Source of the DNA: Filimonas sp.
Lineage (GTDB): Bacteria; Bacteroidota; Bacteroidia; Chitinophagales; Chitinophagaceae
Assembly: GCA_017306865.1 (NCBI GenBank)
Contig: JAFKHH010000017.1
Coordinates: 35,453 to 99,452 of the forward strand
Direction of reading: 5' to 3'
Length of the DNA stretch: 64,000 nt
The notes beneath the pieces were generated by a model. That model searched no databases. It was not told the DNA's origin and worked only from the letters and a program-made list of their open reading frames with translations. Positions 1 through 64,000 of this stretch are shown piece by piece. A program made the position numbers and the translations under genes. Every line of letters starts with the position of its first letter. Positions within the stretch are counted from its first letter, which is position 1.

Positions 1-1
1 A

Positions 2-394
2 GCTGCTGACCAGACTGTAAAAGCAGGTTTAGGTATCAGCACTGCTATCGGCATAGGTGGTGACCCGATCATCGGTACACCTACTGTAGAAGCAGTAAAA
101 CTGTTGATGGAAGATCCTGAAACTGACGGTATCATCATGATAGGTGAGATCGGTGGTAGCATGGAAGCTGATGCTGCACGCTGGATCAAAGACAACCTGA
201 AAAAACCGGTTGTGGGTTTCATTGCTGGCCAGACAGCGCCTCCGGGCCGCCGTATGGGCCACGCTGGCGCAATCATTGGCGGTGCGGAAGATACGGCAGA
301 AGCTAAAATGAAGATTATGGCTGAGTGCGGTATCCACGTAGTAGCAAGCCCGGCTGACATTGGTAAAACAATGGCTGAAGCACTGAAAAAATAA
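2..394 (+). CDS. sucD: succinate--CoA ligase [ADP-forming] alpha subunit, C-terminal part (5-prime end lies outside the window)
   Basis: Frame 2 is open from the window edge. Translation ...[10 protein letters not shown]...MIGEIGGS...[15 protein letters not shown]...[10 protein letters not shown] matches the conserved SucD C-terminal CoA-ligase region. Stop at 392-394. Confidence 0.85.
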
Positions 395-434
395 GTACTA
401 CTGGTTGGTAGCTAATACCAACACATCATATCAA

Positions 435-470
435 AAGCCCGTTAGTATTACTAACGGGCTTTTTCTTTTC
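435..470 (+). terminator. rho-independent terminator after sucD
   Basis: Hairpin aagcccgttag / ctaacgggctt followed by a T-run. Confidence 0.7.
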
Positions 471-595
471 GGGTAATAAGAATGTTAGAATTTTCATAAC
501 TATTACCTGTGGCGTTGACATTTCTGTTTAAAACGCTAATCTTGTGTCAGAATATAATTATACAAAAGGTTGTATTCTATCATTGGGGGTTAAAA

Positions 596-628
596 GAGCC
601 CGTGGTTTTCAACCATGGGCTTTTTTCA
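596..628 (+). terminator. second hairpin with T-tract (tandem terminator, or attenuator upstream of the a2m gene)
   Basis: gagcccgtgg ... ccatgggc followed by tttttt. Confidence 0.5.
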
Positions 629-682
629 TGTATTACATTTGTGTAATTCTAAACAGAAGGGCATCTCTTTTGTTTTGAAACA

Positions 683-3600
683 ATGTATTTTGATCAATAC
701 AAACTATCTCTAATGAAAAGCAAACTACTAGCACTATCCTGTACTGTTCTCTCGTTCACTACATCGTTTGGACAATCGAAAGACACCACGTTCAAAGCTC
801 AATGGAAAGAAATAGATTCCCTGATCTACAAAGCCAGTCTGCCAAAGACAGCAGAAACAAAAATTGATGCCATATATCAGCAGGCGACCGCACGCAAGAT
901 CCAGTCACAGGTCATAAAAGCTGTATGGTATAAAGTAATACTGCGCAGCGGGCTGACGGAGAAAGGAACACGGGCAAGTCTTGACCTGCTGCAAAAAGAG
1001 ATTGACAAAACCACCTCGCCTGTTGCCTTAAGTGTGCTGAAAGTAATGCAGGCGAAAGAGTATAACAAATACTACCAGCAAAACAGGTGGAACCTGGGGA
1101 ACCGCACTAATACAACAGAAAAAAGTGGTGCTGACTTTACTGCATGGACAGAAAATGATTTCCGCAATACGATCAGTAAATTATACAACCAGGCTTTAGC
1201 CAACGAAAGCATACTAAAGCATACGTCCTCCAATGTGTATGGCAGCATTCTTACAGATACCTTCAACCTGCGCAACCGTCCTACTATGTACGACGTAATT
1301 GTTCGTGACAACATAGATTATTACAAGCAGGCATTGGGCTACTACAACAGGACCATCACAGACTCTGTAACACTGGGTACTACACCAGTCTTTCTTGCAA
1401 AAACTTTTTCATTAGACAATGAGAGCCAAACTGCAATTGCAAAATTGCTGCAACAGCTTTTAGCATTTCATGAAAAAGATGCAGACAAAAACATTTTTGC
1501 ACTCACTGATATAGACAGGCTAAGCTGGTTTTACCAGTCTGTTTCTTTTGAAAATAAAGAAATGACTTACAGGGCATCGCTACAATACCTGGCAGAGCAA
1601 TATTCAAATACAGCGGCAGCAGATATGGCTTGGTATCTTATAGCAAGTCGCATGGTAAACGATGGCACATCAAAGTATGACCCGCTTGGCGATACTACGC
1701 ACAGGTACGATCTTGTAAAAGCAAAGCAATTACTGGAGGAAAAAATTGCCAAAGCAAAAGATAGCGATGGCAAACGAAATATGCAGGCGCTCCTTCGCTC
1801 TATACATGAAGAGAACTTACAAACGCAGATTGAAAAAGTTAATGTCCCGAACAAACCTTTTCGTTTATCGCTACAATACAAAAACGTAGACACCTTATTT
1901 ATCCGCATATTTAAAGTCCCTACTGTCTTAAAGGCTGAGGAAGATTATGATGCTACTGCCAATAAAAAAATATTAAAACAGGCTCCGTACAAAACATACT
2001 ATCAAATACTGCCACAAACAGGCGATTACCAAAACCATCGCGTAGAATTAAAAGTGGATGCCTTACCGGCAGGCTCTTATGTGCTAGCCGGATCAAATGG
2101 CAACAAGTTCGACTCTACAAATTTTATTGTACGCCAGAACTTTTCTGTATCTGCAATCAGTTATATACAGAACAACAAAGACTACTTTGTACTTAACCGT
2201 GAAAGTGGCCAGCCGCTGAAGAAAGTAAAAGTAAAAGGCAAACAATCTACCTGGAACGCAGACAAAAACAAATACACTTATTCAGATCTCTTTACAGATG
2301 AAACCGATGATAAAGGTTACTTCAGGGTAAATAATTATACAAATGGCAGGGATGTGATCTTAGGTTTTATAATGCCAGGCGACACATTGCAACTACAGCA
2401 GGTACAATACTATTACACAACAGAAAAAAATACGGCAAAATCTGAATACCAGGACATCTATTTTTATACGGACAGAGGCATTTACCGTCCTGCACAAACT
2501 GTATATTTCAAAGGGATCATCGTAGTCCGGGACAGGAACAACATTGCTGACCCAGCCTTATACAAATCGAAAGACAGCGTTACCGTACTCCTGCAAAATG
2601 CAAACAGGATACAGATTGATTCTATCCGTTGTGCAGTAAATGAATTTGGCGCTATTTCCGGCAAGTTCAAACTGCCAGCAAACACGATGACGGGGTCTTT
2701 TTCTTTGTCAACAAAAACCGCCTATAACAGTACGTTCTTTTCTGTAGAAGAATACAAAAGGCCAACCTATTCCGTATCGTTTGATACGCTTAGCAAACCA
2801 TACAAATTAAACGACAGCATTACAGTTACAGGCAAGCTGATGTCTTATGCACAAGCTGCAGTTAATGGCGCTGATCTAAAATATACAGTTACGCGTAACA
2901 CCCGCTACCCGTACCCCTGGCTTTTCAGGAACGCATACGTTCCTTACAGCCGGAGTGAGCAAGTAGCCGCAGGTACTGCAAAGAGTAATGCGGACGGTAC
3001 GTTTAGCATCAGCTTCAAAGCTATTCCCGATAACGCTGCAGACAAGAAGAATGACCCTGTATTTAATTACAGCATACAACTAACTGCAACAGATGCAAAT
3101 GGCGAAACAAGAGAAGGCAGCATGACTGTAAGGGCCGCATACAAAGCCTTTGAATTAGAAATGAATGTTCCTGCCTGTATAGAGGCACGGGATTTTAAAC
3201 AGATAGCGGTTACTACACAGAATATGGCTGGTAAAAAAGTACCTGCACAGGTTACCATCAGCGTATATCCGCTGGAAATGCCTGCAACATATGTAAGAAC
3301 ACGGCTTTGGCAAAGACCTGACCTGTATATCTTAGATAAGGCGAACTACAAACAATTGTTTCCGCACGATGAGTATGACAACGAAAGCGATGAGAAAACA
3401 TGGCTGCGCAAACCTGCAGTAGTACAAAAGACGATTAACACTGCCAATACAGATTCTGCAGCCCTGGACAAACAACCCGATGCCGGCTATTACATCATTA
3501 CTGCATCTGCAAAAGATGAGAGCGGCGTAGAGATCAGGGATGAGCAACTGGTAAAAGTGTACAACACCAATAGCCCTTTGCTAGACATACCGGCGTACTC

Positions 3601-6600
3601 CTGGAATGATAATTCGTCCAGGCAGGTAACGGATAAAGATTCTGCCAATGTAACCATTGGCTCATCTGCACCTGATGTTTTCATTATCACCAAATTTTCC
3701 AACAGTGATAAATATGAATTTTATACGCTGAACAATAGTAAAAAAACAATTAGCAGGAAGATTCAGCAGAAAGATAAGGGTATAGACCTGCTATATGCGT
3801 TTGTGAAAGACAACCGCCTATATCAGCAGTCAATGTCTTTTAGCAGATCACTTAAAGAAAAGGCATTAGACATTACGTATCATACGTTCAGAAATAAAAC
3901 ACTGCCAGGAGCCAAAGAAACATGGTCGGTAAACATCAAAAACAATAAAGGGGAAAAAGCAAATGCAGAATTGCTGACGGCAATGTACGATGCATCTCTC
4001 GACCAGATAACTGGGATGGAATGGCGCACGCCTTATATATGGAATTACCCTGGCGCCTATGCTTACTGGAACGCTGGCGATAATTTTTCCGCAGGCTATG
4101 GCGCAGTAGAATATAATCCAAACCTGCAATTTTTTAATTTCTCTCACGACATGAACGCTGACGTTGTCGTTGCCGGCTACGCCAGCAAGAACTTGCGATT
4201 AAAAGCAGCCCCTGCACCAACTGTACAAGCTGATAATATAAGTGAAGAGAAAGTAATGGCTCAGGATCTTAACGGATCTGGGTCGAAAGTACTTATAAGA
4301 GGCGCTTCATCACTCTCTGGCGCAGCTCCGCTATATGTAGTAGACGGAGAGCTGCGGACAGATGCCAATGTATCGCCGGATGATATTGCCTCTACTACTG
4401 TTTTGACCGGAGCACAGGCTGTTGCCTTGTATGGCTCCCGTGCCAACAATGGTGTAATTGTAATAACAACCAAAGGAGGCGGAAAAAATGCAACACAAAC
4501 AATTCGTAAAAATTTTAACGAAACTGCATTCTTTTTCCCGGCTGTGCATGCAGATACTGCCGGTAATTATACCATCTCCTTCACCATGCCAGAGGCACTA
4601 ACGCAATGGAAATGGATGTCTCTTGCCCATACAAAAGACCTGGCGTTTGGTTATAACCAAACACTCGTAGTAACACAAAAAGAATTGATGGCACAATTAA
4701 ACCTGCCACGATTCCTGCGCAATGGAGATAAAATAGAATTGAGCGCGAAGATCAGCAACACAGGCAGCAAAGAATACACCGGCCAGGCACACATACAGCT
4801 CATTAACCCGGAAACGAATCAGCCGCTGGATGGATTATTCCAGAATGTATTCCCAGACCAGTATTTCACTGTTGCTGCCGGGCAAAGCAGCGTGGTGAAG
4901 TTCCCTGTTTCTGTTCCGTACAATTTTACACAACCCGTAATTGTGCGTGTAACTGCTGCATCGGGAGATATGAATGACGGAGAAGAATACACATTACCTA
5001 TTCTGTCTAACAGGATATTGGTTACTGAATCGCTTCCATTTCTTGTAAAAGGCGACACCACTGCGCACTTTACTTTTACCAAACTAGCAAACACACAAAG
5101 CGAAACATTAAAAACACAAAACCTTACAGTAGAGTACACGCCTAATCCTGTTTGGTCTGCAATACAGGCATTACCATACTTATCTGAATACCCTTATGAA
5201 TGTGCAGAGCAAACATTCAACAGGTTTTATGCAAATGCACTGGCGTCTTATATAGTGAAGAAAAATCCTGCACTGAAAGCAGTCTTTGATCAGTGGCAGA
5301 AAGATACTACAGCTTTACAAAGCCCACTGGAACAAAATCCGGAGCTGAAACAAATATTATTGCAGGAAACCCCTTGGGTATTGGCAGCAGGCAATGAAAC
5401 ACAGCAACGCAAAAATATAGCCATGCTGTTCGATATTGCAAAGATGTCCGGTAACCTGAAATCTACTATTGACAAGTTGAAAGCGATGCAACTGCCAAGC
5501 GGTGGTTTCCCCTGGTTTAAAGATGGACGTGAAGACAGGTATATTACACAATACATTTTAACAGGCATCGCACGACTGACCAGGTTGAATGCCATACCTG
5601 CGGACCAGGCAAGTGACCTCCAAAATATATCCACAAAAGCATTGCAATATGCAGACAAGGAAATGAATGGAGAATATGACAGGTTGATAAAAAATAAAGC
5701 CGATCTCAAGTCAAATAATCTTAGCTCCTTCCAGGTTCAGTATCTGTACATGCGTAGCTACTTTAGTAACCCGGTACAAGTAAAAACTGCCTACAATTAT
5801 TATTACCAGCAGGCAATGCAATATTGGCAAAGTCAAAGCAGCTATATGAAAGCAATGATCGCATTTGCTTTGCTGAATACAAACCAGGAAACTTTTGCAC
5901 TTTCAAGAGTGATCCCTTCCATAGAAGAGAATGCTGTAGAAACAAAAGATAAAGGCATGTATTGGAAAGATGCACAATATGGCTACTACTGGTACAATGC
6001 ACCTATTGAGCAACAGGCACTGCTGATAGAACTAGCAAAAGCGGCCGTAGCAAAACAAGCGGGTAATAAGTTCGGCAACAAGGCGCAGGACATGTTAACA
6101 TGGCTCATATTGCAAAAGCAAACAAACAATTGGAAAACGACAAAAGCAACTGCTGATGCATGCTATGCTTTGCTGCTAGACAATAAACTATCTGCACAAA
6201 ACAGAACGGCAACTATACAGCTAGGCAACTATACAGTAGCCGGCGCTACAGGAAAACAAACTGCGGGCAGCGGTTATTTTAAAACAACAATCGGCGGTGA
6301 AAAAGTGCAGCCATCTATGGGCAATATTACAGTAACCACTACTGGCGGTGCTAACAATAGTATCTCCTACGGAGCAGTGTACTGGCAATATTTTGAAGAT
6401 ATAGATAAAGTAACGCCTTCATCCTCCCCATTGTCTGTAAAAAAACGTTTGTTTATCGAAGACAACACAGGAAAAGAAAAAGTGCTGAAACCTGTGGCAG
6501 AGAACCAGGAATTGAAAGCCGGAGACAAAATCACAGTGCGTTTGGAATTACGCAGCGATCGTGATATGGAATACATACACCTGAAAGATATGCGCGCTGC

Positions 6601-6847
6601 AAGCATGGAGCCAGTAAACGTACTCAGCAGTTATAAATGGCAGGATGGGCTGGGCTACTATGAGGCAACAAAAGATGCAAGCACCAACTTCTTCTTCAGC
6701 AATATCCGCAAAGGCACGTATGTATTTGACTATTCATTGTATGTAACACATACAGGCACGTTCAGCAGTGGCATTGCAACAGTACAATGTATGTATGCGC
6801 CGGAGTTTACCAGCAATAGTGAATCTATAAAAGTAAATGTGAAGTAG
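683..6847 (+). CDS. alpha-2-macroglobulin family protein (large secreted thioester-type protein). The true start may be the Met at 713.
   Basis: 2054-aa ORF with an N-terminal signal peptide (MKSKLLALSCTVLSF). Thioester-type motif YPYECAEQTF. Overall size and composition fit a bacterial A2M with MG domains. An internal SusC-like TonB-box/plug motif is present: IRGASSLSGAAPLYVVDG...ALYGSRANNGVIVITTKGGG. Confidence 0.8.
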   Translation: MYFDQYKLSLMKSKLLALSCTVLSFTTSFGQSKDTTFKAQWKEIDSLIYKASLPKTAETKIDAIYQQATARKIQSQVIKAVWYKVILRSGLTEKGTRASLDLLQKEIDKTTSPVALSVLKVMQAKEYNKYYQQNRWNLGNRTNTTEKSGADFTAWTENDFRNTISKLYNQALANESILKHTSSNVYGSILTDTFNLRNRPTMYDVIVRDNIDYYKQALGYYNRTITDSVTLGTTPVFLAKTFSLDNESQTAIAKLLQQLLAFHEKDADKNIFALTDIDRLSWFYQSVSFENKEMTYRASLQYLAEQYSNTAAADMAWYLIASRMVNDGTSKYDPLGDTTHRYDLVKAKQLLEEKIAKAKDSDGKRNMQALLRSIHEENLQTQIEKVNVPNKPFRLSLQYKNVDTLFIRIFKVPTVLKAEEDYDATANKKILKQAPYKTYYQILPQTGDYQNHRVELKVDALPAGSYVLAGSNGNKFDSTNFIVRQNFSVSAISYIQNNKDYFVLNRESGQPLKKVKVKGKQSTWNADKNKYTYSDLFTDETDDKGYFRVNNYTNGRDVILGFIMPGDTLQLQQVQYYYTTEKNTAKSEYQDIYFYTDRGIYRPAQTVYFKGIIVVRDRNNIADPALYKSKDSVTVLLQNANRIQIDSIRCAVNEFGAISGKFKLPANTMTGSFSLSTKTAYNSTFFSVEEYKRPTYSVSFDTLSKPYKLNDSITVTGKLMSYAQAAVNGADLKYTVTRNTRYPYPWLFRNAYVPYSRSEQVAAGTAKSNADGTFSISFKAIPDNAADKKNDPVFNYSIQLTATDANGETREGSMTVRAAYKAFELEMNVPACIEARDFKQIAVTTQNMAGKKVPAQVTISVYPLEMPATYVRTRLWQRPDLYILDKANYKQLFPHDEYDNESDEKTWLRKPAVVQKTINTANTDSAALDKQPDAGYYIITASAKDESGVEIRDEQLVKVYNTNSPLLDIPAYSWNDNSSRQVTDKDSANVTIGSSAPDVFIITKFSNSDKYEFYTLNNSKKTISRKIQQKDKGIDLLYAFVKDNRLYQQSMSFSRSLKEKALDITYHTFRNKTLPGAKETWSVNIKNNKGEKANAELLTAMYDASLDQITGMEWRTPYIWNYPGAYAYWNAGDNFSAGYGAVEYNPNLQFFNFSHDMNADVVVAGYASKNLRLKAAPAPTVQADNISEEKVMAQDLNGSGSKVLIRGASSLSGAAPLYVVDGELRTDANVSPDDIASTTVLTGAQAVALYGSRANNGVIVITTKGGGKNATQTIRKNFNETAFFFPAVHADTAGNYTISFTMPEALTQWKWMSLAHTKDLAFGYNQTLVVTQKELMAQLNLPRFLRNGDKIELSAKISNTGSKEYTGQAHIQLINPETNQPLDGLFQNVFPDQYFTVAAGQSSVVKFPVSVPYNFTQPVIVRVTAASGDMNDGEEYTLPILSNRILVTESLPFLVKGDTTAHFTFTKLANTQSETLKTQNLTVEYTPNPVWSAIQALPYLSEYPYECAEQTFNRFYANALASYIVKKNPALKAVFDQWQKDTTALQSPLEQNPELKQILLQETPWVLAAGNETQQRKNIAMLFDIAKMSGNLKSTIDKLKAMQLPSGGFPWFKDGREDRYITQYILTGIARLTRLNAIPADQASDLQNISTKALQYADKEMNGEYDRLIKNKADLKSNNLSSFQVQYLYMRSYFSNPVQVKTAYNYYYQQAMQYWQSQSSYMKAMIAFALLNTNQETFALSRVIPSIEENAVETKDKGMYWKDAQYGYYWYNAPIEQQALLIELAKAAVAKQAGNKFGNKAQDMLTWLILQKQTNNWKTTKATADACYALLLDNKLSAQNRTATIQLGNYTVAGATGKQTAGSGYFKTTIGGEKVQPSMGNITVTTTGGANNSISYGAVYWQYFEDIDKVTPSSSPLSVKKRLFIEDNTGKEKVLKPVAENQELKAGDKITVRLELRSDRDMEYIHLKDMRAASMEPVNVLSSYKWQDGLGYYEATKDASTNFFFSNIRKGTYVFDYSLYVTHTGTFSSGIATVQCMYAPEFTSNSESIKVNVK

Positions 6848-6872
6848 ACTTTAACACATAGGAGCATAAAAT

Positions 6873-6932
6873 ACTTTCAGGGTTTACAAGTTTCAACGTT
6901 TTAAATGAAATTTGTAAACCCTGAAACTTTTG
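6873..6932. repeat. palindromic intergenic element, GTTTCAA-type (family 5). Likely a bidirectional terminator or REP-like element.
   Basis: Inverted repeat tttcagggtttacaa / ttgtaaaccctgaaa. Related gtttcaa(c/t)gtttcaa motifs occur at 25191-25272, 34266-34300 and 34459-34492. Confidence 0.6.
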
Positions 6933-7055
6933 AGATGGATCTCCTGTAGTAACAATTTGACAACTCGCCTATTTAACCTTCTTCTTACCAAATACATTTC
7001 GAAATTTTCAAATTTTAAAATTACTTTGTGGCAGACCATTTTGACCACTGTATTT

Positions 7056-8114
7056 ATGTACGATTATATTATTGTAGGGCAAGGCATTTGCGGCACGTTC
7101 CTGAGCTGGAACCTGGTAAAGGAAGGAAAGAAAGTATTGGTAATAGACGAATCACAACCCTTCTCTTCCACTAAGGTTGCCAGTGGCGTTATTAACCCGG
7201 TTACCGGCAGGCAGGTTGTTACCACATGGATGGCAGACGACCTTTTACCATTTGTATTAAAAGAATGCCACGATATAGGATCTGATATTGGCGTAATGGT
7301 CATCTTTCAAAAAAACATACAGTCGTTTCCTCCTTCGTTGCAGATGCGACAGATGTACGATAAAAAAATAGATGAAAATAATTTTATACAACCCGTACCG
7401 GAAGTAACGCTTACGAAATATCAGCAATACTTCAACTTCATGTACGGCTGCATACAAATAGATCCATGTTATTTTATAGACCTGCACACACTTCTCAAAG
7501 GCTGGCGTCAGCAACTGAAAGATAAGGATGCATTGCTGGAAGAGCGGTTTGACTCTTCAAAACTTACCATCAATGCAAGCAGTGTTGTATATGAAAACCA
7601 TACAGCAGAAAAACTGATCTTCTGCAATGGCATTAACGCATACTCAGAACCTTACTGGAGCAGGCTGCCTTATGTAATGAATAAAGGACAGGCTTTAGTA
7701 GTAGACATACCTGATCTGCCTCAGGATGTAATTTACAAATTTGGCGCTATGACCTTTGTGCCCTGGTACGATAACCTGTGGTGGGTAGGCAGCAGTTATG
7801 AAAATGATTTTGAAAACAGCCTTCCTTCTGAAGGTTTCAGAAAAAATACAGAAACCGCGTTAAAGAATGTATTGAAGCTTCCGTTCACTATATGCGATCA
7901 CATTGCAGGCATCAGACCCGCAACTGTAGAGCGCAGGCCATTTGTCGGACTTCATCCGCAAAAGCCGTCCATCGGCATCTTTGATGGTATGGGAACCAAA
8001 GGCTGCTCGCTAGCTCCTTATTTCGCACACCAGCTTACGCAACATCTCCTGCACGGCACCCCTATCAATGCCGAAGGTGATGTAAGCCGCTTCGCGAAAG
8101 TATTGGCGAGATGA
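7056..8114 (+). CDS. FAD-dependent oxidoreductase (DAO / glycine-oxidase-like)
   Basis: N-terminal dinucleotide-binding motif YDYIIVGQGICGTFLSWNL...VLVIDE. The start was moved in to the Met at 7056 because the upstream part of the ORF is low-complexity. Confidence 0.7.
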   Translation: MYDYIIVGQGICGTFLSWNLVKEGKKVLVIDESQPFSSTKVASGVINPVTGRQVVTTWMADDLLPFVLKECHDIGSDIGVMVIFQKNIQSFPPSLQMRQMYDKKIDENNFIQPVPEVTLTKYQQYFNFMYGCIQIDPCYFIDLHTLLKGWRQQLKDKDALLEERFDSSKLTINASSVVYENHTAEKLIFCNGINAYSEPYWSRLPYVMNKGQALVVDIPDLPQDVIYKFGAMTFVPWYDNLWWVGSSYENDFENSLPSEGFRKNTETALKNVLKLPFTICDHIAGIRPATVERRPFVGLHPQKPSIGIFDGMGTKGCSLAPYFAHQLTQHLLHGTPINAEGDVSRFAKVLAR

Positions 8115-8193
8115 ATTTGAAATTTGAGATTTAATATTTGAGATTGGCTATGCAGCCAAAGATGTTCCATTTCAAATCTCAAATTTCAAATCC
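8113..8193. repeat. palindromic repeat family 1 (GATTTGAAATTTGAGATTT ... AAATCTCAAATTTCAAATC)
   Basis: Inverted-repeat arms flank a 20-nt spacer. The same element is seen at 21603-21688, 39237-39311 and 40085-40258. Confidence 0.7.
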
Positions 8194-8230
8194 GTATTTT
8201 TCTATATTTTCGGCGCACCAAACTACTTAC

Positions 8231-8641
8231 ATGAACAATTCTCCCAACACAGAAAGTGTGTATAAGATACCCCTGCGCTATAGAAAAATGGAGAACCTGC
8301 ACATTGTTTTCTGGCTCTTCAAAGACATCGGCTGGTGCCTCATCTGGAAGCCATTGGGCATAGTCATGATCTTTCCTACCCTCATTATCTCAATCGTGAT
8401 CGCATATCGCACCAGGCAGTTTATGTCTGAGCTTTGCCACAACCTCGCCATTACATTATGGATCACCGCTAACTCCTACTGGATGATCAGCGAGTTCCTG
8501 CACTTCGATGCACAGGTAGTTACCGGAGAGATCACTTATAAACATTTAGCACTTATTCCCTTTGGGTTAGGTGTACTAGTGCTGGCATTCTATTATCTGT
8601 TCTGGAAAAGAAAACATCCGGAAGAATTGGAGACAATGTAA
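8231..8641 (+). CDS. hypothetical small integral membrane protein
   Basis: ORF with about 4 hydrophobic helices. Start chosen downstream of the family-1 repeat; the alternative start is 8288. Confidence 0.45.
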   Translation: MNNSPNTESVYKIPLRYRKMENLHIVFWLFKDIGWCLIWKPLGIVMIFPTLIISIVIAYRTRQFMSELCHNLAITLWITANSYWMISEFLHFDAQVVTGEITYKHLALIPFGLGVLVLAFYYLFWKRKHPEELETM

Positions 8642-8642
8642 T

Positions 8643-8668
8643 GGTGAGTGGTCAGTTGTCAGTTGTGA
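8643..8668. repeat. repeat family 3 (GTGAGTGGTCAGTTGTCAGTTGTGA)
   Basis: Near-identical copy at 30438-30466. Both copies sit immediately after a stop codon. Confidence 0.55.
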
Positions 8669-8735
8669 ATAGCAGTCATTAGGTCAATGGACAATAAGTC
8701 AAAACAATTTAACCATTCAACAATAAAACAATGCC

Positions 8736-9473
8736 CTAGCCAAAGTTCTTCCCCTCTATCGCGCCGAAAAACTGGTCTTTATATGTATCACCGATAGGTA
8801 TTACAACATCGCGGATAAAGATCCTGCTGCGCTCTATACTATCTATATGTTCCAGCGAAACAATGTATGACTTATGCACCCGCAAAAAACGGGGCTTCGG
8901 CAAGCCTTCTTCTATTACTTTCAGGCTTTCCAGCGTAATGATCTTTTCTGAAAGTGTATGTATAGCTATATAGTCTTTCAACCCCTCAATATACCGGATC
9001 TCCGACAGAAGTATTTTTACAATACGGCTATCTGTTTTTACAAATATAAAATCAGGTAACGCATTACCCGTAGCAACAATAGCCTGCGGCACCACTGGCG
9101 CCTGCTGTACAACAGGCGTATCTAAAAGATCTTTTGCCTTAGAAGCCGCTATATAAAAACGGTCAAACGAAATAGGCTTTAGCAGGTAATCTATTACATT
9201 ATGCTCATACCCGTCCAGCGCATATTCACTATACGCTGTTGTAAGGATCACACGCACTTTACCAGAGATGATCTTCATAAACTGTAAACCGGTTATCTCA
9301 GGCATCTGTATATCCAAGAACACAAGATCAACTTTTTCTTGTGGCAGGCGCTGCAATGCTTCTATGGCATTTTCTGTTGCAAACACCAGCTCAAGAAAGG
9401 GAACCTTCTTTATATAATCACTTAGCAATGCCAACGCCCAGGGCTCATCATCAACTACTATACACCTGATCAT
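8736..9473 (-). CDS. two-component response regulator, LytTR family (REC + LytTR DNA-binding domain)
   Basis: N-terminal receiver domain (IVVDDEPWALALL...DLVFLDIQMP) and C-terminal LytTR domain. The start overlaps the kinase stop. Confidence 0.85.
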   Translation of the reverse strand: MIRCIVVDDEPWALALLSDYIKKVPFLELVFATENAIEALQRLPQEKVDLVFLDIQMPEITGLQFMKIISGKVRVILTTAYSEYALDGYEHNVIDYLLKPISFDRFYIAASKAKDLLDTPVVQQAPVVPQAIVATGNALPDFIFVKTDSRIVKILLSEIRYIEGLKDYIAIHTLSEKIITLESLKVIEEGLPKPRFLRVHKSYIVSLEHIDSIERSRIFIRDVVIPIGDTYKDQFFGAIEGKNFG

Positions 9474-9474
9474 C

Positions 9475-10503
9475 TTATAATTTTATAGTAAGGTTACAAA
9501 TATAATATTCACTGTCCTGCTTTATATGCAACGTATGCTTATCCGGGTATAATAAAGCAAGCCGCTTTCTTACATTCTCCAGCCCAATACCACTAGACGT
9601 ATCTTTCTGATGCTGATTAATTTTGTTGTTTGTGTACAACAATAGCTCGCCCCGCTTTACCGTAATAGTAATAATAAAAGGATGTGCTGCGTTTGAAACC
9701 ACACCATGCTTAAACCCATTTTCGATAAAAGGTATCAGCAGTAAAGGCTCAATCATTATACCACCTGTTTCTCCCTCAACAGTTAGCGACACAGAAGCCG
9801 TACCTACTACCCGCAACGACTCCAGCTCTATAAAGCTTTTTATATAAGCAACCTCTTTAGACAATTCTATTTTATCAGCCGAAGACTCCTTCGTCATATA
9901 TCGCATCAACTCACTTAGTTTTAAAATTGCCGGCAATGCCTTTTCCGAAGAATGATATACCAGCGAATAAATATTATTAAGCGTGTTAAATAAAAAATGA
10001 GGATTTACCTGCTGGCGCAGGAAAGATAATTCCGCAGCCTTTTTCTCCTTCACTGCTGCGCTCAGTTGCCGCTTTAGCCCTGCCCAGTTTACAATAGCCC
10101 ATAATACTATGCTCATCATAATATTATTAATGCCATAATAACTATTATCAAAAGCGTAGTAAATAATGCCTACTCCCCTGTTGTAATTAGATATCTTAAA
10201 CCAATAATATAGCAACTGCTCTTCTATTACATATCGCAGACAAACGAAAAACACCAATAACAGGAACCAGCCGATCCATGCCTGCAATATTTTATCCTTC
10301 TTAAAATAACGCGGCATGATAAAAAGATAATTAATGTAAAACGTTCCCATGAATACAATATACTCTGCTACCCACAATGGCTTAAAGAACTTAGCTACAT
10401 TAAAATGATGTGTTGAATCAAATATTGTAAGAGAAATCTCACCCCAGGCATAGTAAAATAACCAATATAAGATGTGCAGTAAGATTTCGTATTTCTTTTT
10501 CAT
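9475..10503 (-). CDS. sensor histidine kinase, LytS/YehU-type (membrane, His_kinase domain)
   Basis: Five to six N-terminal TM helices, then the H-box motif VNPHFLFNTLNNIYSL. Operon with the LytTR regulator. Confidence 0.85.
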   Translation of the reverse strand: MKKKYEILLHILYWLFYYAWGEISLTIFDSTHHFNVAKFFKPLWVAEYIVFMGTFYINYLFIMPRYFKKDKILQAWIGWFLLLVFFVCLRYVIEEQLLYYWFKISNYNRGVGIIYYAFDNSYYGINNIMMSIVLWAIVNWAGLKRQLSAAVKEKKAAELSFLRQQVNPHFLFNTLNNIYSLVYHSSEKALPAILKLSELMRYMTKESSADKIELSKEVAYIKSFIELESLRVVGTASVSLTVEGETGGIMIEPLLLIPFIENGFKHGVVSNAAHPFIITITVKRGELLLYTNNKINQHQKDTSSGIGLENVRKRLALLYPDKHTLHIKQDSEYYICNLTIKL

Positions 10504-10536
10504 TTACCCGGATTAGAACATTTAAAAATAAGGACA

Positions 10537-10611
10537 ACGCCCCGTTTTTCTCTGGTTAAAAGTAGTTTGCCCCCTACCTAACCCCGTTTCTTTTCTACGA
10601 ACGCCCCATTT
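10537..10611. promoter_or_regulatory. direct repeats aacgCCCCGTTT / aaCCCCGTTT / aacgCCCCATTT spaced about 42 and 21 bp apart in the divergent promoter region. Candidate LytTR-regulator binding sites.
   Basis: Three copies seen directly in the sequence between the kinase/regulator operon and the outer-membrane barrel gene. LytTR regulators typically bind imperfect direct repeats at about two-helical-turn spacing. Confidence 0.4.
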
Positions 10612-10770
10612 CGACCGACAACCGCCTTTTTCAGCGTATCAAAACGGGTTTTCGGACATTTTCCGGGGCTGTCGGACGTTTAAAACGGTTGGTCGAATAA
10701 AAAAAAAGCCCGGTAAAAGTCGTTGCATTTTTGAACTGTCAAATTCAAAACACTGCAAAATCAAACAAAG

Positions 10771-13182
10771 ATGAAAACAATTTTCACCCTATTTCTAAGC
10801 CTTGTGTTCTTCGCTTCTTTCGGACAAAAAACTACTGGCAGCATTACAGGCCAGGTAACAGACGACAATGGAAAAGCATTATTCTCCGCATCTATTTCTT
10901 TGTCTACTAAAACCGGCACTGTTGTAAAAGGAACAATTTCAGATTCTACCGGCACATACAAATTTGAAAAACTAAAAGACGGAGAATATTTGTTATCAGC
11001 TACCATGCTTGGCTACTCAAGTGCGAAAAGTGAAGCCATTACTATAACAAACGGCAGTACAGAATCAGCTAAACTACTTGTATTGAATGCCGCTGCGGGA
11101 AGCCTGCATAGTGTAACGGTAACGGCACAAAAGAAGTTGTATGAAATGCAACCGGACAAAATGGTAATGAATATAGAGAACAGTATTCTTGCTACAGGTA
11201 ATACGGCATTTGATGTACTGAAAAAAGCACCCGCTGTTACTACAGATAAAGATGACAACATCTTATTGAAAGGCGCAGCGGTAGCCATCTACATAGACGG
11301 AAAGATCTCTTACCTCTCAGGTGCACAACTATCAGAATATTTAAAAAGCCTGCCTGCTGATGCCATCAGCAAAATAGAGATCATCACCAACCCATCCAGC
11401 AAATATGATGCAGCAGGTAGTGCTGGTATTATTAATATTAAACTAAAGAAAAATACGGCTAACGGCCTGAACGGTACTGCAAGCATTAGCCTTGGTAAAG
11501 GAAGATACCAAAGAGGCAACACGGGCGCTGCATTGAATTACAGGAACAATAAGATCAATATTTTTGGCAGCGGCTACTTTGGCTATAGTGAATCATACAA
11601 CCAACTTACATATAACAGCGTTATCACAAATACCAGCGGCACATCATACCAGGACAGGGAAAACTACTGGCATCCAAAAACACTTTGGGGCAACTTTAAA
11701 ACAGGTGTTGATTATAGCATTACTAAAAACAGCACGATCGGCTTTTTGATCAATGGTAACTCCAGCTCATCTAAAACACGCACAGACAACAGCACCATTT
11801 TTAATGATGCTGCGCACACGCCTGAAAGCTCTATCATAACAGAATCTTTCGATACTGGCCGCTACAACAATATTACATACAACGTAAACTACAAGGCTAC
11901 ATTAGATACTGCAGGTAGCGAACTAAACATTGATGCAGATTATGCTCAATACAAAAACAGGACATATACAGAGAACACCAATAGGTTTTGGGGAACCAAA
12001 AATGAAATTGCACGCGATCCGTATATCTTCCGTACTATTCAGCCAGCGGACATTAAAGTAAAATCATTCAAAGCAGATTACACGTACTACTTCAAAAACA
12101 AACTAAAAATGGAAGTAGGCGGCAAAATAAGTTTTGTAGAAACTGATAACAATATGACTGCAGACTCTCTGTTAAGCGGCAAATGGACAACAGACTATAA
12201 CAGGTCAAACAGGTTTATCTACAAGGAGAATATCAATGCAGCGTATGTAACACTATCAAAAGCATTCGGCAATACAAACATACAGGCCGGCCTGCGTGCA
12301 GAACAAACGAATAGCACAGGTAACTCCATAACACTTAACCGAATAGACAAACGCAACTATCTCGATTTCTTCCCTACATTATTCATCACACAAAAGTTAA
12401 ACGACAAAAACGAGATCAACTTTAGCTATACACGCCGCATCAGGCGCCCGGGTTATCAAAGCCTGAATCCTTTTGTAAGCTACATGGACCCATATACTTA
12501 CTTTGAAGGCAACCCATTCTTAAAACCATCTTACACTAACTCAGTAGAAGTAAAATATGGTTTCAAACAATTCTTATTCTTCAGCCTTAGCTACAGGCAT
12601 GCTACAGATGTTATGACTTCTGTTATCAGGCAAAACCAGGTTACAGGCGTAACAACAAACACTACAGAAAATGCAAACAGCTCTGATGATATCCGTTTAA
12701 ACGTTACAGCATCTATGCCATTAACAAAATGGTGGAATAGTGATAACAACTTGTCCATAGCTTATGGCAAAGAAAAATCTGCGATCAAAGATTTCGAATA
12801 CGACCAGAAAGCATTTGGCGCAGGCATCAACAGCAGCAACACATTCACTTTAGTAAAAGGATTTCGCTTACAGGCAGATGTGTATTACTATACACCATCT
12901 CGCGATGGATTAACAAAAACAAAAAGTTCATACAGTGTAGACCTGGGTGTACAGAAACAAATAATGAACAAAAAAGCTACAATAAAATTTACTGCATCAA
13001 ATGTCATTGGCCCAAGCGCATACCGTGCGCAGATCCAGAGCGACATGCTTAACACCAATTGGGTAAACAAATGGGAAGGCCGTCGCTACACTTTATCATT
13101 CAGCTACAAGTTTGGCAACAAAAATGTAAAAGCAAACCGTAGCAGAAGCACAGCTTCACAAGACGAAAAGAACAGGCTGTAA
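10771..13182 (+). CDS. outer-membrane beta-barrel protein with N-terminal carboxypeptidase-regulatory-like domain (TonB-dependent receptor-like)
   Basis: Signal peptide, CarbopepD_reg-like stretch (GSITGQVTDDNGKAL...), plug-like segment and a long beta-barrel region. It is divergent from the LytTR two-component system. Confidence 0.8.
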   Translation: MKTIFTLFLSLVFFASFGQKTTGSITGQVTDDNGKALFSASISLSTKTGTVVKGTISDSTGTYKFEKLKDGEYLLSATMLGYSSAKSEAITITNGSTESAKLLVLNAAAGSLHSVTVTAQKKLYEMQPDKMVMNIENSILATGNTAFDVLKKAPAVTTDKDDNILLKGAAVAIYIDGKISYLSGAQLSEYLKSLPADAISKIEIITNPSSKYDAAGSAGIINIKLKKNTANGLNGTASISLGKGRYQRGNTGAALNYRNNKINIFGSGYFGYSESYNQLTYNSVITNTSGTSYQDRENYWHPKTLWGNFKTGVDYSITKNSTIGFLINGNSSSSKTRTDNSTIFNDAAHTPESSIITESFDTGRYNNITYNVNYKATLDTAGSELNIDADYAQYKNRTYTENTNRFWGTKNEIARDPYIFRTIQPADIKVKSFKADYTYYFKNKLKMEVGGKISFVETDNNMTADSLLSGKWTTDYNRSNRFIYKENINAAYVTLSKAFGNTNIQAGLRAEQTNSTGNSITLNRIDKRNYLDFFPTLFITQKLNDKNEINFSYTRRIRRPGYQSLNPFVSYMDPYTYFEGNPFLKPSYTNSVEVKYGFKQFLFFSLSYRHATDVMTSVIRQNQVTGVTTNTTENANSSDDIRLNVTASMPLTKWWNSDNNLSIAYGKEKSAIKDFEYDQKAFGAGINSSNTFTLVKGFRLQADVYYYTPSRDGLTKTKSSYSVDLGVQKQIMNKKATIKFTASNVIGPSAYRAQIQSDMLNTNWVNKWEGRRYTLSFSYKFGNKNVKANRSRSTASQDEKNRL

Positions 13183-13211
13183 AAAGAAGTTTTCATCTTT
13201 GACAAAAAGAA

Positions 13212-13247
13212 GCGGTAGTCCGGAAGGGCTACCGTTTTCTTTTGCAA
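13212..13247 (+). terminator. rho-independent terminator
   Basis: cggtag...ctaccg hairpin followed by ttttcttttg. Confidence 0.55.
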
Positions 13248-13895
13248 TAAGGTGTCAAAATTCAATGTAGCTACAGCAAACAAACGTTCGCGTAAAACCG
13301 TTTATCCCCCAGATACGCAGAAAATACCCCATATTTACCGTTCATCACACATACTTATCCGTTCTTCCCTACGCAAGTCCCGCTGCTCACTAAAACACAT
13401 ACAGGCAGATTGTTTCCTCCTATATCTTTACATCATCAAACAAACAGGGAGCCAGTCTCCTTACTATTATGAACCACATTATTGCGTCTTTGCTCGCAAA
13501 CTTTCGCCAAAGAGTTAAACCGCCAGCCATATTCCGCTTATAACACTGCGATCTATATGTAGCGTTCCTTTTTGCAACCAGGCAAACTGAGGCAGTTTAA
13601 TCTACCATTTTCCAAACAACAGTTCAGAACAAACTAATTGACTTTGCGATGAAACCATTGATAATGGTCATTGTGCTTGCAGGCATAGCTATGTCTGTAT
13701 TCCGTAAACATATTTGCCAGAAAGGTCTTTCTGTTACCAGGCAGGTAAGAAAAATAAAAAAACTTATCCCTGCACAGCAAGACTCGCAACCATCCCGTCA
13801 TTCCATTTTCTTCAAAGAAATATGGTAATGCAAATAGATGCAGGCATTTGAACGTTTTATACAATCAACTATAATTTTTTAATCAAAAGAAAACT

Positions 13896-15806
13896 ATGAA
13901 CATGACAACCCTTTTCACTAGTTACTGGTGGGTAGCTGTTTTATTGCTATCACTGCTGTTGTACAAATTTATCCTGCGAATGTTCTTCGGTATGGTGATC
14001 GTACCGGAAAACAGGATAGGATTGGTCACTAAAAAATTCGTGCTCGTTGGTTCAAACCGCGGGTTGCCTGATGGCCGCATCATTGCGACAAAAGGTGAAG
14101 CAGGTTTCCAGGCACAGACATTGGCTCCCGGTTTGTATTGGGGCATGTGGCCATGGCAGTATGGAGTAGAAATGCAGCCATTCATTGTAATACCCGAAGG
14201 CAAGATCGGTCTTGTGCTTGCAAACGACGGTGCCATGTTGCCAACAGGTAATATACTCGGCCGTAAAGTAGAGTGCGACAACTTCCAGGACACGCAAAAA
14301 TTCCTGGAAAACAGCGGGCAGAAAGGTAGACAAACAGCTTTACTTACCGCAGGTACTTATCGTATCAACTCGTATGCTTTTACAATTACGATCACAGACA
14401 TGACCATCATTAATGAAAACATGGTGGGCATTGTAACCACGCTGGATGGTCAGCCGGTAAGAGCCGGACAGATAGCAGGTGAGCATATAGATGGTCATAA
14501 CAACTTCCAGGACATTGACAGCTTCCTGGCAAATGGAGGTAACCGAGGTCTGCAGCCGCAGGTGATGCTGGCAGGTAGCTATTTCATAAACCAATGGGCA
14601 GTGCAGATAGAAGAGATCCCAATGACAGAAGTACCGATTGGTAATGTAGGTGTGGTGATCTCCTTTATTGGGGAAGATGGTAAAGACCTGTCGGGCGACA
14701 GCTTCAAACATGGCAACATTGTAAGCAAGGGCCATCGCGGTGTATGGATGGAACCTTTGGGACCGGGCAAATACCCGATCAATAAATATACGATGAAGGT
14801 AGAGCTGGTGCCAACTACAAACCTTGTGCTGAACTGGGCAAATGCACGCAGCGAAGCGCATGCGCTGGACAAAAATCTGAGTACGATCACTGTTCGTTCC
14901 AAGGACGGTTTCCCTTTCAACCTGGACGTTTCGCAGATCATACACATCCCTGCGAATGAAGCGCCTAAAGTGATTGCGCGATTTGGTAGTATGAACAACC
15001 TGGTATCACAGGTACTGGAACCTACCATCGGTAACTACTTCCGTAACAGTGCGCAGGATAGTGATGTGATCAGCTTCTTGTCTACCCGTAAAGAAAGACA
15101 ACAGGCAGCGAAAGAGCACATCAAAGCTGTGCTTGATGAATACAACGTTAACGCTGTGGATACGTTGATCGGTGACATCGTACCACCTGAAGCATTGATG
15201 AAAACATTAACGGACAGGAAGATTGCGCAGGAGGAAGAAAAAACCTACGAAACGCAACGAATGGCACAGGAGAAAAGACAAGGCGTAGAGAAAGAAACGG
15301 CTATCGCAGATATGCAGAAAGAGATCGTAAAAGCGCAACAAAGCGTAGAGATCGCACAACGCACTGCAGATGCTGCGGTGAAAAAAGCCGAAGGTGATGC
15401 GACCAGCCTGAAACTGCAAGTGAATGCAGAAGCTGAGGCAACGAAGATGCGTGCAAGCGCAGAAGCCGAAGCTACTAAAGCAAGAGCTGCTGCCGGCGCA
15501 GAAGCCACCAAATTAAATGCCGTTGCTGACGCTGAAAAAATTGCTAAAACTGGTCTGGCCGAAGCTGAAAAGATCATGGCGATCGGTAAGTCTACCGCAG
15601 AGGCTTACGAGCTGCAGGTAAAAGCGATGGGCGGTGACAACTTTACCAAATTCAAGATCACGGAAGAGATCGGTAAAGGCAACATTAAGATCATACCTGA
15701 CCTGGTCGTTAGCGGAAGCAATGGTAGTGAAGGTAGCCTGAGCGGCCTGATGGGCTTACAACTATTAGATATGTTGAAAGATAAGAAAGACAACCCTAAA
15801 TCCTAA
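13896..15806 (+). CDS. flotillin-family SPFH/band-7 protein with a long Ala/Glu-rich coiled-coil tail
   Basis: N-terminal TM helix, SPFH domain, and C-terminal repeats AEAEATKMRASAEAEATKARAAAGAEATKLNAVADAEKIAK typical of flotillin/YqiK proteins. Confidence 0.8.
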   Translation: MNMTTLFTSYWWVAVLLLSLLLYKFILRMFFGMVIVPENRIGLVTKKFVLVGSNRGLPDGRIIATKGEAGFQAQTLAPGLYWGMWPWQYGVEMQPFIVIPEGKIGLVLANDGAMLPTGNILGRKVECDNFQDTQKFLENSGQKGRQTALLTAGTYRINSYAFTITITDMTIINENMVGIVTTLDGQPVRAGQIAGEHIDGHNNFQDIDSFLANGGNRGLQPQVMLAGSYFINQWAVQIEEIPMTEVPIGNVGVVISFIGEDGKDLSGDSFKHGNIVSKGHRGVWMEPLGPGKYPINKYTMKVELVPTTNLVLNWANARSEAHALDKNLSTITVRSKDGFPFNLDVSQIIHIPANEAPKVIARFGSMNNLVSQVLEPTIGNYFRNSAQDSDVISFLSTRKERQQAAKEHIKAVLDEYNVNAVDTLIGDIVPPEALMKTLTDRKIAQEEEKTYETQRMAQEKRQGVEKETAIADMQKEIVKAQQSVEIAQRTADAAVKKAEGDATSLKLQVNAEAEATKMRASAEAEATKARAAAGAEATKLNAVADAEKIAKTGLAEAEKIMAIGKSTAEAYELQVKAMGGDNFTKFKITEEIGKGNIKIIPDLVVSGSNGSEGSLSGLMGLQLLDMLKDKKDNPKS

Positions 15807-15871
15807 CCTTTCGAAGACTTGACCCTTAACCCTGGCGCCGGTGTGCTTTTGCACCCGGCGTCTTTTTTTGA

Positions 15872-16333
15872 TTACAGGTACACTTCCATTTTTATATCTG
15901 CACGTTCATACGGCGTCTCAGCCATTGGTATTTCCTTAAAGCCAAGTTTGAGATACAGGTTTATTGCAGGCGTTAATATACGGTTCGATTCCAACCATAC
16001 ATAAGTAGCGCCTTCGTCTTTTGCTTTTCGCAAGGCAGCACGACCTAATTGATCTCCAATTTTTTTTCCCTGGGCCGACGGATCAACAGCCATCTTCACT
16101 AATTCAAAAGCATCTTCCCCTGTTTTTACCAATGCACAAACACCTACCACGTTCTCATCCAGTTTTGCTACCAGTATATGACCTCCTTTTGAAATAATAT
16201 ACCCATCCGGATCACTCAACTGCTCCAGGTCATGCTCTTCCACTTTAAAATATTTCTCAATCCAGGCCACATTCAGCCTTTTGAAATCTTCCGCATATTG
16301 CGGGTTGTAATCAACTATTGTAACGTTTTCCAT
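15872..16333 (-). CDS. GNAT family N-acetyltransferase
   Basis: 153-aa ORF with an acetyl-CoA binding motif (QGKKIGDQLGRAAL). Confidence 0.75.
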   Translation of the reverse strand: MENVTIVDYNPQYAEDFKRLNVAWIEKYFKVEEHDLEQLSDPDGYIISKGGHILVAKLDENVVGVCALVKTGEDAFELVKMAVDPSAQGKKIGDQLGRAALRKAKDEGATYVWLESNRILTPAINLYLKLGFKEIPMAETPYERADIKMEVYL

Positions 16334-16338
16334 AAATC

Positions 16339-16370
16339 AATGTACGATGTTAGATGTACGATGTAGTGAT
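16339..16370. repeat. solo copy of repeat family 2 terminal sequence (ATGTACGATGTTAGATGTACGATGT)
   Basis: Same 25-mer as the terminal inverted repeats of the elements at 22862-22977 and 35761-35877. Confidence 0.6.
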
Positions 16371-16471
16371 GTATTGTCATATTGCTGAATGGTTGAATTG
16401 TTGGGGCGTATCCTGCTTTCCCATCGATTCAACAATGTAGCCATATAACAATTCAACAATTTGCAGCTCAT

Positions 16472-16960
16472 TCACGATTGACGATTCGCTTCTGTAAATC
16501 TTTTATAATACGGTTTCTCTTCCAACATAGCCTCCATTTCTTCCAGCGCACGCAACAAATGATTTTCCTGCATACGCATCAGCTTCTTATTTAGTTTATC
16601 AATCTTCGTCCAGATCTCCTGGAATTCAGGCAACGACGCTTTTCCTTTTTTAGACAACGTCAGCAATCGTTTTCTATTGTCATCCGGTGATTTCACAGAC
16701 ATTATATATCCCTTCTTCTCCAGGTCTTTAGCCAGGTGTATAATAGCAGGATGTGTCAGGCTCAACTCTTCAGCAGCCTCCATAATACCTATTTGTCCCC
16801 GCTCACTGATCAGGTAGAATAAGGTGAAATACTTCGGGTCAAAATCCAGGTTATGATCTGTATAAATACGAACCACGTCTCTTGACAACAGGTCATACAA
16901 CCTGCGCATTCTTGCACCTATAGCCAGCTCACCCAGTTCATTAATAATATTATCTGCCAT
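16472..16960 (-). CDS. MarR family transcriptional regulator
   Basis: Winged-helix MarR signature (...LTHPAIIHLAKDLEKKGYIMSVKSPDDNRKRLLTLSKKG...). Start trimmed to the Met at 16960. Confidence 0.8.
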   Translation of the reverse strand: MADNIINELGELAIGARMRRLYDLLSRDVVRIYTDHNLDFDPKYFTLFYLISERGQIGIMEAAEELSLTHPAIIHLAKDLEKKGYIMSVKSPDDNRKRLLTLSKKGKASLPEFQEIWTKIDKLNKKLMRMQENHLLRALEEMEAMLEEKPYYKRFTEANRQS

Positions 16961-17056
16961 AATAGGTAAATAAATACGTAAATGTTTACGTAAAATTAAA
17001 AACCCTGAATTACATAGCCAAATTTTTTCCCGTTTTACATTTCGTATCTTCAACGC

Positions 17057-17569
17057 ATGAGTATCCAGGTAGTTAAAGGAGACATTACAAAACAACAGGT
17101 AGACGCAATTGTAAACGCAGCAAATTCATCTTTGCTTGGCGGAGGTGGTGTAGACGGTGCCATTCACCGGGCTGCGGGAGCAGCTTTGCTGGAGGCATGC
17201 AGGGCTATCCGAAATAAACAGGGCAGTTGCAAAACCGGCGAAGCCGTTATAACCATTGCAGGCAATCTTTCTGCAAAGTTTGTAATCCACACAGTTGGCC
17301 CTGTCTGGAATGGAGGTAAAAGCAACGAGGAAACATTATTGAAAAATGCTTATCAAAATAGTTTGCAATTAGCTATAGACAATAATTGCACATCTATCGC
17401 CTTTCCCAATATCAGTACAGGGATCTACCATTTTCCAAAAGACAAAGCAGCGGCTATTGCGGTGCAGATTGTAAAAGATTTTGCAGCAACACATCCATCG
17501 CTGGAAGTTCGTTTTGTTTGCTATGATGAGGAGAATTACACGCTTTATCAACAGCTACTCGTGAATTAA
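17057..17569 (+). CDS. macro-domain protein (O-acetyl-ADP-ribose deacetylase, YmdB-like)
   Basis: [37 protein letters not shown] is the canonical macro-domain motif. Confidence 0.85.
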
Positions 17570-17573
17570 GCCT

Positions 17574-17690
17574 TTGCTCGCGGAAAACACAGAATGCGCG
17601 GAAAGGATACCAGATATTCCATATCTGCAAGAGCCGGTTATCAATGCGCTTTTAAGTGATATATGGAATATCTTTCACGAACAAGCACAG
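17574..17690. repeat. repeat family 4 (CTCGCGGAAAAC(A/G)CAGAAA...TTCTGCGTTTTC...CTGCGAG palindromic element with a CCAGATATTCCATATCTGCAAGAGCCGG core)
   Basis: Seven copies in the window: 17574, 18453, 19457, 36815, 55769, 60700 and 61759. Confidence 0.7.
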
Positions 17691-17707
17691 AATAACTTTA
17701 ATCAAAA

Positions 17708-18418
17708 TCAGTCTTCTTCCTGCTCATACCAGCTAGCAGGAAAACGCCAGTTAAATACCCTTGCGCAGAAGAGCACGATCAATATTAATGCACCAAAGAA
17801 ATAAGGGCTGTTCGTCCAGTCATTGTTTGGGTCTTTTTCATATTCTTCACGGATCATTTGACGGCGCACTTCCGGTGGAAGATATTTCACCATACTATCA
17901 GATGATCGCATAGCCATAGCACTATCTGCACTCTTTACTTTATTGTACGCCTCCGCAATATGAAACAATGAACCCACAGCAGCATTGAATCCCTTATAGT
18001 ACTTTCCTACACGGAACGCAGTATCTATACTAAACTTCACTATCGCTTCCATTGATTCCTGCGACGCAAAAAATGACAGATCACTTCCGGCTACAATCGC
18101 GGCTTCCTGCTTTTTTCCTGCAACAAGAATAAGCATACCATTGTGCTTACCGCTTTCTCCCAAACCCCAGGCATCAAGCAACACTTTTGCATAGGCCTCT
18201 ACCGATTCACCTTCAAACTGGGGAATAGTAACAATACTCAATTGAATGGCAGTTGTATCCGCAAATTTTTGCAGCCGTTTTTTTAATAGTTGATATTCGT
18301 TTGCAGACAATAAACGCGCGTTATCAGTCAGCAGGCCTTCAGGTTTTCTTAAAATATCCTGCGAAAAAGATGTGATTGTAAATACAAACAGGACAAGGGT
18401 AAAGACAATTTGTTTCAT
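17708..18418 (-). CDS. TPM-domain protein (YgcG/TLP18.3-like), secreted with a C-terminal TM anchor
   Basis: Signal peptide, TPM-domain core (AIQLSIVTIPQFEGESVEAYAKVLLDAWGLGESGKHNGMLILV), C-terminal hydrophobic helix. Confidence 0.75.
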   Translation of the reverse strand: MKQIVFTLVLFVFTITSFSQDILRKPEGLLTDNARLLSANEYQLLKKRLQKFADTTAIQLSIVTIPQFEGESVEAYAKVLLDAWGLGESGKHNGMLILVAGKKQEAAIVAGSDLSFFASQESMEAIVKFSIDTAFRVGKYYKGFNAAVGSLFHIAEAYNKVKSADSAMAMRSSDSMVKYLPPEVRRQMIREEYEKDPNNDWTNSPYFFGALILIVLFCARVFNWRFPASWYEQEED

Positions 18419-18452
18419 TTGGTTTAGGTCTTACCAAATGTAGCGTTATTTT

Positions 18453-18590
18453 TCTCCCGGAGAACGCAGAAAACACGAAAATCTGGCCAGATATTCCATA
18501 TTTGCAAGAGCCGGTTATCAATAATCTCTTAAGTGGGATATGAAGATCTTTCACGAAATTTTTCTGCGTATTCCGTGTTTTCTGCGAGCT
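18453..18590. repeat. repeat family 4 copy, upstream of the TPM gene
   Basis: Sequence identity to the copies at 17574 and 19457. Confidence 0.7.
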
Positions 18591-18593
18591 ATC

Positions 18594-19424
18594 TTACCAT
18601 GTATCACTAGCTCCTGATCCACCGCTGTCACCACCACCAAAATCACTACTATAGTCCGAATCGGAGGATGAAGAAGAGGAAGAATCGTTATGTGAAAAAG
18701 AATTGTCGGTGTTGTAATAAGAACTGTCACGCATATACTGATGCTGCCCATAATTCCAGCCACCGGGAAAAATCAATTTGCTTATCCATGAAATAGCAAC
18801 CAACAATGAAAGAAAGACGGCAAAAATAAACCCGCCAATCCCCCACTTCATTCCGGCGCTTACCTCTGGCTTATTAAAATCGGGAGAGAACGCAGGCGGT
18901 GTACTCATCTTCATTTGCAATGCTTGCTCTGCCTCAGCCTTTACACTTGGAAGCGATTCATTGCACAATGCTGTTGATGCTTTCAGCAATCCCAGGTAAT
19001 GTTGATTCTTTTTAAAGAAAGGAACAATATTATTTTTGATAATTGCTGCAGCTACATCATTCGTTACATACCGTTCAAGACCAAACCCAACCTCTATCCG
19101 GACTTTTCTTTCTTTAGCTGCAACCAAAATCAACAGACCGTTGTTTTTATCTTTCTGCCCTATACCCCAGGTATTGAATAGCTTCAAGGCATACGATTCT
19201 AAATCTACGCCATTTAACGAAGGGATAGTTACAATAGCTACTTGAATAGTAGTAGAGTCTGCAAAAGCATCGAGCCTTCGCTCAAGATCTTCAACCTGTA
19301 TTGAGGATAGCAGTTTTGCTTTATCAGTTACCAATCGCGTGGGCACGGGCTTAGGTAATACATCCTGCGCAAAGGAGGAAAATCTGGTAATCAGCAATAA
19401 CGCTAAAAAGAGAAATCGTTTCAT
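18594..19424 (-). CDS. TPM-domain protein, tandem paralog with a Ser/Gly/Asp-rich C-terminal tail
   Basis: Same architecture as the first TPM protein (VAIVTIPSLNGVDLESYALKLFNTWGIGQKDKNNGLLILV). Tail is SSSSSSDSDYSSDFGGGDSGGSG. Confidence 0.75.
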   Translation of the reverse strand: MKRFLFLALLLITRFSSFAQDVLPKPVPTRLVTDKAKLLSSIQVEDLERRLDAFADSTTIQVAIVTIPSLNGVDLESYALKLFNTWGIGQKDKNNGLLILVAAKERKVRIEVGFGLERYVTNDVAAAIIKNNIVPFFKKNQHYLGLLKASTALCNESLPSVKAEAEQALQMKMSTPPAFSPDFNKPEVSAGMKWGIGGFIFAVFLSLLVAISWISKLIFPGGWNYGQHQYMRDSSYYNTDNSFSHNDSSSSSSSDSDYSSDFGGGDSGGSGASDTW

Positions 19425-19456
19425 TTGGTTTAGGTCTTACCAAATGTAACGTTATT

Positions 19457-19580
19457 TTTCTCCCGGAGAGTGCAGAAAATGCGAAAATCCGGCCAGATAT
19501 TCCATATCTGCAAGACCCGGATATCAACAATCTTTAAAATGAGATATGGAATATCTTTCATGCCCCTGTTTTCTGCGAGC
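19457..19580. repeat. repeat family 4 copy, upstream of the second TPM gene
   Basis: Near-identical to 18453-18590, including the flanking ggtttaggtcttaccaaatgt. Confidence 0.7.
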
Positions 19581-19709
19581 CCGTTCTTAATTCTTAAGCC
19601 TGCTAAAAAAGAAAGCTCCATACCTTATGGTACAGAGCCTCTTATTTTACAGATGGTCGTTGGGGTTAATATTTTTATTGAACCTGCGAATCCCTATTTA
19701 CGATTCACG

Positions 19710-20174
19710 TTAATATCTAGCAAACCTATAACGCACCACATAGTTGTTGTTATGATACGTAGTTACCATACGGTTATTTGTAAAGCCCACGTCATTAAAA
19801 TACAAGTCCATTGTAGCACCGGTATAACTATCTACCAGGTGTAACTCCAATTCATCGTGAATGTCATTGTAATAGTTACCAAACTCATCATAATAGCCGC
19901 CGCTTACACGGCGCATATACCAGTCACCACGCATACTATTCCGGGCATCGCGATAAGTAATCGTGCCGCTGGAATAAAAATTGAATACACCATTTTCCAA
20001 TCCTGTATAAATAGATTGCCAGCCATAATAACCACCCTGCGCAGCATCAGTCAAAACCCAGGAACCAACTACAGGATTGTAATAGCCATCATCATAACGA
20101 CTGCGTGTGCAGGACGATAAAAAGATAATTACGGAAGCAACCAATGTTAAGCGTAAAAGTGTTTTCATAACCAA
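19710..20174 (-). CDS. hypothetical Tyr/Gly/Asn-rich lipoprotein
   Basis: Signal peptide with lipobox (LSSC). No recognisable domain. Confidence 0.5.
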   Translation of the reverse strand: MVMKTLLRLTLVASVIIFLSSCTRSRYDDGYYNPVVGSWVLTDAAQGGYYGWQSIYTGLENGVFNFYSSGTITYRDARNSMRGDWYMRRVSGGYYDEFGNYYNDIHDELELHLVDSYTGATMDLYFNDVGFTNNRMVTTYHNNNYVVRYRFARY

Positions 20175-20413
20175 TCATTTTTTGTGTGACAAGAAGGATT
20201 TGCACACAGCAATGCAACTTTGCTTCCACAATGCCAGAAATGCTTACCAGTGGTAGTATTTAGAAAATCTTTAACGAGGTAGTCGTAAAATGTGAATCGG
20301 TAATAGAGAATGAGATGCGGGTTGCTACGTTGTTATATGGCTACATTGTTGAATCGATGCGAAAGCTGAATACGTCAAAACAATACAACCATTAACCCAT
20401 AGAACAATTTCCA

Positions 20414-21583
20414 TCACAACTTCATTCTTCCTGCCAGGTATGTTACTGCAAGACCGATCAGTGATACAATTGCGAAAGACCATTTCAGGTCACTTACCTG
20501 CGCAATGTATCCGATAACAGGCGGGCCTAATAAAAATCCGATATAGCCAATAGTAGAAATAGATGCGAGCGCAGCGCCTGTAGCCATTTTGGAAGATTTA
20601 CCTGCTACGCTAAACACCAGCGGCACTATACAGGATACTCCAAGGCCAACCATCAGGCTACCAAGAATACCGGTTATTACATAAGGAAAGAATACAATAG
20701 TTAATAATCCTGACGTAATCAGCAGGCCGCACAATTCCAACACACGTTTTGTACCCAGTCGCGCACGCACCCAATCGCCGGTAAAACGACCGATCGCCAT
20801 TGCACACATGTAAGAAGTATAACCTGCATTGATAAAAGAAGGTGAGGCATGCACTTCCTTTTTAAAATAAACACCACACCAGTCGTACATAGTACCCTCA
20901 CACGCCATACTGGCAAACGCCATAAAGCCTAGCTTCAGCAACCCTCTGTCTGGTTTTACAAACAGCGGCTTCTTTGTTGCAATTGCTCCGTCATGCTTAA
21001 ACGTAGTGGGAAAGTAAATAGCTGTCGCAATCATAGTAGCTGCACCAATAATGGCAAAGTGTGTTGCAGTAGGTACATGCTTAGAGAGCATAAAACTACC
21101 GATCAGTGCACCTGCAAGCCCTGCTACACTCCATATACCATGAAACGTAGACATGATCGGCTTTTTATATAATCCTTCCACACCAACCGCTTGTGTATTC
21201 GCTGCAATATTTAATAAGTTGCGGGACGATCCGAAGAAAAAAAGCACCGTTACCAGTTGCCACATTTTAGTAACGAAGCCGAGCAGGCATAAGAATAAAG
21301 TATAAACGACGGAACCAATCAGCATCACATAGCGGCTACCGGTCTTACTCACCAGGTAACCAGACACTGGCAATGTCATTATTAACCCTAATGGCAACGC
21401 AAACAGTACCGTGCCCAGCATGGCCTCATTCAAATGCAGTTCCTGCTGAATGGTCGGTATGCGTGAAGCCCAACTGGCGTAACTGATGCCCGAGATAAAA
21501 AAGAAAACACTAACGGCTAACCTCGTCTTTTTCAAATCTGCCGAAATAGGATCGCTCATATTGTAATAATTCCCGTGAGGCAA
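20414..21583 (-). CDS. MFS transporter
   Basis: 12-TM profile with MFS signatures. Paralog of the next gene. Confidence 0.8.
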   Translation of the reverse strand: MPHGNYYNMSDPISADLKKTRLAVSVFFFISGISYASWASRIPTIQQELHLNEAMLGTVLFALPLGLIMTLPVSGYLVSKTGSRYVMLIGSVVYTLFLCLLGFVTKMWQLVTVLFFFGSSRNLLNIAANTQAVGVEGLYKKPIMSTFHGIWSVAGLAGALIGSFMLSKHVPTATHFAIIGAATMIATAIYFPTTFKHDGAIATKKPLFVKPDRGLLKLGFMAFASMACEGTMYDWCGVYFKKEVHASPSFINAGYTSYMCAMAIGRFTGDWVRARLGTKRVLELCGLLITSGLLTIVFFPYVITGILGSLMVGLGVSCIVPLVFSVAGKSSKMATGAALASISTIGYIGFLLGPPVIGYIAQVSDLKWSFAIVSLIGLAVTYLAGRMKL

Positions 21584-21602
21584 AGTTGCAGTATTTCAGG
21601 GG

Positions 21603-21688
21603 GATTTGAAATTTGAGATTTAATATTTGAGATGAATCTACAAGACCGAGGTGTTCATTTGAAATTTCAAATCTCAAATTTCAAATCC
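21603..21688. repeat. repeat family 1 copy between the two MFS paralogs
   Basis: gatttgaaatttgagatttaatatttgagat ... atttgaaatttcaaatctcaaatttcaaatc. Confidence 0.7.
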
Positions 21689-21691
21689 GTC

Positions 21692-22837
21692 TTATATTTT
21701 CAACGACTTCTTACTTGCCATCAACGTTGTACAGAATCCCAACACTGCTATAAGCGCGAGTGACCATCTCAGGTTTGCCGCTTGTGCAATGAAGCCGATT
21801 AATGGGGGGCCGAATAAAAATCCGAAATAGCCAATAGTAGATACTGCGGCAAGTGCAAGGCCCGGGGCCATGGTTCCCGACCTGCCTGCAACGCTATATA
21901 CAACAGGCACTACCGATGATACGCCAAAGCCTACCAGCAGGAAGCCAATAGTTGCCGTAACGAGATAGGGAAAGATGATCGCGAGCAGTAGGCCGCACGC
22001 TATCACTATACCACTCACTTGCAGCACACGCCTTGCGCCTAGTCTTGTTACGAGCGCATCACTAATAAATCGACCGGTTGCCATAGAGGCCATAAATGCC
22101 ACATAACCGAGGGTAGATAACTTACCCACATTCACTACTTCTTTCCTGAAATAGACACCACTCCAGTCAAACATGCTTCCTTCACAGATCATACAGCACA
22201 AGGCAATAATGCCAAGCTGCAACAACACTTTATCCGGTTTTACAAACAATGGCTGGCTCGTATCGTGCGGCAGATCATGGGCGCTCACTTTATGCTGAAA
22301 CAGTAGCACAGTAGCAATTACCAGCGCGGCTACTATTAAGTAATGATACAATGGAATAATGTGCAAGACTATCATTCCCGATCCGATAGATGCGCCGACA
22401 AAACCGGCAAGGCTCCATACGCCGTGAAATGATGCCATGATAGAGCGGCCATATTCCGCCTCTACACTTACTGCTTGTGTATTCACTGCTATATTCAAGA
22501 GATTACTTGCCAGCCCAAAGAAGACTAATACTATAACCAACTGCCATGTGTATGCAGTAAGACCAATGCAGCACAACATCAACGGATAGGTAATGCCGCC
22601 AACAAGGAGTATGCGTTTGCTGCCAAACTTTGTTACCAGCCAGCCGGAAACAGGCAGGCTTGCCATTAAACCAACTGGCAGTGCGAATAACACACTACCT
22701 AACCCGGCATCACTCAGTTTCAGCTTTGCCTGTATATCTGGTATGCGCGAGGCCCAGGAAGCAAAACATAATCCTGCCACAAAAAAGAAAACACTCGTTG
22801 CTATACGATGCACACGATGTTGGGGGAATGAAGACAT
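21692..22837 (-). CDS. MFS transporter (tandem paralog)
   Basis: Shared motifs with the preceding MFS (ASWASRIP, FALPVGL, FVKPD). Confidence 0.8.
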   Translation of the reverse strand: MSSFPQHRVHRIATSVFFFVAGLCFASWASRIPDIQAKLKLSDAGLGSVLFALPVGLMASLPVSGWLVTKFGSKRILLVGGITYPLMLCCIGLTAYTWQLVIVLVFFGLASNLLNIAVNTQAVSVEAEYGRSIMASFHGVWSLAGFVGASIGSGMIVLHIIPLYHYLIVAALVIATVLLFQHKVSAHDLPHDTSQPLFVKPDKVLLQLGIIALCCMICEGSMFDWSGVYFRKEVVNVGKLSTLGYVAFMASMATGRFISDALVTRLGARRVLQVSGIVIACGLLLAIIFPYLVTATIGFLLVGFGVSSVVPVVYSVAGRSGTMAPGLALAAVSTIGYFGFLFGPPLIGFIAQAANLRWSLALIAVLGFCTTLMASKKSLKI

Positions 22838-22861
22838 TTCTATAATTTATAAATTAAAAAA

Positions 22862-22977
22862 TGTACGATGTTAGATGTACGATGTGTTTGAATTGTTTTA
22901 TTGTTAAATGGTTGAATTGTTTTGACTTATTGACTATTCACCACTCACTTCTACATCGTACATCTAACATCGTACAT
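22862..22977. mobile_element. MITE-like element, 116 bp with perfect 25-bp terminal inverted repeats (family 2)
   Basis: atgtacgatgttagatgtacgatgt ... acatcgtacatctaacatcgtacat. No coding capacity. Confidence 0.65.
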
Positions 22978-22978
22978 A

Positions 22979-23722
22979 CTACAGCACTTGTATTCCTCTT
23001 TCCTTATACGGTTTAAACATCTGGTCTGCTGCATCTATTTCCGTTACGATTGTATGCAGTGCATTGATGGGGCACACTTTGTAAGGCTCTGCTGTACCGA
23101 TCTTGTCGTGCATGGTTACAGCAACTATGCGGTCAGCCGCACCGATCATTGCACGCTTCATGTCGCTTTCCAGGTAGTTTACACTACTCACACCTATTTC
23201 ATGGTGCAGGCTACAGATACCGATGAAGCACATATCTACATGCACCTGCTGCAACATGCGTACGGCCTCACTACCTGCAGTTGCCTGGCAGTCCGGGAGT
23301 ATGCGTCCGCCTGTCAGCACCACTTCCATATCTTTTCTCCCTGCCAGCAATGCTGCTGCCGGCACATTATTCGTAATCACCGTTAGCGGCATATCCAGCA
23401 GGCCGGCCAGTGTATAAGTAGTAGTACCACCATCCAGCATAATCGTGTCGCCAGGACGGATCAGCGACAAGGCTTTATTGGCAATGATCAGCTTGTCTGC
23501 CTCAGATACATTTATGCGTTCTTTAAAATTGTGCGAGTTTGGCGAATGTGGTATCGCACCACCCCGCACTTTCGTCAGCAAGCCATTTTTTGCCAGCAAT
23601 TCTATGTCTCTCCGCACGGTGTCTTCAGAAACTTGCAAGGCTTCGCTAAGCTCAGCCAACTTAACTGACTGGCTGGATTTCAACTGGTTAATAATAAAAT
23701 CCAACCTTTCTTCTTTCAACAT
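22979..23722 (-). CDS. DeoR/GlpR family transcriptional regulator
   Basis: N-terminal HTH (LAELSEALQVSEDTVRRDIELL) and C-terminal sugar-phosphate sensor domain. Confidence 0.85.
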   Translation of the reverse strand: MLKEERLDFIINQLKSSQSVKLAELSEALQVSEDTVRRDIELLAKNGLLTKVRGGAIPHSPNSHNFKERINVSEADKLIIANKALSLIRPGDTIMLDGGTTTYTLAGLLDMPLTVITNNVPAAALLAGRKDMEVVLTGGRILPDCQATAGSEAVRMLQQVHVDMCFIGICSLHHEIGVSSVNYLESDMKRAMIGAADRIVAVTMHDKIGTAEPYKVCPINALHTIVTEIDAADQMFKPYKERGIQVL

Positions 23723-23804
23723 ATTGCGACATTTTACTGCAAATTAACACAAAACATGAATATTATTGCAATATTTCGCATTAAATTGCAACAAATCGCA
23801 AAAT

Positions 23805-24380
23805 ATGGAAAGAAAGAGAATTTTGATAGACATGGACGAAGTGATGGCTGATATCACACAGCATTTTATTAACTGGTACAAAGAGAAAACAGGTGTTGCA
23901 GTTCCTTATGAGCAACTGGTTGGCAAACACATTACTGATGCATTTCCTGAAGGCCACCTGATCAGGGAGTTTTTGTATACACCCGGTTTCTTCCGCACAG
24001 CCCCGCTTATGGAAGGTGCAGTAGAGGTGGTGGAAGAACTGAATAAGCATTACGAAGTATTCATCGTATCCGCAGCAATGGAGTTTCCGCAATCATTAAT
24101 AGAAAAATATGAATGGCTGCAAGAACATTTCCCTTTCATACACTGGCAACAGATTATGCTTTGCGGTTCTAAAAAACCAGTATCAGGTGATTATATGATA
24201 GATGATCATTTGAAGAACCTGGATTTTTTCCAGGGACATAAGATCATTTTCACTGCCCCGCACAATGCCAATATTGTTGGTGGCTATACAAGAGTAAACA
24301 GTTGGGCAGATGTGAAAGCGTTTTTGTTAAGCGAAGAGAAGATTCAACATAAACAGGCCGTTGCTGAAGGAGTTTCATAG
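23805..24380 (+). CDS. 5-prime(3-prime)-deoxyribonucleotidase (HAD superfamily)
   Basis: DMDEVMAD catalytic motif near the N-terminus. Length and composition fit the YjjG/dNT family. Confidence 0.7.
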   Translation: MERKRILIDMDEVMADITQHFINWYKEKTGVAVPYEQLVGKHITDAFPEGHLIREFLYTPGFFRTAPLMEGAVEVVEELNKHYEVFIVSAAMEFPQSLIEKYEWLQEHFPFIHWQQIMLCGSKKPVSGDYMIDDHLKNLDFFQGHKIIFTAPHNANIVGGYTRVNSWADVKAFLLSEEKIQHKQAVAEGVS

Positions 24381-24653
24381 TTTACGCGTTTCAATGTTTC
24401 CTATTGCTGAAGGACGAACAGAAGTACAAGAGTGCGACGCAAGCAAAGCTTAATAGTAATTCTATTGCCGGGCCAATAAACTGAAACAATGAAACAAGCG
24501 AAGCGCTGAAACCTATAAAACCAACTTAAAACTAATATTCATTTGTTAAAGAAAATTGACATAATCTGTTAATTAATTGTGTGTTATACATAGCGGTTAT
24601 TGATTTGCCGTTACATTTATCCGGCAAACAATTCTATAACCCAATTTAAACAC

Positions 24654-25094
24654 ATGATTCAAAAACCGTCTGCTGCATTTGTTGCTGCATCCTGGAGCGC
24701 ATTACTTATCGGCATTGCCGGCTACATTGTTGGCCTTTGGAACGCTAATATGCCACTAAACGAAAAAGGTTATTATTTCACCGTACTTATGTTCGGACTT
24801 TTCGCCGCCATATCCGTACAAAAGTCTGTGCGGGACCGCCTCGAGGGCATTCCTGTTACAGACCTCTACTATGGGCTAAGCTGGTTTTGCACATTGCTGG
24901 CCATACTATTGCTTATTATAGGTTTATGGAATGCGACAACACTACAGCCAAGTGAGAAAGGTTTCTATGCCTTTGCATTTCTGCTCAGCATTTTTGCCGC
25001 TATCGCAGTGCAGAAAAACACGAGGGACTCGCTGGCAGCTAAAGACCCAAACGAGAAGAAACCGGAAGACAAAAACGCGACATTTAATATCTAA
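24654..25094 (+). CDS. YiaA/YiaB-family inner membrane protein (two tandem two-helix YiaAB repeats)
   Basis: Internal duplication GLWNANMPLNEKGYYFTVLMFGLFAAISVQKSVRDR / GLWNATTLQPSEKGFYAFAFLLSIFAAIAVQKNTRDS. Confidence 0.7.
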   Translation: MIQKPSAAFVAASWSALLIGIAGYIVGLWNANMPLNEKGYYFTVLMFGLFAAISVQKSVRDRLEGIPVTDLYYGLSWFCTLLAILLLIIGLWNATTLQPSEKGFYAFAFLLSIFAAIAVQKNTRDSLAAKDPNEKKPEDKNATFNI

Positions 25095-25190
25095 TTTACT
25101 CAAACACACAGGCTTCTTTCCAAAAAGAAGCCTTTTTTTATTAATGCTTCTCCCCTCCTCCTTGTACAATATTCAATTATCTTTGCTCCC

Positions 25191-25272
25191 CGTTGAAATA
25201 CTGGGTTTCAGATGTTTCAACGTTTCAATGTTTCAAAAGCTGAAACCGTAAACTTTGAAACATTGAAACTAA
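25191..25272. repeat. repeat family 5 cluster (gtttcaacgtttcaatgtttcaa ... ttgaaacattgaaac)
   Basis: Direct and inverted copies seen directly in the sequence. Confidence 0.6.
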
Positions 25273-25304
25273 CACGCCCGCAACTTTGATTTAAATAATT
25301 AAAC

Positions 25305-27137
25305 ATGTATCGTTCGCACACTTGTGGTGAATTAAGATTGACCGACGTAACCAAGGAAGTAACACTGGCCGGATGGGTTCAGACTGTTAGAAAATTAGGC
25401 GCAGCTATCACTTTCGTAGACCTGCGTGACCGTTATGGCATTACACAATTACTATTGGATGAAAAACTAAACGCACAGTTGGATAATACGCCGCTGGGCC
25501 GCGAGTTTGTGATCCAGGCTACAGGTATTGTAAACGAACGTACGAGCAAGAATGCGAACATACCTACAGGTGACATAGAAATAGCTGTTACCTCTTTCAA
25601 AATACTGAACAAATCTGCAGTGCCTCCGTTCACCATTACTGATGAGACAGATGGTGGCGACGACCTGCGTATGAAATACCGCTACCTGGACCTTCGCCGT
25701 AATGCAGTGAAGAAAAACCTGGAGCTGCGCTATAGCGTGAACCGCTCTGCACGTAACTACCTCCATGAAAATAGCTTCATGGATATAGAAACGCCTTTCC
25801 TGATCAAGTCTACTCCTGAAGGTGCAAGAGATTTCGTTGTACCATCGCGTATGAACCCGGGACAATTCTATGCACTGCCACAGTCTCCGCAAACATTTAA
25901 ACAACTATTAATGGTAAGTGGTTACGACCGCTACTACCAGGTAGTAAAATGTTTTCGCGATGAGGACTTGCGTGCAGACCGCCAGCCTGAGTTTACACAG
26001 ATTGACTGTGAAATGTCTTTTGTAGAGCAGGAAGATATCCTGAACATGTTTGAAGGATTGATAAAACGCATTTTCAAAGATGTAAAAGACATTGACTATA
26101 CGGAGAAGGTGGAGCGCATGACATGGGAAGATGCCATGTGGAATTTTGGCAATGATAAACCAGATATCCGCTTTGGCATGAAAATATTGAACCTGAAATC
26201 TGCTTTCCTGAAAGGTGGCAGCATACAGGCATCTGGCGACCTGATCAACGGCGCAAACTTTGCGGTATTTGATAATGCAGAAACAGTATTGGCAATAGCA
26301 GCGCCGGGCTGCAGCGAATATACGCGTAAGCAAACAGATGAACTGACTGACTGGGTAAAACGCCCGCAGATAGGTATGCAGGGCCTGGCCTTTATCAAAT
26401 ACAATACAGACGGCACACTGAAGAGCAGCATAGATAAGTTCTACAGCGAAGAAAAGCTGAAAGCAATTGCTGAAGCAACGAATGCAAAACCAGGTGACCT
26501 TATTTTAATACTTGCAGGCCGCGAAGAACGTACACGTAAGGCGATGAGTGAGCTGCGTCTTGAAATGGGTAAACGTCTTGGCTTTAGAAAAGATGATGAG
26601 TTTAAACTACTATGGGTGCTTGACTTCCCGCTGTTTGAATATGCAGAGGATGACAATCGCTGGGTAGCGCGTCACCATCCGTTCACTTCGCCTAAGCCAT
26701 CGGATATTGCAACAATGATCGACAACAACCCGGTTATTGAAAATGCAGATAAATACCTGGAACATCCTTACTCCAACATTAAAGCAAACGCTTACGATAT
26801 GGTGCTGAACGGCAATGAAATCGGCGGCGGCTCTATCCGTATTTTCCAGCGTGAATTGCAGGAAAAAATGTTTGCAGCATTGGGTATGTCTGAAGAAGAA
26901 GCGCAACACAAATTTGGCTTCCTCTTAGGCGCGTTTGAATACGGCGCACCACCACATGGTGGTATCGCATTCGGCTTCGACCGTTTGTGCGCATTGCTTG
27001 GTGGTAGCGAAAGTATCCGTGACTTCATCGCATTCCCTAAAAACAATAGCGGTCGTGATGTAATGCTGGACGCACCTGCCGCGATAGATCAAAAGCAATT
27101 TGATGAGTTACAGATCAAGTTGGATTTGAAAGATTAA
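25305..27137 (+). CDS. aspS: aspartate--tRNA ligase
   Basis: Class II aaRS motifs ([31 protein letters not shown]). Length 610 aa. Confidence 0.9.
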
Positions 27138-27165
27138 TTGTTGAATTGACAAATGGTTGAATTGA

Positions 27166-27212
27166 TAAAAAAAGCGTGGTCCACTTTTGAAAAGTGGACC
27201 ACGCTTTTTTTA
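27166..27212 (+). terminator. rho-independent terminator of aspS
   Basis: agcgtggtccactttt / aaaagtggaccacgct with flanking T and A runs. Symmetric, so potentially bidirectional. Confidence 0.75.
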
Positions 27213-27225
27213 TCAATTACTCGCT

Positions 27226-27268
27226 ATATAAACCTATAAGGTTTTGAAAACCTTATAGGTTTTTCTAA
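27226..27268. terminator. second palindromic hairpin (aacctataaggtttt / aaaaccttataggttt), likely terminator for the Crp/Fnr gene
   Basis: Perfect inverted repeat. A related hairpin occurs at 39325-39362. Confidence 0.55.
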
Positions 27269-27293
27269 ATTTTCCCAAACTGCAGATAAATTT

Positions 27294-27869
27294 TTAACGT
27301 GCAGAGATCCGCTTCCGTATGCGGCTCAGGCTTTCCGGAATAACGCCCAGCATAGACGCAATGTACTTAAGCGGCGCGCGATTTATAAGATCAGGGTTTG
27401 TTTCCAACAGGTTAAGATACCGCTCTTCAGGCGTAGTGGTCAACAATCGAAAACTATCCTGAATAGTTTGAATACAATGCTCTTCAGCCATTCTTCTTCC
27501 AAATCGTTCAAACACTTTTGCCTTATCATACGCCTCTTGCACTACATCATAATTCAACATAAACAATTCGCTATCCTCCAATGCCTCTATCGCAAATGCG
27601 GAAGGTTTTTTTGAAAGAAACGAAGCATAATCGCTTACCCACATGTCTTCTACAAAAAAATAGGTGGTCTTTTCTACGTTGTCAAAAGTGTGGTAATACC
27701 GAAGCAGCCCTTTATTCAGATAGCTAACATGACGACAGACTTCTCCTTCGCGAAACACCATCTCATTTTTCTTTATCTGCCGGGGTTCTATAAGGGATAG
27801 AATGTAAAGGATTTCTTTTTCTGTGAAGAGGACGTAACGACTTATGTTACGAATGAAATTATTATACAT
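27294..27869 (-). CDS. Crp/Fnr family transcriptional regulator
   Basis: cNMP-binding domain followed by a C-terminal HTH (ASMLGVIPESLSRIRKRI). Confidence 0.8.
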   Translation of the reverse strand: MYNNFIRNISRYVLFTEKEILYILSLIEPRQIKKNEMVFREGEVCRHVSYLNKGLLRYYHTFDNVEKTTYFFVEDMWVSDYASFLSKKPSAFAIEALEDSELFMLNYDVVQEAYDKAKVFERFGRRMAEEHCIQTIQDSFRLLTTTPEERYLNLLETNPDLINRAPLKYIASMLGVIPESLSRIRKRISAR

Positions 27870-28209
27870 AGGTTATTTTTATGTTGACAACCTAAAAGTA
27901 CAATAGATAATTTAGACCACTAAACACTTGAGCCCAAAACCAATAATAACCTCATTAAAATATCTCTACGTGTCATCTGCACACCCAAAAATTTGCACTC
28001 AAAGTATTTAAGGAATGTATTTTTTTGCTCGTTGCAAATATTTTTTTATCTCTCTTTTGTTACACTACAATCATCATTTTTTCATTGACAAAAAGCGTAT
28101 TTTATACAACACTAAGTCTTGTTGTTTTTATCATCGCACAAAAAAATATTTTGAAAAATATTTGGTGACATCGAAAAATTATTTCTTTCTTTGCATTGCA
28201 AATTAATTA

Positions 28210-28362
28210 ACAACACATGCAACGAATAGGATTACATATAGAACTAATGAATGAGTTTAGCCCGAAAGGCTACACAAATTCCGGGGCATGTATTGCTGCA
28301 GTTTAGTGAATAACGAAAATCGCTGAAATATACGCCCCGCCTGCAAAGCGGGGCTTTTTATT
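28210..28362 (+). ncRNA. candidate small RNA or leader (about 150 nt) ending in a strong intrinsic terminator
   Basis: No ORF. Terminator gccccgcctgcaaagcggggc + ttttta at 28332-28362. Lies in an AT-rich 960-nt non-coding region. Confidence 0.25.
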
Positions 28363-28369
28363 TGCTTTC

Positions 28370-28672
28370 ATGTTAAAATCATTTCGTCTGCACAACAACG
28401 GCAGACGAAGTAAACAACAAACAAAAAATAAAATTGCAACAGCAGTTACAACATAAACGATTTACGATGACAACAGTGAATAATAAATCATTCTTCTCTG
28501 AACGCTATTGGTATGCGCAGCCGACAATGCATCTGCTGCCGATAGGACAGGAGAATAAAGGTGATCATCAACGACCGGAATATATTTGGCAGTACGCCTG
28601 TGTATAATCACACAAGCAAATGCGAAACAAAAAGCCCGGTCGAAATAAAACGACCGGGCTTTTTGTTTTTAG
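28370..28672 (+). ncRNA. candidate non-coding transcript (about 300 nt) ending in an intrinsic terminator, immediately upstream of the tRNA array
   Basis: Internal hairpin tcgtctgc...gcagacga. Terminator aagcccggtcg...cgaccgggctttttgtttt at 28632-28672. No plausible ORF. Confidence 0.25.
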
Positions 28673-28845
28673 TATGATGACAAGGCATAAAAATATTGTT
28701 GCAGAAAAGGAGGGAAATAAGTTATCCCCGTGAGATGCAGCGGGGCAACTTTCCTAAAACCAAAAGTCACTAAACAAAAGTCATTGAGACAATAGTCAGT
28801 AAGTCAATAAACGAAAAATTCGTTTAAGAAGTTCTTTGAAAAAAT

Positions 28846-28918
28846 ATAGCAGCATTCCAATTGGTTGGATACTCCATTTGGATTGGAGAGGATGCAGGTT
28901 CGAGTCCTGCCTGCTATA
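28846..28918 (+). tRNA. tRNA-Pro (anticodon TGG)
   Basis: Cloverleaf parsed by hand: acceptor atagcag/ctgctat, anticodon stem ctcca/tggag with loop tttggat, T-arm gcagg-ttcgagt-cctgc. Confidence 0.7.
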
Positions 28919-28923
28919 CAACA

Positions 28924-28995
28924 AGTCTGTTCATCTAATGGTCAGGATATCAAGCTTTCTACTTGAAGATGCCGGTTCGAATCCGGTACAGACTG
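28924..28995 (+). tRNA. tRNA-Glu (anticodon TTC)
   Basis: Acceptor agtctgt/acagact, anticodon stem tcaag/cttga with loop ctttcta, T-arm gccgg-ttcgaat-ccggt. Confidence 0.65.
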
Positions 28996-29043
28996 CAAAA
29001 CATGTTACTGGTTCCCTGCTAACCGGATAAACAGTAACAAACC
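28996..29043 (+). repeat. conserved palindromic inter-tRNA spacer (tgttactgg...ctaaccggataa...cagtaaca). Paralogous spacers at 29267-29317, 29391-29445, 29682-29724 and 29814-29854.
   Basis: Stem tgttactg/cagtaaca. Spacer 5 contains a perfect 20-bp palindrome gttaccagttaactggtaac. Confidence 0.6.
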
Positions 29044-29115
29044 TGGCTTATAGTTTAATGGATAGAACACTTCACTACGGATGAAGGAATACAAGTTCGA
29101 CTCTTGTTAAGCCAA
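29044..29115 (+). tRNA. tRNA-Arg (anticodon ACG)
   Basis: Acceptor tggctta/taagcca, anticodon stem cttca/tgaag with loop ctacgga, T-arm acaag-ttcgact-cttgt. Confidence 0.7.
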
Positions 29116-29116
29116 C

Positions 29117-29189
29117 TATCGGATAGTGCAATTGGTAAGCATTTCAGAATTTGACTCTGAAGGTGTTGGTTCAAGTCCAGCTCCGATAA
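29117..29189 (+). tRNA. tRNA-Gln (anticodon TTG)
   Basis: Acceptor tatcgga/tccgata, anticodon stem tcaga/tctga with loop atttgac, T-arm gttgg-ttcaagt-ccagc. Only 1 nt separates it from the preceding tRNA. Confidence 0.7.
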
Positions 29190-29193
29190 CTAT

Positions 29194-29266
29194 CGACCTG
29201 TAGCTTAATGGTAAGAGCAGGAACCTTATACGTTCAAGGTTAACAGTTCAAATCTGTTCAGGTCGA
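29194..29266 (+). tRNA. tRNA with anticodon TAT (Ile-like, UAU). Assignment is tentative.
   Basis: Acceptor cgacctg/caggtcg, D-stem gctt/gagc, anticodon stem ggaac/gttca (one mismatch) with loop cttatac, T-arm aacag-ttcaaat-ctgtt. Confidence 0.5.
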
Positions 29267-29317
29267 CGTAAACTTTATGTTACTGGCTACTTGCTAACCG
29301 GATAACCGGTAACAAAT

Positions 29318-29390
29318 GTTGGCTTTAGCTTAACTGGTAAAGTGCCACACTGTGAATGTGGAGAACAGGGTTCGAGTCCCGGAGTCAACC
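29318..29390 (+). tRNA. tRNA-His (anticodon GTG)
   Basis: Acceptor gttggct/agtcaac, anticodon stem ccaca/tgtgg with loop ctgtgaa, discriminator C. Position -1 is T, so no G-1 is encoded. Confidence 0.6.
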
Positions 29391-29445
29391 AGCATTAGTT
29401 ACAAGTTACAGGTCACTAGCTAACCGGTTATCCTGTAACAACTAT

Positions 29446-29518
29446 TGGTTCGTAGCTCAATGGCGAGAGTATCCGGCTTTTAACCGGAGGGTTGTGAGTT
29501 CGAGTCTCACCGGGCCAA
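29446..29518 (+). tRNA. tRNA-Lys (anticodon TTT)
   Basis: Acceptor tggttcg/cgggcca (two G-U pairs), anticodon stem tccgg/ccgga with loop cttttaa, T-arm gtgag-ttcgagt-ctcac. Confidence 0.65.
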
Positions 29519-29521
29519 CAG

Positions 29522-29593
29522 GGATGAATAGCTCAGCGGCAGAGCAACGGTTTGTTAAACCGATGGTCGAAAGTTCGAATCTTTCTTCATCCG
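29522..29593 (+). tRNA. tRNA-Asn (anticodon GTT)
   Basis: Acceptor ggatgaa/ttcatcc, D-arm gctc-agcggc-agagc, anticodon loop ttgttaa, T-arm gaaag-ttcgaat-ctttc. Confidence 0.6.
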
Positions 29594-29599
29594 CAATAA

Positions 29600-29681
29600 G
29601 TGAGTGCGCCAACGCGGGAGAGTTGGTCTTGTCTGTAAAACAGGTGCCTTCGGGTTGAATAAGTTCGAATCTTATCACTCA
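29600..29681 (+). tRNA. tRNA-Tyr (anticodon GTA), with long variable arm
   Basis: Acceptor gtgagtg/cactcac, anticodon stem cttgt/acagg with loop ctgtaaa, variable-arm hairpin gcc-ttcg-ggt, T-arm ataag-ttcgaat-cttat. Confidence 0.65.
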
Positions 29682-29724
29682 CACAATACCGGTTTCCAGT
29701 CATATGGTTAACCAGTAATAAAAC

Positions 29725-29813
29725 GGAGAGTTGACAGAGGTGGTAATGTGCGGGTTTGCTACACCCAGGCTATCGCTTAATGCGGTACAAAGGTTCAACT
29801 CCTTTACTCTCCG
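29725..29813 (+). tRNA. tRNA-Ser (anticodon GCT), with long variable arm
   Basis: Acceptor ggagagt/actctcc, anticodon loop ttgctac, T-arm aaagg-ttcaact-ccttt. Length 89 nt. Confidence 0.55.
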
Positions 29814-29854
29814 CGAATAGATGAGACAAGTTACCAGTTAACTGGTAACTACCA

Positions 29855-29927
29855 GGTGTTTTGGCAGAGATGGTCTATGCACCGGACTGAAAATCCGGCA
29901 AAGAAGGTTCGAATCCTTTGGACACCA
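29855..29927 (+). tRNA. tRNA-Phe (anticodon GAA)
   Basis: Acceptor ggtgttt/ggacacc (two G-U pairs), anticodon stem ccgga/tccgg with loop ctgaaaa, T-arm gaagg-ttcgaat-ccttt. Confidence 0.65.
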
Positions 29928-29955
29928 CTATGCAGAATTATAAAACATAAATGCT

Positions 29956-30438
29956 ATGGAACAGCAACAATGGAGAAAACTGAATGGTGAAAGAATTCAC
30001 ATTCCTATTACCGAAGAGATCAGTAATACATTGGCACATGAAATAAGCATGGGCCATTCATTAAAAGTTTGTATAGGCACTGACAGTCAGGTGAAAGGAA
30101 GAGAAACTGAATTTGCAACCGTTATTGTTTTCATCCGCAAAGGCAAAGGAGGTTTTATGTACATACGCAATGAAACCTCTAAACAGAAGATGCACATCAA
30201 ACAAAGGATGTTGATAGAAGTAAGCAAAAGCATAGAGGTATCTTATGCGCTGTGCAACATATTCTCACGCTATGGTGTGGATATGGAGGTGCATGCTGAC
30301 ATCAACACCAACCCCAACTTTAAAAGCAACGATGCGTTGAAAGAGGCTATGGGATTTATTGTGGGAATGGGCTTCGCCTTCAAAGCAAAACCAGAAGCAT
30401 TTGCAAGCTCAAGCTGCGCAAATAAGGTGGTGCAATAG
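29956..30438 (+). CDS. hypothetical protein, possibly RNase H-like fold (YkuK/DUF458-like). Only 28 nt downstream of tRNA-Phe with no terminator between, so probably co-transcribed with the tRNA array.
   Basis: 160-aa ORF. KVCIGTDSQ followed by a beta-hairpin (ETEFATVIVFIRKGKGGFMYI) and a later EVHADIN segment resemble an RNase H-like catalytic core. The family assignment is from memory and is uncertain. Confidence 0.5.
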   Translation: MEQQQWRKLNGERIHIPITEEISNTLAHEISMGHSLKVCIGTDSQVKGRETEFATVIVFIRKGKGGFMYIRNETSKQKMHIKQRMLIEVSKSIEVSYALCNIFSRYGVDMEVHADINTNPNFKSNDALKEAMGFIVGMGFAFKAKPEAFASSSCANKVVQ

Positions 30439-30466
30439 TGAGTGGTGAGGTGTCAGTTGTGAGTAC
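30438..30466. repeat. repeat family 3 copy
   Basis: agtgagtggtgaggtgtcagttgtgagta, compared with 8643-8668. Confidence 0.55.
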
Positions 30467-30985
30467 AGTAAAATAATTTGAACAATATTTTTACTACGCA
30501 AGTATGCTGCGCACTTTGTTTTGAGGTTTGCATTATCAAATTAAAAAAAGAAGTTCTTTTAAAATACTACAACAACCTGAAAGGATATAGCCATCAAGCT
30601 AACCGGTGAGTGAAGAAGATCGAAGCAATATTTTTCACCACATAGAAGCATAAGGTACATAGGCACATAGGATAAGTTGATGTCCATTAATAATGGCAAT
30701 GACCGATTCACTCAAGAGAACATAGATCACATAGGAGACCGCTTTTCGATCTCTGCGTCTTCTTTGCGGTCTCTGCGATACCAGGTTCGCCTGGGGCAAA
30801 TGAAATATCTGAAGTTGCTGGTTATGCCCTGAAAGGTTTAGTTCAAAAGCTTGCTTGACGGCAAGATGGAATTTGTCACATTATCAGCAAACCGGATGTG
30901 TGTTTTTAAAAGCACCATAGTGCAGCGGTAGTAACTGGCTGTATGCTGTTGCGGCAGTGTGAAATTTCCACCATAGGATCTGTGG

Positions 30986-31013
30986 GTCGGGGGTTCAATT
31001 CCCTCATGGGCCG
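30986..31013 (+). other. isolated tRNA 3-prime-half-like fragment (T-arm ggggg-ttcaatt-ccctc plus acceptor 3-prime strand atgggcc). No matching 5-prime half.
   Basis: No canonical D-arm, anticodon arm or acceptor partner could be found upstream. Confidence 0.35.
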
Positions 31014-31016
31014 GAT

Positions 31017-31080
31017 GGCTCATTAGCTCAGTTGGTAGAGCAACAGATTTGTCTTGTAGGTTCGAGTCCTACTTCTTCAC
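31017..31080 (+). pseudogene. degenerate tRNA-like sequence (Lys/Thr-like 5-prime half ggctcattagctcagttggtagagc plus T-arm gtagg-ttcgagt-cctac). The anticodon arm is truncated by about 8 nt and the acceptor does not close.
   Basis: The 5-prime acceptor ggctcat would pair with the atgggcc located upstream at 31006-31012 rather than with its own 3-prime end. Confidence 0.35.
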
Positions 31081-31450
31081 CAAAGGAAGAATGGCGTAAA
31101 TGGTAAACGCAAAGCACTTGTAATGCTTCGACTGAAAATCGAAAGAAGTCGTCTCTTCTATAAAAAAGGCACCTAAACCTTAGAGAAAGGGTTGCTTTTT
31201 AGCACAAAGCATATTTCTTAATAGATATTCTATTAACCAATGTGTGGCGTGCAGCTTATTCGCGGCTAGCATATTATCATTCTTGCTAAGCAGTCATTCA
31301 CTTTTCCCTGCCAAGATCAGCAATGATCAAAGTAAGACTAAACTGAATCTCTCAATAGCAACAAACATAATATCCGCAGCGGGTAAGTAAAAAGCAACCC
31401 ACCCTTTAAGCAACCAACAACTATTATAATACAGATGTAAAAACACAACA

Positions 31451-32551
31451 ATGAAAAACGTAAGAATAAACGCATACCAGGCTGGCCTGGTATTTAAAAA
31501 CGGCGTTTATCAGCGAATGCTGAAAGAAGGTAAATACTGGTTTTGGGGAAATGAGACAGTGCAACTGTACGATGTTACCAAACCGTTTGTACCTACAATT
31601 GAATTAAACATTTTATTGAAAGATAGCGAGCTTGCTGAGGCGTTGCAGGTAGTGGATATAAAGGACAACGAGATCGTATTACAATACGAAAATGGTTTAC
31701 TGAAACAGGTATTGACTGCCGGAAGATATGCTTACTGGAAAGGCATAATACAATATGGCTTTGTACGCGCTGACCTTGGCAAGATAGAGATTACCGAACC
31801 AATAGACCGCAATACTTTGCTGAGCAAGTGGGTTGCACCGTTTGTAAGAAGCGTAAGCGTTGCTGAATACGAAAAAGCCATCTTATTTATTGACGGCAAG
31901 TACAACGGTGTATTAGAAAACGGCATTTACTACTGGTGGAAAAACAACACTACAGTACATGTGGGCAAAGCAGATATGCGTCAGCAGCAACTGGAAATAA
32001 ATGGCCAGGAGATACTGACCAAAGACAAAGCTGCATTGCGTATTAATGCCTGGGCACAATACAAAGTAACTGATATAGAAAAAGCATTGTTGCAAAACAA
32101 AGAGTATGACAAACAGTTGTATGTAGCTTTTCAGTTGGCGTTGCGTGAGTACATTGCAGGTTTTGGTTTTGATGAATTACTGGAAAAGAAAGATGCCATT
32201 GCGCCATTTGTATTACAACATGTGCTGCAAACAGCAACCATGTTAGGCGTAGAAGTATTGGGCTTTGGCATCAGGGATATTATTTTGCCAGGTGATGTAA
32301 AGGAGATAATGAACCAGGTACTGGTAGCAGAGAAAAAAGCACAGGCAAATACTATTATGCGCCGGGAGGAAACTGCTAGCACCCGTAGCTTGCTGAACAC
32401 TGCCAAACTGATGGAAGAAAATTCTATGTTATGGAAATTGAAAGAAATGGAATACGTGGAAAAAATAGCTGATAAGATCAGCAACATCAGCGTAAGCGGC
32501 AACGGAATGTTAATAGAACAGTTAAAAGACATCTTCATTCCTAAGAGATAA
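31451..32551 (+). CDS. SPFH/band-7 (stomatin/slipin-like) protein with an extra N-terminal domain
   Basis: SPFH core (ILTKDKAALRINAWAQYKVTD...VLGFGIRDIILPGDVKEIMNQVLVAEKKAQAN). Confidence 0.75.
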   Translation: MKNVRINAYQAGLVFKNGVYQRMLKEGKYWFWGNETVQLYDVTKPFVPTIELNILLKDSELAEALQVVDIKDNEIVLQYENGLLKQVLTAGRYAYWKGIIQYGFVRADLGKIEITEPIDRNTLLSKWVAPFVRSVSVAEYEKAILFIDGKYNGVLENGIYYWWKNNTTVHVGKADMRQQQLEINGQEILTKDKAALRINAWAQYKVTDIEKALLQNKEYDKQLYVAFQLALREYIAGFGFDELLEKKDAIAPFVLQHVLQTATMLGVEVLGFGIRDIILPGDVKEIMNQVLVAEKKAQANTIMRREETASTRSLLNTAKLMEENSMLWKLKEMEYVEKIADKISNISVSGNGMLIEQLKDIFIPKR

Positions 32552-32653
32552 CCTATAGAAAACAACCGGGATGGGCGTTTGCGCGCTCATCCTTTTTTAT
32601 TGATCTGTTTGAATGTTCCGATTTTTGTGCAAATTGCACTACAATTTCGATTT

Positions 32654-33130
32654 ATGCGTGGTTTGTTTGTATATAGGCTCCTTTCTATTGTAGTGAATAT
32701 GTTCAGTGCTTTCTTTGCATTTTTTCTGCCTTTAGGCCTTTTTGCGCTATTTATGAACCCATCTATGGGCATCACCATCTTCATTATGCTTTGCTTTGTA
32801 TTGTATGCCTGGTTTGCCAACCGCTTCTTAAGGCAGGTGATCATTAACCAGGAGACATTTACAAAAAGAAATAAAGACTGGTTACAGGTAAATGCGATCG
32901 TTGCATTTCTTGTTTCCGTGTTTTCCATTTGTTCCTCGGCATATCACATTACACATCCGGCCTCTCTGAAAGACCTGACGGATATGCTTACTGAAAATAA
33001 TATTCAGCAGTCAGCTCAACTGATCCGCAATTCCCTGATCATTTCTATCTGCATCAGCGCTGTTTTTGTCATCCATATTGTATGGACAATTGTGCTTGTA
33101 CGCTCTCACAAGGATCATATTATAGACTAG
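32654..33130 (+). CDS. hypothetical polytopic membrane protein downstream of the SPFH gene
   Basis: Four to five hydrophobic helices. Start trimmed to 32654. Confidence 0.5.
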   Translation: MRGLFVYRLLSIVVNMFSAFFAFFLPLGLFALFMNPSMGITIFIMLCFVLYAWFANRFLRQVIINQETFTKRNKDWLQVNAIVAFLVSVFSICSSAYHITHPASLKDLTDMLTENNIQQSAQLIRNSLIISICISAVFVIHIVWTIVLVRSHKDHIID

Positions 33131-33834
33131 GCAGCAAATGCGTTAGGATAGCGCTCTCGTGCCTGCGTATAAGTTGCTTTCCAGTAATGATACCCGGTTA
33201 ATTTAAATAGCAGAAAGAGTACAAATGATGCGCTTAGCAAATAATAATCTGTGAGCGAGAGCCTGTATTTCGGCTCAAGCCCTCCCATGAAAAAGACATA
33301 TAAATTGAAGAGTTGAAAAGAAAAGACCGGCGCTACAAAATAACTGCCACTCAACATTAGTAAGTTTTTAACCGGTTTTTTAAACAACTTGCGCGAACGA
33401 AGCGCCAGTATGCTCTCCGCTATTACAGCTAAAGCAAATACGATTATAATGCAACTGTTCAATTTTTCTAAGGGGAAGATGTTGCCTACCGTATAGATGA
33501 GTAAGGCTGCCACGCATACAATAAGCGCTTTGGGCCAGGTGAAATAAGAGAAAAACAACCGGCGGCGTGCGCGCATACCCCCTTTCATTACTTCCTGTGT
33601 TTTTGTTTTTACTACCTGTGCAAAGCCATTGTATCCGAAACCTATATATACCTGTTGCAACGCTTTTTCAAAAGACAATGAAGGGTCAGCCGTCAACTTA
33701 GCTTCTATCGCTTCCGCTAGATGGTCTACCAACTCACACTGCACATCGTAATCATGTACATAATGTTTTGCGCAAAACTTAAATAATGCGTTGATCTCTT
33801 CATTGTTCAATACATATGCCTGTGGCTTCAACAT
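33127..33834 (-). CDS. hypothetical membrane protein, partner of the PadR regulator
   Basis: Co-oriented immediately downstream of PadR. Several TM helices. Confidence 0.55.
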   Translation of the reverse strand: MLKPQAYVLNNEEINALFKFCAKHYVHDYDVQCELVDHLAEAIEAKLTADPSLSFEKALQQVYIGFGYNGFAQVVKTKTQEVMKGGMRARRRLFFSYFTWPKALIVCVAALLIYTVGNIFPLEKLNSCIIIVFALAVIAESILALRSRKLFKKPVKNLLMLSGSYFVAPVFSFQLFNLYVFFMGGLEPKYRLSLTDYYLLSASFVLFLLFKLTGYHYWKATYTQARERYPNAFAA

Positions 33835-33837
33835 AAT

Positions 33838-34215
33838 TTAAGCAGTTTTAGGTTTTAACAGCAGTTGCATTGTTTCCAGGAAAGTATTCAGTTCTTCTGC
33901 AGCAATTGCAGTTTGTTTCTTCCCGGCCTTGGTCAGCTTATAGTACTTACGCACCCGGTTCCCGATGTTTTCCATTTCCACTTCCAATGTGCCGGACGCC
34001 TCCAGTTTGTGCAGCAGCGGGTACAACGCGCCTTCCGTTATGTTCAGCTCTCCTTTTGTCAGCTCCTTCACTTTCTGTGTGATCTCATAACCATACATAC
34101 GGTTGTTGTCCTGCAGCAGTTGTAAAATGACCGGCTCCAAACATCCTTTATATAGTGATCGTTTGTCCATAGAACGAATATACCTAAATAAATTATGTAT
34201 CGATAAATTAGGCAT
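33838..34215 (-). CDS. PadR family transcriptional regulator
   Basis: LYKGCLEPVILQLL...MYGYEITQKVKELTKGELNITEGALYPLLHKLEASG is the PadR winged helix. Confidence 0.85.
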   Translation of the reverse strand: MPNLSIHNLFRYIRSMDKRSLYKGCLEPVILQLLQDNNRMYGYEITQKVKELTKGELNITEGALYPLLHKLEASGTLEVEMENIGNRVRKYYKLTKAGKKQTAIAAEELNTFLETMQLLLKPKTA

Positions 34216-34501
34216 AAAATTATTTGCCTAAATGGCCTTAGTTTTGCTAAATAAATTGGCAAAAAAGTTTCAAGGGTTTACAGGTTTCATTGTTTCAAAA
34301 ATGGGCAAGCTGAAAAGGGATATTTCAAATTTCCGCTTTGGTAAAAGCTCAATAGACATTCTATAGATGAACGGAGCGTCGCAACTACAGCTCAATCAAT
34401 GTTGTTATGTCCGCATCCGAGGGATTATCTTTTGAGCAAGCTACAACTGAGCAATGTCAAATGAAACAAGTTAAACCATTGAAACATTTAAACTTGATCT
34501 T

Positions 34502-35758
34502 ATGCAACCATTAGCAGAGCGTATGCGTCCTACCACGCTGGACGAATTGGTAGGCCAGGAACATTTGACGGGCAAGGGCAGCATACTTCGCAATGCAATT
34601 GACCAGGGTAATATCCCTTCCATGATCTTGTGGGGGCCGCCGGGCGTAGGCAAAACAACTATTGCCAATATTATTGCACATACACTACACACGCCTTTTT
34701 ACCAACTGAGTGCCATTAGCAGCGGCGTGAAGGAGGTGCGTGAGGTGATAGAGATAGCCAAACAACAATCACGCGCTATTTTATTTATAGATGAGATACA
34801 CCGCTTCAACAAAAGCCAGCAGGATGCATTGCTAGGAGCAGTAGAGAAAGGAACCATCACGCTGATAGGCGCTACTACCGAAAATCCATCGTTTGAGGTA
34901 AACGCAGCCTTACTTAGCCGTAGCCAGGTATATGTACTAAAGGCTTTAGCCCCGGAAAATTTAGTACAGTTACTACAGCAGGCAATAGAGAAAGATGAGT
35001 GGTTGCAGCAATTCGATATTGAGCTAAAGGAAACCAGTGCATTGATCAATATTTCCGGTGGTGATGCGAGAAAATTACTGAACTTATTTGAACTGGTGAT
35101 AACAGCAACTGGCACGTCTGAAATAGTGATTACAGATGACCTTGTAATGAATGTTGCACAGAAGCGGATTGCGCTGTATGATAAGCAGGGGGAACAACAT
35201 TATGATATTATTTCTGCATTTATTAAAAGTATGCGCGGCAGCGACCCTAATGGTGCAGTGTATTGGCTGGCAAGAATGATAGAGGGCGGAGAGGATGTAA
35301 AGTTCATTGCGCGCCGTATGCTCATTTTTGCAAGCGAGGACGTAGGCAACGCCAATCCCAATGCTTTGCTACTGGCCAATGCTACATTTGATGCAGTGGC
35401 AAAGATCGGCTACCCGGAGTCGCGCATTATATTATCCCAATGCGCTGTTTATCTTGCCACGAGCATTAAGAGCAATGCCTCGTATGCAGCAATTAATGAA
35501 GCTATTGCTGCTGTCAATAAATTGGGTGACCAGCCTGTGCCTTTACATATCCGCAACGCTCCTACCGGCCTGATGAAAAAGCTGGATTATGGCAAGGGTT
35601 ATAAATATGCACACTCTTTTGAAGGCAATTTTGCAGAACAGGAATACTTACCGGAAAAGCTTTCCGGCACTAAGTTCTACGATCCTGGGCAGAATGCACG
35701 TGAAGATGAGATCAGGAAATTTTTGAAGACGAGATGGAAGGATAAATATGGCTATTAA
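34502..35758 (+). CDS. rarA: replication-associated recombination protein A (AAA+ ATPase, MgsA/RarA)
   Basis: Walker A motif [13 protein letters not shown], plus MgsA C-terminal domains. Confidence 0.9.
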
Positions 35759-35760
35759 TT

Positions 35761-35877
35761 ATGTACGATGTTAGATGTGTGATGTAATGCATTGTTACAG
35801 GTTACCAGCTAGCTAATAACCTGCAACTTTTAATAAACCGCTTTGAATATTTACGTCGTACATCTAACATCTTACAT
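35761..35877. mobile_element. MITE-like element, 117 bp with 25-bp terminal inverted repeats (family 2). The interior carries a gttacagg...cctgcaac motif related to the tRNA-array spacers.
   Basis: atgtacgatgttagatgtgtgatgt ... acgtcgtacatctaacatcttacat. Confidence 0.6.
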
Positions 35878-35917
35878 AAATCTGGCTTCCTTTTTGCCTA
35901 TTCCCACATAAAACCTC

Positions 35918-36670
35918 ATGAACAATTCTACTATGAAACGATTCAAAGTATTTGCCGTTGCTGCAACGGTCTTGTTTTTAACGGCCTGTAGCACATTGCA
36001 GCAGGTAGCTTCTGTTTTAGTTCCTTCCCAGTATGAAATGGCGGGCGGCCTGAAGGATGCACTTTCACAAGGTGTATTCAGGGGCATTGATGCATTTGCG
36101 GACCCGAATGGCAATCCACTTGTCCGGTTTGCTTTGCCCGGCGATGCTGCGAAAATTGAAAATGCGTTACAACAATGGGGATTAGACAAAACATTTAAGC
36201 AGGTAACACAAAAATATACCAATGCGATGGCTACGGCTGTAGTTGCGGCAAAGCCGATCTTTTTGAACTCTATCAAGAGCATGAGCATTAAAGATGCAGC
36301 GGGCATTTTGATTACAGACAATACGCACGCGGCTACAGATTATTTTAAAAATACAACAACAAGCAACCTGATGACAGCCTTCCGCCCTATTGTAGACAGT
36401 ACGGTGAAACTGCAAGGCGCAGACAAGGATTGGAAAAAGATCACATCCGTGTACAATGCTATTCCTTTTATCAGCAAACCATTGGAAGATAACTTAACGG
36501 ACTTTGTTGCAGCGCGTGCTATCGATGCTATGTTTGTAAGCATTGCCAATGAAGAAAAAAACATTCGGACCAATCTTTCTTTCCGTAAAACGGATATGAT
36601 GAAGAAGGTATTTGCATATGCTGATGACCAGATGAAGAAGAAAAATGTGCAGTATAATTTGAGTAAGTAA
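35918..36670 (+). CDS. secreted lipoprotein, DUF4197-like
   Basis: Signal peptide with lipobox (LTACS). The family assignment is from memory of DUF4197 proteins. Confidence 0.5.
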   Translation: MNNSTMKRFKVFAVAATVLFLTACSTLQQVASVLVPSQYEMAGGLKDALSQGVFRGIDAFADPNGNPLVRFALPGDAAKIENALQQWGLDKTFKQVTQKYTNAMATAVVAAKPIFLNSIKSMSIKDAAGILITDNTHAATDYFKNTTTSNLMTAFRPIVDSTVKLQGADKDWKKITSVYNAIPFISKPLEDNLTDFVAARAIDAMFVSIANEEKNIRTNLSFRKTDMMKKVFAYADDQMKKKNVQYNLSK

Positions 36671-36814
36671 ATTATTGGAATGGTTTAATTGTTGGGCTGT
36701 ACAATTGCAAAGCCTTTCATTATAGCGAAGAGGTTTAGTTTTTCAGATCGCTTTGAAATACTAAACCTCTTGCTTTTTGTTCCCGCAGCATTTCTCATTG
36801 TTACACGCTGCATT

Positions 36815-36900
36815 GTATCGCAAAGACCACAAAGAATACGCAGAGGGCGCAAAGAAAAACCATTCATATTACTTCCGCGATTTCCGTGTTTTCCACGAGC
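36815..36900. repeat. repeat family 4 copy (partial)
   Basis: tatcgcaaagaccacaaagaatacgcagagggcgcaaag...ccgcgatttccgtgttttccacgagc, compared with 60700-60812. Confidence 0.55.
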
Positions 36901-36935
36901 AAAACAATTCAACAATTGATCAAGTAAACAATGTA

Positions 36936-37784
36936 TCAATTCGCCACTACACTTTTCCTGTAATCAGAAGGATTTACGCCCTTATGTTTTTTGAACATCC
37001 TGTTCAGGTGGCTTTCATCCGTAAAATTCAGCTCATACGCGATTTCGCTTATGCGCATACTGCTGTGTTGCAGGCGCGTCTCTACCAGTCGCATTTTATA
37101 ATTGGTAATATACTGTTGCAATGTCTCACCGGTATGCTTTTTAAAGTATTCGCTCAGGTAGTTTAGCGAAATGCCAAATGTGTTACAGATTTGCTCTGCT
37201 CGCAACATATCAGGATTATAAATATGCTGATGCAGATAGCTTACCATTTTCAACGCAGTCTCATCTGTTCCTTTCTTCTTCAGCTTGTCAGGCACATTCC
37301 CGGCTATATTACGCGCCACAATAGTCAGCAGTGTATTTACTAACTGCTGTACCAGCTCATTGTGAAAAATAGCCTCATTCTCCTTTTCACGCAAAAGACT
37401 TTCTACAATGGAGTGAACCAATAATTTATCTGAATTGTTCTTCAGGATACAACCAGGTAAATGGCTGGCGTTGTGAAAGATAAATTCAAGCCGTTGTATC
37501 CAGTTGTAATTATCCTTTTCCCTCAGCGATTTCAGATACACATCATGAAAGCGAAGAAAAAAGAAAGAAGTTCTTGCCTCTATCTCGAACGAATGGCAAT
37601 CTTGTGGTGTTAGCAGGAAAAAATGGCCTTTATGGTAATCAAATTTATTCTTGTTAATACATTGCTTGCCTGTACCGTCCATTATATACGCCAGTTCAAA
37701 AAAGTTATGCTGATGTGCGCTGGGACAAGTGTCCGCTTCTTTATATACGATTTCGAACGGCTGATAAAGATTTTGTATGACCAT
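36936..37784 (-). CDS. AraC family transcriptional regulator (cupin-type sensor + HTH)
   Basis: C-terminal AraC HTH (ISEIAYELNFTDESHLNRMFKKHKGVNPSDYR). Confidence 0.85.
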   Translation of the reverse strand: MVIQNLYQPFEIVYKEADTCPSAHQHNFFELAYIMDGTGKQCINKNKFDYHKGHFFLLTPQDCHSFEIEARTSFFFLRFHDVYLKSLREKDNYNWIQRLEFIFHNASHLPGCILKNNSDKLLVHSIVESLLREKENEAIFHNELVQQLVNTLLTIVARNIAGNVPDKLKKKGTDETALKMVSYLHQHIYNPDMLRAEQICNTFGISLNYLSEYFKKHTGETLQQYITNYKMRLVETRLQHSSMRISEIAYELNFTDESHLNRMFKKHKGVNPSDYRKSVVAN

Positions 37785-37873
37785 CCAATAAAATTACAGA
37801 ACAAACCCAAAATAGTACAAGTACCGTTCCGCTGAAGAGCGCCAACTTTGTCATATTAACAAATTATACTTAA

Positions 37874-38815
37874 ATGAAAGCAATTATAACACGCGAATTT
37901 GGCACCGCGGACAGCCTGGAATTGACTACGTTACCCATACCATCCATTAAAGAAGACGAAGTACTGGTACAGGTAAAAGCTATCAGTATTAACCCGGTAG
38001 ATATAAAAACGGCAATTGGCAAAGGCATGTCCGGCCGCATTAAGGAATTTTTACCGGTAGTACTCGGATGGGACATTTCCGGTGTAGTTACGGAAGTGGG
38101 AAAAAATGTAACGGCCTTCAAAAAAGGGGATGCGGTTTTTGGTATGGTTAACTTCCCGGGACTGGGAAATGCCTATGCAGAATACGTGGCTGCCCCTGCC
38201 GGGCATTTAGCACTTAAGCCTTCCAACATTTCCCATGAAGCAGCAGCGGCGGCAACACTTGCAGCCCTGACTGCGTGGCAGGCATTTACGCAACAGGTGC
38301 AAGTAAAGGCCGGGCAAAAGATACTGATCCATGCAGCGGCAGGTGGTGTAGGGCATTATGCTGTACAGATTGCCAAGCATTTAGGCGCGTATGTAATAGG
38401 CACTTCTTCCGCAAAAAACAAGGACCTGGTACTTTCATTAGGTGCTGATGAACATATCGACTATACATCTGTTCACTTTGAAGATGCAGTAAAAGATGTA
38501 GATATCGTACTAGATGCAATTGGCGGAGAAAATGCAGCGCGCTCTGTAGATGTGGTAAAGCAAGGTGGAACCATTATCAGCATTCCTTCCGGTGTACCGG
38601 CAACAGGTGCAGATAAGGCGAAAGAAAAGGATGTCCATTTATTCTTCTTTCTCGTTTCATCCAGCGGCAAGGATATGCAGGAGATTGCAACACTGTTGGA
38701 ACAAGGAAAGCTGCGCTCGCATGTTTCCAGGATATTTCCATTTGAAGAAATGAAAGCAGCGCACGAGGTAATAGCGTCAGGAAGGGCACAAGGCAAAATC
38801 ATCATAACCATATAA
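37874..38815 (+). CDS. NADPH:quinone oxidoreductase / zinc-binding alcohol dehydrogenase family (MDR)
   Basis: GroES-like N-terminal domain and Rossmann motif (AAGGVGHYAVQIAKHLGA). Confidence 0.85.
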   Translation: MKAIITREFGTADSLELTTLPIPSIKEDEVLVQVKAISINPVDIKTAIGKGMSGRIKEFLPVVLGWDISGVVTEVGKNVTAFKKGDAVFGMVNFPGLGNAYAEYVAAPAGHLALKPSNISHEAAAAATLAALTAWQAFTQQVQVKAGQKILIHAAAGGVGHYAVQIAKHLGAYVIGTSSAKNKDLVLSLGADEHIDYTSVHFEDAVKDVDIVLDAIGGENAARSVDVVKQGGTIISIPSGVPATGADKAKEKDVHLFFFLVSSSGKDMQEIATLLEQGKLRSHVSRIFPFEEMKAAHEVIASGRAQGKIIITI

Positions 38816-38824
38816 ACCTTTTAC

Positions 38825-39232
38825 ATGAACCAAAATCAAAAGATCACTGCATTTTTATTAGCAAGGCTGGCTGCTGGCGTTAGCATGCTCGGTCACGGAT
38901 TAGTACGCCTTCCTAAGCTCACAGGCTTTAGCCAATGGATGCAGGATGTATTTAAAGACAGTATGCTCCCGGCGGTATTAGTTACGCCATTCAGTTATGC
39001 GTTGCCCATAATAGAGTTCATTTCCGGCCTGCTGCTCGTGCTTGGCTTATTTACCAGGTTTGCAGCCGTGTTGGGTGCAGCAGCTATGATAGCTTTATTG
39101 TTTGGCTCGTGTATGGTAGAGAAGTGGGATTGGATACCTCCACAACTGATCCATGTTGCTTTCTTTTGTACGCTGATCATTTATGAAAAAGAATACAACA
39201 GCTATGCATTGGACAAAGTAGTGAAGAAATAA
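38825..39232 (+). CDS. DoxX family membrane protein
   Basis: Four TM helices and the DoxX N-terminal signature (ARLAAGVSMLGHGLVRL). Confidence 0.75.
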   Translation: MNQNQKITAFLLARLAAGVSMLGHGLVRLPKLTGFSQWMQDVFKDSMLPAVLVTPFSYALPIIEFISGLLLVLGLFTRFAAVLGAAAMIALLFGSCMVEKWDWIPPQLIHVAFFCTLIIYEKEYNSYALDKVVKK

Positions 39233-39236
39233 TTGG

Positions 39237-39311
39237 AGATTTGAAATTTAAGATTTGAGATGGATTTAAGCGAACGTCGCAATAACCATTTCAAAGCCAA
39301 ATTTCAAATCA
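39237..39311. repeat. repeat family 1 copy
   Basis: gagatttgaaatttaagatttgagatgg ... catttcaaagccaaatttcaaatc. Confidence 0.6.
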
Positions 39312-39489
39312 CAATAAATAGTAAGACCTATAAGGTTTTTTAAACCTTATAGGTCTATGTTGATATTTTCAATCTCAATTATTAAATATTAACCAATTGT
39401 AGAGTGGACCACTTTTAAAGTAAATATTTCTTTAAAAGCTTACTTGCTGAAAGTGGTCCATTCTACAATTAAATCTCAAATCAACATAT

Positions 39490-40086
39490 ATGAAAATAGT
39501 CATCATAGGAGGCACAGGCACCATTGGTAAAAAAGTGAGCGCCTTGCTGGAAAAGGACCATGAAATAATAAGAGCGGGCTCCAAAAGTGGAGATGTGCAG
39601 GTAGACATTACGTCCGAAGCTTCTATTGAAGCATTCTTTAAAAAAACAGGCACATTCGATGCATTGATAAGTACAGTCGGCAATGGTCATTTTGGCCCAT
39701 TGGCAACCACCACTGTGGAAGATTTTAAAAAGGGATTATTAAATAAGTTGTTAGGCCAGGTGAGCCTTGTACTGATCGGGCAGAAATATATTAATCCCAA
39801 GGGTTCGTTTACGCTTACATCCGGTATTCTTTCAGATGATCCTATCCGCAGCGGCACCAACTTAGCTACCATTAATGGTGCTTTGAACTCGTTCGTTTTG
39901 TCTGCAGCTATAGAACTAGAAAACAGTGTGCGTATAAATGTAGTAAGCCCAGGATTGGTGGAAGATTCATTGGACCTGCTTCCTGCATTTCCCGGACATA
40001 TTCCTGTTGCTATGGACAAGGTTGCAAATGCCTATGCAAAGAGCGTATTGGGTGCATTGACAGGACAAGTGATAAAGGTGTATTGA
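39490..40086 (+). CDS. NAD(P)-binding short-chain dehydrogenase-like protein (atypical SDR)
   Basis: KIVIIGGTGTIGKKV Rossmann motif. 198 aa. Confidence 0.7.
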   Translation: MKIVIIGGTGTIGKKVSALLEKDHEIIRAGSKSGDVQVDITSEASIEAFFKKTGTFDALISTVGNGHFGPLATTTVEDFKKGLLNKLLGQVSLVLIGQKYINPKGSFTLTSGILSDDPIRSGTNLATINGALNSFVLSAAIELENSVRINVVSPGLVEDSLDLLPAFPGHIPVAMDKVANAYAKSVLGALTGQVIKVY

Positions 40087-40258
40087 TTTGAAATTTGAGA
40101 TTTATGATTTGAGATTGTTTCTCCCAAGAAACATTTCTCTACATATCAAATAATAACCATAGTGATCATAGTATAGCCATTGTGATCATTGTGGTTTAAC
40201 TGTCTCTCATTTTTTACTCATCTGCCAATTTCAAATATCAAATTTCAAATCTTAATCT
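40085..40258. mobile_element. about 175-bp MITE-like element bounded by family-1 inverted repeats. The interior contains direct repeats atagtgatcat / attgtgatcat.
   Basis: tgatttgaaatttgagatttatgatttgagat ... caatttcaaatatcaaatttcaaatc. Confidence 0.55.
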
Positions 40259-40263
40259 ATCTT

Positions 40264-41058
40264 ATGAACTTACAACTAGAAGGCAAGATAGCATTGGTTA
40301 CCGGCTCTACAGCGGGCATCGGCTTTGCTACAGCCAAACAATTATTGCAAGAGGGCGCTACGGTTTATATTAACGGCAGAACAGAACAACGCATACAGGA
40401 AGCAATTGCAAAATTGCAATCACTTGTACCCGGCGCAAAAGTACATGGCATAGCGGCAGACTTTTTAAATGTAGCCGATGTAAACAAGCTATTGCAGGCA
40501 TTACCGGAGGTAGACATTCTCATCAACAATGCCGGCATTTTTGAGCCCAAACCATTCGAGGAAATAACAGATGCGGACTGGCTTCGTTTTTATGAAATGA
40601 ATGTATTAAGCGGTGTCCGGCTCTCGCGCCAATACTTACCAGCTATGTTGAAGAAGAACTGGGGCAGGATTATTTTTATCTCCAGCGAATCAGCTATACT
40701 TATACCGGAAGAAATGATCCATTATGGCATGACTAAAACCGCACAACTGGCATTGAGCAGGGGTTTAGCAGAACTGACAAAGGGAACAGGTGTAACGGTG
40801 AATGCAGTATTGCCCGGGCCAACAAAATCTGAAGGTGTGGAAGATTTTATAGGAAGCATGGCGCAGCAGCAACAACAGACGAGGGAAAGTATAGAGAAAG
40901 ATTTTTTTACCACTGCACGCCCCAGCTCTTTAATACAACGATTTGCGACTACAGAGGAAGTAGCAAATCTTATTACGTATGTAGCAAGCCAGCTATCGTC
41001 TGCCACAAATGGTGCGGCGCTACGTGTAGATGGAGGTGTTGTAAAAACAATTATCTAG
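40264..41058 (+). CDS. SDR family oxidoreductase (classical)
   Basis: TGSTAGIGFATAKQL glycine motif and YGMTK catalytic YxxxK. Confidence 0.85.
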   Translation: MNLQLEGKIALVTGSTAGIGFATAKQLLQEGATVYINGRTEQRIQEAIAKLQSLVPGAKVHGIAADFLNVADVNKLLQALPEVDILINNAGIFEPKPFEEITDADWLRFYEMNVLSGVRLSRQYLPAMLKKNWGRIIFISSESAILIPEEMIHYGMTKTAQLALSRGLAELTKGTGVTVNAVLPGPTKSEGVEDFIGSMAQQQQQTRESIEKDFFTTARPSSLIQRFATTEEVANLITYVASQLSSATNGAALRVDGGVVKTII

Positions 41059-41086
41059 TCGTATCTACATAAAAAAATCACTGCCC

Positions 41087-41140
41087 GGAACTCCATCCCC
41101 TTATTGGAGGCCGGGCAATAATTTTTGTTTACCGGTGAAA
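41087..41140 (+). terminator. rho-independent terminator
   Basis: gcccgg...ccgggc hairpin followed by aataatttttgttt. Confidence 0.6.
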
Positions 41141-41281
41141 GTTTATTTTCTTCCGGCACCAGTTTCTTCCGTTACCGTAAAAAACCATTTCATCTAAGAC
41201 ACTGGTGAAGCAACCCTTCCGCCAATATTTAAAAAATATTTTTATTGTTGAACATCATCGTTTGCAAGCTGTTTCTTAACT

Positions 41282-42340
41282 GTGAATCATACGTCTATCA
41301 CAGTGCATAAGAATCGTCTTTATATCACTCTTTCCATATTTTTTTTCGTCATCTCCTGCACAAAGGGATTAGGACAGATGCAGGATTCCGTATTCCTGTA
41401 TAATGGGCAAATACTCATCGGTTCTATTAAAGGTGTAAGCCTGGGTGTACTCTCCTTCGACGATAAGGATCTAAAGATCGTAAACGTAAAATTGTATAAG
41501 ATAAAAAGACTGCGGGCAGATAATAATATTTTCAGAATTGAAACAATAGCCAACGATGTATATTATGGCACGATACAACCTTCAGACAAGAATGGCTATA
41601 TATCCATTGTAACGCCAGAAAAAAAAGCACGCATAGAGCTAACAGCTATTAATGTACTGATCTCGATGGATAAACATTTTTTCAAGCGGCTGAATGGTTC
41701 TGTGTCCTTAGGTTTTAGTTATACCAAATCAAGCCAGATAGGACAACTCAACCTAAGCGGCCAGGTCGGTTATGCCACCAGGCATATTGAAAACGAATTG
41801 TCGGTATCATCACTAAGTTCTATCGACACCTCTACGTTTTCGCGTACCAATGAGAATGTCGCTTTATTTTCAAACTACAACATTACGCCTGTATGGTTTG
41901 TAGCTGGCCAGCTAAACTACCAGCGCAACCTGGAATTGTCTATAAAGAAAAGATGGCAGCAGATCGCCGGTGGCGGTAAAAAACTGATCGTAACTAAGAA
42001 CATGACCTTACTTGCTATGTCCGGCCTTGCGTTTACACAGGAAACCAGTACAGACGATGTCAATAGCGGTTTATTGCTTGAGGTGCCGCTCATACTTCGT
42101 TATAATTTTTTCCAGTTCCAACACCCTAATTTACAGATATCTGCTAATCAGACCACGTACTTTGGCATTACCCAATCCGGGCGTATCCGCATGGACCTGA
42201 ACACCAGTTTTTCCTGGGAGCTGGTACGATACTTTTACCTGACTATGTCGCCGTACATGTCTTTTGATAACCGGCCGCCGGTAGGCACCGCGAGCAACGT
42301 AGACTACGGCCTGGTATTCGGCATATCGTATAAATTCTGA
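41282..42340 (+). CDS. hypothetical outer-membrane beta-barrel protein
   Basis: Signal peptide, alternating amphipathic beta-strand pattern, C-terminal ...YGLVFGISYKF with a terminal aromatic residue. Confidence 0.55.
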   Translation: MNHTSITVHKNRLYITLSIFFFVISCTKGLGQMQDSVFLYNGQILIGSIKGVSLGVLSFDDKDLKIVNVKLYKIKRLRADNNIFRIETIANDVYYGTIQPSDKNGYISIVTPEKKARIELTAINVLISMDKHFFKRLNGSVSLGFSYTKSSQIGQLNLSGQVGYATRHIENELSVSSLSSIDTSTFSRTNENVALFSNYNITPVWFVAGQLNYQRNLELSIKKRWQQIAGGGKKLIVTKNMTLLAMSGLAFTQETSTDDVNSGLLLEVPLILRYNFFQFQHPNLQISANQTTYFGITQSGRIRMDLNTSFSWELVRYFYLTMSPYMSFDNRPPVGTASNVDYGLVFGISYKF

Positions 42341-42464
42341 TGTAGCAGGTATGCGCTTTATTATCCCCCAACTTTGGGGTGTCTAAAAATTTCATCCTGC
42401 CGAAACTATTCAGCGCTATCATTTTTCAACTAAATTGCTGCCGTATTTAAACCAAAACAACCCT

Positions 42465-42818
42465 ATGCAATATTTGCCGGGCAAGCATATAATAGCAACC
42501 CTAGAGACTTCTGACCAAAAACGCATTGCCACTTACGCTGATTTTCAACAGGCCGTTGATCAGCTTATTCTGCAATATCAATTAAAAAAGCTGGGAGAAA
42601 TATATCATAATTTTTCACCCGCCGGTTTTACAGCGGTCATCTGTTTGAGTGAAAGCCATATCTCCATTCATACCTGGCCGGAACACAACAAGATAAACGT
42701 GGACATTTATCTTAGTAATTTTCAGCGTAATAACGATGGTACTGTACGTGCCATTTACGAATCGGTTGTTGCTTTTTTTGATGCAGCTATTACTCATGAA
42801 CAAACCATTACCCGTTAA
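42465..42818 (+). CDS. speH: S-adenosylmethionine decarboxylase proenzyme (pyruvoyl-dependent, SpeH/class-1 type)
   Basis: Self-processing motif LSESHISIHTWPEH. Length about 117 aa. Confidence 0.8.
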   Translation: MQYLPGKHIIATLETSDQKRIATYADFQQAVDQLILQYQLKKLGEIYHNFSPAGFTAVICLSESHISIHTWPEHNKINVDIYLSNFQRNNDGTVRAIYESVVAFFDAAITHEQTITR

Positions 42819-42821
42819 CAC

Positions 42822-44717
42822 ATGAGAGCAACAGGACTATACGCATGCCCCGACTGTGGCAAAACCATTACTTACAGGAATAATGAAACAAGGCTGAATG
42901 TCTGTACCTGCGGCACAATCGTAAACAGGCTGGAAAGCGATGACCTTGTTAAGAAATATTATTATTTAATACAAGAACATACTGATCTTATACAGGTTGG
43001 CACTACCGGTAAATACGACGGCAGGAAATTCGAAGTGCTGGGCCGCTTTCGCATGTGGTTTGAGGATAGTGCGTATAACTACTGGACTATTGTATTTGAA
43101 GATAACTCACTTGCCTATCTTGCAGAAGGCTATGGCCTCTATGCCATTTTACGCAGAACTACGTTCCTGCCGGTGAAGACAGCCGCCCTTCTTGCACTCA
43201 AGGCGGGTGATAGCATTCAACTGAAAACCCAGGCGCCGGATTACCTATTACAACGTAAAGATTTTTGTAAGCGGCTGGATGTACAGGGGGAGATCTGGAT
43301 GCCGGAGTGTAATGACCAGATCAGCCTCTTTGAGTTAGCCAGTATAACGGGCTTCCGTGCTGCAATATTTGAATTTCTGCCAGGCTATCTTGCCGGGTAT
43401 GATGTTGCTTATACTTCCTTCGACGATCTGCACCTGGCTCATATAAACGAGGAACCGTTACAAGGAAAAGACTTCAATTGTCCTAAATGTAAAGAAGCGA
43501 TCCGCGTAAAAACGTTTCCTTATGCACAGAGCTGTGGCTGCGTGAAATGCGGCACAAGGTTTAGTCTCGTTAATACAACTACGTTTCAAACATCCGGCAA
43601 GGATAAGAACAACAAGAATGACCTGGATATACCACTCGGTGTTACAGGCAAGATAAAGGGCATTGAATATGAAGTGATCGGTTATGCGTTGAAGAAAGAC
43701 CCCGAAGGTTACTTATGGAAAGAATACACCTTGCATAATAAGCGGGAAGGTTACGCTTTCCTGAGCGAGTTCAACGGCAACTGGATATATGTGCGGGAGA
43801 AAGGAGAAGCGCCTGTATTAAGCGACCTGCAAACAAATGACTTTACTTACGGCAAAGAACCATTTAAGTTATACAACCGCTACAGCATCTCGCTGGTAGA
43901 TGTTGCCGGAGAATTTCCGTATAACATATTTGACGCTGTAGAAACAAAGTCAGCAGAATTTATATCGCCGCCGGAAGTATGGATATATGAAAAAACGAAA
44001 GGCAATATCTGCTGGTTCTTAGGCGAGCACATCACCCCAAAAGATGTGGAAAAGGCTTACCCATTTCCTTTACCGTATAAGAACGGCACAGGCATGGTAG
44101 AGCCTACAGGCTATGTTAATCCCAATACGCTTATCTCTATAACCATTGTTGCCGTACTCATTATGATAGCTGTGCATCTGGGCATCAACATGACGCACGA
44201 TCCTAAAACTATCGTTAACTCGTCCTATCAGCTTACTGATACAACTACGGCTTCTTCTTTTGTAACAGAACCATTTACGCTCACAAAATGGCGGAGTAAC
44301 CTTGAGTTTGAAATAAGTGCCGACGTCGACAACTCGTGGTTCGAAATGTCTGCATCGCTGGTCAATGCAAAAACAAATGAAGAGTTTTCACTGGAACAGG
44401 GTGTAGAATACTATCATGGTTATGAAGATGGGGAGACCTGGAGCGAGGGCGGCCGTGTAGAGCGTGCTTACCTCAGCAGCATTCCTGCAGGCACGTATTT
44501 CCTGCGGATCGAGGGCTCAAGAGATACAAACCCGATGAACAAGATCAGCTCTTTCTTTGTAACCATCACCAACGATGTGGCAATGGACAGGAACCTGCTC
44601 ATTTTTATTATACCACTACTTATCTGGCCTGCGTTTAAATTATTCAGGATGAACCAGTCAGAACGAAGCAGGTGGTCTAACAGTAATTTTTCACCTTTTA
44701 CCCATAACGATGATTAA
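42822..44717 (+). CDS. Zn-ribbon / DUF4178 domain membrane protein (two CxxC...CxC ribbons, two DUF4178-like repeats, one TM helix, about 150-aa C-terminal domain)
   Basis: CPDCG...CTCG and CPKCK...CGCVKCG. Repeated YEVIGY/FEVLGR cores. TM helix ISITIVAVLIMIAVHLGI. The start is 4 nt after the speH stop. Confidence 0.65.
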   Translation: MRATGLYACPDCGKTITYRNNETRLNVCTCGTIVNRLESDDLVKKYYYLIQEHTDLIQVGTTGKYDGRKFEVLGRFRMWFEDSAYNYWTIVFEDNSLAYLAEGYGLYAILRRTTFLPVKTAALLALKAGDSIQLKTQAPDYLLQRKDFCKRLDVQGEIWMPECNDQISLFELASITGFRAAIFEFLPGYLAGYDVAYTSFDDLHLAHINEEPLQGKDFNCPKCKEAIRVKTFPYAQSCGCVKCGTRFSLVNTTTFQTSGKDKNNKNDLDIPLGVTGKIKGIEYEVIGYALKKDPEGYLWKEYTLHNKREGYAFLSEFNGNWIYVREKGEAPVLSDLQTNDFTYGKEPFKLYNRYSISLVDVAGEFPYNIFDAVETKSAEFISPPEVWIYEKTKGNICWFLGEHITPKDVEKAYPFPLPYKNGTGMVEPTGYVNPNTLISITIVAVLIMIAVHLGINMTHDPKTIVNSSYQLTDTTTASSFVTEPFTLTKWRSNLEFEISADVDNSWFEMSASLVNAKTNEEFSLEQGVEYYHGYEDGETWSEGGRVERAYLSSIPAGTYFLRIEGSRDTNPMNKISSFFVTITNDVAMDRNLLIFIIPLLIWPAFKLFRMNQSERSRWSNSNFSPFTHNDD

Positions 44718-44900
44718 CCCGTTTAACGTACGCTCAGGAATGCATCCATACAGGTGGTACCTGCTTTTTGTTGCCGGTGTAGCTATGCTAATGGCTTATG
44801 CCGACTATACAGGATGGCGCGTGCTCACTTTTAACCAACAGCAACACTGGAGCGCATCCGGCCCTTCAGGACATAAATAATAAAAACCAATACTACTCAT

Positions 44901-45107
44901 ATGGCACACTACATTTTTAACTCCGTTATTTTCTCCCTTATTGGCATTGCCATTCTCTTTGTAACATTTGCACTGATCGAATGGCTGACTCCGCGTCACA
45001 ATATCAGGAAGGAGATACTGGAAAAGAACAATATTGCTTTAGCAATACTGGCTGGCTTTTTTATGCTGGCTGTTGCGATCATTATAGCGTCTGCTATTCA
45101 CGGATAG
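44901..45107 (+). CDS. DUF350 small membrane protein (two TM helices)
   Basis: 68-aa ORF with two hydrophobic helices. Its stop is 7 nt before the aminopropyltransferase start. Confidence 0.6.
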   Translation: MAHYIFNSVIFSLIGIAILFVTFALIEWLTPRHNIRKEILEKNNIALAILAGFFMLAVAIIIASAIHG

Positions 45108-45113
45108 AATTAT

Positions 45114-46640
45114 ATGGAACAAAAAAAATCAAATGAGCAGTGGCTGTTGCTGACAGCAGTATTTATTATAGCCACATGCGGCCTTATTTATGAACTGGTA
45201 GCGGGTACACTTGCCAGCTATGTGTTAGGTGACAGTGTTACACAGTTCAGTACCATCATAGGTGTCTATCTTTTTTCGATGGGCGTTGGTTCCTTCCTGT
45301 CCAAGTATTTCAACAAGCATTTGCTTACCTGGTTCATACAAATAGAATTACTGGTTGGTTTGATAGGCGGCTTCAGCTCTATTATCTTGTTCCTGACCTT
45401 TCCTGTTGCAGCGTCGTTCAGGCTTATCTTATATGCGGTAGTGTTTTTCACCGGCATGTTAGTCGGCCTGGAAATACCTATCCTGATGCGCATACTGAAA
45501 GACAAAGTAGAATTTAAGGACCTCGTAAGTAAGGTATTCACATTTGACTATATTGGTGCTTTGCTTGCTTCGCTGATCTTTCCATTGCTACTGGTTCCCT
45601 ATTTAGGATTGATGCGCACCTCACTTTTCTTTGGCATTATGAATGTCTTGGTAGGCATGTACCTGCTGCAAAAATTCAAAACCGAGATCGTGCGTAACAC
45701 TGCGCTCAAAGTTGCTGCGGTATTGTTCCTGCTGGCAGAACTTGTAGCGTTTGTGCTGTCAGATAAAATCATGCACTTTAGCGAGAGTCTTGTATTCAAT
45801 GACCCGATTATTTACTCCACTTCTACCCCATACCAGCGTATAGCGATCACACGCAACAAAAAAGAATTGAAACTTTTCTTAAACGGCAACCTGCAATTCT
45901 CTTCTTTTGATGAATACCGGTACCACGAAGCATTGGTACATCCGCCTATGCTGGCAGCGCACAACCCAAAGAAAATATTGGTAATGGGTGGTGGCGACGG
46001 GCTGGCTGTAAGAGAAATATTGAAATACCCATCCGTAGAGAGTGTAACGCTGGTAGACCTGGATGCTGCTATGACAAAACTATTCAGCACGCAACCAGTC
46101 TTATTAAATATTAACCACTCTTCTTTCCTTAACCCGAAAGTAAAAATATACAACCAGGATGCTTTTATCTGGTTACGCAACAATCATGACGTGTACGATT
46201 GCGCTATTATAGATTTCCCTGACCCTTCTAACTTTTCTATTGGCAAACTATATAGCTATTCCTTTTATCAATTGCTGGGCCGTGCACTGTCGCCAAACGG
46301 AACAGCAGTAATACAAAGTACTTCACCTTATGTAGCGCCCAAAAGTTTCTGGTGTGTAGATGAAACACTGAAGGCTGCGGGGTTCGTTACCGTTCCTTAT
46401 CACAATTATGTTCCCTCCTTTGGTGAGTGGGGTTATATTATGGCCATGAAACAACCCGGCTACCAGGCTCCCGATAGTTTCCCTGCAGGTATGCGCTTTA
46501 TCAACAAAGAAACAATGCAGCAGATGCTAAACTTTCCGGAAGATATGAAGACGCACCAAAAGCTGGCGATCAACAGGCTGAACAATCAATCCTTGGTAGA
46601 ATATTTTGAGCAGGAATGGGGCAATTATCTTGATCAGTAA
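45114..46640 (+). CDS. speE: polyamine aminopropyltransferase (spermidine-synthase family) with an N-terminal multi-TM domain
   Basis: Six to seven TM helices, then the SpeE catalytic core (HPPMLAAHNPKKILVMGGGDGLAVREILKYPSVESVTLVDLD...IIDFPDPS). Confidence 0.85.
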   Translation: MEQKKSNEQWLLLTAVFIIATCGLIYELVAGTLASYVLGDSVTQFSTIIGVYLFSMGVGSFLSKYFNKHLLTWFIQIELLVGLIGGFSSIILFLTFPVAASFRLILYAVVFFTGMLVGLEIPILMRILKDKVEFKDLVSKVFTFDYIGALLASLIFPLLLVPYLGLMRTSLFFGIMNVLVGMYLLQKFKTEIVRNTALKVAAVLFLLAELVAFVLSDKIMHFSESLVFNDPIIYSTSTPYQRIAITRNKKELKLFLNGNLQFSSFDEYRYHEALVHPPMLAAHNPKKILVMGGGDGLAVREILKYPSVESVTLVDLDAAMTKLFSTQPVLLNINHSSFLNPKVKIYNQDAFIWLRNNHDVYDCAIIDFPDPSNFSIGKLYSYSFYQLLGRALSPNGTAVIQSTSPYVAPKSFWCVDETLKAAGFVTVPYHNYVPSFGEWGYIMAMKQPGYQAPDSFPAGMRFINKETMQQMLNFPEDMKTHQKLAINRLNNQSLVEYFEQEWGNYLDQ

Positions 46641-46645
46641 TTTGT

Positions 46646-48247
46646 ATGAAGAGAAGAAAATTTATTCAACTAGGTAGCGCGCTTGCAGGTTATGGCCTGC
46701 TGGCTACGTCGTGCAGCAATCATACAAAAAGAAAAATTGCAGGGGAGATTATAGGTGCATCTTCTCAAACCGGGCACTTGCTGCGCGATAAGCAATTTGA
46801 AACGCCGCCAATCAGTGAGCAAAAAGAGGTAGTGATTGTTGGAGGTGGTATCAGTGGTTTGTCGGCCGCAAGATGGCTGCACCGGAATGGACAAACGGAT
46901 TTTCTTTTATTGGACCTGGAAAAACATACAGGCGGCAATGCGTCCAGCGGTACAAATGCAGTATCTGCCTATCCGTGGGGTGCGCACTATATTCCCATTC
47001 CCAACAATGACTTGCCGGAGTACACAGACTTCTTAACGGAGTGCAATGTAATTACAGGGCGTGATGAGAAAGGCTTACCTGTTTATAATGAATACCATCT
47101 TTGCAGCGATCCGCAGGAACGTTTATTTATTAATGGTAACTGGCAGGATGGGCTGATCCCACAATATGGTTTATCGCCAGAAGAGAAGAGTGAAGTAAAA
47201 CGCTTCCTGCAACAGATGCAAACTTTCCGCGAAGCAAAGGGCAATGATGGTAAAGATGCTTTTGCCATTCCGGTAGACAGTTCCAGTAACGATCCATTAT
47301 ATACTTCGCTGGATAATATAACGATGGCTGCATGGTTGCAACAGGAGAACTATCACAGCAAATATGTGCAATGGTATGCGAACTATTGCACACGCGATGA
47401 CTTTGGTACACGTAGCGATGTGATCAGCGCATGGACGGGCATTCATTACTTTGCTGCGCGAAAGGGAAATGGCGCCAATGCCAAACATGATGATGTGCTT
47501 ACCTGGCCGCAGGGCAATGGATGGCTGGCAGAACAGTTAAGTTCACCATTGCAACCGTACATCCGTACGAATGCACTGGCAGTTAAGATCATTCCTGGTG
47601 ACAAGCAGGCAACAGTTGTCTACTACGATATAAACACGCATACGTTAAAAGCAGTGGCTGCGAAGCAATGTATTTTGGCTACACCGCAATTTATAAACAA
47701 TCGTTTGCTGGATAATAAAGTACGTACAGCATTGGTAGACGCACACTTACACTATGCACCGTGGATGGTGGCTAACTTAACGGTGTCTCAACTAAAGGAA
47801 CGTGATGGCGCACCACTTAGCTGGGACAATGTGTTGTATGAAAGTTTCGGACTTGGTTATGTAGATGCTACGCATCAGCAATTGCAACAGCTAAAACCGA
47901 AAAGAGTATTGACTTACTACCTGCCACTATCAACTAACACGCCGAAAGAAGAACGATTGGCAGCTTATAAGCGCTCACACGAGGACTGGATAAACATTTT
48001 ATTGGGAGATCTAAAGAAGGTACACCCGGACATTGAAGAAAAAATAGAACGTGCAGATGTTATGGTCTGGGGGCACGCTATGGCGCAGCCGCTTCCCGGG
48101 CTGATGCATGGCGATACCCGGCGAAGATTGCAGGAGTCTATCAATAATCAAATACATTTTGCACATACTGATCTTGCGGGCATCAGCATATTTGAAGAGG
48201 CCTTTTATCAGGGTATTGGTGCAGCAAAAAAAGTAATAGGATCATGA
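46646..48247 (+). CDS. Tat-signal FAD-dependent amine-oxidase-like oxidoreductase (possible lipoprotein)
   Basis: Twin-arginine motif RRKFIQLGSALAGYGLLATSC, then dinucleotide-binding VVIVGGGISGLSAARWL...LLDLE. Start is 6 nt after the speE stop. Confidence 0.75.
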   Translation: MKRRKFIQLGSALAGYGLLATSCSNHTKRKIAGEIIGASSQTGHLLRDKQFETPPISEQKEVVIVGGGISGLSAARWLHRNGQTDFLLLDLEKHTGGNASSGTNAVSAYPWGAHYIPIPNNDLPEYTDFLTECNVITGRDEKGLPVYNEYHLCSDPQERLFINGNWQDGLIPQYGLSPEEKSEVKRFLQQMQTFREAKGNDGKDAFAIPVDSSSNDPLYTSLDNITMAAWLQQENYHSKYVQWYANYCTRDDFGTRSDVISAWTGIHYFAARKGNGANAKHDDVLTWPQGNGWLAEQLSSPLQPYIRTNALAVKIIPGDKQATVVYYDINTHTLKAVAAKQCILATPQFINNRLLDNKVRTALVDAHLHYAPWMVANLTVSQLKERDGAPLSWDNVLYESFGLGYVDATHQQLQQLKPKRVLTYYLPLSTNTPKEERLAAYKRSHEDWINILLGDLKKVHPDIEEKIERADVMVWGHAMAQPLPGLMHGDTRRRLQESINNQIHFAHTDLAGISIFEEAFYQGIGAAKKVIGS

Positions 48248-49317
48248 GCGCCGCAACTACACAACAGCCCTGGCTTGGCAAGGCATGGACGGATATTGTA
48301 TTTATACTTCTTCCACCTTTTGCCTGTTTGTTATTTATCACGCTCTTCCCATCCTTATTTCAGAACAATAATAATATACCGGATGCATGGTGGGTTATAC
48401 TGATCTTACTGGTAGACGTGGCGCATGTGTACAGCACTTTGTATCGCACTTACTTTGATAAAAATTATTTGCAGCAGGAACGTAGCCTATTACTAACAAT
48501 CCCGTTTGTGGCATTTATTGCCGGAGTATTATTGTACACTATTAATGACATGTTGTTCTGGCGTCTGCTGGCATACTTAGCAGTCTTTCATTTTATACGC
48601 CAGCAGTATGGTTTTATGCGGCTTTATAGTAGGAAGGAACATGCGCCCGCCTGGTGCAAGCGTATTGATACGTTTACTATTTATTACGCCACTATTTACC
48701 CGCTACTTTACTGGCACTTTACAGGACAGAAAAATTTCAACTGGTTTGTTGAAAATGATTTCTATTATTTATCAGCCAGTAATTTACTCACTTGCTTCAA
48801 GTGGTTGTATTACATATTACTCCTTATTTATTTTATAAAAGAATGCTGGCTGGCCCTGATAACAAAGACTATTAACTTTCCACGCATAGCAGTTATTGCC
48901 GGCACTATTGCTTCCTGGTATTTTGGCATTGTTTATTTCAATGGCGATATGGCTTTTACTTTATTGAATGTCATTAGCCATGGCATACCTTATATGGCTT
49001 TGATGTGGCTATATGGCAAAAGAAACTACAGCACTTCGGCAAGAGCAGGCAAGCTACTGCGCTATGTCTTCAGCACATATGGCATCCTGCTTTTCCTCGG
49101 TATTATTTTTCTTCTGGCGTATATAGAAGAGGGGCTGTGGGACCTAACCCTTTGGAAAGAACACGCTTCTTTGTTTTCCATCTTCCGTCAAACGAACGTA
49201 TCATTCAGTCAAATATGGCTACAATTTCTCGTACCATTACTCGCATTACCGCAAATCACGCATTATGTGATCGATGGATTTATCTGGCGAATAAAAAAGG
49301 GTGAAGTGAAAGTGTAA
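48244..49317 (+). CDS. hypothetical polytopic membrane protein (8-9 TM), translationally coupled by an ATGA overlap to the oxidase gene
   Basis: ORF start overlaps the upstream stop. Highly hydrophobic and Trp/Tyr-rich. No recognisable family. Confidence 0.6.
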   Translation: MSAATTQQPWLGKAWTDIVFILLPPFACLLFITLFPSLFQNNNNIPDAWWVILILLVDVAHVYSTLYRTYFDKNYLQQERSLLLTIPFVAFIAGVLLYTINDMLFWRLLAYLAVFHFIRQQYGFMRLYSRKEHAPAWCKRIDTFTIYYATIYPLLYWHFTGQKNFNWFVENDFYYLSASNLLTCFKWLYYILLLIYFIKECWLALITKTINFPRIAVIAGTIASWYFGIVYFNGDMAFTLLNVISHGIPYMALMWLYGKRNYSTSARAGKLLRYVFSTYGILLFLGIIFLLAYIEEGLWDLTLWKEHASLFSIFRQTNVSFSQIWLQFLVPLLALPQITHYVIDGFIWRIKKGEVKV

Positions 49318-49319
49318 TG

Positions 49320-49870
49320 TTTATCATCCCAGTCTCCGACTGGGATGCCTTGGCTTTTCGACTCCGTCGAATAGATTCTATACTGGCGCAGGCCTCCCGG
49401 CCTGTGTCTGCTTATTACTACAACATAATAACGAAAAGCCTACTGCCTGCAGTAAGATGATTAGTGACAACAAAGCACAGGCCGGGAGGCCTGCGCCAGT
49501 ATAAGCCCCGGCGTGTGTCTTCACGCGCCGGTTGGTAGCTGGTTCGTGGGGACACGAACCAGGGCGAAAAGTCCTAGAGGGACGCCAGATTGGTAGTTTA
49601 ATAATTCACACAAGTAGTTGAGCTCCGGAGGAGCGACAGAATGAATCGTTTTGCAAGGGAATAATTCTGTCGCCGCGCTGCGGCTCTGATTGGTGTGGGA
49701 TATATCTTTCTACCATTCTATCGAGCCTCCGGCTCTCTGTCATAGCAAGTACACGCAATATTTTTTGCTGAGATTATATAGCAACGTCTTTCGAACACCT
49801 ATAGCCGGGAGGCCTGCGCCAGTAAAAAAACGATGTGGGTATAAAGTAGGTCAGGAGACCAGAACATGAT
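49320..49870. repeat. structured non-coding region. 26-bp perfect inverted repeat (tactggcgcaggcctcccggcctgtg, 49381-49406 and 49477-49502) with a third copy at 49800-49826, plus several additional hairpins.
   Basis: Seen directly in sequence. No ORFs. GC-rich relative to its surroundings. Confidence 0.6.
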
Positions 49871-49875
49871 TGCAT

Positions 49876-49910
49876 ATAAATAAAAAAGCCTGCTTAAGCA
49901 GGCTTATAAC
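49876..49910. terminator. bidirectional terminator hairpin (aaaaaagcctgcttaagcaggcttat) downstream of mqo
   Basis: Perfect palindrome flanked by an A-run on one side and a T-rich stretch on the other. Confidence 0.7.
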
Positions 49911-49947
49911 AATTTAACAATGTAACTATTGAACAATGTATCTCTCA

Positions 49948-51432
49948 CTATTTTATTCCCAGCACGTCACTAGACCATTTGCGCATGTCGCGGCATAGTT
50001 CTGCTTCAGACGCGAGTGACTTACCATAAGAAGGGATCATTTGTTGTAATCTTACTTTCCACCCTGCTGCTTCTTTTTTGAAGCAACGCTCTACGAGGCC
50101 AAGCATAATAGCAACTGCGGTAGAGGCTCCTGGTGATGCGCCCAGCAATGCTGCGATAGAGCCATCTGCTGCGCTTACTACTTCGGTACCAAACTCCAAT
50201 ACGCCACCTTCTTCTTCATCTTTCTTGATCACCTGTACACGTTGCCCTGCTATTTCCAGCTCCCAGTCTTCCATTTTCGCATTCGGCATAAACTCTCTTA
50301 GTGCTTCCAGCCTGTCTTCAGGAGATTGGCGAACCTGGTTGATGAGGTATTTTGTAAGTGGAATGTTATTGTAACCTGCTGCCATCATAGGACGGATGTT
50401 GCTCACTTTTACAGAGCGGAACAGATCGAGATAAGAACCGTTTTTCAGAAACTTAGTAGAGAAGCCTGCATACGGCCCAAACAACAATGCTTTCTGTCCG
50501 TTGATCACGCGTGTATCCAGGTGAGGCACAGACATTGGCGGCGCGCCTACAGAGGCTTTGCCATATACTTTTGCATTGTGCTTTTCTATAATGTCGGGGT
50601 TAGTACATTTAAGCCACTGACCACTCACAGGGAAACCACCAAACCCTTTTCCTTCCGGTATATCTGATTTAAGCAGCAATGGCAATGAACCACCACCAGC
50701 TCCTATGAATACAAACTTTGTATTGACAATACGTTTCTCCCCGGTCGCCATGTCTTTCACCTTCAGGTCCCACGTACCATCATCTTCACGGTCTATGTCG
50801 CGCACTTCATGGTTAAAGTACATGGAAACGCCGTCTTGTTTTTTCAGGTAGTTAAACATACTGCGTGTAAGCGCACCGAAGTTTACATCGGTTCCAGTTT
50901 CCATACGTGTAGCAGCCAGCTTCTGATCACCTGTGCGTCCTTCCATTACAACCGGCATCCACTCTGACAATTTTGTATTGTCTTCCGAATATTCCATACC
51001 CTCGAAAAGATGACTTTTTGTAAGTGCATCGTGCCTTTTCTTCAGGTAAGAAACATTATCATCACCCCACACAAAACTCATGTGTGGAATGCTGCGTATA
51101 AATGATTGTGGATTATCTAAGATGCGTTGCTGTACAAGATATGCCCAGAACTGCCTCGACAGATCGAATGATTCTGCAATCTTGATGGCCTTGCTAATAT
51201 CTACCGAGCCGTTCTTCTCAGGTGTGTAGTTAAGTTCACAAAAAGCGGCGTGACCTGTGCCGGCATTGTTCCATGCATCGGAACTTTCTGCTGCCGCTAC
51301 ATCCAGCCTTTCAAAAACTTCAATTGTCCAATCTGGTTGCAACTGTTTTAAAAGTACGCCTAACGTTGCGCTCATAATGCCTGCCCCTATCAGTACCACA
51401 TCCGGCCCTTTCTTAATATCACTAGTGCTCAT
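49948..51432 (-). CDS. mqo: malate:quinone oxidoreductase
   Basis: N-terminus [44 protein letters not shown] and a 494-aa length match Mqo. Confidence 0.9.
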
Positions 51433-51737
51433 TAGAAAAAATTAGAAGGAGAAAAAACGATTTTTTAAACGGTGTGCGAAGATACTAACAGAACAGCAGA
51501 AAACTTTGATAAAATGCAATCACAAGGCAGGTTTGACAGATATTTTGCAATGCTTACAAGTGTTCTGTATCAGTCCGTTATCCATGAAAACTATATGGGA
51601 CAATCACTTACGAGAAATACCGGATTTCGGAAACGTTTGCATAAAGATTTTCAAAATATATTATATTTTTAAAAATATCTGTCCGTACAATACTTTCTAT
51701 AAGTAGGCGTTTAAGGAAACAACCACCTTAAAGAACC

Positions 51738-52286
51738 ATGGCCACGCTTATCAAACTGGTAAGAGGTAAACACATTGTGGAATTCGACACGGGAAAATTC
51801 GACAATTGGTGTGTCTTTCTTACCAGGGAAAACCAATATCGCTATGCCCCCAAAGACCTGGAATATTATGCTTTGCTAAAAGCACTTGCGCGCACGCACG
51901 GGCATGAGAAGATCTATAACGACTTCCTGGCGCTTTATGAATGCACCGGCAGTAATATTGACGCTGCAGTATCTGAGCAGATCACAACACTTGCCAACAC
52001 ATATACTACCGACGCAGAAGAGGCTGACACATGGTTTACCATTATCTATGGCAACATGGTTGCGGAAGAGAATAAACCGCGTGCTATGCTGAAGAAGAAA
52101 ATAAAACGGTTAGCCATGCACTTGTTGCTGATAGAAGATACAGCCCCGCAGGATGTGGTGAACTTCTGTAAAGGAAAATCGTGGAGGGAGCTACAACATA
52201 TTATGCAAGAAAAGGGGTTGCTGGCTTTACTTTTCATAATTGGATACGAGGAGTTCAAATATCTCACCCCGTTTGGATGGAACTGA
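51738..52286 (+). CDS. hypothetical protein (182 aa), convergent with the Dam gene and overlapping its 3-prime end by 60 nt
   Basis: Protein-like composition. No family recognised. Confidence 0.45.
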   Translation: MATLIKLVRGKHIVEFDTGKFDNWCVFLTRENQYRYAPKDLEYYALLKALARTHGHEKIYNDFLALYECTGSNIDAAVSEQITTLANTYTTDAEEADTWFTIIYGNMVAEENKPRAMLKKKIKRLAMHLLLIEDTAPQDVVNFCKGKSWRELQHIMQEKGLLALLFIIGYEEFKYLTPFGWN

Positions 52287-53138
52287 ATTGATGGCACGCT
52301 TAGCCCTCACCCTGTCTATGTACATATTTTCCTGGGAGAATAGCTCATCAAAGAAGTTGTCCTCCGGGTCTATATTCTTCGGATCAGAATTACTGAGCAG
52401 CCATTTTGCATCCGCACCGGTAAGGTCGTTACAGAAATCCCGCAGGCGTATTTGTTCCGTATCATCAAACACACTATTTGCATACGCATTGAAAGAAGCC
52501 GTCTTGCTGATAGGCTTATATGGCGGATCAAGATAGTAGAAACAATTTCCATCTGCATACGCAAGCGTTTGCGCGTAGTCACCCTGGAAGACAGTCACTT
52601 TTCTAAGCACTTTATGCACTGCCAGTATCTTTCGCGTATCGCAGATGTTGGGCTTGATATACCGGCCAAAAGGTACATTAAAAACATTCTGGCTGTTTAC
52701 ACGATACAGGCCATTGAAACATGTCTTATTCAAAAAGATGAAATGCGCAGTCCTTACAAGCGTATCCATCGGCGTAAAATTATAGGCGTCCCTTTTTTCA
52801 AGATAAAGCGACAAGCGCTGCTCATTGGAGCGGCACGCATAATAAGCCTCATGAAAGCCTGATAAGATCTTCAGTAAATTTTCCGGCTCTGCTTTTATAA
52901 CAGCATATGCATTGATAAGATCTGTATTTACATCACTAATAACGGCGCTCTTTACTGAAGGGAATTGCTGCAGGAACCAAAACATAACAGCGCCACTTCC
53001 AATAAAAGGCTCTACATAAATCAGATCGGAATTACTGCACACTATGCCAGGTAATGCAGTGTGTATAGAAGAGATAAGTTGCCCTTTGCCCCCAGCCCAC
53101 TTCAGAAAAGGTTTAGCTTTCGTTGCTGTCGCGTACAT
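52227..53138 (-). CDS. dam: DNA adenine methyltransferase (Dam / D12 class N6-adenine MTase), orphan
   Basis: N-terminal FLKWAGGKGQL motif I and catalytic DPPY (YYLDPPYKP). No cognate endonuclease gene seen. Confidence 0.85.
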   Translation of the reverse strand: MYATATKAKPFLKWAGGKGQLISSIHTALPGIVCSNSDLIYVEPFIGSGAVMFWFLQQFPSVKSAVISDVNTDLINAYAVIKAEPENLLKILSGFHEAYYACRSNEQRLSLYLEKRDAYNFTPMDTLVRTAHFIFLNKTCFNGLYRVNSQNVFNVPFGRYIKPNICDTRKILAVHKVLRKVTVFQGDYAQTLAYADGNCFYYLDPPYKPISKTASFNAYANSVFDDTEQIRLRDFCNDLTGADAKWLLSNSDPKNIDPEDNFFDELFSQENMYIDRVRAKRAINSVPSKRGEIFELLVSNYEK

Positions 53139-53239
53139 TCTTGATAAGCAGTATGTGTTTACAATTTTAGGTATTCGCATGCGAATAAAAAAAATTGCTT
53201 TCAGATCGAAACGCAAGCTGGGCGCGGATTCTGATCAAA

Positions 53240-53276
53240 AACGAAAGCGGCTCCCCTATGAAGAGAGCCGCTTTTG
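53240..53276 (-). terminator. terminator hairpin (agcggctc...gagccgct) after the SRPBCC gene
   Basis: Stem-loop followed by a T-run on the minus strand. Confidence 0.55.
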
Positions 53277-53294
53277 TAGTATTATTTTTACAAA

Positions 53295-53690
53295 CTAATC
53301 TTCGCTGTAAAATTCGTCCAAAGCAGCCATATAAGAGTGCGTCCAGCCCTCTGTAATATCATCATACTCACTATCAGGAATATTTGTATGACGAATTTCT
53401 ACTGAAGTGCCGTTTTTATGCTCATGCAGCTTAATGGTAACGATAGAAGGCTCTTCCTGGTCAAAATACCATTGCTGGGTAATTTTTTTCCCACTTTCAA
53501 ATTCAATATTTTTTCCAACAATACTTCCATCCCACAAGGAAAACTCGCTTCCGGGCACTTCGGACATTTCTGCGGCCTCACCCGTCCATAGCTGTATGGT
53601 TGCAGGATTAGTCAATGCAGTGTACACTTCTGCCGGCGTAACTGGAAGGATGTAATACTTTTTGAAGTCTTTCATAACGCAAATGTACAA
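53295..53690 (-). CDS. SRPBCC family protein (AHSA1 / activator-of-Hsp90-ATPase-like)
   Basis: 131-aa protein with ...TIQLWTGEAAEM...TQQWYFDQEEPSIVTIKLHEH. Confidence 0.7.
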   Translation of the reverse strand: MYICVMKDFKKYYILPVTPAEVYTALTNPATIQLWTGEAAEMSEVPGSEFSLWDGSIVGKNIEFESGKKITQQWYFDQEEPSIVTIKLHEHKNGTSVEIRHTNIPDSEYDDITEGWTHSYMAALDEFYSED

Positions 53691-53780
53691 TTGCTATACT
53701 TGTTATATGATATAATTACAGCTATAAATCATACCTGCCGTTGAAATATTTTACGACTTTTATGCAAACAAAACCTTACT

Positions 53781-54272
53781 ATGAGCGCTAAGAGAAAAAT
53801 TACATGGGCGATCATTATCGTTCTGATCGTAATCCAATTTATAAGGCCGTCAAAAAACAAGGCGGAAACACCTTCAGTAAATGACATATCCCATAAATAC
53901 TCCCAGACCCCGTACATACAGAAAATTCTGCAAACAGCTTGTCTTGATTGTCATAGCAACAACACGCATTACCCCTGGTACACCAATATTCAACCCGTTG
54001 GCTGGTGGATGCAAAAACATGTAAACGATGGAAAACGCCATCTTAATTTTTCCGAATTCCTTAGCTATGACCCTAAAAAAGCAAATCATAAAATGGCAGA
54101 AGTTGCTGAAACGTTGGATGAAGGTTCAATGCCATTAAATTCTTACCTCTGGATACATAAAGATGCAAAACTTTCTGCTGAAGAAAAGGACTCTGTGATT
54201 GCCTGGGCAAAACAGGTTCAGCTTGAAATACAGCAGGCTAACCCCGGCGTAAATTATAACAATACAAAATGA
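53781..54272 (+). CDS. haem-binding domain protein (Haem_bd-like, CxxCH-type motif)
   Basis: N-terminal TM helix and CLDCHSN...HYPWYTNIQPVGWWMQKHVNDGKRHLNFSEF. Confidence 0.7.
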   Translation: MSAKRKITWAIIIVLIVIQFIRPSKNKAETPSVNDISHKYSQTPYIQKILQTACLDCHSNNTHYPWYTNIQPVGWWMQKHVNDGKRHLNFSEFLSYDPKKANHKMAEVAETLDEGSMPLNSYLWIHKDAKLSAEEKDSVIAWAKQVQLEIQQANPGVNYNNTK

Positions 54273-54280
54273 TTATAGAA

Positions 54281-54322
54281 GAACGGTGCATCTGACATGC
54301 ACCGTTCTTCTATACAGCAAAG
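54281..54322. terminator. bidirectional terminator (agaagaacggtgcat ctga catgcaccgttcttct)
   Basis: 15-bp perfect inverted repeat between convergent genes. Confidence 0.7.
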
Positions 54323-54349
54323 TTTAATATCTTCTTTGTCACTCACCTC

Positions 54350-55738
54350 CTACCAGCTATCTGTTCTGAACGGGTAGGCAGGCAAGCCTTCTGTGTTATA
54401 CAGGTTACCCGGCGCATAATCTTTAAATCCATAGCGAACAGCAACAGGTGTTTTCACCTGCTCGCTTAGTAAGACAATTCCTTTACCTGTTATATTGGCT
54501 TTTGCAGGATAGAATATTTTATCTGCGCCAGCTACTTCAAATGATATAAGCTCTTTGCCAAAGGCAGTATAACCAAACGTGGCGTTATCAAACGCAACGG
54601 TAACAGTATCTTTATTTACCTGCATCGTTTTATAGACCGGCCCTTTATAAGCAATTCCTTTTTTACCATAATCATTTGCAAGTGCCCAATACAGCAAACG
54701 CCTGGCAACAGTTGTTTTGTCTGATGGATGAATTGTCTTACTGCTACCTATATCAATCGTAGCAGCCATGCCACTGTTTGGTATTAACGCCATGGATGCA
54801 AATTGTTTTTCCTGCAATACAGGCACAAGCTCTTTACTATCCGCATAGTTAAACGGTGCTATTTGCACATAGTAAAAAGGCCAGTTGCCGGCATCCCACA
54901 GCTTACGCCATATAGACACCAGCGCTTCCATTTTCTTATCGTAGGCAAATGGGTTCTTGCGATTGTTCTCTCCCTGGTACCAAAGCGTGCCTTTAATAGT
55001 GTAACCAACTATGGGGTTTATCATGGCATTGAACAACACTTGCGGATCATTCTTACCGATCTTTGCCGTATCAGCAGGGCGCTTAAAATCATTAAACGGT
55101 TGCAGGCTTGTTGTTGTCATCCATGCTTCTATATCTGTACCGCCGTATGCGGATTGGATCACGCCTACTGGTACGTTTAATTTTTCCTGTAGCATACGGG
55201 CAAACTGGTAACCAACTGCACTAAACTCTTTTACATTAGCAGCATTTGCTTCTTCCCATTTACTATCCATTTTTGTCAATGGAGTTTTGGACATATTCTT
55301 TTCTATCCGGAATAGTCTTATGCCTGGCTTATCTGCATCCAGTAATATATCGTTTGAATTCAGGATAGGCTGATTACTGAATCCGCGTACCGGCATTTCC
55401 ATATTGGACTGTCCTGAACATAACCACACTTCACCGATCAATACGTTTCCAAGTACTTTCTTTTCGCCATCGTTAAATGTGATTTTGTAAGGGCCACCGG
55501 CTACTGGCGTTTGCACGCGCGTTTTGAAATTACCTTCAGCAGTTGTTTTAATCGTGTACGTTTTATTATTCCACGAAGTGGTAATAGTCATCGATGCATT
55601 CTTTTTTGCATTCCCCCACAGCAATACTTGCGATTGCTGCTGCAATACCATATTATCGCTGATAACAGCAGGCAGTTCTACGTTTGCAAAAGAGATACAG
55701 GTTATAAAAAGAAGCAAGAAGGATAGGCTATATTTCAT
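54350..55738 (-). CDS. sialate O-acetylesterase (SASA/SGNH family)
   Basis: Signal peptide. LCSGQSNM catalytic Ser motif and DxxH-like C-terminal block. Located in the sialic-acid locus. Confidence 0.8.
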   Translation of the reverse strand: MKYSLSFLLLFITCISFANVELPAVISDNMVLQQQSQVLLWGNAKKNASMTITTSWNNKTYTIKTTAEGNFKTRVQTPVAGGPYKITFNDGEKKVLGNVLIGEVWLCSGQSNMEMPVRGFSNQPILNSNDILLDADKPGIRLFRIEKNMSKTPLTKMDSKWEEANAANVKEFSAVGYQFARMLQEKLNVPVGVIQSAYGGTDIEAWMTTTSLQPFNDFKRPADTAKIGKNDPQVLFNAMINPIVGYTIKGTLWYQGENNRKNPFAYDKKMEALVSIWRKLWDAGNWPFYYVQIAPFNYADSKELVPVLQEKQFASMALIPNSGMAATIDIGSSKTIHPSDKTTVARRLLYWALANDYGKKGIAYKGPVYKTMQVNKDTVTVAFDNATFGYTAFGKELISFEVAGADKIFYPAKANITGKGIVLLSEQVKTPVAVRYGFKDYAPGNLYNTEGLPAYPFRTDSW

Positions 55739-55768
55739 AAAAGTTATTTCATTTATTTAAAAAATATA

Positions 55769-55850
55769 TTGCTCGCGGAAAACGCAGAAACCGCGGAATT
55801 AGTTTCTGCGTTTTCCGTGTTTTCTGCGAGAGAAATATCGCAAAGAATGC
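55769..55850. repeat. repeat family 4 copy immediately upstream of the esterase start
   Basis: ttgctcgcggaaaacgcagaaaccgcggaatt agtttctgcgttttccgtgttttctgcgag. Confidence 0.7.
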
Positions 55851-55887
55851 GGATTAACAATTCAACCATTAAACAATTCAACAATCC

Positions 55888-58461
55888 TCAAATTTTCAAA
55901 TTCTCTTTCTTCCCCACTAAGCTCACCACATACGCCACTACCACACAAATTACAATCGCAAATACAGGATATAAAAAGAAACTTACGTTGGTTGCGGATT
56001 GTATGAAGTAAAGGCTAATTGCGCTGACAAAAAATCCTGTAAGCACACCTACACTGTTTATGCGGGGAAAGAAGATGCCCGCAACAAACATTCCTGCAAG
56101 GCAACCACCAAACAACCCGATTATTTTCAGATACTGATCCCAGATAGAAGCATTGCTTAGATACACCAGGTAGATGGCGATGCAGCATCCCAGCAAGCCA
56201 AGCACAAAAGTTGTCCATCGCGCAAAACGGAACCGCTGCTGATCGGTGCTTTGTGGCTTTACTGATTGATAAAAATCTGTAGTCACCACCGTTGCTATGG
56301 AGTTCATGCTGGAACTGATCGTAGACATAGTAGCTGCGAATAACCCGGCAATGACCAGCCCGGCTAACCCTGCGGGCAACTGCTGTGAAATGAACCAGGG
56401 AAAAATATCATCCGTATGCCCATGCGGATCAAGTTGCGCGGGATTGTGCCTGAAGTACACCCACAAGGCTGTGCCTACGCTAAAGAAGATGAGTGAGGCT
56501 GGTATAACCAATATTGCATTTGTATAAATGGATTGTCTTGCTTCTTTTTCTGTAGCTGTTGTAAGGTAACGTTGTACTACTACCTGGTCTGAAGAATAGG
56601 TTACGAGCTGGGTAAGAAACCCGCCAACAAACACAACCCACAACACCGGCTGTGTAAAACTCCATCCGAGTGTAGCCACACGCAATTTATCATGCGACAC
56701 GGCTTCTGAGAAAAGTGTACCCCAGCCGCCATTAATGGAGTGCGCAATAAAGAACAGGCTCAGCAATGCACCACCCAGCAATACCCCTACCTGCATTACT
56801 TCTGTCCAGATCACGGCTTCTATACCACCGGACACGCTATACGCTGTAGTAATTAAACTAGTTCCTATAATGCAGACAAATATATTGATACCGGTAACTG
56901 TACTTAGTACCAATGCAGGTAAATAAATAACAATACCCAGGCGGCTAACCTGGAACAATACAAAATTCACGCTGCCCAATAATTTCACTTTCGCATTGAA
57001 ACGTATATGTAAGTATTCGTAAACGCTGGTAAGCTTTAACTTCCTGAAGTAGGGCAGGTAAAAATAAACGATGATAGGCGCGACTGCAACGATCATCATA
57101 TTGCTTAAAAAATAAACCCAATTGGTAGCATACGCTTTTGCAGGAATAGCAATGAAGGTTAGCGCGCTAAGCTTGGAACCGAAAATACTTAAACCCGCAG
57201 CCCACCACGGTATCTTGCCACCACCCAAAAAGAAATCGCTTGTTGTACTTTTCATTTTGCGCGACACATACACACTAATACTTACGAGTAATACAAAGTA
57301 GAGTGCAAGCACAGACCAGTCAAGCCATTTGAATGCGCCTCCCGGGTGTACAGGTGTAGCCATTAGCACACGCGGGGTACGTGTTGCGGGCCTTGCTTCG
57401 CCTGAAGGAATTACTACATTACCATTCCATACGACTAGTGGTGTGGTGACGGGGGACCAGGTACTTGCAACAGGATTATCTGCGGCATCGCTTTTCCTGT
57501 CTGTAAATACACGCCCCATATCCGCCCATGATTCAGTAATGGTATTGAATGCATAGATCGTAGCAGAAAAACCGGGATGACTATTCTTTAAAGAATCATT
57601 TTGCAAAAAATATTGCCCGTTGTCTCCACCGAAAATGAGCAACTGCGATTGCCCTGCATTGTACGCAGGTGTAGGGGCAGCCGTTACTGGTTGCGGCAGA
57701 TCCGGCAGCCTGCTCCAACCAGTAACAGGAGAATATTTGTAAGCATCTTTTAAATATTCCCGTTGTATTTTCCCCTGTGCATCTGTGTGTAGATGCGCAC
57801 CGCTGAATAAATAAAAATTACCATCCTGCACGCCTGTAATGCTCAGCATACGTGATGGCCCGGGCCATGATGGCAGTGTATTCCAGGCACGTGTGACTTT
57901 CGGCGTAATAAGATTGAGCGATAAAAAATAATTATGTGCAGTATCTGTTGCAGACTGTACGCCTCCCGCTATGTATAATGTATTGCCTGCAATAGCACCG
58001 GACGCATTTGCTAAAGGAAATGGCAGTTCGGGCAATTCTTCTGTTGTGATTTTCCCTTGCTGATAGCGAAGTATAAAAGCAGCGCTATAATATTTTTCCG
58101 CATCGTTGCCGCCAATACAGATTACGCCATCTTGCCAGGTAAGCGATATACCATAAGCCAGTGGATGTGGCAACATACCAGCTTGTTTCCACTGTGCCTG
58201 TGCATTTTCCAATACATATATGTCACTATAGTATGTTTTAGTGCCGCCTGTCCATGGCGCACCGGCAGGAAAGTTGGCGCCTCCGGCAAAAAGCAATGCA
58301 CTATTGCTCACACCGGCAAATCCACCGGCGAACCCAACATTGCCAGGTAGTGGTGGCAGTTGCGTCCATTTAAAATATTGCGGAAGGGAGTCGTTGGCAA
58401 ATGTGGTATTTGCTGCAACAAGTGTGTATAAGGTAATGAGGAAAAACAAATACTTTTTCAA
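55888..58461 (-). CDS. fusion protein: N-terminal NanM-like (Kelch-repeat) N-acetylneuraminate mutarotase plus C-terminal sodium:solute symporter (SSS family, sialic acid transporter-like)
   Basis: Signal peptide and Kelch-type repeats (LLFAGG, ICIGG, LYIAGG, YLFSG, LLIFGG) for about 390 aa, then 13-14 TM helices with SSS-type motifs. Confidence 0.75.
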   Translation of the reverse strand: MKKYLFFLITLYTLVAANTTFANDSLPQYFKWTQLPPLPGNVGFAGGFAGVSNSALLFAGGANFPAGAPWTGGTKTYYSDIYVLENAQAQWKQAGMLPHPLAYGISLTWQDGVICIGGNDAEKYYSAAFILRYQQGKITTEELPELPFPLANASGAIAGNTLYIAGGVQSATDTAHNYFLSLNLITPKVTRAWNTLPSWPGPSRMLSITGVQDGNFYLFSGAHLHTDAQGKIQREYLKDAYKYSPVTGWSRLPDLPQPVTAAPTPAYNAGQSQLLIFGGDNGQYFLQNDSLKNSHPGFSATIYAFNTITESWADMGRVFTDRKSDAADNPVASTWSPVTTPLVVWNGNVVIPSGEARPATRTPRVLMATPVHPGGAFKWLDWSVLALYFVLLVSISVYVSRKMKSTTSDFFLGGGKIPWWAAGLSIFGSKLSALTFIAIPAKAYATNWVYFLSNMMIVAVAPIIVYFYLPYFRKLKLTSVYEYLHIRFNAKVKLLGSVNFVLFQVSRLGIVIYLPALVLSTVTGINIFVCIIGTSLITTAYSVSGGIEAVIWTEVMQVGVLLGGALLSLFFIAHSINGGWGTLFSEAVSHDKLRVATLGWSFTQPVLWVVFVGGFLTQLVTYSSDQVVVQRYLTTATEKEARQSIYTNAILVIPASLIFFSVGTALWVYFRHNPAQLDPHGHTDDIFPWFISQQLPAGLAGLVIAGLFAATMSTISSSMNSIATVVTTDFYQSVKPQSTDQQRFRFARWTTFVLGLLGCCIAIYLVYLSNASIWDQYLKIIGLFGGCLAGMFVAGIFFPRINSVGVLTGFFVSAISLYFIQSATNVSFFLYPVFAIVICVVVAYVVSLVGKKENLKI

Positions 58462-58470
58462 GCTAAAACT

Positions 58471-59418
58471 TTAGTGCGTTTGAAGAGTGGTTTTCTTTAT
58501 CTCATGCCTGCATTTATCTACTATACTAAAGAAGTGAACCTGCTCAAGCATACTTTGTAATTTATTCGAGTCCGCCTCACTCAGGCTTTGCAACGGCAGG
58601 CGACATGCGCCAAGATCAAACCCGATCATTTTCATTATTGCGCGTTGCGCAGGTATGGGCGAGAACTTTACGAGACACCGTACCATTTCTACAGAAGCTA
58701 ACTGCATCTTTCTTGCTTCTTCATGTTCATCATTATTATAATGCGCTATTACCTGCTGGTATAATGGTGCGGCGAAGGTATAGGTACTGCCGATAGCGCC
58801 TTTTGCGCCTACAGCCAATGCGCTTAACAACAGCTCGTCATAACCAAAGAGAATATCGTACTTACCGTTTTTGTAATTAAGACATGCCTGGTATTCATGA
58901 ATAGTAGCGGCGGTATATTTAATACCCGCCAGGTTAGGTATTTTCTCTTCAGCCAATTGCAGAAACTCTACCATATCCATAGCCACATTTGTTAGCGCCG
59001 GAATGTGATAATAGTAAAAAGGCATAGACGGCGCAGCCGATGCAATTTGTGCAATACTATCTACGAGGTTCTGCACAGATGATGGCTTAAAGTAAAATGC
59101 AGCAACAGAGGAAATAGCATCTGCACCAATTCTTACCGCATGTGCGGCAAGCCGTTGAGACTCGTGTATAGAAGTATGCCCTACATGTACAAATACAAGC
59201 AATCTTTTATTTGCTGCTTTTACATAGGCTTCTGCTACCGTCATTCTTTCTTCCACAGTCAGGTTCGGCCCTTCACCATTGGTGCCACAGATAAAAACGC
59301 CTGCCAGTTTATCTTCCACTAGCTTGTTTACAATACCGGGTATTGCATCCAGGTCCAGCGAACCATCTTTTTTAAACGCGGCGAACGTAGCCGCAACTAA
59401 TCCTTCAATCTTTATCAT
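58471..59418 (-). CDS. nanA: N-acetylneuraminate lyase (DHDPS/NAL family)
   Basis: GVFICGTNGEGPNLTVEER schiff-base-enzyme N-terminal motif. Located in the sialic-acid locus. Confidence 0.75.
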   Translation of the reverse strand: MIKIEGLVAATFAAFKKDGSLDLDAIPGIVNKLVEDKLAGVFICGTNGEGPNLTVEERMTVAEAYVKAANKRLLVFVHVGHTSIHESQRLAAHAVRIGADAISSVAAFYFKPSSVQNLVDSIAQIASAAPSMPFYYYHIPALTNVAMDMVEFLQLAEEKIPNLAGIKYTAATIHEYQACLNYKNGKYDILFGYDELLLSALAVGAKGAIGSTYTFAAPLYQQVIAHYNNDEHEEARKMQLASVEMVRCLVKFSPIPAQRAIMKMIGFDLGACRLPLQSLSEADSNKLQSMLEQVHFFSIVDKCRHEIKKTTLQTH

Positions 59419-59550
59419 TGTTCACTCTTTATATTTAAAATCCTGTAAGCATTAAAATTGTTATATGGTTCTATTGTTTAATTGTTATGATCGCAACAGA
59501 AGAAAAACCATTTAACAATTTGACCATGCAGCCATGTATTGCTTCGTGAT

Positions 59551-60687
59551 TTATTTAAATAAATTCTCCTTCCTAAATCTTTTCAACATCAACGTATAAT
59601 TCCAGTCTTTGCCGTCGTTGGTTTCGTAGAGGCAATAGATCGTACCATCGGGCGCAACAGTTACATCAGAGTACCCGGCGGCTCCGGCAGCTAATACTTT
59701 CTGCACAGGCCATGTTTTACCTTCGTCATAACTAAGTTTTGCCACAAGGTTCCTGCGCGGATTTTTAGGAATATCCCTGCTATCAGGATTGATGAAGAGT
59801 AATGCGTTCTTATTATTTTTCAGCGGCACTTTAATAATGCTTGCCATACAAACCGGGTCAAACAATGCAGTATCATACACGGGCTTCGACCAGTTGCTAA
59901 TGCCATCGGGACTGTACAGTATGCCACGCCTATGTACTGGTGAACCTGTACGTATATTCAGCATAACACTACCGTCGTTTAATTGTACCGCCATGTTCTC
60001 ATTCGGATTTTTAAACTCGGGTGTGTTGTCTGCTGCGATCACACCGTTGTTCCATGTCTTTCCATTGTCATCACTATAGATGGTTGCTATAGCGCTGGGG
60101 CCGTGGCTACGACGCGGCTGTAACTTATCCGAATCAGCTAACCAAACAGAAGCAAGCAGTCGGCCGTTTTTCAATTGTATAGCATGCCCCGGGCCTGTTG
60201 CTAACACCTTCCAATTATAGGTGGGTTTGAATCTGTCAAACGTCGCAGTAATGTCTTCTGCTACAGACCACGTAAGTCCGTCATCTGTCGATTGTGTGTG
60301 ATAGGCGCGCGCATAATCCCGCTGATAGAGCAAATGGATTGTACCATCTGCCGCAACTACCGGCGCAGGGTTACCGGCAGGCTCGCCTGCTTTCTTTGCT
60401 GCAATAATTTGATATTCGCCCCATGTCTTACCACCATCTTCACTTCTTCGTAGCAAGAGGTTCATATCGCCCCAATCGCTGGCATTGTTGATACGGCCTT
60501 CGCAGAAGGCAAGCAATGTCCCTTTCTTTGAGATAACCAATGCGGGTATGCGCATAGAGGCATATTCACCGGCTTTAGGTGCAAAGACAATAGTGCTGTC
60601 AACATTTGTTACTGTTGCAGACTGCTTTGTTGTTTTACAACCGAATAGAGAAAGAATAATTCCTATAAATATTATTTGCTTCATCAT
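59551..60687 (-). CDS. exo-alpha-sialidase (BNR/Asp-box repeats), lipoprotein
   Basis: Lipobox LFGCK. Asp-boxes SEDGGKTW, STDDGLTW, SDDNGKTW, YDEGKTW. Start trimmed to the MMKQ at 60687. Confidence 0.8.
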   Translation of the reverse strand: MMKQIIFIGIILSLFGCKTTKQSATVTNVDSTIVFAPKAGEYASMRIPALVISKKGTLLAFCEGRINNASDWGDMNLLLRRSEDGGKTWGEYQIIAAKKAGEPAGNPAPVVAADGTIHLLYQRDYARAYHTQSTDDGLTWSVAEDITATFDRFKPTYNWKVLATGPGHAIQLKNGRLLASVWLADSDKLQPRRSHGPSAIATIYSDDNGKTWNNGVIAADNTPEFKNPNENMAVQLNDGSVMLNIRTGSPVHRRGILYSPDGISNWSKPVYDTALFDPVCMASIIKVPLKNNKNALLFINPDSRDIPKNPRRNLVAKLSYDEGKTWPVQKVLAAGAAGYSDVTVAPDGTIYCLYETNDGKDWNYTLMLKRFRKENLFK

Positions 60688-60699
60688 ATTATATGTTTC

Positions 60700-60812
60700 A
60701 CGCAAAGGTGGAAAGTATCGCAAAGGCCGCAAAGAAAACTGGGAAATGGCGCTCGCGGAAAGCGCGAAAAACGCGGAATTATTTTTCTGCGTATTCTGTG
60801 TTTTCAGCGAGC
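60700..60812. repeat. repeat family 4 copy immediately upstream of the sialidase start
   Basis: tatcgcaaaggccgcaaag...gctcgcggaaagcgcgaaaaacgcggaatt atttttctgcgtattctgtgttttcagcgagc. Confidence 0.7.
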
Positions 60813-61744
60813 ATATTTTTTCCAAAAAATTCCGGTAATATTTCTCTTGCCTTATGCCTCACACCTTCTATATTCTCTTCACCAATGCTTTTATACGGCC
60901 ATCTTAATCGCGGTGAGACAGTTGCCCATCCGCCTACGGCAGCCATAAATTTATCTACAGCCTGGTTCGCATATCCCTGCTGTACTATGTAAGGTACGAT
61001 ACATGCATGCATGAATTGCTGAATGCGGCTTTGCAGTTCCAACGCTTTTTCCATGTCGCATTGCATCAGATCATACCAGCGCTGTGCGGCCAGCGGATGT
61101 AAGCAGGCAACATTGGAATAGGCACCATGTGCCCCATACTGATACCCTGTTGCTAAATGATGCCCTGGTATAAACACAGACAATTGCGAAAACAAAGGTT
61201 GCATATCTTCATACCATTGCTGATCGCCTCCTGCTACTTTGCACCCAACCAGTTTTACATGTTTCATTATTTCACAAAAATCTTCCGGCTGCAATTTTAC
61301 TTTTGCATGTGGTGGATTGTACAAGACCAATCCTATATCTCCTGCCGCATCCTGTATGCGTTGCAGGTAATCTATGATCTCCGGCATGGTTGGCGGAAAC
61401 CAATCGGGCAGAATTATTTGCATGGCACCTGGCTCCAATTGTTTTATCCTGCGCACGCGCTCCAGGGACACAATGGGACTGGTGTGGTTGCATCCAACTT
61501 GAAAAGGCATATTTGCCGCATTACACTTTTCTGCAAGTAACTGGCTTACGTGATCAAACTCCTGTTCTGTCTGGTTGTAAAACTCCCCTGCTGTTCCGTT
61601 GGAGTAAATACCATTTACCTTATACGCAATCAGTATGTCGATCTCATCGGACAATGCTTTGTAATCGATGCTATCATTTGGATTAATGGGCAACAGGAGC
61701 GTTGCCCAATTTCCATATATCTGGCTGCTTGTAAGCGATTTCAT
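60779..61744 (-). CDS. second DHDPS-family (dihydrodipicolinate synthase / NAL-like) aldolase. The predicted C-terminus runs into the repeat element, so the true stop may lie further upstream.
   Basis: YGNWATLLLPINPNDSIDYKALSDEIDILIAYKVNGIYSNGTAGEF is the DHDPS-family N-terminal signature. Confidence 0.65.
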   Translation of the reverse strand: MKSLTSSQIYGNWATLLLPINPNDSIDYKALSDEIDILIAYKVNGIYSNGTAGEFYNQTEQEFDHVSQLLAEKCNAANMPFQVGCNHTSPIVSLERVRRIKQLEPGAMQIILPDWFPPTMPEIIDYLQRIQDAAGDIGLVLYNPPHAKVKLQPEDFCEIMKHVKLVGCKVAGGDQQWYEDMQPLFSQLSVFIPGHHLATGYQYGAHGAYSNVACLHPLAAQRWYDLMQCDMEKALELQSRIQQFMHACIVPYIVQQGYANQAVDKFMAAVGGWATVSPRLRWPYKSIGEENIEGVRHKAREILPEFFGKNMLAENTEYAEK

Positions 61745-61758
61745 ATTTATAGTTTATA

Positions 61759-61790
61759 TCTCGCGGATGCCGCAGAAAACGCAGCACTTT
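61759..61790. repeat. repeat family 4, partial copy
   Basis: tctcgcggatgccgcagaaaacgcagc. Confidence 0.5.
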
Positions 61791-62981
61791 TTACTTAAAG
61801 TAGTTAAGGGAATAACTTTCGAAACGGATCAGTTCATACGGGTTTACCTGGCCTGTTTCGTAAGTAATACCAATAAGTGTATCAGAAACTATTGCTATAT
61901 CGGAATAGGCTGACTGACCTGTGTTTACCACAAATCGTTTAGCCCATGTTTTGCCGTTGTCTTTACTGGTAGAGATCGACATGTTTACACGTGTGGTACT
62001 GGCATCGTTGGAGAAGAACAGCAGGTAATTGTTGTTATAATTCGCTCCCAGCAAACTGCCTTGGGATACCGGGTCTACCAGTGCGTATTCTCCTTGCACC
62101 GTAGCCCATGTAACGCCCCCATCTGCACTCAGAGAGGATACACGAAAGCTTTTACCGGAGCAACGGCTATTGAGCAGTAGCTTTCCGTCAGACAGTTCTA
62201 CTACTGTTGATTCATTGGGTGTAAATGCACCGGGGTCGGCAACGTTGCCCATTTGCCATGTAGCACCATGATCGTCGGAGTAGATCATATAAGCAGATTG
62301 TTTTCTCTTAGTTGCATCTTTATTTGCTTCTATAAAGCAGGATGGCACTACTAATCTTCCTGCATTCGTTCCTTTAGTTAGTTGTATGCCGTGGCATGGG
62401 CCTGTCGAGATCCAGCCCCACTCAGGTTTAGTAGTAGTGGCAGATACATTTGTTGGCGTTGCCCATGTAACGCCGTCGTCAGAAGAGCGTGTTACATATA
62501 CTCTGCGTGGCACGCCTGTACCGTTGTTAATAGCGCCTATATCATCCGAACCGCGATTCCATGACATCACTAATATAATATCGCCTGTACTTTGGTCTAC
62601 AATTGGCACCGGGTTGCCACAGGTGTTCGTTCCATCATCCCATACCTTAATCGTCTTGCCCCATGTAACGCCATTATCGGTTGATCTTTTTACTACAAGG
62701 TCTATATCTCCATTATCCGCACAGCTATTTTTTCTTGCTTCTGCAAAAGCCAGCAATGTTCCGGTCTTTGTTTTCACAATAGCAGGTATTCTGAAACAGC
62801 TATAGCCTTCGGTGCTTTTTGTAAAGATGTTTACCTTCTGTGTTGCGGGCTGATCTGGTGGCGCAGCAGTTGGTGGTGGCGGAGGCGGCGGGCCTTCTAT
62901 ACTTGGTTTGCAGGAGCAGATGATCACACTTGCAGCCATTGCAAGCGACACGATGTTTATAATAAATGATTTTTGTTTCAT
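61791..62981 (-). CDS. BNR-repeat exo-alpha-sialidase-like glycosidase, lipoprotein with a Pro-rich linker
   Basis: Lipobox (IICSC), linker PPPPPPPTAAPP, Asp-boxes STDNGVTW, SSDDGVTW, SDDHGATW, SADGGVTW, SKDNGKTW. Confidence 0.75.
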   Translation of the reverse strand: MKQKSFIINIVSLAMAASVIICSCKPSIEGPPPPPPPTAAPPDQPATQKVNIFTKSTEGYSCFRIPAIVKTKTGTLLAFAEARKNSCADNGDIDLVVKRSTDNGVTWGKTIKVWDDGTNTCGNPVPIVDQSTGDIILVMSWNRGSDDIGAINNGTGVPRRVYVTRSSDDGVTWATPTNVSATTTKPEWGWISTGPCHGIQLTKGTNAGRLVVPSCFIEANKDATKRKQSAYMIYSDDHGATWQMGNVADPGAFTPNESTVVELSDGKLLLNSRCSGKSFRVSSLSADGGVTWATVQGEYALVDPVSQGSLLGANYNNNYLLFFSNDASTTRVNMSISTSKDNGKTWAKRFVVNTGQSAYSDIAIVSDTLIGITYETGQVNPYELIRFESYSLNYFK

Positions 62982-63004
62982 ACTATACTATTCATTTTCG
63001 TGGA

Positions 63005-64000
63005 TCAGAATTGCGGGTAACCTTGTGTTTGTTTAAGATTTGCATTCAGGCTGTACATAGAGCGGCTGATCGGGAAATAGAGCGGAATAGTTTTCCCTCT
63101 CAGGTTAGGTACTTCTGTATAGGCATCGATCGTACCGGCACTATGAAAGCGGACTATATCAGGCCAGCGCTTTAATTCTGCATACAATTCGCGAAAGCGT
63201 TCGTCAAATATTTCACGCTCTACAGATTGCTTATCGGCTGCACCGGTATATTTACCCGTACCTGCTCTTGCTCTTATTTTTTCCAGTTCTATAACAGCAT
63301 CTGCCGGTTGGTTAAGGGCAGCTAACGCTTCGGCACGTAGCAAGATCAGTTCGCCCAGCCGGTAAAGAATAATGTCGCAGTCAAATGCACGTCCATCGTT
63401 GTATAAAGTTCCTTTTAGTTTATTGTCAAATACACCTACGATAGAACCATCTGCCCGTACGCCTTTGATAATGGAAGCATTTTTACGTACATCAGCAGCA
63501 TTCACATTAAAGGTTGCTTCCAGCTTTGCGCTTGGCGAATACTGGCTGCGTGCTGCGGTTTCTGCATAAGGAATGCTTGCCTTATTCACCGCGTCATTTA
63601 CAAGTGGCCCGTTTGGTTTGAGGTAATAACCGTAGCTGTTGTTGTATTCATCTTTTTGAAAATAGATCGACATCACTACTTCACTATTGTTACGGTTGTC
63701 TGTTGCATAGATTCTGTTGAAGTCTGACTGTAGTGAAACAGACGGAATAGCTTTATCCAATGCGGCTATGGCATCTTGCAGATCGGTAGCGTTTCCCTTC
63801 TGCACTTTTGCTTTCCAGATCAGCGCATCTGCTTTCAATGCATACGCTGCCGGTTTGGATGCGCGGCTTTTATTTACAAAGCCTGTCTCTGGAAAAAGGT
63901 CGATTGCGGCGTTTACATCTTTTATTACCTGCGCCATTACTTCACTTGCTGTTGAGCGTGGCAGCAAAGGCTGATCGTCAGATTCTGTAGGTTGTAATAC
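63005..64000 (-). CDS. SusD/RagB family nutrient-binding outer-membrane lipoprotein (C-terminal part; the gene continues beyond the window)
   Basis: C-terminal SusD-like signature (...LILLRAEALAALNQPADAVIELEKIRARAG...) ending ...KQTQGYPQF. Its position in the sialic-acid locus also fits. Confidence 0.75.
   Translation of the reverse strand, partial: VLQPTESDDQPLLPRSTASEVMAQVIKDVNAAIDLFPETGFVNKSRASKPAAYALKADALIWKAKVQKGNATDLQDAIAALDKAIPSVSLQSDFNRIYATDNRNNSEVVMSIYFQKDEYNNSYGYYLKPNGPLVNDAVNKASIPYAETAARSQYSPSAKLEATFNVNAADVRKNASIIKGVRADGSIVGVFDNKLKGTLYNDGRAFDCDIILYRLGELILLRAEALAALNQPADAVIELEKIRARAGTGKYTGAADKQSVEREIFDERFRELYAELKRWPDIVRFHSAGTIDAYTEVPNLRGKTIPLYFPISRSMYSLNANLKQTQGYPQF

Follow-up and report, generated by a model that had tools for sequence, protein, structure and literature searches.

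A chromosomal tRNA array of the Chitinophagaceae: a probable accessory operon with putative translation-sensing attenuators

We find that the tRNA array of a Filimonas sp. is, on balance, best explained as a vertically inherited accessory tRNA operon, and its nucleotide sequence suggests that expression is probably gated by attenuation that senses translation. The window, that is the whole stretch of 64,000 nucleotides that was analysed, holds eleven intact tRNA genes. They are preceded by a leader with two small open reading frames and two terminators and followed by a ykuK-family gene and a conserved structured RNA (Table 1). The array keeps its order across relatives while its content varies, and the synteny of leader, array, ykuK, structured RNA and SPFH gene recurs across them.

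Table 1. Features of the tRNA array locus, in window coordinates
Feature	Position	Strand	Remarks
Leader promoter-like element	28161..28193	+	-33 TTTG 28161-28164; -7-like TTTCTTTG 28186-28193
Leader ORF1	28217..28306	+	29 aa, MQRIGLHIELMNEFSPKGYTNSGACIAAV
Candidate antiterminator strand in ORF1	28282..28294	+	CGGGGCATGTATT
Intrinsic terminator T1	28334..28362	+	GCCCCGC-CTGCAAA-GCGGGGC then TTTTTATTT; terminator scan
Leader ORF2	28434..28607	+	57 aa from TTG 28434, or 46 aa from ATG 28467
Bidirectional intrinsic terminator T2	28625..28668	.	AAACAAAAAGCCCGGTCG / CGACCGGGCTTTTTGTTT
Element M3	28695..28755	+	TTGCAGAAAAGGAGGGAAATAAG, hairpin, TTTCCT
Proximal promoter-like box (putative function)	28826..28842	+	AAGAAGTTCTTTGAAAA (-7-like TTCTTTG)
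tRNA-Pro (TGG)	28846..28919	+	ARAGORN, Rfam; A1-U72 pair; first gene of the array
tRNA-Glu (TTC)	28924..28996	+	ARAGORN, Rfam
Spacer hairpin 1	28997..29043	+	GTTACTG...GCTAACCGG...CAGTAAC; 5 nt short of tRNA-Arg; z -3.0
tRNA-Arg (ACG)	29044..29116	+	ARAGORN, Rfam; abuts tRNA-Gln
tRNA-Gln (TTG)	29117..29190	+	ARAGORN, Rfam
tRNA-Ile (TAT)	29194..29267	+	ARAGORN, Rfam; reads ATA
Spacer hairpin 2	29268..29317	+	GTTACTGG...GCTAACCGGATAACCGGTAAC; 4 nt short of tRNA-His G-1; z -2.7
tRNA-His (GTG)	29318..29390	+	ARAGORN, Rfam; extra 5' G encoded (G-1 register, read off sequence)
Spacer hairpin 3	29391..29445	+	GTTACAGG...GCTAACCGGTTAT CCTGTAAC; 6 nt short of tRNA-Lys; z -2.8
tRNA-Lys (TTT)	29446..29519	+	ARAGORN, Rfam
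tRNA-Asn (GTT)	29522..29594	+	ARAGORN, Rfam
tRNA-Tyr (GTA)	29600..29681	+	ARAGORN -ps80, orthology; class II, C8
Spacer hairpin 4	29682..29724	+	diverged member, ACCGGTT..GGTTAACCAGTAAT; 5 nt short of tRNA-Ser; z -2.7
tRNA-Ser (GCT)	29725..29814	+	ARAGORN, Rfam
Spacer hairpin 5	29815..29854	+	perfect 20-nt palindrome GTTACCAGTTAACTGGTAAC; 5 nt short of tRNA-Phe; z -4.2
tRNA-Phe (GAA)	29855..29928	+	ARAGORN, Rfam; last gene, 27 nt from ykuK
ykuK-family gene (DUF458, PF04308, RNase H-like)	29956..30438	+	160 aa; Pfam E-value 1e-36
Conserved structured RNA	30844..31175	+	tRNA-like modules: T-arm, hairpin, D-arm

Results

Ten tRNA genes (Pro-TGG, Glu-TTC, Arg-ACG, Gln-TTG, Ile-TAT, His-GTG, Lys-TTT, Asn-GTT, Ser-GCT and Phe-GAA) are called on the + strand of 28846-29928 both by ARAGORN at its default setting and by Rfam at the gathering threshold. 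The eleventh, Tyr-GTA (~29600-29681), is missed by both at these settings and called by ARAGORN at -ps80; its acceptor stem is a perfect 7 bp (GTGAGTG/CACTCAC), and it is orthologous to the Tyr genes of the form GTGAGTGCG...CACTCACAC that are called by default in eight related arrays. Because these orthologues are called, the odd C8 of tRNA-Tyr is a family trait and not decay. The eleven genes announced in an earlier note on this DNA are thus upheld, ten by the default programs and Tyr-GTA by the relaxed threshold together with orthology. The same note put the close gaps at 1-4 nt: short gaps exist, but they range from 0 to 5 nt, the Arg and Gln genes abutting. Its statement that no gene encodes CCA is confirmed from the gene sequences; it overlooked that C74 follows the discriminator in every tRNA gene of the window and of all related arrays.

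Every tRNA type of the array has orthologues across loci, among them tRNA-Pro genes starting ATAGnAG in 17 arrays and tRNA-Ile (TAT) in 20 arrays. At least one array tRNA, that for Lys, which was tested directly, is selected for its cloverleaf: 27 array orthologues carry compensatory changes at 12 of 17 cloverleaf pairs, almost none of which is broken, at a mean column identity of 79%. Jointly the 11 array tRNAs read 42% of codons, and ATA accounts for 34% of the Ile codons in the genes of the window.

The longer gaps between the tRNA genes had been described as paralogous spacers with related palindromes, and they do form one hairpin family. A 44-nt unit is present in three copies, 80% identical, at 29004-29047, 29279-29322 and 29405-29448. 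The motif GCTAACCGG has 4 occurrences in the 64 kb, where 0.37 would be expected, and 0 of 100 shuffles reach 4; three of the occurrences lie in the spacers and the fourth at 30598. Likewise, GTTAC-N6-36-GTAAC is found 9 times in the window (1.4 expected), and the array contains four distinct sites. All five long spacers fold better than their shuffled versions, with z from -2.7 to -4.2. The Ser-Phe and Tyr-Ser spacers are members too, as the note had supposed: the nearest other species (L090) has a full-length unit in its Ser-Phe spacer. Strain variants show a 7-nt deletion 5' of the stem of spacer hairpin 3. The family is found in one species-level lineage and L090 only, hence the covariation evidence is thin.

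Upstream of the array the note had pointed to terminator-ended units, and both terminators are there, T1 recovered by a terminator scan and T2 as an inverted repeat. The leader opens with -33 and -7-like boxes that are near-invariant in an alignment of 23 homologous upstream regions. By comparison with the established sigma-A promoter consensus, we take these boxes to be of the Bacteroidetes type and the element to be a putative promoter. ORF1, present in 55 loci, is open in 23/23 aligned homologues, its indels being in-frame and of 3 nt. Its codon-position entropy is nearly flat (0.78, 0.79, 0.86), and it uses 17-20 different amino acids per ~29 residues, against 14-14.7 expected. The candidate antiterminator strand near its end is invariant in its nucleotides, synonymous positions included, and can pair with the ATATAC-GCCCCG stretch that makes up the 5' arm of T1. 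When the T1 3' arm is left out, the minimum free energy fold contains this pairing in 22/23 homologues, with a mean of -20.7 kcal/mol and z -3.8. The T1 stem, 28334-28354, and its T-run are conserved in 23/23 aligned homologues.

In the window, codons 2-21 of ORF1 include a cognate codon for 11/11 array tRNAs (P ~1e-4, for a codon range chosen post hoc). Across loci, the ORF1 of the same locus contains a codon for 85.6% of array anticodons, against 81.8% in permuted pairings, a permutation that ignores phylogeny, and anticodon by anticodon none of the matches between ORF1 and array is significant. Given the general amino-acid diversity of ORF1, a match of its content to that of the array is weak.

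The second leader unit is built alike. ORF2, recovered from 14 loci by tblastn and ORF extraction, has 19-20 different amino acids in each and the family consensus MLKQLRHKRF..CYWYAQ..PIGNEN..HQRPD... Its CGACCGG at 28572-28578 copies the 3' arm of T2, and this heptamer or a close variant is conserved within the QRPD codons in most of the 14 loci. T2 itself is a perfect 18-nt inverted repeat (arms 28625-28642 and 28651-28668) whose stem sequence is conserved across genera. It is followed by M3, a hairpin with its 5' arm at ~28721-28730, the loop TGAGATGCAG and its 3' arm at 28741-28749; in 30 aligned loci the stem carries compensatory changes at 7 of 11 pairs. M3 looks like a partial duplicate of the ORF2 tail and its terminator, and in L075 and L077 it resembles that tail.

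tRNA-Pro starts 8-30 nt past the M3 T-run in most loci and 8-10 nt past it in many, and in the latter a separate promoter would not fit between them. In the window the proximal box ends 3 nt before tRNA-Pro A1, and its TTTG ends 7 nt before A1; a second copy, 94% identical, lies at 30548-30564 (direct repeat D10). GTTCTTTGA stands 5-8 nt before tRNA-Pro in L009, L010, L012, L013, L016 and L058. This -7-like box, present in the window and several relatives, might serve as a promoter of its own, perhaps a constitutive one, and transcription from it would bypass the attenuators. Even in L075, with only a relic of the array, and in L077, with none, ykuK is still preceded by the leader.

The YkuK protein has the invariant residues D43, E88, H113 and D115 and is 100% identical to a protein of a 'Filimonas sp.' MAG. 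AlphaFold2 predicts its structure with a pLDDT of 95.6, and the nearest solved folds to the predicted one, weakly, are RNase HI and EndoV. YkuK homologues also occur within the tRNA clusters of large phages. The structured RNA downstream, ~300 nt long, was found by blastn in ~40 loci and carries compensatory changes at 58 of 78 predicted pairs; against Rfam it gives only a sub-threshold match to YrlA (36 bits, cutoff 69) and weak tRNA matches. It comprises two or three tRNA-like modules, and in the alignment a candidate 3' pseudoknot can be made out by eye.

Among 81 related loci, same-strand tRNA genes lie directly upstream of ykuK in 62 (at least one gene), 57 (at least two), 43 (at least five) and 19 (at least ten), the maximum being 17 when counted at the ARAGORN default threshold. 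Dozens of genera-level relatives share the arrangement of array, ykuK, RNA and SPFH; synteny of the SPFH gene extends to 40 loci, and the genes upstream differ. Genes for sole isoacceptors (Phe, His, Asn, Tyr, Trp, Cys, Asp) vary in presence between loci. In the closest other species, insertions of 27-28 nt interrupt the T-loops of Asn and Phe.

Discussion

The mechanism that we propose is as follows. The array genes and ykuK would be transcribed as a single precursor, since the gap between Phe and ykuK is only 27 nt and holds no terminator. RNase P would cut the tRNA 5' ends and RNase Z or exonucleases the 3' ends, which the CCA-adding enzyme would finish from the encoded N73-C74. The tRNAs would mostly serve split codon boxes, Ile-UAU being directed to the heavily used ATA. 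Two tandem leader-peptide attenuators, ORF1 with T1 and ORF2 with T2, would gate expression. Near its 3' end, either small ORF contains a copy of the 3' arm of its terminator, and this copy could pair with the 5' arm to form an antiterminator. A ribosome reading smoothly to the stop codon would mask the copy, and termination would ensue; a ribosome stalled earlier, or absent, would leave it free and allow read-through. In ORF2 the strand lies ~30 nt before the stop codon, and it is not evident that a terminating ribosome would mask it there. Because near-every amino acid is used and, in the window, every array tRNA finds its codon in ORF1, the ORFs would sense general decoding capacity and not a single amino acid.

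ORF1 and ORF2 might instead be free-standing genes for small proteins or sRNAs with no regulatory role, the array being driven by the proximal promoter-like box, a view to which we give a minor though real chance. Their peptides are conserved (WFSPKGDY, CGAC, PIGNEN, QRPD) as those of functional peptides would be, each unit ends in a strong intrinsic terminator, and the GTTCTTTGA box of several loci could supply the promoter. Yet conservation is highest at the very codons that copy terminator arms, and these are invariant at synonymous sites; the last leader hairpin leaves 8-10 nt before tRNA-Pro in many loci, and the leader accompanies ykuK also in loci that have no array. Neither the extreme amino-acid diversity nor the coverage of array anticodons would, on this view, have an explanation. 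As to the spacers, we regard the five as a lineage-specific hairpin family anchored 4-6 nt before tRNA 5' ends, which most likely works as RNA, insulating folds or serving as processing or exonuclease-stop elements of the precursor. Perfect palindromes fit DNA-binding sites equally well. That the spacers are instead DNA-level elements free of any part in RNA processing, either operators of a dimeric regulator or selfish REP- or MITE-like elements that colonised the gaps of lost tRNA genes, likewise has in our view a minor though real chance. Such elements are suggested by the perfect 20-nt palindrome of one spacer and the palindrome TAACCGGTTA of another, by the restriction of the family to a single lineage, as after recent spread, and by the GCTAACCGG copy outside the array. 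Other hairpin mini-insertions demonstrably invade related arrays, T-loops included; the window array lacks the Asp, Met, Ile-GAT, Val and other genes of related arrays, although an exact match between these and the spacer positions is not established. Against DNA-level elements, the hairpins all stop at that set distance before the next tRNA while lying 7-15 nt from the preceding one, as would suit either an RNA leader element or a unit that was duplicated whole. Pairing at stem position 6 is kept although the copies differ (T:A, T:G and A:T in spacer copies 1, 2 and 3), every copy lies on the transcribed strand in a single orientation, and GTTAC...GTAAC has only four other matches in 63 kb, unrelated in sequence.

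The earlier note took the array for a supplementary set of phage, plasmid or island origin. The first part is supported, if indirectly: the genes are dense, distinct and CCA-less, and even sole isoacceptors come and go between loci. The second is not supported, in view of chromosomal flanks, flat GC, recurrent synteny and viral contigs free of the array patterns, and we think a recently acquired mobile set very improbable. In its favour, dense, CCA-less and non-periodic genes resemble phage and L-array sets, large-phage tRNA clusters contain YkuK homologues, and some array tRNAs match phage tRNAs at ~80% by blastn. However, these blastn matches span single tRNAs only. Pfam scanning of ORFs in ~50 kb around the array found genes that are usual for a Bacteroidota chromosome (AspRS, a cNMP-binding regulator, SPFH, MgsA, MFS transporters, an outer-membrane beta-barrel protein), with no gene for an integrase and none of phage or plasmid type; throughout the region the GC content stays flat. 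Two array-specific tRNA patterns, of which the Lys-Asn junction pattern matches 14 of the independent loci, have no match in the 2.9 million viral contigs of IMG/VR, and dozens of Chitinophagaceae genera share the locus organisation with its syntenic SPFH and leader. A recent phage, plasmid or island acquisition is largely refuted by the flanks, the GC content, the conserved locus and the absence from IMG/VR; an ancient transfer from a phage to the ancestor of the clade is possible. An ordinary housekeeping cluster, holding the only genomic copies of the 11 isoacceptors, would agree with the intact and structurally conserved tRNAs, the vertically conserved chromosomal locus and the share of codons read. 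Moreover, the sole canonical non-array tRNA seen, Leu-GAG in L033, ends A73-C74 without CCA, thus this trait is not special to the array. Such a cluster is nonetheless unlikely, for close relatives differ widely, from 0 to 17 genes at the ARAGORN default, with Phe, His, Asn and Tyr present or absent, and relatives devoid of an array (L072-L083) must hold full tRNA sets elsewhere. The T-loop insertions in Asn and Phe of the nearest other species, the unusual A1 or U1 starts, Tyr C8, Ile-UAU and class-I-length 'Leu' genes in relatives, and the fairly diverged orthologues speak against it as well. We infer that the array tRNAs supplement the housekeeping set and do not replace it.

Leader-peptide attenuators are known from the trp, his and thr operons and, in a ribosome-stalling form, from antibiotic-resistance genes. 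Like these, the window has a short ORF with an intrinsic terminator behind it, and a segment within the ORF may form an alternative helix with the terminator 5' arm. In contrast, its leader, as read from the DNA, has no run of codons for a single amino acid, nearly all 20 appearing once or twice, comes as a tandem pair of units plus a third partial copy, and would control tRNAs and a nuclease in place of biosynthetic or resistance genes. The clusters of large phages (T4-like, jumbo) are also compact, with many different tRNAs, and they too have a YkuK-family gene directly downstream of a same-strand tRNA (gap of 30 nt in Stenotrophomonas phage DLP_6, 41 nt in Synechococcus phage BUCT-ZZ01, 27 nt in the window). 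Their tRNAs encode CCA, however, whereas those of the window do not; small ORFs and homing endonucleases are interspersed in the phage clusters, no phage gene is seen in the window, and YkuK is accompanied in the phages by a DUF2828-DUF7788 protein or a CCA-adding enzyme, neither of which lies near the Chitinophagaceae locus. The RNA downstream of ykuK resembles YrlA and other bacterial Y RNAs in that its T-arm, capped hairpin and D-arm modules mimic the tRNA elbow, and like YrlA (rsr-yrlBA-rtcBA) it sits beside RNA-metabolism genes (Chen et al. 2014, PMC4201824; Hughes et al. 2020, PMC7790460). It differs in its length of ~300 nt, in its number of tRNA-like modules, in the candidate 3' pseudoknot and in a score under the Rfam cutoff, and the Pfam-scanned ORFs of the window include no Ro60/Rsr or RtcB gene; Chen et al. 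(PMC4201824) warn that tandem tRNA-like sequences may mimic YrlA matches.

L-arrays or 'tRNA array units' are, like that of the window, dense, same-strand, non-periodic sets of different tRNAs, probably supernumerary (PMC8421152, PMC4758250), and Bacteroidetes are listed among the array-bearing phyla. The window array, with 11 genes (2-17 in relatives, default ARAGORN), does not reach the cutoff of 20 genes used by Tran et al. 2016 (PMC4758250), and it occupies one conserved chromosomal locus in many genera, whereas L-arrays are described as sporadic and horizontally spread. In these two papers, and in the YkuK/DUF458 literature searched, we found no mention of a link to ykuK or to a tRNA-like RNA. 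The array of Anabaena (PCC 7120) is described as silent until translation is impaired and as co-regulated with RNA-repair functions (Santamaria-Gomez et al. 2021, PMC8421152). Its induction by impaired translation matches the translation-sensing control proposed here, although regulation there is via promoter direct repeats and the window would use leader-peptide attenuators. The locus thus appears to be the form that an accessory tRNA operon, chromosomally fixed in many Chitinophagaceae, takes in one species, in which two small "sensor" ORFs may switch the array on when translation falters.

Results

On the best-supported reading, the array is an accessory tRNA operon that has been passed on vertically at the locus formed by the leader and ykuK. 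At default settings ARAGORN calls ten tRNA genes on the + strand (Pro-TGG, Glu-TTC, Arg-ACG, Gln-TTG, Ile-TAT, His-GTG, Lys-TTT, Asn-GTT, Ser-GCT and Phe-GAA), and the Rfam tRNA model returns the identical ten at 46-69 bits each. Tyr-GTA is missed in the window by both searches and is recovered by ARAGORN once the threshold is relaxed. Read by hand, its acceptor stem is a perfect 7 bp (GTGAGTG/CACTCAC), the anticodon GTA stands in the loop CTGTAAA, the variable arm is long and the T-loop reads TTCGAAT; its C8 is also found in clearly orthologous Tyr genes that ARAGORN calls by default in eight related arrays. Given the relaxed call, the hand-read fold and the recurrence of C8 in orthologues, we accept all eleven distinct genes listed in the earlier note, which had proposed ARAGORN as a check; the program thus calls most of the array by default and the last gene at the relaxed threshold. 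The eleven genes have eleven different anticodons, share the + strand and are packed at about 10 per kb (11 in 1.08 kb), with all gaps within 0-55 nt and the short ones of 0-5 nt.

Features of the locus, in window coordinates
Feature	Position	Strand	Description
Bacteroidetes-type promoter-like element	28161-28193	+	TTTG-21 nt-TTTCTTTG; upstream of ORF1
ORF1	28217-28306	+	29 codons; open in 23/23 aligned homologues; in 55 loci
Terminator T1	28334-28362	+	follows ORF1
ORF2	28434 or 28467 to 28607	+	ORF1-like design
Terminator T2	28625-28668	.	bidirectional; inverted-repeat arms
M3	28695-28755	+	hairpin and T-run; 7/11 pairs covary
tRNA array	28846-29928	+	eleven tRNA genes
ykuK	29956-30438	+	160 aa, YkuK/DUF458 RNase H-like; starts 27 nt after tRNA-Phe; Pfam E-value 1e-36
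Structured RNA	30844-31175	+	roughly 300 nt; conserved in about 40 related loci

As the earlier note also stated, none of the array genes encodes CCA. A C follows the discriminator, at position 74, in every tRNA gene of the window and of all related arrays; the 3' ends of the array tRNAs in the window and in the related ykuK loci (L004-L091) read N73-C74, the next base being mostly A. The single non-array tRNA examined, a canonical tRNA-Leu in one of these loci (L033:1177-1263, - strand), likewise has C74 without CCA, so this arrangement may be a lineage-wide trait of tRNA genes and 3' processing. A stand-alone tRNA-Lys in another locus, L044, was dropped as a housekeeping comparator, being array-type on inspection, which leaves Leu-GAG of L033 as the only canonical one.

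Among 27 array orthologues of tRNA-Lys the cloverleaf is kept, with compensatory changes at 12 of the 17 pairs and almost none broken, and in the remaining tRNA types acceptor stems and anticodons are conserved across related arrays. Genes for sole isoacceptors, namely Phe, His, Asn, Tyr, Trp, Cys and Asp, are present in some relatives and missing in others. We take the array tRNAs to be functional and probably supplementary to the housekeeping set, for which the shifting content and the interrupted genes of L090 (below) are indirect evidence. The array takes in Ile-UAU, to which relatives add class-I-length 'Leu' genes; in a scan of 81 loci (80 ykuK loci from one-genome-per-species contigs, and the window) arrays lean to split-box decoders, Thr is never seen, and Ala, Gly and Leu are rare. 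Of the Ile codons in the genes of the window 34% are ATA, and 42% of all codons there can be read by the eleven array tRNAs.

Several related arrays carry inserted elements. Hairpins of 20-28 nt, CCTGCC[CT]G..loop..C[AG]GGC[AG]GG, lie exactly between GTTC and GAATC of T-loops (L090:215-245 and 575-605; five in L060:3514-4240; L018:4699; L033:4145; also L009, L051 and L058); to judge by their appearance, they are either mini-insertion elements with a specific target site or intervening sequences of an unusual kind. In L090, the nearest other species, the hairpins measure 27-28 nt and interrupt the T-loops of Asn and Phe; the window array has none. A second hairpin family, TCCCGAAAGCTTTCGGGA, breaks the D-arm/anticodon region of array Ile-TAT and Pro genes (L005:2182-2264; L024:1572-1657; tRNA-Pro of L026, L055, L068 and L031), and ARAGORN misses or miscalls the tRNAs that it interrupts. 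Between His and Arg some arrays hold a conserved tRNA-like gene of 94 nt with an elongated anticodon arm (..CTTTCTTTCTGAGAGG..), to which ARAGORN assigns 4-base 'anticodons' (L019:1481-1575; L027:4761-4854; L029:4275-4368; L037:1475-1568; not in the window); many arrays have a gap of roughly 100 nt between His and Arg, which this gene probably occupies. Ahead of tRNA-Phe at least 12 arrays have a hairpin element of about 67 nt, ..TTGTTTG..TGAATTCGATGATGAGGAAA..ATCAGTCAATA..CAAACAA.. (L012:4762-4831, L013:1265-1330, L026:4815-4883, L052:3921-3984 and others), of which the window retains a remnant, GAATAGATGAGACAAG at 29815-29830, fused to a spacer palindrome. A kink-turn or C/D-box reading of the element ahead of Phe was abandoned, as it has no CUGA box.

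The palindromic spacers had been described in the earlier note as paralogous, and they are indeed non-random hairpin paralogues. A 44-nt unit recurs in three of them at 80% identity; GCTAACCGG is present in 4 copies in the 64 kb against 0.37 expected, and GTTAC-N6-36-GTAAC in 9 against 1.4, with four distinct sites inside the array. For each of the five long spacers, 199 shuffles out of 200 fold less well than the spacer itself (z -2.7 to -4.2). In all five the hairpin ends 4-6 nt before the 5' end of the next tRNA, and between 7 and 15 nt separate it from the preceding one. In the three full copies the pair at stem position 6 is T:A, T:G and A:T. Strain-level variants (99% identical) retain the family, one of them with a 7-nt deletion, and L090 (95% YkuK identity, 81% nucleotide identity) has it in matching gaps, one of which holds the unit at full length where only a shortened, perfect palindrome of 20 nt is left in the window. 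The exact motifs are found in none of 80 more distant loci, and a search of JGI metagenomes with the pattern GTTACNGGNNNNNNGCTAACCGG gave at least 120 single chance matches, none of those listed lying in a related array. Within the 64 kb the family is limited to the array except for one motif copy at 30598. Taken together, the shuffle statistics and the copies in L090 and the strain variants, with none in the distant loci or among the listed metagenome matches, mark the family as real and lineage-specific. Most simply, the hairpins would be lineage-specific RNA elements in the 5' leaders of Arg, His, Lys, Ser and Phe. Likeness to integron attC sites was ruled out by eye, the core motifs being wrongly ordered.

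Two further places in the window resemble array sequence. A perfect 11-bp inverted repeat, GTTACTGGTTG...CAACCAGTAAC, with GTTACTGG/CCAGTAAC ends as in the spacer hairpins, lies at 57683-57726 in the coding region of a - strand gene (55888-58461) and probably arose by chance. At 30439-30843 the window has about 400 nt more than its relatives between ykuK and the structured RNA. This stretch holds a second promoter-like 17-mer, AAGAAGTTCTTT(G/T)AAAA (30548-30564), and the fourth GCTAACCGG copy (30598-30606), as would be expected if sequence from the array flank and the spacers had been duplicated locally.

The earlier note took the array to be derived from a phage, plasmid or island, a view that the surroundings do not bear out. 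Pfam identifies the flanking genes as common chromosomal ones of Bacteroidota (AspRS, a cNMP-binding regulator, SPFH, MgsA, MFS transporters, an outer-membrane beta-barrel protein and alpha-2-macroglobulin), the scanned flanking ORFs of the window include neither an integrase nor a phage gene, and the GC content is flat at 0.40-0.42 throughout the region, without compositional anomaly. Comparison of the array region with a phage collection (blastn) yields only single-tRNA matches of about 80% identity. Across the 2.9 million viral contigs of IMG/VR, a pattern for the 5' half of tRNA-Pro has 3 chance matches, with the tRNA present at none, and the Lys-Asn junction pattern has 0; the latter is present in 14 of the independent ykuK loci. 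One or more same-strand tRNAs precede ykuK at 62 of the 81 loci (at least two in 57, at least five in 43, at least ten in 19); related arrays number 2-17 tRNAs at the default ARAGORN threshold, and more distant ykuK loci are wholly without an array. Array content varies strongly among loci around a conserved order, Pro-Glu-(Gly)-Asp-Gln-His-[gap]-Arg-IleTAT-(Leu)-Met-IleGAT-Val-Lys-Asn-Tyr-Ser-Ser-Cys-Phe-Trp, of which the window has a rearranged subset. The locus and its gene order are common to many Chitinophagaceae genera, with leader and SPFH syntenic; the downstream SPFH gene keeps its place in 40 loci, and the upstream protein genes are not syntenic. Close-relative contigs comprise strain variants and one other species, and an exact-protein look-up of the window YkuK finds only short Logan contigs of the same strain. 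From its sequence context, then, the array is a long-standing chromosomal trait of a Chitinophagaceae clade, not a recent island.

Upstream of the array, the terminator-ended units that the earlier note reported in an AT-rich non-coding region are present, and the region proves to be conserved and well ordered, with ORF1 and ORF2 as predicted small reading frames. Indels among ORF1 homologues are in-frame. The last codons of ORF1 (C-G-A-C-Y-A, GCGGGGCATGTTAT) are invariant at the nucleotide level, and when the 3' arm of T1 is omitted they pair with its 5' arm in 22 of 23 MFE folds, the resulting candidate antiterminator fold averaging -20.7 kcal/mol (z -3.8). In ORF2 the QRPD codons, CAACGACCGGAT, are a copy of the T2 3' arm, CGACCGGG, and this copy is present in most loci. 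M3 resembles an incomplete second copy of the ORF2 tail with its terminator; tRNA-Pro starts 8-30 nt past it in most loci. Both ORF1-T1 and ORF2-T2 lie upstream of ykuK even in a locus with no array (L077) and in one with only a relic (L075), so we assign the leader to the ykuK operon, with the array nested inside it. In L077 the space between T2 and ykuK (4560-4950) is taken up by a unit of about 115 nt (..GGACGGAAACAAGCGCAAAAGTGTTTTGAAGAAGATGTGGAAGATAAAATG..) that is repeated three times in tandem.

The composition of the two ORFs is unusually broad. The roughly 29 residues of ORF1 homologues draw on 17-20 different amino acids (mean 18.2), where random peptides and real 29-residue stretches use 14.0-14.7 and 18 or more has a probability of about 1-2%; ORF2 homologues use 19-20. 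Within codons 2-21 of the window ORF1, an interval picked after viewing the data, each of the eleven array tRNAs has at least one cognate codon (P about 1e-4), and 15 of these 20 are array-readable against 8.9 expected. Over the related loci, 85.6% of array anticodons have a codon in their own ORF1 compared with 81.8% on permutation (P = 0.0007, phylogeny ignored), with no single anticodon significant when ORF1 codons and array content are compared per anticodon.

The window YkuK is 100% identical to a 'Filimonas sp.' MAG protein (Chitinophagaceae) and belongs to a family of about 1000 clusters at 50% identity, with D43, E88, H113 and D115 invariant. Its predicted structure is confident (pLDDT 95.6); a sequence search of solved structures finds no relative, and Foldseek gives weak similarity to RNase HI, EndoV and PIWI (TM 0.36-0.42), too weak for a specific activity to be read from it. 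NCBIfam has no model for YkuK, ORF1 or ORF2. The literature portrays YkuK solely as a predicted RNase H-like protein, and a search of it on YkuK/DUF458, DUF2828 and tRNA gene clusters in Chitinophaga found nothing relevant. Homologues occur in 69 large-phage records, T4-like and jumbo phages included. In Stenotrophomonas phage DLP_6 ykuK lies 30 nt downstream of tRNA-Lys within a region of about 37 tRNAs, in Synechococcus phage BUCT-ZZ01 it follows tRNA-Leu by 41 nt in a cluster of 12 tRNAs, and in Pseudomonas phage Milchi it stands at the edge of the tRNA region. It adjoins a CCA-adding enzyme and tRNA-Ser in Cronobacter phage S13 and, in KVP40-like Vibrio phages, a DUF2828-DUF7788 (vWA) protein annotated 'RNA-binding protein'; neither the latter protein nor a CCA-adding enzyme is found near the Chitinophagaceae loci. 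Coordinates of the YkuK regions in our phage loci are L215:7977-8459, L220:5947-6423, L219:5947-7519, L217:3251-5447 and L216:7926-8426. That the association recurs independently in phages is an argument that YkuK and tRNA clusters are functionally linked. A tie to CCA-less tRNAs in particular was ruled out: the YkuK-adjacent phage tRNAs all encode CCA, so the link is not bound to CCA-less genes.

The structured RNA downstream of ykuK shows compensatory changes at 58 of 78 predicted pairs. Its modules, a T-arm, a capped hairpin and a D-arm, stand in tandem, and a covarying pairing of the 3' loop with the tail, seen by eye, is a possible pseudoknot. The RNA is absent from Rfam: YrlA (RF02553) scores 36.2 bits against a gathering cutoff of 69, the other matches are weak tRNA ones, and in 14 related loci nothing reaches a gathering threshold. 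No Ro60 (TROVE) gene, which in Y RNA loci is expected within about 4 kb, is found among the scanned ORFs of the window, nor is there a DUF2828-like gene at its locus.

Discussion

How is such an operon controlled? Short conserved ORFs precede intrinsic terminators twice (ORF1/T1 and ORF2/T2), and in both cases an alternative antiterminator helix that uses an ORF-internal segment can be computed. Tandem regulatory codons for one amino acid are lacking; classical leader-peptide attenuators have codon runs for a single amino acid, whereas ORF1 and ORF2 spread over 17-20 amino acids. Two leader-peptide attenuators that sense general decoding capacity probably gate the operon. Alternatively, the products of ORF1 and ORF2 could be small proteins with a function of their own. 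The array itself could be driven by an independent promoter, given a -7-like box at 28826-28842, just ahead of tRNA-Pro, that is repeated at 30548-30564; the leader, for its part, persists before ykuK where the array is missing. As an accessory operon, the array would be transcribed together with ykuK, and its tRNAs would be matured by RNase P at the start, by RNase Z or exonucleases at the other end, and by the CCA-adding enzyme.

By a definition that appears in Tran et al. 2016 (PMC4758250), a tRNA array unit has at least 20 tRNA genes at two or more per kb; against that definition the eleven genes of the window stay below the gene cutoff and reach the density. L-arrays have been characterized as having one orientation, as co-transcribable, non-periodic, sporadic or horizontally spread, supernumerary, and silent but stress-induced (Santamaria-Gomez et al. 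2021, PMC8421152). Our array resembles them in being same-strand, tightly spaced and non-periodic, and in its suggested stress control, and the leader features are compatible with stress-induced behaviour. It differs in that it is not sporadic, occupying one shared locus in 57 of 81 ykuK loci.

Taken as a whole, the locus might be a previously undescribed module for sensing translation capacity, a reading that we offer tentatively and consider less likely than not. Its two leader peptides, arranged in tandem and 'pan-amino-acid' in content, would probe almost all decoders, each array tRNA type included; a stalled ribosome, possibly as a result of tRNA damage by anticodon nucleases, starvation or antibiotics, would flip the terminator/antiterminator switch and turn on a back-up tRNA operon. 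The YkuK nuclease would be encoded on the shared transcript, and a multi-module tRNA-mimic RNA follows the locus.

Accessory tRNA arrays are widespread, yet their regulation and purpose are largely unknown. The Anabaena array is the one studied case, in which translational stress induces expression through a sensor that is unknown (PMC8421152). The locus supplies a concrete candidate for a sensing mechanism, leader ORFs that sample the decoders under their control, and it joins supernumerary tRNA arrays, the uncharacterised YkuK/DUF458 family and a new structured, tRNA-mimicking RNA, in a family with cultivable members such as Niastella, Chitinophaga and Pinibacter. If the reading as a sensing module is true, YkuK would be a tRNA-array-associated nuclease common to Chitinophagaceae chromosomes and large-phage tRNA clusters, the first functional context for a widespread 'conserved hypothetical' family. 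Confirmation would show that bacterial tRNA supply can come under feedback control by attenuation and would indicate a function for YkuK in tRNA metabolism.

What the first reader, a model, noticed from the sequence alone, without database searches (positions are those of the whole stretch)
42465..49317. Six-gene translationally coupled operon linking SAM decarboxylase and a membrane-anchored aminopropyltransferase to DUF4178/DUF350 envelope-stress-type proteins, a Tat-signal amine oxidase and an unknown polytopic membrane protein
All six ORFs are co-oriented. Five of the gaps are between -4 and +7 nt (an ATGA overlap at 48244; 4-nt, 7-nt and 6-nt gaps elsewhere). The remaining gap, 183 nt between the DUF4178 protein and DUF350, is still co-oriented, and an outer-membrane beta-barrel gene sits 95 nt upstream on the same strand. 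SpeH plus SpeE would supply decarboxylated SAM and aminopropyl transfer. Here SpeE carries a 6-7-helix membrane domain. It is flanked by a Zn-ribbon/DUF4178 protein with one TM helix and a 68-aa two-helix DUF350 protein. Both of those families otherwise sit in PspA/envelope-stress neighbourhoods, such as E. coli yjfJKLMC and B. subtilis ydjGHI. A twin-arginine flavin amine oxidase follows; it could oxidise or remodel the polyamine product on the periplasmic side. The last gene, a 357-aa polytopic membrane protein, matches no family I can name. The combination suggests a dedicated envelope-associated polyamine synthesis/modification/export module. It is reminiscent of the P. aeruginosa PA4773-PA4775 surface-spermidine operon but has a different and larger gene set. 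I cannot recall a described system with this composition.
Basis: partly seen in the sequence, partly recalled or inferred. Interest (0 to 1): 0.78.

Follow-up and report, generated by a model that had tools for sequence, protein, structure and literature searches.

The report
Seven-gene envelope aminopropyltransferase operon, hidden lysine-tailed gene
This is a real, widely conserved operon of a partly described but functionally unsolved bacterial system, and its supposedly empty 183-base gap holds a seventh, always-present tiny membrane protein ending in His-Lys that may be the long-sought target of the polyamine-type enzyme.

Summary
The block is not fortuitous. In 71 genome loci with enough flank, DUF4178, SpdSyn, oxidase and last gene are colinear in 71/71, and all genes are colinear in at least 62.

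Three corrections:
- The operon has seven genes. The "183-nt gap" encodes a conserved 56-aa protein (44710-44880) with one TM helix and a Gly/Ser-rich tail. It ends in His-Lys-stop in all 71 loci.
- The upstream DUF481 barrel is not conserved with the block.
- The core association (AdoMetDC, membrane-fused aminopropyltransferase, DUF350, DUF4178, polyamine oxidase) is already in the literature (Li et al. 2019; Ravi et al. 2024), with function unknown.

Lys-ended tails on exported or membrane-anchored proteins recur beside membrane-fused aminopropyltransferases in proteobacterial and PspA-type clusters. Charge distribution places the catalytic domain, the tail and the Tat oxidase in the periplasm.

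My best, inferred, reading: the enzyme aminopropylates the tethered C-terminal lysine, and the oxidase with its 10-TM partner processes the product. I rate this a new variant of a known kind.

The parts
42465..42818 (+). Class 1b AdoMetDC-like pyruvoyl decarboxylase, 117 aa (an alternative TTG start lies at 42435). The self-processing Glu-Ser-His and HTWPE motifs are kept, but the canonical catalytic Cys is replaced (DIYLSN).
   Evidence: PF02675 at 6e-21. TIGR03330 scores 72.7, below its cutoff of 75.65. Best PDB matches are 2iii and 1tlu. Cys to Ser in 69/70 orthologues, while the proteobacterial cluster versions keep Cys-Gly.
42822..44717 (+). 631-aa membrane protein. Architecture: [Zn-ribbon + DUF4178-like] x2 (predicted cytoplasmic), TM 437-455, a ~135-aa predicted periplasmic domain, TM 592-610, and a short Arg-rich tail.
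   Evidence: PF13785 at 1.8e-14 for aa 272-406. Internal repeat at E = 6e-4. TM segments. Present in 71/71 loci. No PDB relative by sequence.
44710..44880 (+). Newly recognised seventh gene. It encodes a 56-aa protein with one TM helix and a Gly/Ser/Asn/Tyr/His-rich tail of about 30 aa that ends in invariant His-Lys-stop. It overlaps the DUF4178 stop by 8 nt.
   Evidence: A homologous gene is called in Chitinophaga agri. An HK-ended small ORF sits at this position in all 71 loci. About 0.3% of background ORFs end in HK. The conserved NPF...RW motif upstream of Met11 supports the start at 44710. No Pfam family. A 46-aa version is annotated 'hypothetical protein [Filimonas sp.]'.
44901..45107 (+). 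DUF350 (YjfL-family) protein, 68 aa, two TM helices.
   Evidence: PF03994 at 1.1e-13. TM segments. Present in 67/71 loci and absent in four loci (three Mucilaginibacter, one Chitinophagaceae MAG).
45114..46640 (+). Membrane-fused aminopropyltransferase, 508 aa. It has a 7-TM N-terminal domain and a spermidine-synthase-like catalytic domain that the positive-inside rule places in the periplasm.
   Evidence: NF002956 at 1.6e-205, above cutoff, and PF01564 at 1.2e-36. PDB relatives are 7xif, thermospermine synthase 6bq2 and 1uir. The YHE, GGGDG, DLD and DFPDP motifs are invariant or nearly so, and the loop charge pattern holds over 80 orthologues.
46646..48247 (+). Tat-signal (KRRKF) lipoprotein (Cys23) of the flavin amine-oxidase fold, 533 aa.
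   Evidence: PF13450 and PF01593. Cys23 is invariant and the RR motif conserved. AF2 pLDDT 85. Foldseek top hits are bacterial MAO 8p84, putrescine oxidase 2yg3 and spermidine dehydrogenase SpdH 7d9f, at E about 1e-23 and 14-18% identity.
48244..49317 (+). 357-aa, 10-helix membrane protein of an unnamed family. His61, His116, His158, His246, His340, Asp344 and Gln120 are invariant. Its start overlaps the oxidase stop (ATGA).
49325..49347 (+). 10-bp stem-loop 8 nt after the last stop codon, a likely end of the transcription unit.
   Evidence: Terminator-like scan and sequence. The next gene downstream is convergent (Mqo).

Best explanation
The locus is a seven-gene operon. It is the Bacteroidota version of the 'AdoMetDC + membrane-fused aminopropyltransferase + DUF350/DUF4178' system, whose substrate is unknown.

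Most likely mechanism (inferred, not shown):
1. The cytoplasmic AdoMetDC-like enzyme makes the aminopropyl donor.
2. The 7-TM domain of the fusion protein delivers the donor to its catalytic domain on the outer face of the inner membrane.
3. That domain aminopropylates the epsilon-amine of the invariant C-terminal lysine of the small membrane-anchored protein. A lysine side chain mimics putrescine, and the product is a protein-tethered spermidine-like group.
4. The Tat-exported flavin amine-oxidase lipoprotein then oxidises, removes or remodels this group. The 10-TM His-rich protein is its membrane partner, for example as electron acceptor.
5. DUF4178 and DUF350 act as membrane scaffold or sensor subunits.

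Shown: gene content, conservation, family membership, the Lys-ended tail and the signal peptides. Inferred: topology, donor export, the lysine as acceptor, and the roles of the oxidase and the last gene.
For: 1. Operon reality. DUF4178, SpdSyn, oxidase and last gene are colinear in 71/71 loci. All seven genes are colinear in 62/71 by tblastn, and the small gene is found in the other nine by ORF inspection. All junctions are 20 nt or less.
2. The small gene ends in HK-stop in all 71 loci, although identity to the window copy across 35 representative homologues, proteobacterial ones included, is only 14-45%.
3. The same theme appears with membrane-fused SpdSyn in other architectures:
   - Ralstonia '...GGFSGGHK', Burkholderia '...SSYGSHK', Novosphingobium '...HTGPSHK'.
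   - Tritonibacter '...NSNRVK', in a cluster without an oxidase.
   - PspA/TelA-type clusters, where a 510-aa lipoprotein in the same position ends '...RN(R/M)GP..GK' in 4/4 loci. One further locus has two lipoprotein paralogues ending '...GFGGRGK'.
   - No such protein accompanies the oxidase + last-gene pair where SpdSyn is absent (L084).
4. Periplasmic convergence:
   - SpdSyn loop K+R means over 80 orthologues are 0.04 / 1.7 / 0.8 / 4.3 / 1.0 / 3.05, followed by an acidic post-TM7 segment. This gives N-in, 7 TM, catalytic domain out.
   - The small protein's N-flank is more basic than its C-flank in 47 sequences and less basic in 9, of 73.
   - The equivalent tails in other clusters sit on lipoproteins.
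   - The oxidase has a Tat signal in Bacteroidota, Ralstonia, Burkholderia and L084.
5. The catalytic motifs of the aminopropyltransferase are invariant or nearly so, so it is an active enzyme. The speE equivalog model is nevertheless failed. Ravi et al. state that these systems may aminopropylate 'other substrates'.
6. In the sister DUF350 operon of E. coli, YjfC is a peptide-spermidine ligase (RefSeq name; Pederick et al. 2023, cited). Its neighbour YjfM is a membrane-anchored protein with a Gly/Ser/Arg-rich C-terminal tail. This is a precedent for attaching a polyamine to a peptide C-terminus.
7. The oxidase fold is closest to putrescine oxidase, MAO and SpdH.
Against: - There is no biochemical evidence. 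The lysine-acceptor idea rests on conservation and gene context only.
- Topology comes from charge counting, not from a dedicated predictor or an experiment.
- A periplasmic aminopropyltransferase needs export of decarboxylated AdoMet, which is unprecedented.
- The AdoMetDC homologue lacks the canonical catalytic Cys, so even the donor is uncertain.
- An invariant C-terminal His-Lys could instead be a docking or regulatory motif, a metal ligand, or a peptidoglycan-attachment residue.
- E. coli YjfC is cytoplasmic while YjfM's tail would be exported, so the analogy is imperfect.
- The last gene's role is a guess. It has no structural relative.
Confidence: 0.4

Rival explanations
1. The operon is a dedicated module that synthesises a free polyamine (spermidine or a relative) from putrescine-type diamines at the membrane, then oxidises or remodels it in the periplasm and exports it. 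This would resemble the surface spermidine of the P. aeruginosa PA4773-PA4775 operon.
For: - Intact aminopropyltransferase motifs.
- An adjacent AdoMetDC homologue.
- The oxidase fold is nearest putrescine oxidase and spermidine dehydrogenase.
- The oxidase is Tat-exported.
- The closest structures to the catalytic domain are polyamine-forming enzymes.
Against: - By my recollection of Li et al. 2019 (paper not held), species with this fusion lack spermidine, and neither the fusion nor its catalytic domain complements E. coli speE. Ravi et al. paraphrase this as 'aminopropylation of other substrates'.
- The speE equivalog TIGR00417 scores 140 against a cutoff of 250.
- The model gives no role to the universally conserved Lys-ended small protein, nor to DUF4178 and DUF350.
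- No diamine-forming decarboxylase lies in the block.
Confidence: 0.22
2. A membrane-lipid or envelope-polymer modifying system. The 7-TM domain binds a lipid or glycan with a primary amine, for example phosphatidylethanolamine, ornithine/serine lipids or a lipid A amine. The enzyme aminopropylates it to change surface charge. The small protein, DUF4178 and DUF350 would be regulatory or assembly subunits of a PSP-like envelope-stress device.
For: - The catalytic domain is fused to a polytopic membrane domain and predicted to face outward.
- DUF350 and DUF4178 recur with PspA, band-7 and TelA genes in other lineages.
- The last gene is a His-rich polytopic protein that could be a lipid-active enzyme.
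Against: - No lipid-metabolism gene lies in the block.
- This Bacteroidota block has no PspA or band-7 gene.
- The model does not explain why the only invariant features of the small protein are its terminal His-Lys and its membrane anchor.
Confidence: 0.15
3. The small protein is an inner-membrane-to-peptidoglycan tether in the manner of Braun's lipoprotein, which ends in Tyr-Arg-Lys and is linked through that lysine (my own knowledge). The polyamine-type enzymes would act on something else or tune that linkage.
For: - The C-terminal [Y/F]-H-K resembles Lpp's Y-R-K.
- The tail is predicted periplasmic and is 22-45 residues long.
- The equivalents in other clusters are lipoproteins.
- Polyamines covalently bound to peptidoglycan are known in Selenomonas (cited in PMC8503589).
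Against: - No L,D-transpeptidase gene lies in the block.
- The tail protein tracks the aminopropyltransferase gene across four architectures.
- The tail protein is absent where only the oxidase and last gene occur.
Confidence: 0.08
4. Fortuitous juxtaposition of unrelated genes.
For: None beyond the lack of transcript data.
Against: Same order and strand in 71/71 loci from at least four orders of Bacteroidota plus a Leptospiraceae and an FCPU426 MAG. Junctions are overlapping or tiny.
Confidence: 0.01

Closest known systems
AdoMetDC + membrane-fused spermidine-synthase-like protein + DUF350 clusters (Li, Kurihara, Kim, Liang and Michael 2019, Biochem J 476:2579), and the '7TM-spermine/spermidine synthase, DUF350, DUF4178' operons of Ravi et al. 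2024 (mSystems, PMC11237479)
   Same: A class 1b AdoMetDC homologue, an N-terminal polytopic membrane domain fused to a SpdSyn-like domain (NF002956), DUF350 and DUF4178. Some described variants also carry a polyamine oxidase. The function and the aminopropyl acceptor are unknown.
   Different: - No PspA/CesT, band-7 or TelA gene here.
- The DUF4178 protein is a duplicated Zn-ribbon form with two TM helices.
- DUF350 is the minimal 2-TM form.
- The AdoMetDC has Ser in place of the catalytic Cys.
- A 10-TM His-rich protein is translationally coupled to the oxidase.
- The small Lys-ended protein is not mentioned in the passages of Ravi et al. that I read. I could not read Li et al.
E. coli yjfIJKLMC operon (PspA-family YjfJ, DUF350 YjfL, DUF1190 YjfM, peptide-spermidine ligase YjfC)
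   Same: A DUF350 membrane protein sits next to a polyamine-handling enzyme and to a membrane-anchored protein with a Gly/Ser-rich C-terminal tail. YjfC attaches spermidine to peptide C-termini (Pederick et al. 2023, cited). The end product would be a peptide bearing a spermidine-like group, as proposed here.
   Different: The chemistry differs: an ATP-grasp amide ligation of ready-made spermidine, against dcAdoMet-dependent aminopropyl transfer. There is no AdoMetDC, oxidase, DUF4178 or 10-TM protein. YjfM ends in ...HWGG, not in Lys.
P. aeruginosa PA4773-PA4775 (speD2-speE2) surface-spermidine operon
   Same: An adjacent AdoMetDC and aminopropyltransferase pair tied to envelope protection (Johnson et al. 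2012, cited; details from my own knowledge).
   Different: It is reported to make free spermidine on the cell surface. It has no DUF4178, DUF350, oxidase or 10-TM genes. I did not compare the sequences.
P. aeruginosa spermidine dehydrogenase SpdH and bacterial putrescine/monoamine oxidases
   Same: The oxidase model has the same two-domain flavin amine-oxidase fold (Foldseek E about 1e-23, TM about 0.65-0.69). From my own knowledge, SpdH is also an exported polyamine-oxidising flavoprotein that uses a haem rather than O2 alone.
   Different: Only 14-18% identity. Sequence searches match only the FAD-binding N-terminus. No haem domain is present. Here a separate membrane protein is coupled to it.
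Lysine-linked polyamine modifications (hypusine/deoxyhypusine; silaffin long-chain polyamine lysines of diatoms)
   Same: A protein lysine epsilon-amine carries an aminoalkyl or polyamine chain. This is the chemistry proposed here.
   Different: Deoxyhypusine synthase uses spermidine and NAD, not dcAdoMet. The silaffin enzymes are not identified. The comparison rests on my own knowledge and nothing was tested.

Membership tests
Membrane-fused aminopropyltransferase / AdoMetDC / DUF350 / DUF4178 system (Li 2019; Ravi 2024) | SpdSyn-like domain fused to an N-terminal polytopic (about 7-TM) membrane domain | tested here: met
   NF002956 at 683 bits, above the 472 cutoff. Seven hydrophobic segments before the PF01564 domain.
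Membrane-fused aminopropyltransferase / AdoMetDC / DUF350 / DUF4178 system (Li 2019; Ravi 2024) | Class 1b AdoMetDC homologue in the same cluster | tested here: met
   PF02675 at 6e-21, first gene of the block. Present in 68/71 loci. Caveat: the catalytic Cys is replaced.
Membrane-fused aminopropyltransferase / AdoMetDC / DUF350 / DUF4178 system (Li 2019; Ravi 2024) | DUF350 and DUF4178 proteins in the cluster | tested here: met
   PF03994 at 1.1e-13 and PF13785 at 1.8e-14. Present in 67/71 and 71/71 loci respectively.
Membrane-fused aminopropyltransferase / AdoMetDC / DUF350 / DUF4178 system (Li 2019; Ravi 2024) | PspA + CesT/Tir dyad, or a band-7/SHOCT replacement (Ravi et al. groups) | tested here: not met
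   None in the block or its neighbours, which are DUF481, SDRs, DoxX and Mqo. Such genes are present in the Ralstonia (band-7-SHOCT) and Alteromonas (TelA-like) versions.
Membrane-fused aminopropyltransferase / AdoMetDC / DUF350 / DUF4178 system (Li 2019; Ravi 2024) | No spermidine made; the acceptor is not putrescine | not testable with these tools
   Needs polyamine analysis and enzyme assays. Li et al. 2019 was not readable here.
Canonical spermidine synthase SpeE (TIGR00417) | Score above the equivalog cutoff | tested here: not met
   139.9 bits against a cutoff of 249.55.
Canonical spermidine synthase SpeE (TIGR00417) | dcAdoMet-binding GGGDG motif and catalytic Asp residues | tested here: met
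   YHE, GGGDG, DLD and DFPDP are conserved in 77-80 of 80 orthologues. Alignment to 7xif and 6bq2.
Class 1b AdoMetDC (TIGR03330 / SpeH) | Score above the equivalog cutoff | tested here: not met
   72.7 bits against a cutoff of 75.65.
Class 1b AdoMetDC (TIGR03330 / SpeH) | Self-processing Glu-Ser site giving the pyruvoyl group, plus HTWPE | tested here: met
   E63-S64-H65 and H69-T-W-P-E73 are conserved in 68-70 of 70 orthologues.
Class 1b AdoMetDC (TIGR03330 / SpeH) | [quoted passage not shown] | tested here: not met
   Ser84 in the window and in 69/70 Bacteroidota-type orthologues (L-S-N). Cys is kept in T. maritima and in the four proteobacterial cluster versions. The need for this Cys is stated in PMC10407285.
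Flavin amine oxidase (PF01593) | Pfam score above the gathering cutoff and the two-domain FAD amine-oxidase fold | tested here: met
   30.0 bits against 19.8 over residues 69-531. Foldseek hits MAO, putrescine oxidase and SpdH at probability 1.00.
Tat-exported lipoprotein | Twin-arginine motif followed by a hydrophobic stretch and a lipobox Cys | tested here: met
   MKRRKFIQ...LLATSC. R3 and F6 are at least 90% conserved and Cys23 is invariant in 48 sequences. Tat motifs are also present in the Ralstonia, Burkholderia and L084 homologues. No dedicated Tat or LipoP predictor was available.
E. coli yjfKLMC-type peptide-spermidine ligase operon | GspS-like ATP-grasp ligase (YjfC/YgiC) | tested here: not met
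   No ATP-grasp domain in any of the seven proteins.
Braun-lipoprotein-like peptidoglycan tether | Covalent link of the C-terminal Lys to peptidoglycan by an L,D-transpeptidase | not testable with these tools
   Only the C-terminal aromatic-basic-Lys resemblance was seen. No YkuD-family gene lies in the block.

The most novel reading that the evidence does not exclude
The system is a periplasm-facing 'writer/eraser' for a previously unknown protein modification, aminopropylation of a C-terminal lysine.
- The substrate is a dedicated small membrane-anchored protein or, in other lineages, a lipoprotein tail.
- The writer is the membrane-fused aminopropyltransferase. Its 7-TM domain exports or channels decarboxylated AdoMet.
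- The eraser or processor is the Tat flavin amine oxidase, with a new 10-TM His-rich redox or enzyme partner.

If true, this would identify the missing substrate of the 'polyamine-independent' AdoMetDC systems present in thousands of bacterial genomes.
Probability: 0.28. Interest if true: 0.9.

Novelty: new variant of a known kind. Interest (0 to 1): 0.7.

Why it matters
- **An open question.** Membrane-fused aminopropyltransferase/AdoMetDC clusters occur in thousands of bacterial genomes. They are the textbook case of an AdoMetDC with no known polyamine product, and their substrate has been open since 2019.
- **A concrete candidate.** This analysis offers a cheap-to-test candidate: a universally co-encoded membrane-tethered tail ending in lysine.
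- **A compartment.** It also points to the periplasmic face as the site of action.
- **Consequences if right.** It would add a new protein modification and a new use of decarboxylated AdoMet outside the cytoplasm. It would also give a functional handle on four orphan families: DUF4178, DUF350, the small tail protein and the 10-TM His-rich protein. These families are linked to envelope-stress loci in many pathogens and plant-associated bacteria, for example Ralstonia solanacearum.
- **Value in any case.** The seven-gene definition and the Cys-to-Ser AdoMetDC variant correct current annotation.

Tried and rejected
- **Li et al. 2019.** The paper could not be read (no PMC id in reference lists). 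Its content is cited from memory and through Ravi et al.
- **Long 'fusions' of the last gene.** The fusions with an M1 peptidase (P0202) and with LptD (P0263) were judged likely gene-call run-ons. I did not use them as Rosetta-stone evidence.
- **Sigma-70 promoter scan.** It gave no more sites than shuffles (21 against 22.1) and is not applicable to Bacteroidota promoters. No promoter is claimed.
- **Rfam on 41000-50000.** Only sub-threshold chance hits to plant and animal families.
- **Large protein-database search with the small-protein alignment.** It returned only 13 hits, because such short, low-complexity queries share few exact words. It therefore says nothing about the true spread of the family.
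- **DUF481 barrel as part of the operon.** Rejected, since it is absent upstream of the block in 80/80 related loci.
- **Small ORF starting at Met11 (46 aa, as annotated in a Filimonas MAG).** Rejected in favour of 44710, because the NPF motif before Met11 is conserved in orthologues.

Full report
**1. What is in the sequence**

Seven ORFs lie on the + strand between 42465 and 49317, not six.
- Gene 1, 42465-42818: AdoMet_dc, PF02675 at 6e-21.
- Gene 2, 42822-44717: a 631-aa protein with DUF4178, PF13785 at 1.8e-14.
- Gene 4, 44901-45107: DUF350, PF03994 at 1.1e-13.
- Gene 5, 45114-46640: Spermine_synth PF01564 at 1.2e-36, and NCBIfam NF002956 at 683 bits against a cutoff of 472.
- Gene 6, 46646-48247: NAD_binding_8 plus Amino_oxidase.
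- Gene 7, 48244-49317: no Pfam or NCBIfam family.

The junctions are +3, -8, +20, +6, +5 and -4 nt. A 10-bp hairpin follows the last stop codon by 8 nt. The next gene downstream is a convergent malate:quinone oxidoreductase.

The upstream gene, 124 nt away, is a DUF481 beta-barrel. A 46-aa version of gene 3 is annotated as a hypothetical protein in a Filimonas sp. MAG, and the best hits of genes 6 and 7 are Chitinophagaceae. The window therefore comes from a Filimonas-like member of the Chitinophagaceae.

**2. Is the arrangement more than chance?**

I anchored a search of one genome per GTDB species on the last gene. At least 597 loci matched, and the best 80 were fetched with 10-kb flanks. 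They cover:
- Chitinophagaceae (Chitinophaga, Niastella, Sediminibacterium and others);
- Sphingobacteriales (Pedobacter, Mucilaginibacter, Solitalea);
- Cytophagales (Dyadobacter, Hymenobacter, Pontibacter, Rufibacter, Fibrisoma, Cyclobacteriaceae);
- a Flavobacteriales MAG, a Leptospiraceae MAG and an FCPU426 MAG.

Among the 71 loci with at least 6.5 kb upstream of the anchor, tblastn with the window proteins found:

| Gene | Loci with a hit |
|---|---|
| DUF4178 | 71/71 |
| SpdSyn | 71/71 |
| Oxidase | 71/71 |
| Last gene | 71/71 |
| AdoMetDC | 68/71 |
| DUF350 | 67/71 |

Gene order and strand match the window in every locus except L029, where the best DUF350 hit lies upstream of DUF4178. 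All seven genes are colinear in 62 loci. The nine apparent exceptions were inspected by hand. All nine have the small gene. Four (three Mucilaginibacter, one Chitinophagaceae MAG) truly lack DUF350. The DUF481 gene was never found upstream. The block is a conserved unit and the barrel is not part of it.

**3. The seventh gene**

Chitinophaga agri has a called 97-aa gene between DUF4178 and DUF350 whose C-terminal half aligns with window 44710-44880.

A scan of all loci found, in 68 of 68 with DUF350 next to SpdSyn, a small ORF that ends 11-158 nt (median 34) before the DUF350 match. Every one terminates in His-Lys-stop. The seven loci inspected by hand, which include the four that lack DUF350, have one too.

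Position -3 is Tyr in 49 of 69 copies. Position -4 is Phe, Gly or Tyr. The rest of the protein is one hydrophobic helix followed by a tail of 22-45 residues rich in Gly, Ser, Asn, Tyr, His and Arg. Identity to the window copy across the 35 aligned representatives is only 14-45%.

About 0.3% of other ORFs of 35 aa or more in the same loci end in HK (17 of roughly 6200). A conserved NPF...RW motif precedes Met11 in several orthologues, so the start at 44710 is preferred to the annotated Met11. No Pfam family matches the protein.

**4. The same theme outside Bacteroidota**

I searched the fusion protein by tblastn against PLSDB plasmids and chromids, and an Alteromonas-type fusion against metagenome contigs.

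| Source | Arrangement | C-terminal tail |
|---|---|---|
| Ralstonia solanacearum megaplasmid | DUF350, band-7/SHOCT, DUF4178, a 61-aa 'hypothetical protein', speD; 5 kb away, the fusion followed by a Tat oxidase | ...GGGFSGGHK |
| Burkholderia stagnalis | small ORF between DUF4178 and AdoMetDC | ...SSYGSHK |
| Novosphingobium | DUF4178, small ORF, DUF350, SpdSyn, oxidase, AdoMetDC | ...HTGPSHK |
| Tritonibacter mobilis | no oxidase; small ORF in the same slot | ...NSNRVK |
| PspA/TelA-type clusters (Alteromonas, three marine contigs) | a 510-aa lipoprotein occupies the slot between DUF4178 and DUF350; one pair is only 33% identical overall | ...RNRGPSSGK...RNRGPGKGK...RNMGPGKGK |
| A further locus (L096) | two lipoprotein paralogues after the fusion gene | ...SRGFGGRGK in both |

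In the opposite direction, a distant member of the last-gene family sits directly after an oxidase homologue with no SpdSyn nearby (L084). That locus has no such tail protein. The Lys-ended tail therefore tracks the aminopropyltransferase, not the oxidase or the last gene. The preceding His is invariant in the oxidase-containing clusters sampled and is absent from the oxidase-free ones.

**5. The individual proteins**

*Aminopropyltransferase.*
- The hydropathy of 80 aligned orthologues shows seven membrane segments.
- The mean K+R counts per segment are: N-terminus 0.8, loop 1-2 0.04, loop 2-3 1.7, loop 3-4 0.8, loop 4-5 4.3, loop 5-6 1.0, loop 6-7 3.05. The 17 residues after TM7 have 1.1 K+R and 3.0 D+E.
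- By the positive-inside rule this is N-in with the catalytic domain outside. This is an inference from sequence, not a measurement.
- The YHE, GGGDG, DLD and DFPDP motifs are invariant or nearly so.
- The nearest solved structures are polyamine aminopropyltransferases and thermospermine synthase.
- The speE equivalog model is failed, at 140 bits against a cutoff of 250.

*AdoMetDC homologue.*
- The Glu-Ser-His processing site and HTWPE are conserved in 68-70 of 70 orthologues.
- The canonical active-site Cys (T. maritima FTCG) is Ser in 69/70 Bacteroidota-type orthologues (motif LSN). The four proteobacterial cluster versions keep Cys-Gly.
- A different Cys lies four residues before the pyruvoyl Ser in 62/70.
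- PMC10407285 calls that cysteine 'required for decarboxylation'.
- The TIGR03330 score of 72.7 is just below its cutoff of 75.65. The identity of the donor is therefore less secure than the name suggests.

*Oxidase.*
- The signal is MKRRKFIQ...LLATSC. The RR motif is conserved and Cys23 invariant in 48 homologues.
- Tat motifs are also present in Ralstonia, Burkholderia and L084.
- The AF2 model has pLDDT 85.
- Foldseek places it with a bacterial monoamine oxidase, putrescine oxidase, SpdH spermidine dehydrogenase and MAO-B, at E about 1e-23 and 14-18% identity.
- Sequence searches of the PDB match only the FAD-binding N-terminus.

*Last gene.*
- The family is large: over 4200 hits at 90% clustering and 1135 clusters at 50%.
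- The AF2 model has pLDDT 86 and ten long helices.
- No solved relative was found.
- Over 66 sequences at 30-50% identity, the invariant residues are His61, His116, His158, His246, His340, Asp344, Gln120 and four Tyr. Asp58 and Glu295-Glu296 are nearly invariant. This looks like a metal or cofactor site inside the membrane.
- Its ATGA coupling to the oxidase, and the oxidase-plus-last-gene pairs elsewhere (L083, L084), suggest a two-protein module. A separate standalone member and a tandem pair also exist.

*DUF4178 protein.* Two [Zn-ribbon + DUF4178-like] units (internal similarity E = 6e-4), then a TM helix, a 135-aa domain with no family, a second TM helix and an Arg-rich end.

**6. What is already known**

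Ravi et al. 2024 describe six-to-seven-gene operons. [quoted passage not shown] They also describe variants without the dyad that encode an AdoMetDC and a polyamine oxidase.

They suggest the systems monitor polyamine concentration or the 'aminopropylation of other substrates', citing Li et al. 2019. From my own memory of the Li et al. abstract:
- thousands of class 1b AdoMetDCs co-occur with such fusions;
- the decarboxylases are active;
- spermidine is absent;
- the fusion does not complement an E. coli speE mutant;
- DUF350 is noted as a clustered gene.

I could not obtain that paper. DUF4178 occurs in only this one work in the searchable library. I found no report of protein aminopropylation by these enzymes.

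In E. coli, the DUF350 gene yjfL lies between yjfK and yjfM. It is followed by yjfC, now named 'peptide--spermidine ligase' (Pederick et al. 2023, cited). YjfM is a membrane-anchored protein with a Gly/Ser/Arg-rich C-terminal tail.

**7. Interpretation**

The 'new system' claim is too strong, because the core is a described system with an unsolved function.

The Bacteroidota form is a distinct variant:
- no PSP-type partner;
- a duplicated Zn-ribbon DUF4178 protein;
- a minimal DUF350;
- a Cys-less AdoMetDC;
- an added 10-TM protein coupled to the oxidase.

The most informative new fact is the universally present tail protein. Its features are a tether (TM helix or lipid), a flexible low-complexity linker and one invariant terminal residue, a lysine. 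That design is what one expects of a substrate or carrier arm presented to an active site. A lysine side chain is a four-carbon primary amine, the same pharmacophore as putrescine. I therefore propose the lysine as the aminopropyl acceptor.

The charge-based topologies, the lipoprotein versions of the tail and the Tat signal of the oxidase all place the chemistry on the periplasmic side. That in turn implies the 7-TM domain moves the donor across the membrane. The oxidase could remove the aminopropyl group in the manner of a polyamine oxidase, or convert its terminal amine to an aldehyde. The His-rich partner could take the electrons.

Every step after 'the genes are conserved together' is inference. 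I put the whole chain at about 0.4. The strict version, lysine aminopropylation in the periplasm with an oxidase eraser, I put at about 0.28. The rivals are a free polyamine product, a lipid or envelope-polymer acceptor, and a peptidoglycan tether. They are laid out with their tests in the rival section.

**8. Verdict**

This is a real, conserved, seven-gene operon. It is a new variant of a known but functionally unsolved kind. It carries a previously unremarked component that turns an open question into a one-experiment test.

Noticed in passing
window 42465-42818 (residue 84 of the 117-aa protein): The AdoMetDC homologue has Ser where the canonical catalytic Cys sits (DIYLSN against FTCG). 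This holds in 69/70 Bacteroidota-type orthologues. A compensating-looking Cys lies four residues before the pyruvoyl Ser in 62/70. The proteobacterial cluster versions keep the canonical Cys.
   Followed up: partly
window 49318-49947: The 630-nt spacer after the operon is full of strong hairpins. The motif GGCGCAGGCCTCCCGGCCTGTG occurs as an inverted pair at 49385-49408 and 49474-49497, forming a ~120-nt hairpin. A further partial reverse-complement copy (CCGGGAGGCCTGCGCC) lies near 49805-49822. Rfam gives only a sub-threshold chance hit (plant miRNA model). This could be a REP-like element or a small RNA.
   Followed up: partly
window 41282-42340: The DUF481 outer-membrane beta-barrel gene lies 124 nt upstream on the same strand. 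It is not found upstream of the block in any of 80 related loci, so it is probably an independent gene.
   Followed up: yes
L028, L033, L038, L051 (three Mucilaginibacter; L051 is a Chitinophagaceae MAG): These four loci have lost DUF350 but keep the small His-Lys-ended gene between DUF4178 and the aminopropyltransferase. DUF350 is therefore dispensable where the tail protein is not.
   Followed up: partly
L084 8167-11161; L083; L085 746-3047; L082: Distant members of the last-gene family (33-36% identity) occur in three other settings: directly after a Tat oxidase homologue without any aminopropyltransferase genes (L084, L083), as a tandem pair (L085), and alone (L082). The oxidase and the 10-TM protein look like a separable module.
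   Followed up: partly
L099 4888-5526 (E. coli K-12 yjfM): YjfM lies next to DUF350 YjfL and the peptide-spermidine ligase YjfC. It has a very basic N-terminus, a hydrophobic segment with Cys, and a Gly/Ser/Arg-rich C-terminal tail ending ...ARGHWGG. It might be the natural peptide substrate of YjfC.
   Followed up: no
P0202 (1278 aa) and P0263 (990 aa): Two database proteins join a last-gene-family domain to an M1 aminopeptidase and to LptD respectively. These are probably run-on gene calls, but they were not checked at the DNA level.
   Followed up: no
L090 (Tritonibacter mobilis plasmid p2) 6554-10515: This is a minimal cluster of two DUF4178 genes, a small protein ending ...RVK, DUF350 and the fusion protein. 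No oxidase or AdoMetDC lies nearby. It is the only case sampled in which the residue before the terminal Lys of a small-ORF form is not His (the lipoprotein forms end GK).
   Followed up: partly
window 51738-53216: A DUF7004 protein (1.9e-58) partly overlaps a convergent Dam-type D12 N6-adenine DNA methyltransferase gene. This is possibly a mobile or restriction-modification-related islet just beyond the Mqo gene.
   Followed up: no
window 683-6847: A 2054-aa ORF at the start of the window was not examined.
   Followed up: no

Follow-up and report, generated by a model that had tools for sequence, protein, structure and literature searches.

The DNA analyzed here, a stretch of 64,000 nucleotides referred to as the window, comes from a Filimonas-like member of the Chitinophagaceae, that is, a soil-type Bacteroidota, and between positions 54,350 and 64,000 it carries seven genes on the minus strand, all with domain E-values far beyond chance. 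Read along that strand, they encode a SusD protein, GH33 sialidase A (SiaA), a divergent aldolase (DHDPS2), GH33 sialidase B (SiaB), a lyase (NanA1), a NanM::SSS fusion (SiaF), and a SASA-family esterase. This content and order had been proposed from the sequence by itself (the sequence-only reading), and all seven assignments held. The SusD/RagB gene is represented by its C-terminal 331 codons (63005..64000, minus strand; PF07980, 5e-21, and PF14322), with ∼453 nt more lying outside the window. A longer public contig, L001, which is sequence-identical to the window and extends past its end, contains the full SusD of 482 aa, preceded by a 1080-aa SusC, which the earlier reading had guessed to be just beyond the edge, and by a divergently transcribed GntR/FCD regulator, both outside the window. 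The two Pfam domains place the protein in the general SusD family; on the NanU model NF033072, the full-length SusD reached 183 bits, which is below the cutoff of 425. The gene at the opposite end of the set (54350..55738, minus strand) encodes a NanS-like sialate O-acetylesterase of the SASA family, which carries a signal peptide (PF03629, 1e-20; GQSN block, residue 109). We read the region as the distal two thirds of a ∼14-kb SusC/SusD-type PUL for sialic-acid-type sugars, at a probability of about 0.6, a figure that covers the whole of the best explanation developed below.

Both sialidases carry lipoprotein signals and BNR_2 domains. SiaA (396 aa; 61791..62981, minus strand; BNR_2, 4e-40) has a lipobox and a PPPPPPP linker. 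For SiaB (59551..60684, minus strand; BNR_2, 3e-32), the longest ORF, opened by TTG at position 60825, runs into the upstream gene; the true start codon is ATG, at 60684 or 60690, which yields the lipoprotein signal MKQIIFIGIILSLFGC. The best PDB match of SiaA was 1EUR, the M. viridifaciens sialidase (1e-38), to which SiaB also aligned (8e-35). Both proteins align with R68, E260, R276, R342, and Y370 of 1EUR, five of its six catalytic residues, which supply the Arg triad and the Tyr/Glu nucleophile pair, and for the sixth, the acid/base Asp D92, both carry an Asp one position off in the alignment. With an FRIP motif and five Asp-boxes in SiaA and an MRIP motif and four Asp-boxes in SiaB, fold, catalytic residues, and motifs together identify the two as predicted GH33-type exo-sialidases. 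They share about 34.5% identity, and the two aldolases of the locus are 24% identical over 139 aa; both pairs are old paralogues rather than duplicates, and the earlier description of them as duplicated was misleading. Most type I loci, the class to which the window belongs, contain a SiaB orthologue (51 to 71% identity); in this class SiaB is the conserved core sialidase and SiaA an accessory gene.

SiaF is a single 857-aa ORF (55888..58461, minus strand; NANM/Kelch, 5e-33, and SSF, 1e-45), with NANM/TIGR03548 at residues 28 to 365 and SSF/TIGR00813 at residues 410 to 812. Residues 1 to 375 (57337..58461, minus strand) comprise an N terminus, MKKYLFFLITLYTLVAANTTFA-ND, that is signal-peptide-like as judged by eye, and a NanM/YjhT-type Kelch domain, predicted to be periplasmic, that matches TIGR03548, the "cyclically-permuted mutarotase" model, at 1e-41. 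The alignment to YjhT (2UVK) is indeed permuted, SiaF residues 143 to 363 corresponding to YjhT residues 3 to 217 and SiaF residues 20 to 143 to YjhT residues 219 to 350. SiaF E355 and R361 align with YjhT Glu209 and Arg215, which we take to be the putative catalytic residues of the mutarotase, and the pair is conserved in 97 of 100 NanM domains; the earlier concern that the Kelch domain might lack the NanM catalytic residues is thus removed. The domain scored 143 bits, below the curated subfamily cutoff of 243. Judged by homology and by the E/R pair, this part of SiaF is predicted to be a six-bladed Kelch propeller of the NanM/YjhT mutarotase type. Residues 376 to 857 (55888..57336, minus strand) form a predicted SiaT-type Na+:sialic acid symporter domain, which matches P. 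mirabilis SiaT (PDB 5NV9) over SiaT residues 6 to 473 at 3e-105, with the carboxylate-binding residues S60, T63, and R135 kept and residues T58, F78, G81, Q82, and F243 replaced.

One trivial account of such a gene would be that a frameshift or an assembly error had joined two neighbors, and NanM is indeed found unfused, with separate MFS or SSS transporters, in many related loci. This account is ruled out by an ORF that is identical in two independent assemblies, by more than 100 full-length fusion homologues (59 to 98% identity) in Chitinophagaceae, Mucilaginibacter, Spirosoma, and Larkinella, and by the publication of such proteins as SiaF; the single polypeptide of the sequence-only reading is therefore real. 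The name SiaF was given to NanM::SSS fusions when they were described in 2021 (ST5/SSS clade; Severi et al. 2021, Microb Genom, PMC8461474), and hence the fusion in the window is already known in kind and is not new. The published architecture, with a leader peptide, NanM outside, and an N-out SSS domain of 13 TMHs (PMC8461474), agrees with the topology first proposed for the window, a periplasmic mutarotase followed by a transporter. In the literature on SiaF, including PMC8461474, no member has been experimentally characterized. Related triple fusions, composed of mutarotase, transporter, an extra TM helix, and sialidase, were also observed.

NanA1 (58471..59418, minus strand; PF00701, 8e-53) is a NAL-type pyruvate lyase that matches A. 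salmonicida NAL (5AFD) at 2e-67. Like E. coli NanA (1NAL, 3LBC) and 5AFD, it has the Schiff-base lysine (K165 in E. coli numbering), Y137, and the sugar-binding residues T167, D191, E192, and S208, but differs from them by T48N (N47 in its own numbering), so that the carboxylate-binding Ser47-Thr48 motif of NanA (GSTGE/GTTGE) is replaced by GTNGE. In E. coli NAL, T48 binds the pyruvate carboxylate, while D191, E192, and S208 bind the sugar part (PMC3014015). The substitution belongs to a clade (motif G(T/S)NGEGPN), G(T/S)NGE-type motifs being present in 119 of 120 close NanA1 homologues, and T48N, S53N, and positions 190/247 are fixed differences between this clade and that of the canonical loci. 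NanA1 falls below the NanA equivalog cutoffs (178 bits against 281 and 140 against 382); NCBIfam scores, however, fail to separate the two lyase clades, NanA1 scoring slightly above the canonical-class lyases on the NanA model. Such a lyase might simply serve an ordinary Neu5Ac locus with redundancy, in which the sialidases would cover different linkages, NanA1 would be a normal Neu5Ac lyase, and the genes for the NanE-II and the ROK kinase that process ManNAc would lie at another site, such as a canonical nan locus of the same genome. NanA1 retains every NAL sugar-binding residue except T48, and its match 5AFD is a chain deposited as N-acetylneuraminate lyase; SiaT, which the SSS domain matches, is a Neu5Ac transporter, and SASA esterases and NanM are classic Neu5Ac accessories. 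Moreover, within genera such as Pedobacter, Albibacterium, and Flavihumibacter, some species have one locus class and others the other.

What speaks against such a Neu5Ac locus is the comparison of 81 related loci, which the aldolase motif splits without exception into two classes, G(T/S)NGEGPN in the window's class and GSTGEGVS in the canonical ("type II") loci (L031-L082). NanE-II (PF07221), the ManNAc/GlcNAc 2-epimerase whose gene is expected in a canonical cluster, was not found within the window or in L001. Among the loci with full flanks, from which epimerase counts were taken (26 and 32), it was encoded in none of the 26 of the window's class versus 29 of the 32 canonical ones (Fisher p = 3e-13, a value that overstates the support because the loci are phylogenetically non-independent). 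The residues at SiaT positions 81-82, which adjoin the acetamido methyl (PMC5931594), are S/N/A-N in the window's class and L-L/M/Q in the canonical one. These correlated differences, in epimerase, lyase, and acetamido pocket, count against redundancy, and if the sugar were the same, it would be hard to see why lyase, mutarotase, and transporter should be duplicated as a complete set; we consider the Neu5Ac account unlikely, though well short of negligible.

The second aldolase, DHDPS2 (60779..61744, minus strand; PF00701, 7e-22), is predicted to be a cytoplasmic, divergent member of the NanA-like class I (Schiff-base) aldolase family. Since PF00701 spans both DapA and NanA, a housekeeping DapA present by chance was also considered. 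DHDPS2, with the motif GTAGE, scored 61 to 65 bits and fell below every NCBIfam equivalog cutoff, including that of the DapA model TIGR00674 (61 bits against 206), and profile searches retrieved NALs first (1e-18 to 1e-15) and DapA after them (1e-12). In the loci examined, its context was always a sialidase PUL, with synteny conserved across genera: it adjoins SiaB orthologues in L003, L007, L030, and L083-L086, and among the 81 loci it occurs in 8 of the 31 of the window's class versus 0 of 50 canonical ones. DapA is ruled out by these scores and this synteny, in line with the sequence-only reading of two different aldolases, and the trivial explanations of aldolase and fusion alike are effectively refuted. 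With E. coli NanA and 5AFD, DHDPS2 shares only the lysine (K169), Tyr137 (Y142), and the GxxGE scaffold; K169 and Y142 are invariant, as is N49, and the NAL sugar-binding residues are replaced (T48A, Y110W, L142H, and D191/E192 by a gap and His), with a three-residue insertion ahead of the Ser208 region. DHDPS2 is best regarded as an uncharacterized NanA-like subfamily and a predicted aldolase-family enzyme.

The changes at D191/E192, L142, and Y110 affect residues that bind the glycerol tail in NAL and suggest a different, possibly anionic, distal group, which would fit a locus aimed at bacterial or plant ulosonic acids outside the sialic acids proper (Kdo, Dha, pseudaminic acid, or legionaminic acid), with DHDPS2 as the lyase reserved for one such sugar. 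A PUL of P. heparinus combines DHDPS2 with SiaB and has no NanA1 within 10 kb, and the GH106 rhamnosidase, GH27, sulfatases, and additional esterases of related loci suggest complex glycans of non-animal origin. In the window, however, NanM, a SiaT-like transporter in which the carboxylate triad is conserved, and a NAL whose glycerol-tail site is intact favor a nine-carbon sialic acid as the principal cargo, and such an alternative target appears improbable.

A sialic acid other than the ordinary one, perhaps Kdn, is probably what the locus handles. The missing NanE-II, the clade-specific T48N lyase, and the polar N-acetyl pocket of the transporter point most plausibly to a substrate without an N-acetyl group at C5, for which Kdn is the best candidate. 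Cleavage of Kdn gives mannose, and an epimerase is not required. The earlier suggestion that the locus handles more than Neu5Ac is borne out to the extent that something beyond plain Neu5Ac is supported, by these three features and not by the gene duplication on which it had been based. Several points weigh against Kdn in particular: the polar pocket residues would suit Neu5Gc as well, a sialate O-acetylesterase would fit a Neu5Ac locus just as readily, the best solved relative of NanA1 bears the Neu5Ac lyase name, and epimerase and kinase could be encoded elsewhere in the genome.

In the working model, which with Kdn as the most likely substrate carries the probability given at the outset, SusC/SusD would capture sialylated glycans, the lipoprotein exo-sialidases SiaA and SiaB would release the alpha-anomer, and the secreted SASA esterase would remove O-acetyl groups. 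The periplasmic NanM domain would then convert the alpha- into the beta-anomer at the transporter entrance, and the covalently attached SiaT-type Na+ symporter domain would import the sugar, which cytoplasmic NanA1 would split into pyruvate and a hexose; DHDPS2 may act on some related keto-deoxy acid, and the gene for the GntR/FCD regulator lies upstream. Gene content, catalytic residues, the integrity of the fusion, and the two locus classes with their correlated differences are observations; the order of these steps, the cellular locations, and, above all, the substrate we infer. More tentatively, the window may exemplify an undescribed class of Bacteroidota PULs dedicated to Kdn or another sialic acid without N-acetyl, in which DHDPS2, working beside SiaB, would represent a lyase with a new ulosonic-acid specificity and the triple fusions would put release, anomerization, and uptake in one polypeptide. 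Such a class would be recognizable by its T48N lyase, missing NanE-II, and polar-pocket transporter, and possible sources of its sugars include algae, fungi, and the cell-wall polymers of actinomycetes.

Nearly all work on how bacteria forage for sialic acids has dealt with host-associated species and with Neu5Ac. Should the class split prove functional, the lyase motif (GTNGE versus GSTGE), the occurrence of NanE-II, and the residues at transporter positions 81/82 would serve as simple sequence markers separating Neu5Ac loci from those for Kdn or other sugars in environmental Bacteroidota, and the locus would offer candidate Kdn-selective sialidases, lyases, and transporters for glycan synthesis and analysis. 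In addition, DHDPS2 stands out as a NanA-like family with a very specific genomic partner.

Among known systems, one to compare comes from Sphingobacterium, of the same phylum but a different class, for which a review describes a Kdn-specific aldolase of the NanA family, with specificity set by residue 50, as well as Kdn-cleaving sialidases (PMC10017367, summarizing Nakagawa et al. 2022 Glycobiology 33:47, Iwaki et al. 2020, and Kitajima et al. 1994). A specificity residue near position 50 would lie close to the GxxGE motif, the site of the clade-specific Asn in NanA1, and it could correspond either to N47 of NanA1 or to N49, which is invariant in DHDPS2. L079, the one Sphingobacterium locus among those retrieved, falls in the canonical class. 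With the published SiaF proteins, the window shares what looks like a leader peptide, a cyclically permuted NanM placed first, a SiaT-like SSS domain, and a nan-type cluster in Bacteroidota. PMC8461474 makes no mention of Chitinophaga, Pedobacter, or Sphingobacteriaceae, and the SiaF of the window belongs to a subgroup that is tied to the noncanonical lyase and set apart at the acetamido pocket. With the canonical Tannerella/Bacteroides NanOU-type loci, it has in common a GntR regulator, SusC/SusD, a sialidase, a NanA-family lyase, NanM, an inner-membrane transporter, and a SASA esterase. Those loci combine NanE-II and a GSTGE lyase with a SusD closer to the NanU model by score (about 295 versus 183 bits), whereas the window's class combines the absence of an epimerase with a GTNGE lyase, SiaB as the core sialidase, and, optionally, SiaA and DHDPS2.

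The sialic-acid locus lies on the minus strand at 54350 to 64000 of the window, where gene and domain calls exactly matched the seven genes listed by the sequence-only reading: SusD, represented by its C-terminal part (63005-64000), the 396-aa BNR_2 sialidase lipoprotein SiaA with a PPPPPPP linker (61791-62981), the 321-aa DHDPS-family protein DHDPS2 (60779-61744), a further BNR_2 sialidase lipoprotein, SiaB (59551-60684), the 315-aa NanA-like DHDPS-family protein NanA1 (58471-59418), a single 857-aa ORF with NANM/Kelch and SSF domains (55888-58461), and a SASA esterase (54350-55738). A SusC had been guessed to lie beyond the window, and L001, a longer public contig that matches the window without differences, indeed carries a 1080-aa SusC past the window end, together with the full 482-aa SusD and a divergently transcribed GntR/FCD regulator. 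For SiaB, the longest ORF (59551-60825) opens with a TTG at 60825 that still lies within DHDPS2, the gene before it; starting instead from the ATG at 60684/60690 yields a proper lipoprotein signal and agrees with how the gene is called in L001. No further sialic-acid genes were found in the remainder of the window, which is otherwise housekeeping, and scans for NanE, NanK, and ROK found none. In addition, the window encodes a bacterial alpha-2-macroglobulin-like protein of 2054 aa with MG2, A2M, and bMG10 domains (683-6847), and a D12-class N6-adenine DNA methyltransferase gene (52227-53216, minus strand) that overlaps tail to tail by ~60 nt with a DUF7004 gene (51738-52286, plus strand); a restriction enzyme was not seen in the Pfam annotation of the genes flanking this pair (Mqo and AHSA1).

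The 857-aa fusion ORF occurs as identical copies in two independent assemblies and has more than 100 full-length homologues (59-98% identity) in Chitinophagaceae, Mucilaginibacter, Spirosoma, Larkinella, and others; a frameshift artefact is therefore ruled out. Its C-terminal 480 residues match residues 6-473 of Proteus mirabilis SiaT, a solved Neu5Ac symporter (3e-105), while its N-terminal 375 residues form a cyclically permuted YjhT/NanM propeller, with fusion residues 143-363 corresponding to YjhT 3-217 and 20-143 to YjhT 219-350. This alignment pairs E355 and R361 with YjhT E209 and R215, so the Kelch domain does not lack the NanM catalytic residues, as the sequence-only reading had allowed it might, and the pair is kept in 97 of the 100 NanM domains collected, fused and unfused. 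Severi et al. in 2008 reportedly found that mutation of these YjhT residues abolishes mutarotase activity. The mutarotase::SSS fusion highlighted at the outset is thus correct but already known, since Severi et al. described the same architecture in 2021 as SiaF and argued its topology in the same way, a leader peptide placing NanM outside, ahead of an SSS domain with 13 TMHs and an N-out orientation (PMC8461474); experimental work on SiaF later than 2021 was not found in the literature searched.

SiaA and SiaB both have GH33 sialidases as their best matches (Micromonospora viridifaciens 1EUR, 1e-38 and 8e-35, respectively). Both keep 1EUR Arg68, Glu260, Arg276, Arg342, and Tyr370 and carry an Asp displaced by one position from Asp92; SiaA has a FRIP motif and five Asp-boxes, and SiaB an MRIP motif and four. 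They share only 34.5% identity and are thus old paralogues.

NanA1 closely matches N-acetylneuraminate lyases of solved structure (Aliivibrio salmonicida 5AFD, 2e-67). Compared with Escherichia coli NanA, whose reference sequence was confirmed to be identical to PDB 3LBC, it keeps Lys165, Tyr137, Tyr110, Leu142, Thr167, Asp191, Glu192, and Ser208, but has Asn in place of Thr48, the residue that binds the pyruvate carboxylate by its hydroxyl and amide (PMC3014015). DHDPS2 shares only 24% identity with NanA1 over 139 aa and scores far under every curated cutoff. It is not the genuine DapA that the sequence-only reading had considered, reaching 61 bits on the DapA model against a cutoff of 206, and a profile of 24 family members matched N-acetylneuraminate lyases (1e-18 to 1e-15) better than DapA (about 1e-12). 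The Schiff-base Lys and Tyr137 are kept in DHDPS2, whereas it differs from E. coli NanA by T48A, Y110W, L142H, a His replacing Asp191-Glu192, and an insertion of three residues; such His-rich substitutions at the glycerol-tail site suggest that the distal group is a different one, perhaps anionic. DHDPS2 represents a compact subfamily of about 74 representatives (E ≤ 1e-30) among 1.84 billion, with a signature (xNGTAGEF / YNPPHAK / GxK / PGH) that holds to about 38% identity, and a Filimonas sp. MAG has an annotated copy with 100% identity.

A pattern-limited NanA1 scan of species-representative genomes retrieved at least 80 loci; the comparison took in 81 with the window's own, all annotated by tblastn with the window's proteins and Pfam. 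The loci found fall cleanly into two classes. The 31 class I loci (window included) have lyases with at least 58% identity to NanA1, the motif G[TS]NGEGPN[LM] without exception, and a SusC-SusD-SiaB-NanA1-NanM core plus an MFS transporter or SSS fusion. The 50 class II loci, from Dyadobacter, Lewinellaceae, Pontibacter, a Sphingobacterium MAG, and others, have lyases with 41-48% identity to NanA1 and the canonical motif GSTGEGVS, in the order GntR-SusC-SusD-NanA-NanM(-SSS or +MFS)-SASA-...-sialidase. Curated NCBIfam scores failed to separate the two lyase clades, both falling below the cutoff with NanA1 slightly higher. DHDPS2 was present in 8/31 class I versus 0/50 class II loci among those found.

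In the Bacteroidota pathway, the N-acylglucosamine 2-epimerase NanE-II (PF07221) converts ManNAc to GlcNAc. In loci whose 10-kb flanks were complete, it lay inside 29/32 class II but 0/26 class I loci (Fisher p = 3e-13, a value that overstates independence because the loci are phylogenetically related). The fused transporters of both classes keep the carboxylate-binding Ser60, Thr63, and Arg135 of SiaT. The acetamido methyl pocket of SiaT consists of F78/G81/F243, with positions 81-82 beside it (PMC5931594); at these two positions class I has S/N/A-Asn, class II Leu-Leu/Met/Gln. Moreover, SusD of the window's locus scores 183 bits on the NanU model versus about 295 for canonical loci.

Taken together, the gene content supports a sialic-acid-type polysaccharide-utilization locus (PUL), in which a sialic-acid-type glycan would be captured, then de-O-acetylated and desialylated, and the released sugar would undergo mutarotation at the transporter, Na+-coupled uptake, and finally aldol cleavage. 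The absence of an epimerase might be that of a plain Neu5Ac locus with the enzyme encoded elsewhere, which we consider less likely; combined with T48N and the other fixed changes in the lyase, the polar transporter pocket, and the less NanU-like SusD, it suggests a cargo that would not yield ManNAc. Kdn, whose cleavage gives mannose, is the best candidate, and we tentatively give Kdn or some other sialic acid without N-acetylation a probability of roughly 0.45 of being the main substrate. The abstract of Nakagawa et al. from 2022 on a Sphingobacterium Kdn-aldolase reportedly gives N50 as the specificity residue. Kdn-cleaving sialidases are known from Sphingobacterium, as is an aldolase specific for Kdn, its specificity depending on residue 50, given as Asp50 (PMC10017367). 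Judged only by its number, this residue could correspond to N47 of NanA1 or to N49 of DHDPS2, which is invariant.

A search for mannose-pathway genes beside the lyase, made as support for Kdn, turned up only a dehydratase confined to Larkinella/Spirosoma and a PhyH dioxygenase at two loci, neither of them general. The former, an enolase-superfamily acid-sugar dehydratase-like gene (L018:1431-2558; orthologues in L020-L023 and L025) under all equivalog cutoffs, lies just upstream of SusC in these class I loci; in Spirosoma L021, DHDPS2 sits between it and SusC, which may hint at a lineage-restricted dehydratase/aldolase pair. The latter, a 259-aa PhyH-family Fe(II)/2-oxoglutarate dioxygenase, directly adjoins NanA1 and/or DHDPS2 in class I loci of Mucilaginibacter (L009:9209-9988) and Flavihumibacter (L030:8739-9518), the two copies being 81% identical. 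In or beside several class I loci, sulfatases (L015, L028:7051-8520, L030:14527-16041, and L085:7537-9030) and a GH106 rhamnosidase, a GH27 melibiase, and extra SASA esterases (L085 and L086) were also observed; these suggest sulfated or otherwise complex target glycans and hint that such glycans are possibly non-animal.

A DHDPS2-SiaB-NanA1(GTNGEGPNL)-NanM-MFS-SASA module occurs in two Pedobacter-like contigs, with a similar arrangement in Chitinophaga niabensis, and the Pedobacter heparinus PUL reads GntR-BNR-SusC-SusD-DHDPS2-SiaB, with NanA1 absent within 10 kb. DHDPS2 lies beside SiaB in all of these and is thus, by gene context, a specific partner of this sialidase; a published GH33-DHDPS gene link in PULs was not found in the literature searched.

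Triple fusions of about 1170-1240 aa (P0056, P0067, P0095, P0104, and P0111) were observed in Puia, Flavitalea, and metagenomes, in the order NanM domain, SiaT-like SSS domain, one extra hydrophobic helix, and a C-terminal GH33 sialidase with 44-46% identity to SiaA. The extra helix would put the sialidase back in the periplasm, and release, anomerization, and import of the sugar would then be combined in one polypeptide; such proteins go unmentioned by Severi et al. in 2021 (PMC8461474). A third, very divergent NanM::SSS fusion lies upstream of a class I lyase in Pedobacter sp. BS3 (L004:4246-6939), with 30% identity in one domain and 39% in the other, Lys at the carboxylate-binding Arg135 of SiaT, and several other binding positions also changed.

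As far as the literature searched shows, three features have not been described: the division into classes I and II with its sequence markers, the DHDPS2 family together with its link to SiaB, and the NanM::SSS::sialidase triple fusions. Already known are this type of PUL and SiaF itself, as well as Kdn-active enzymes of a related family.
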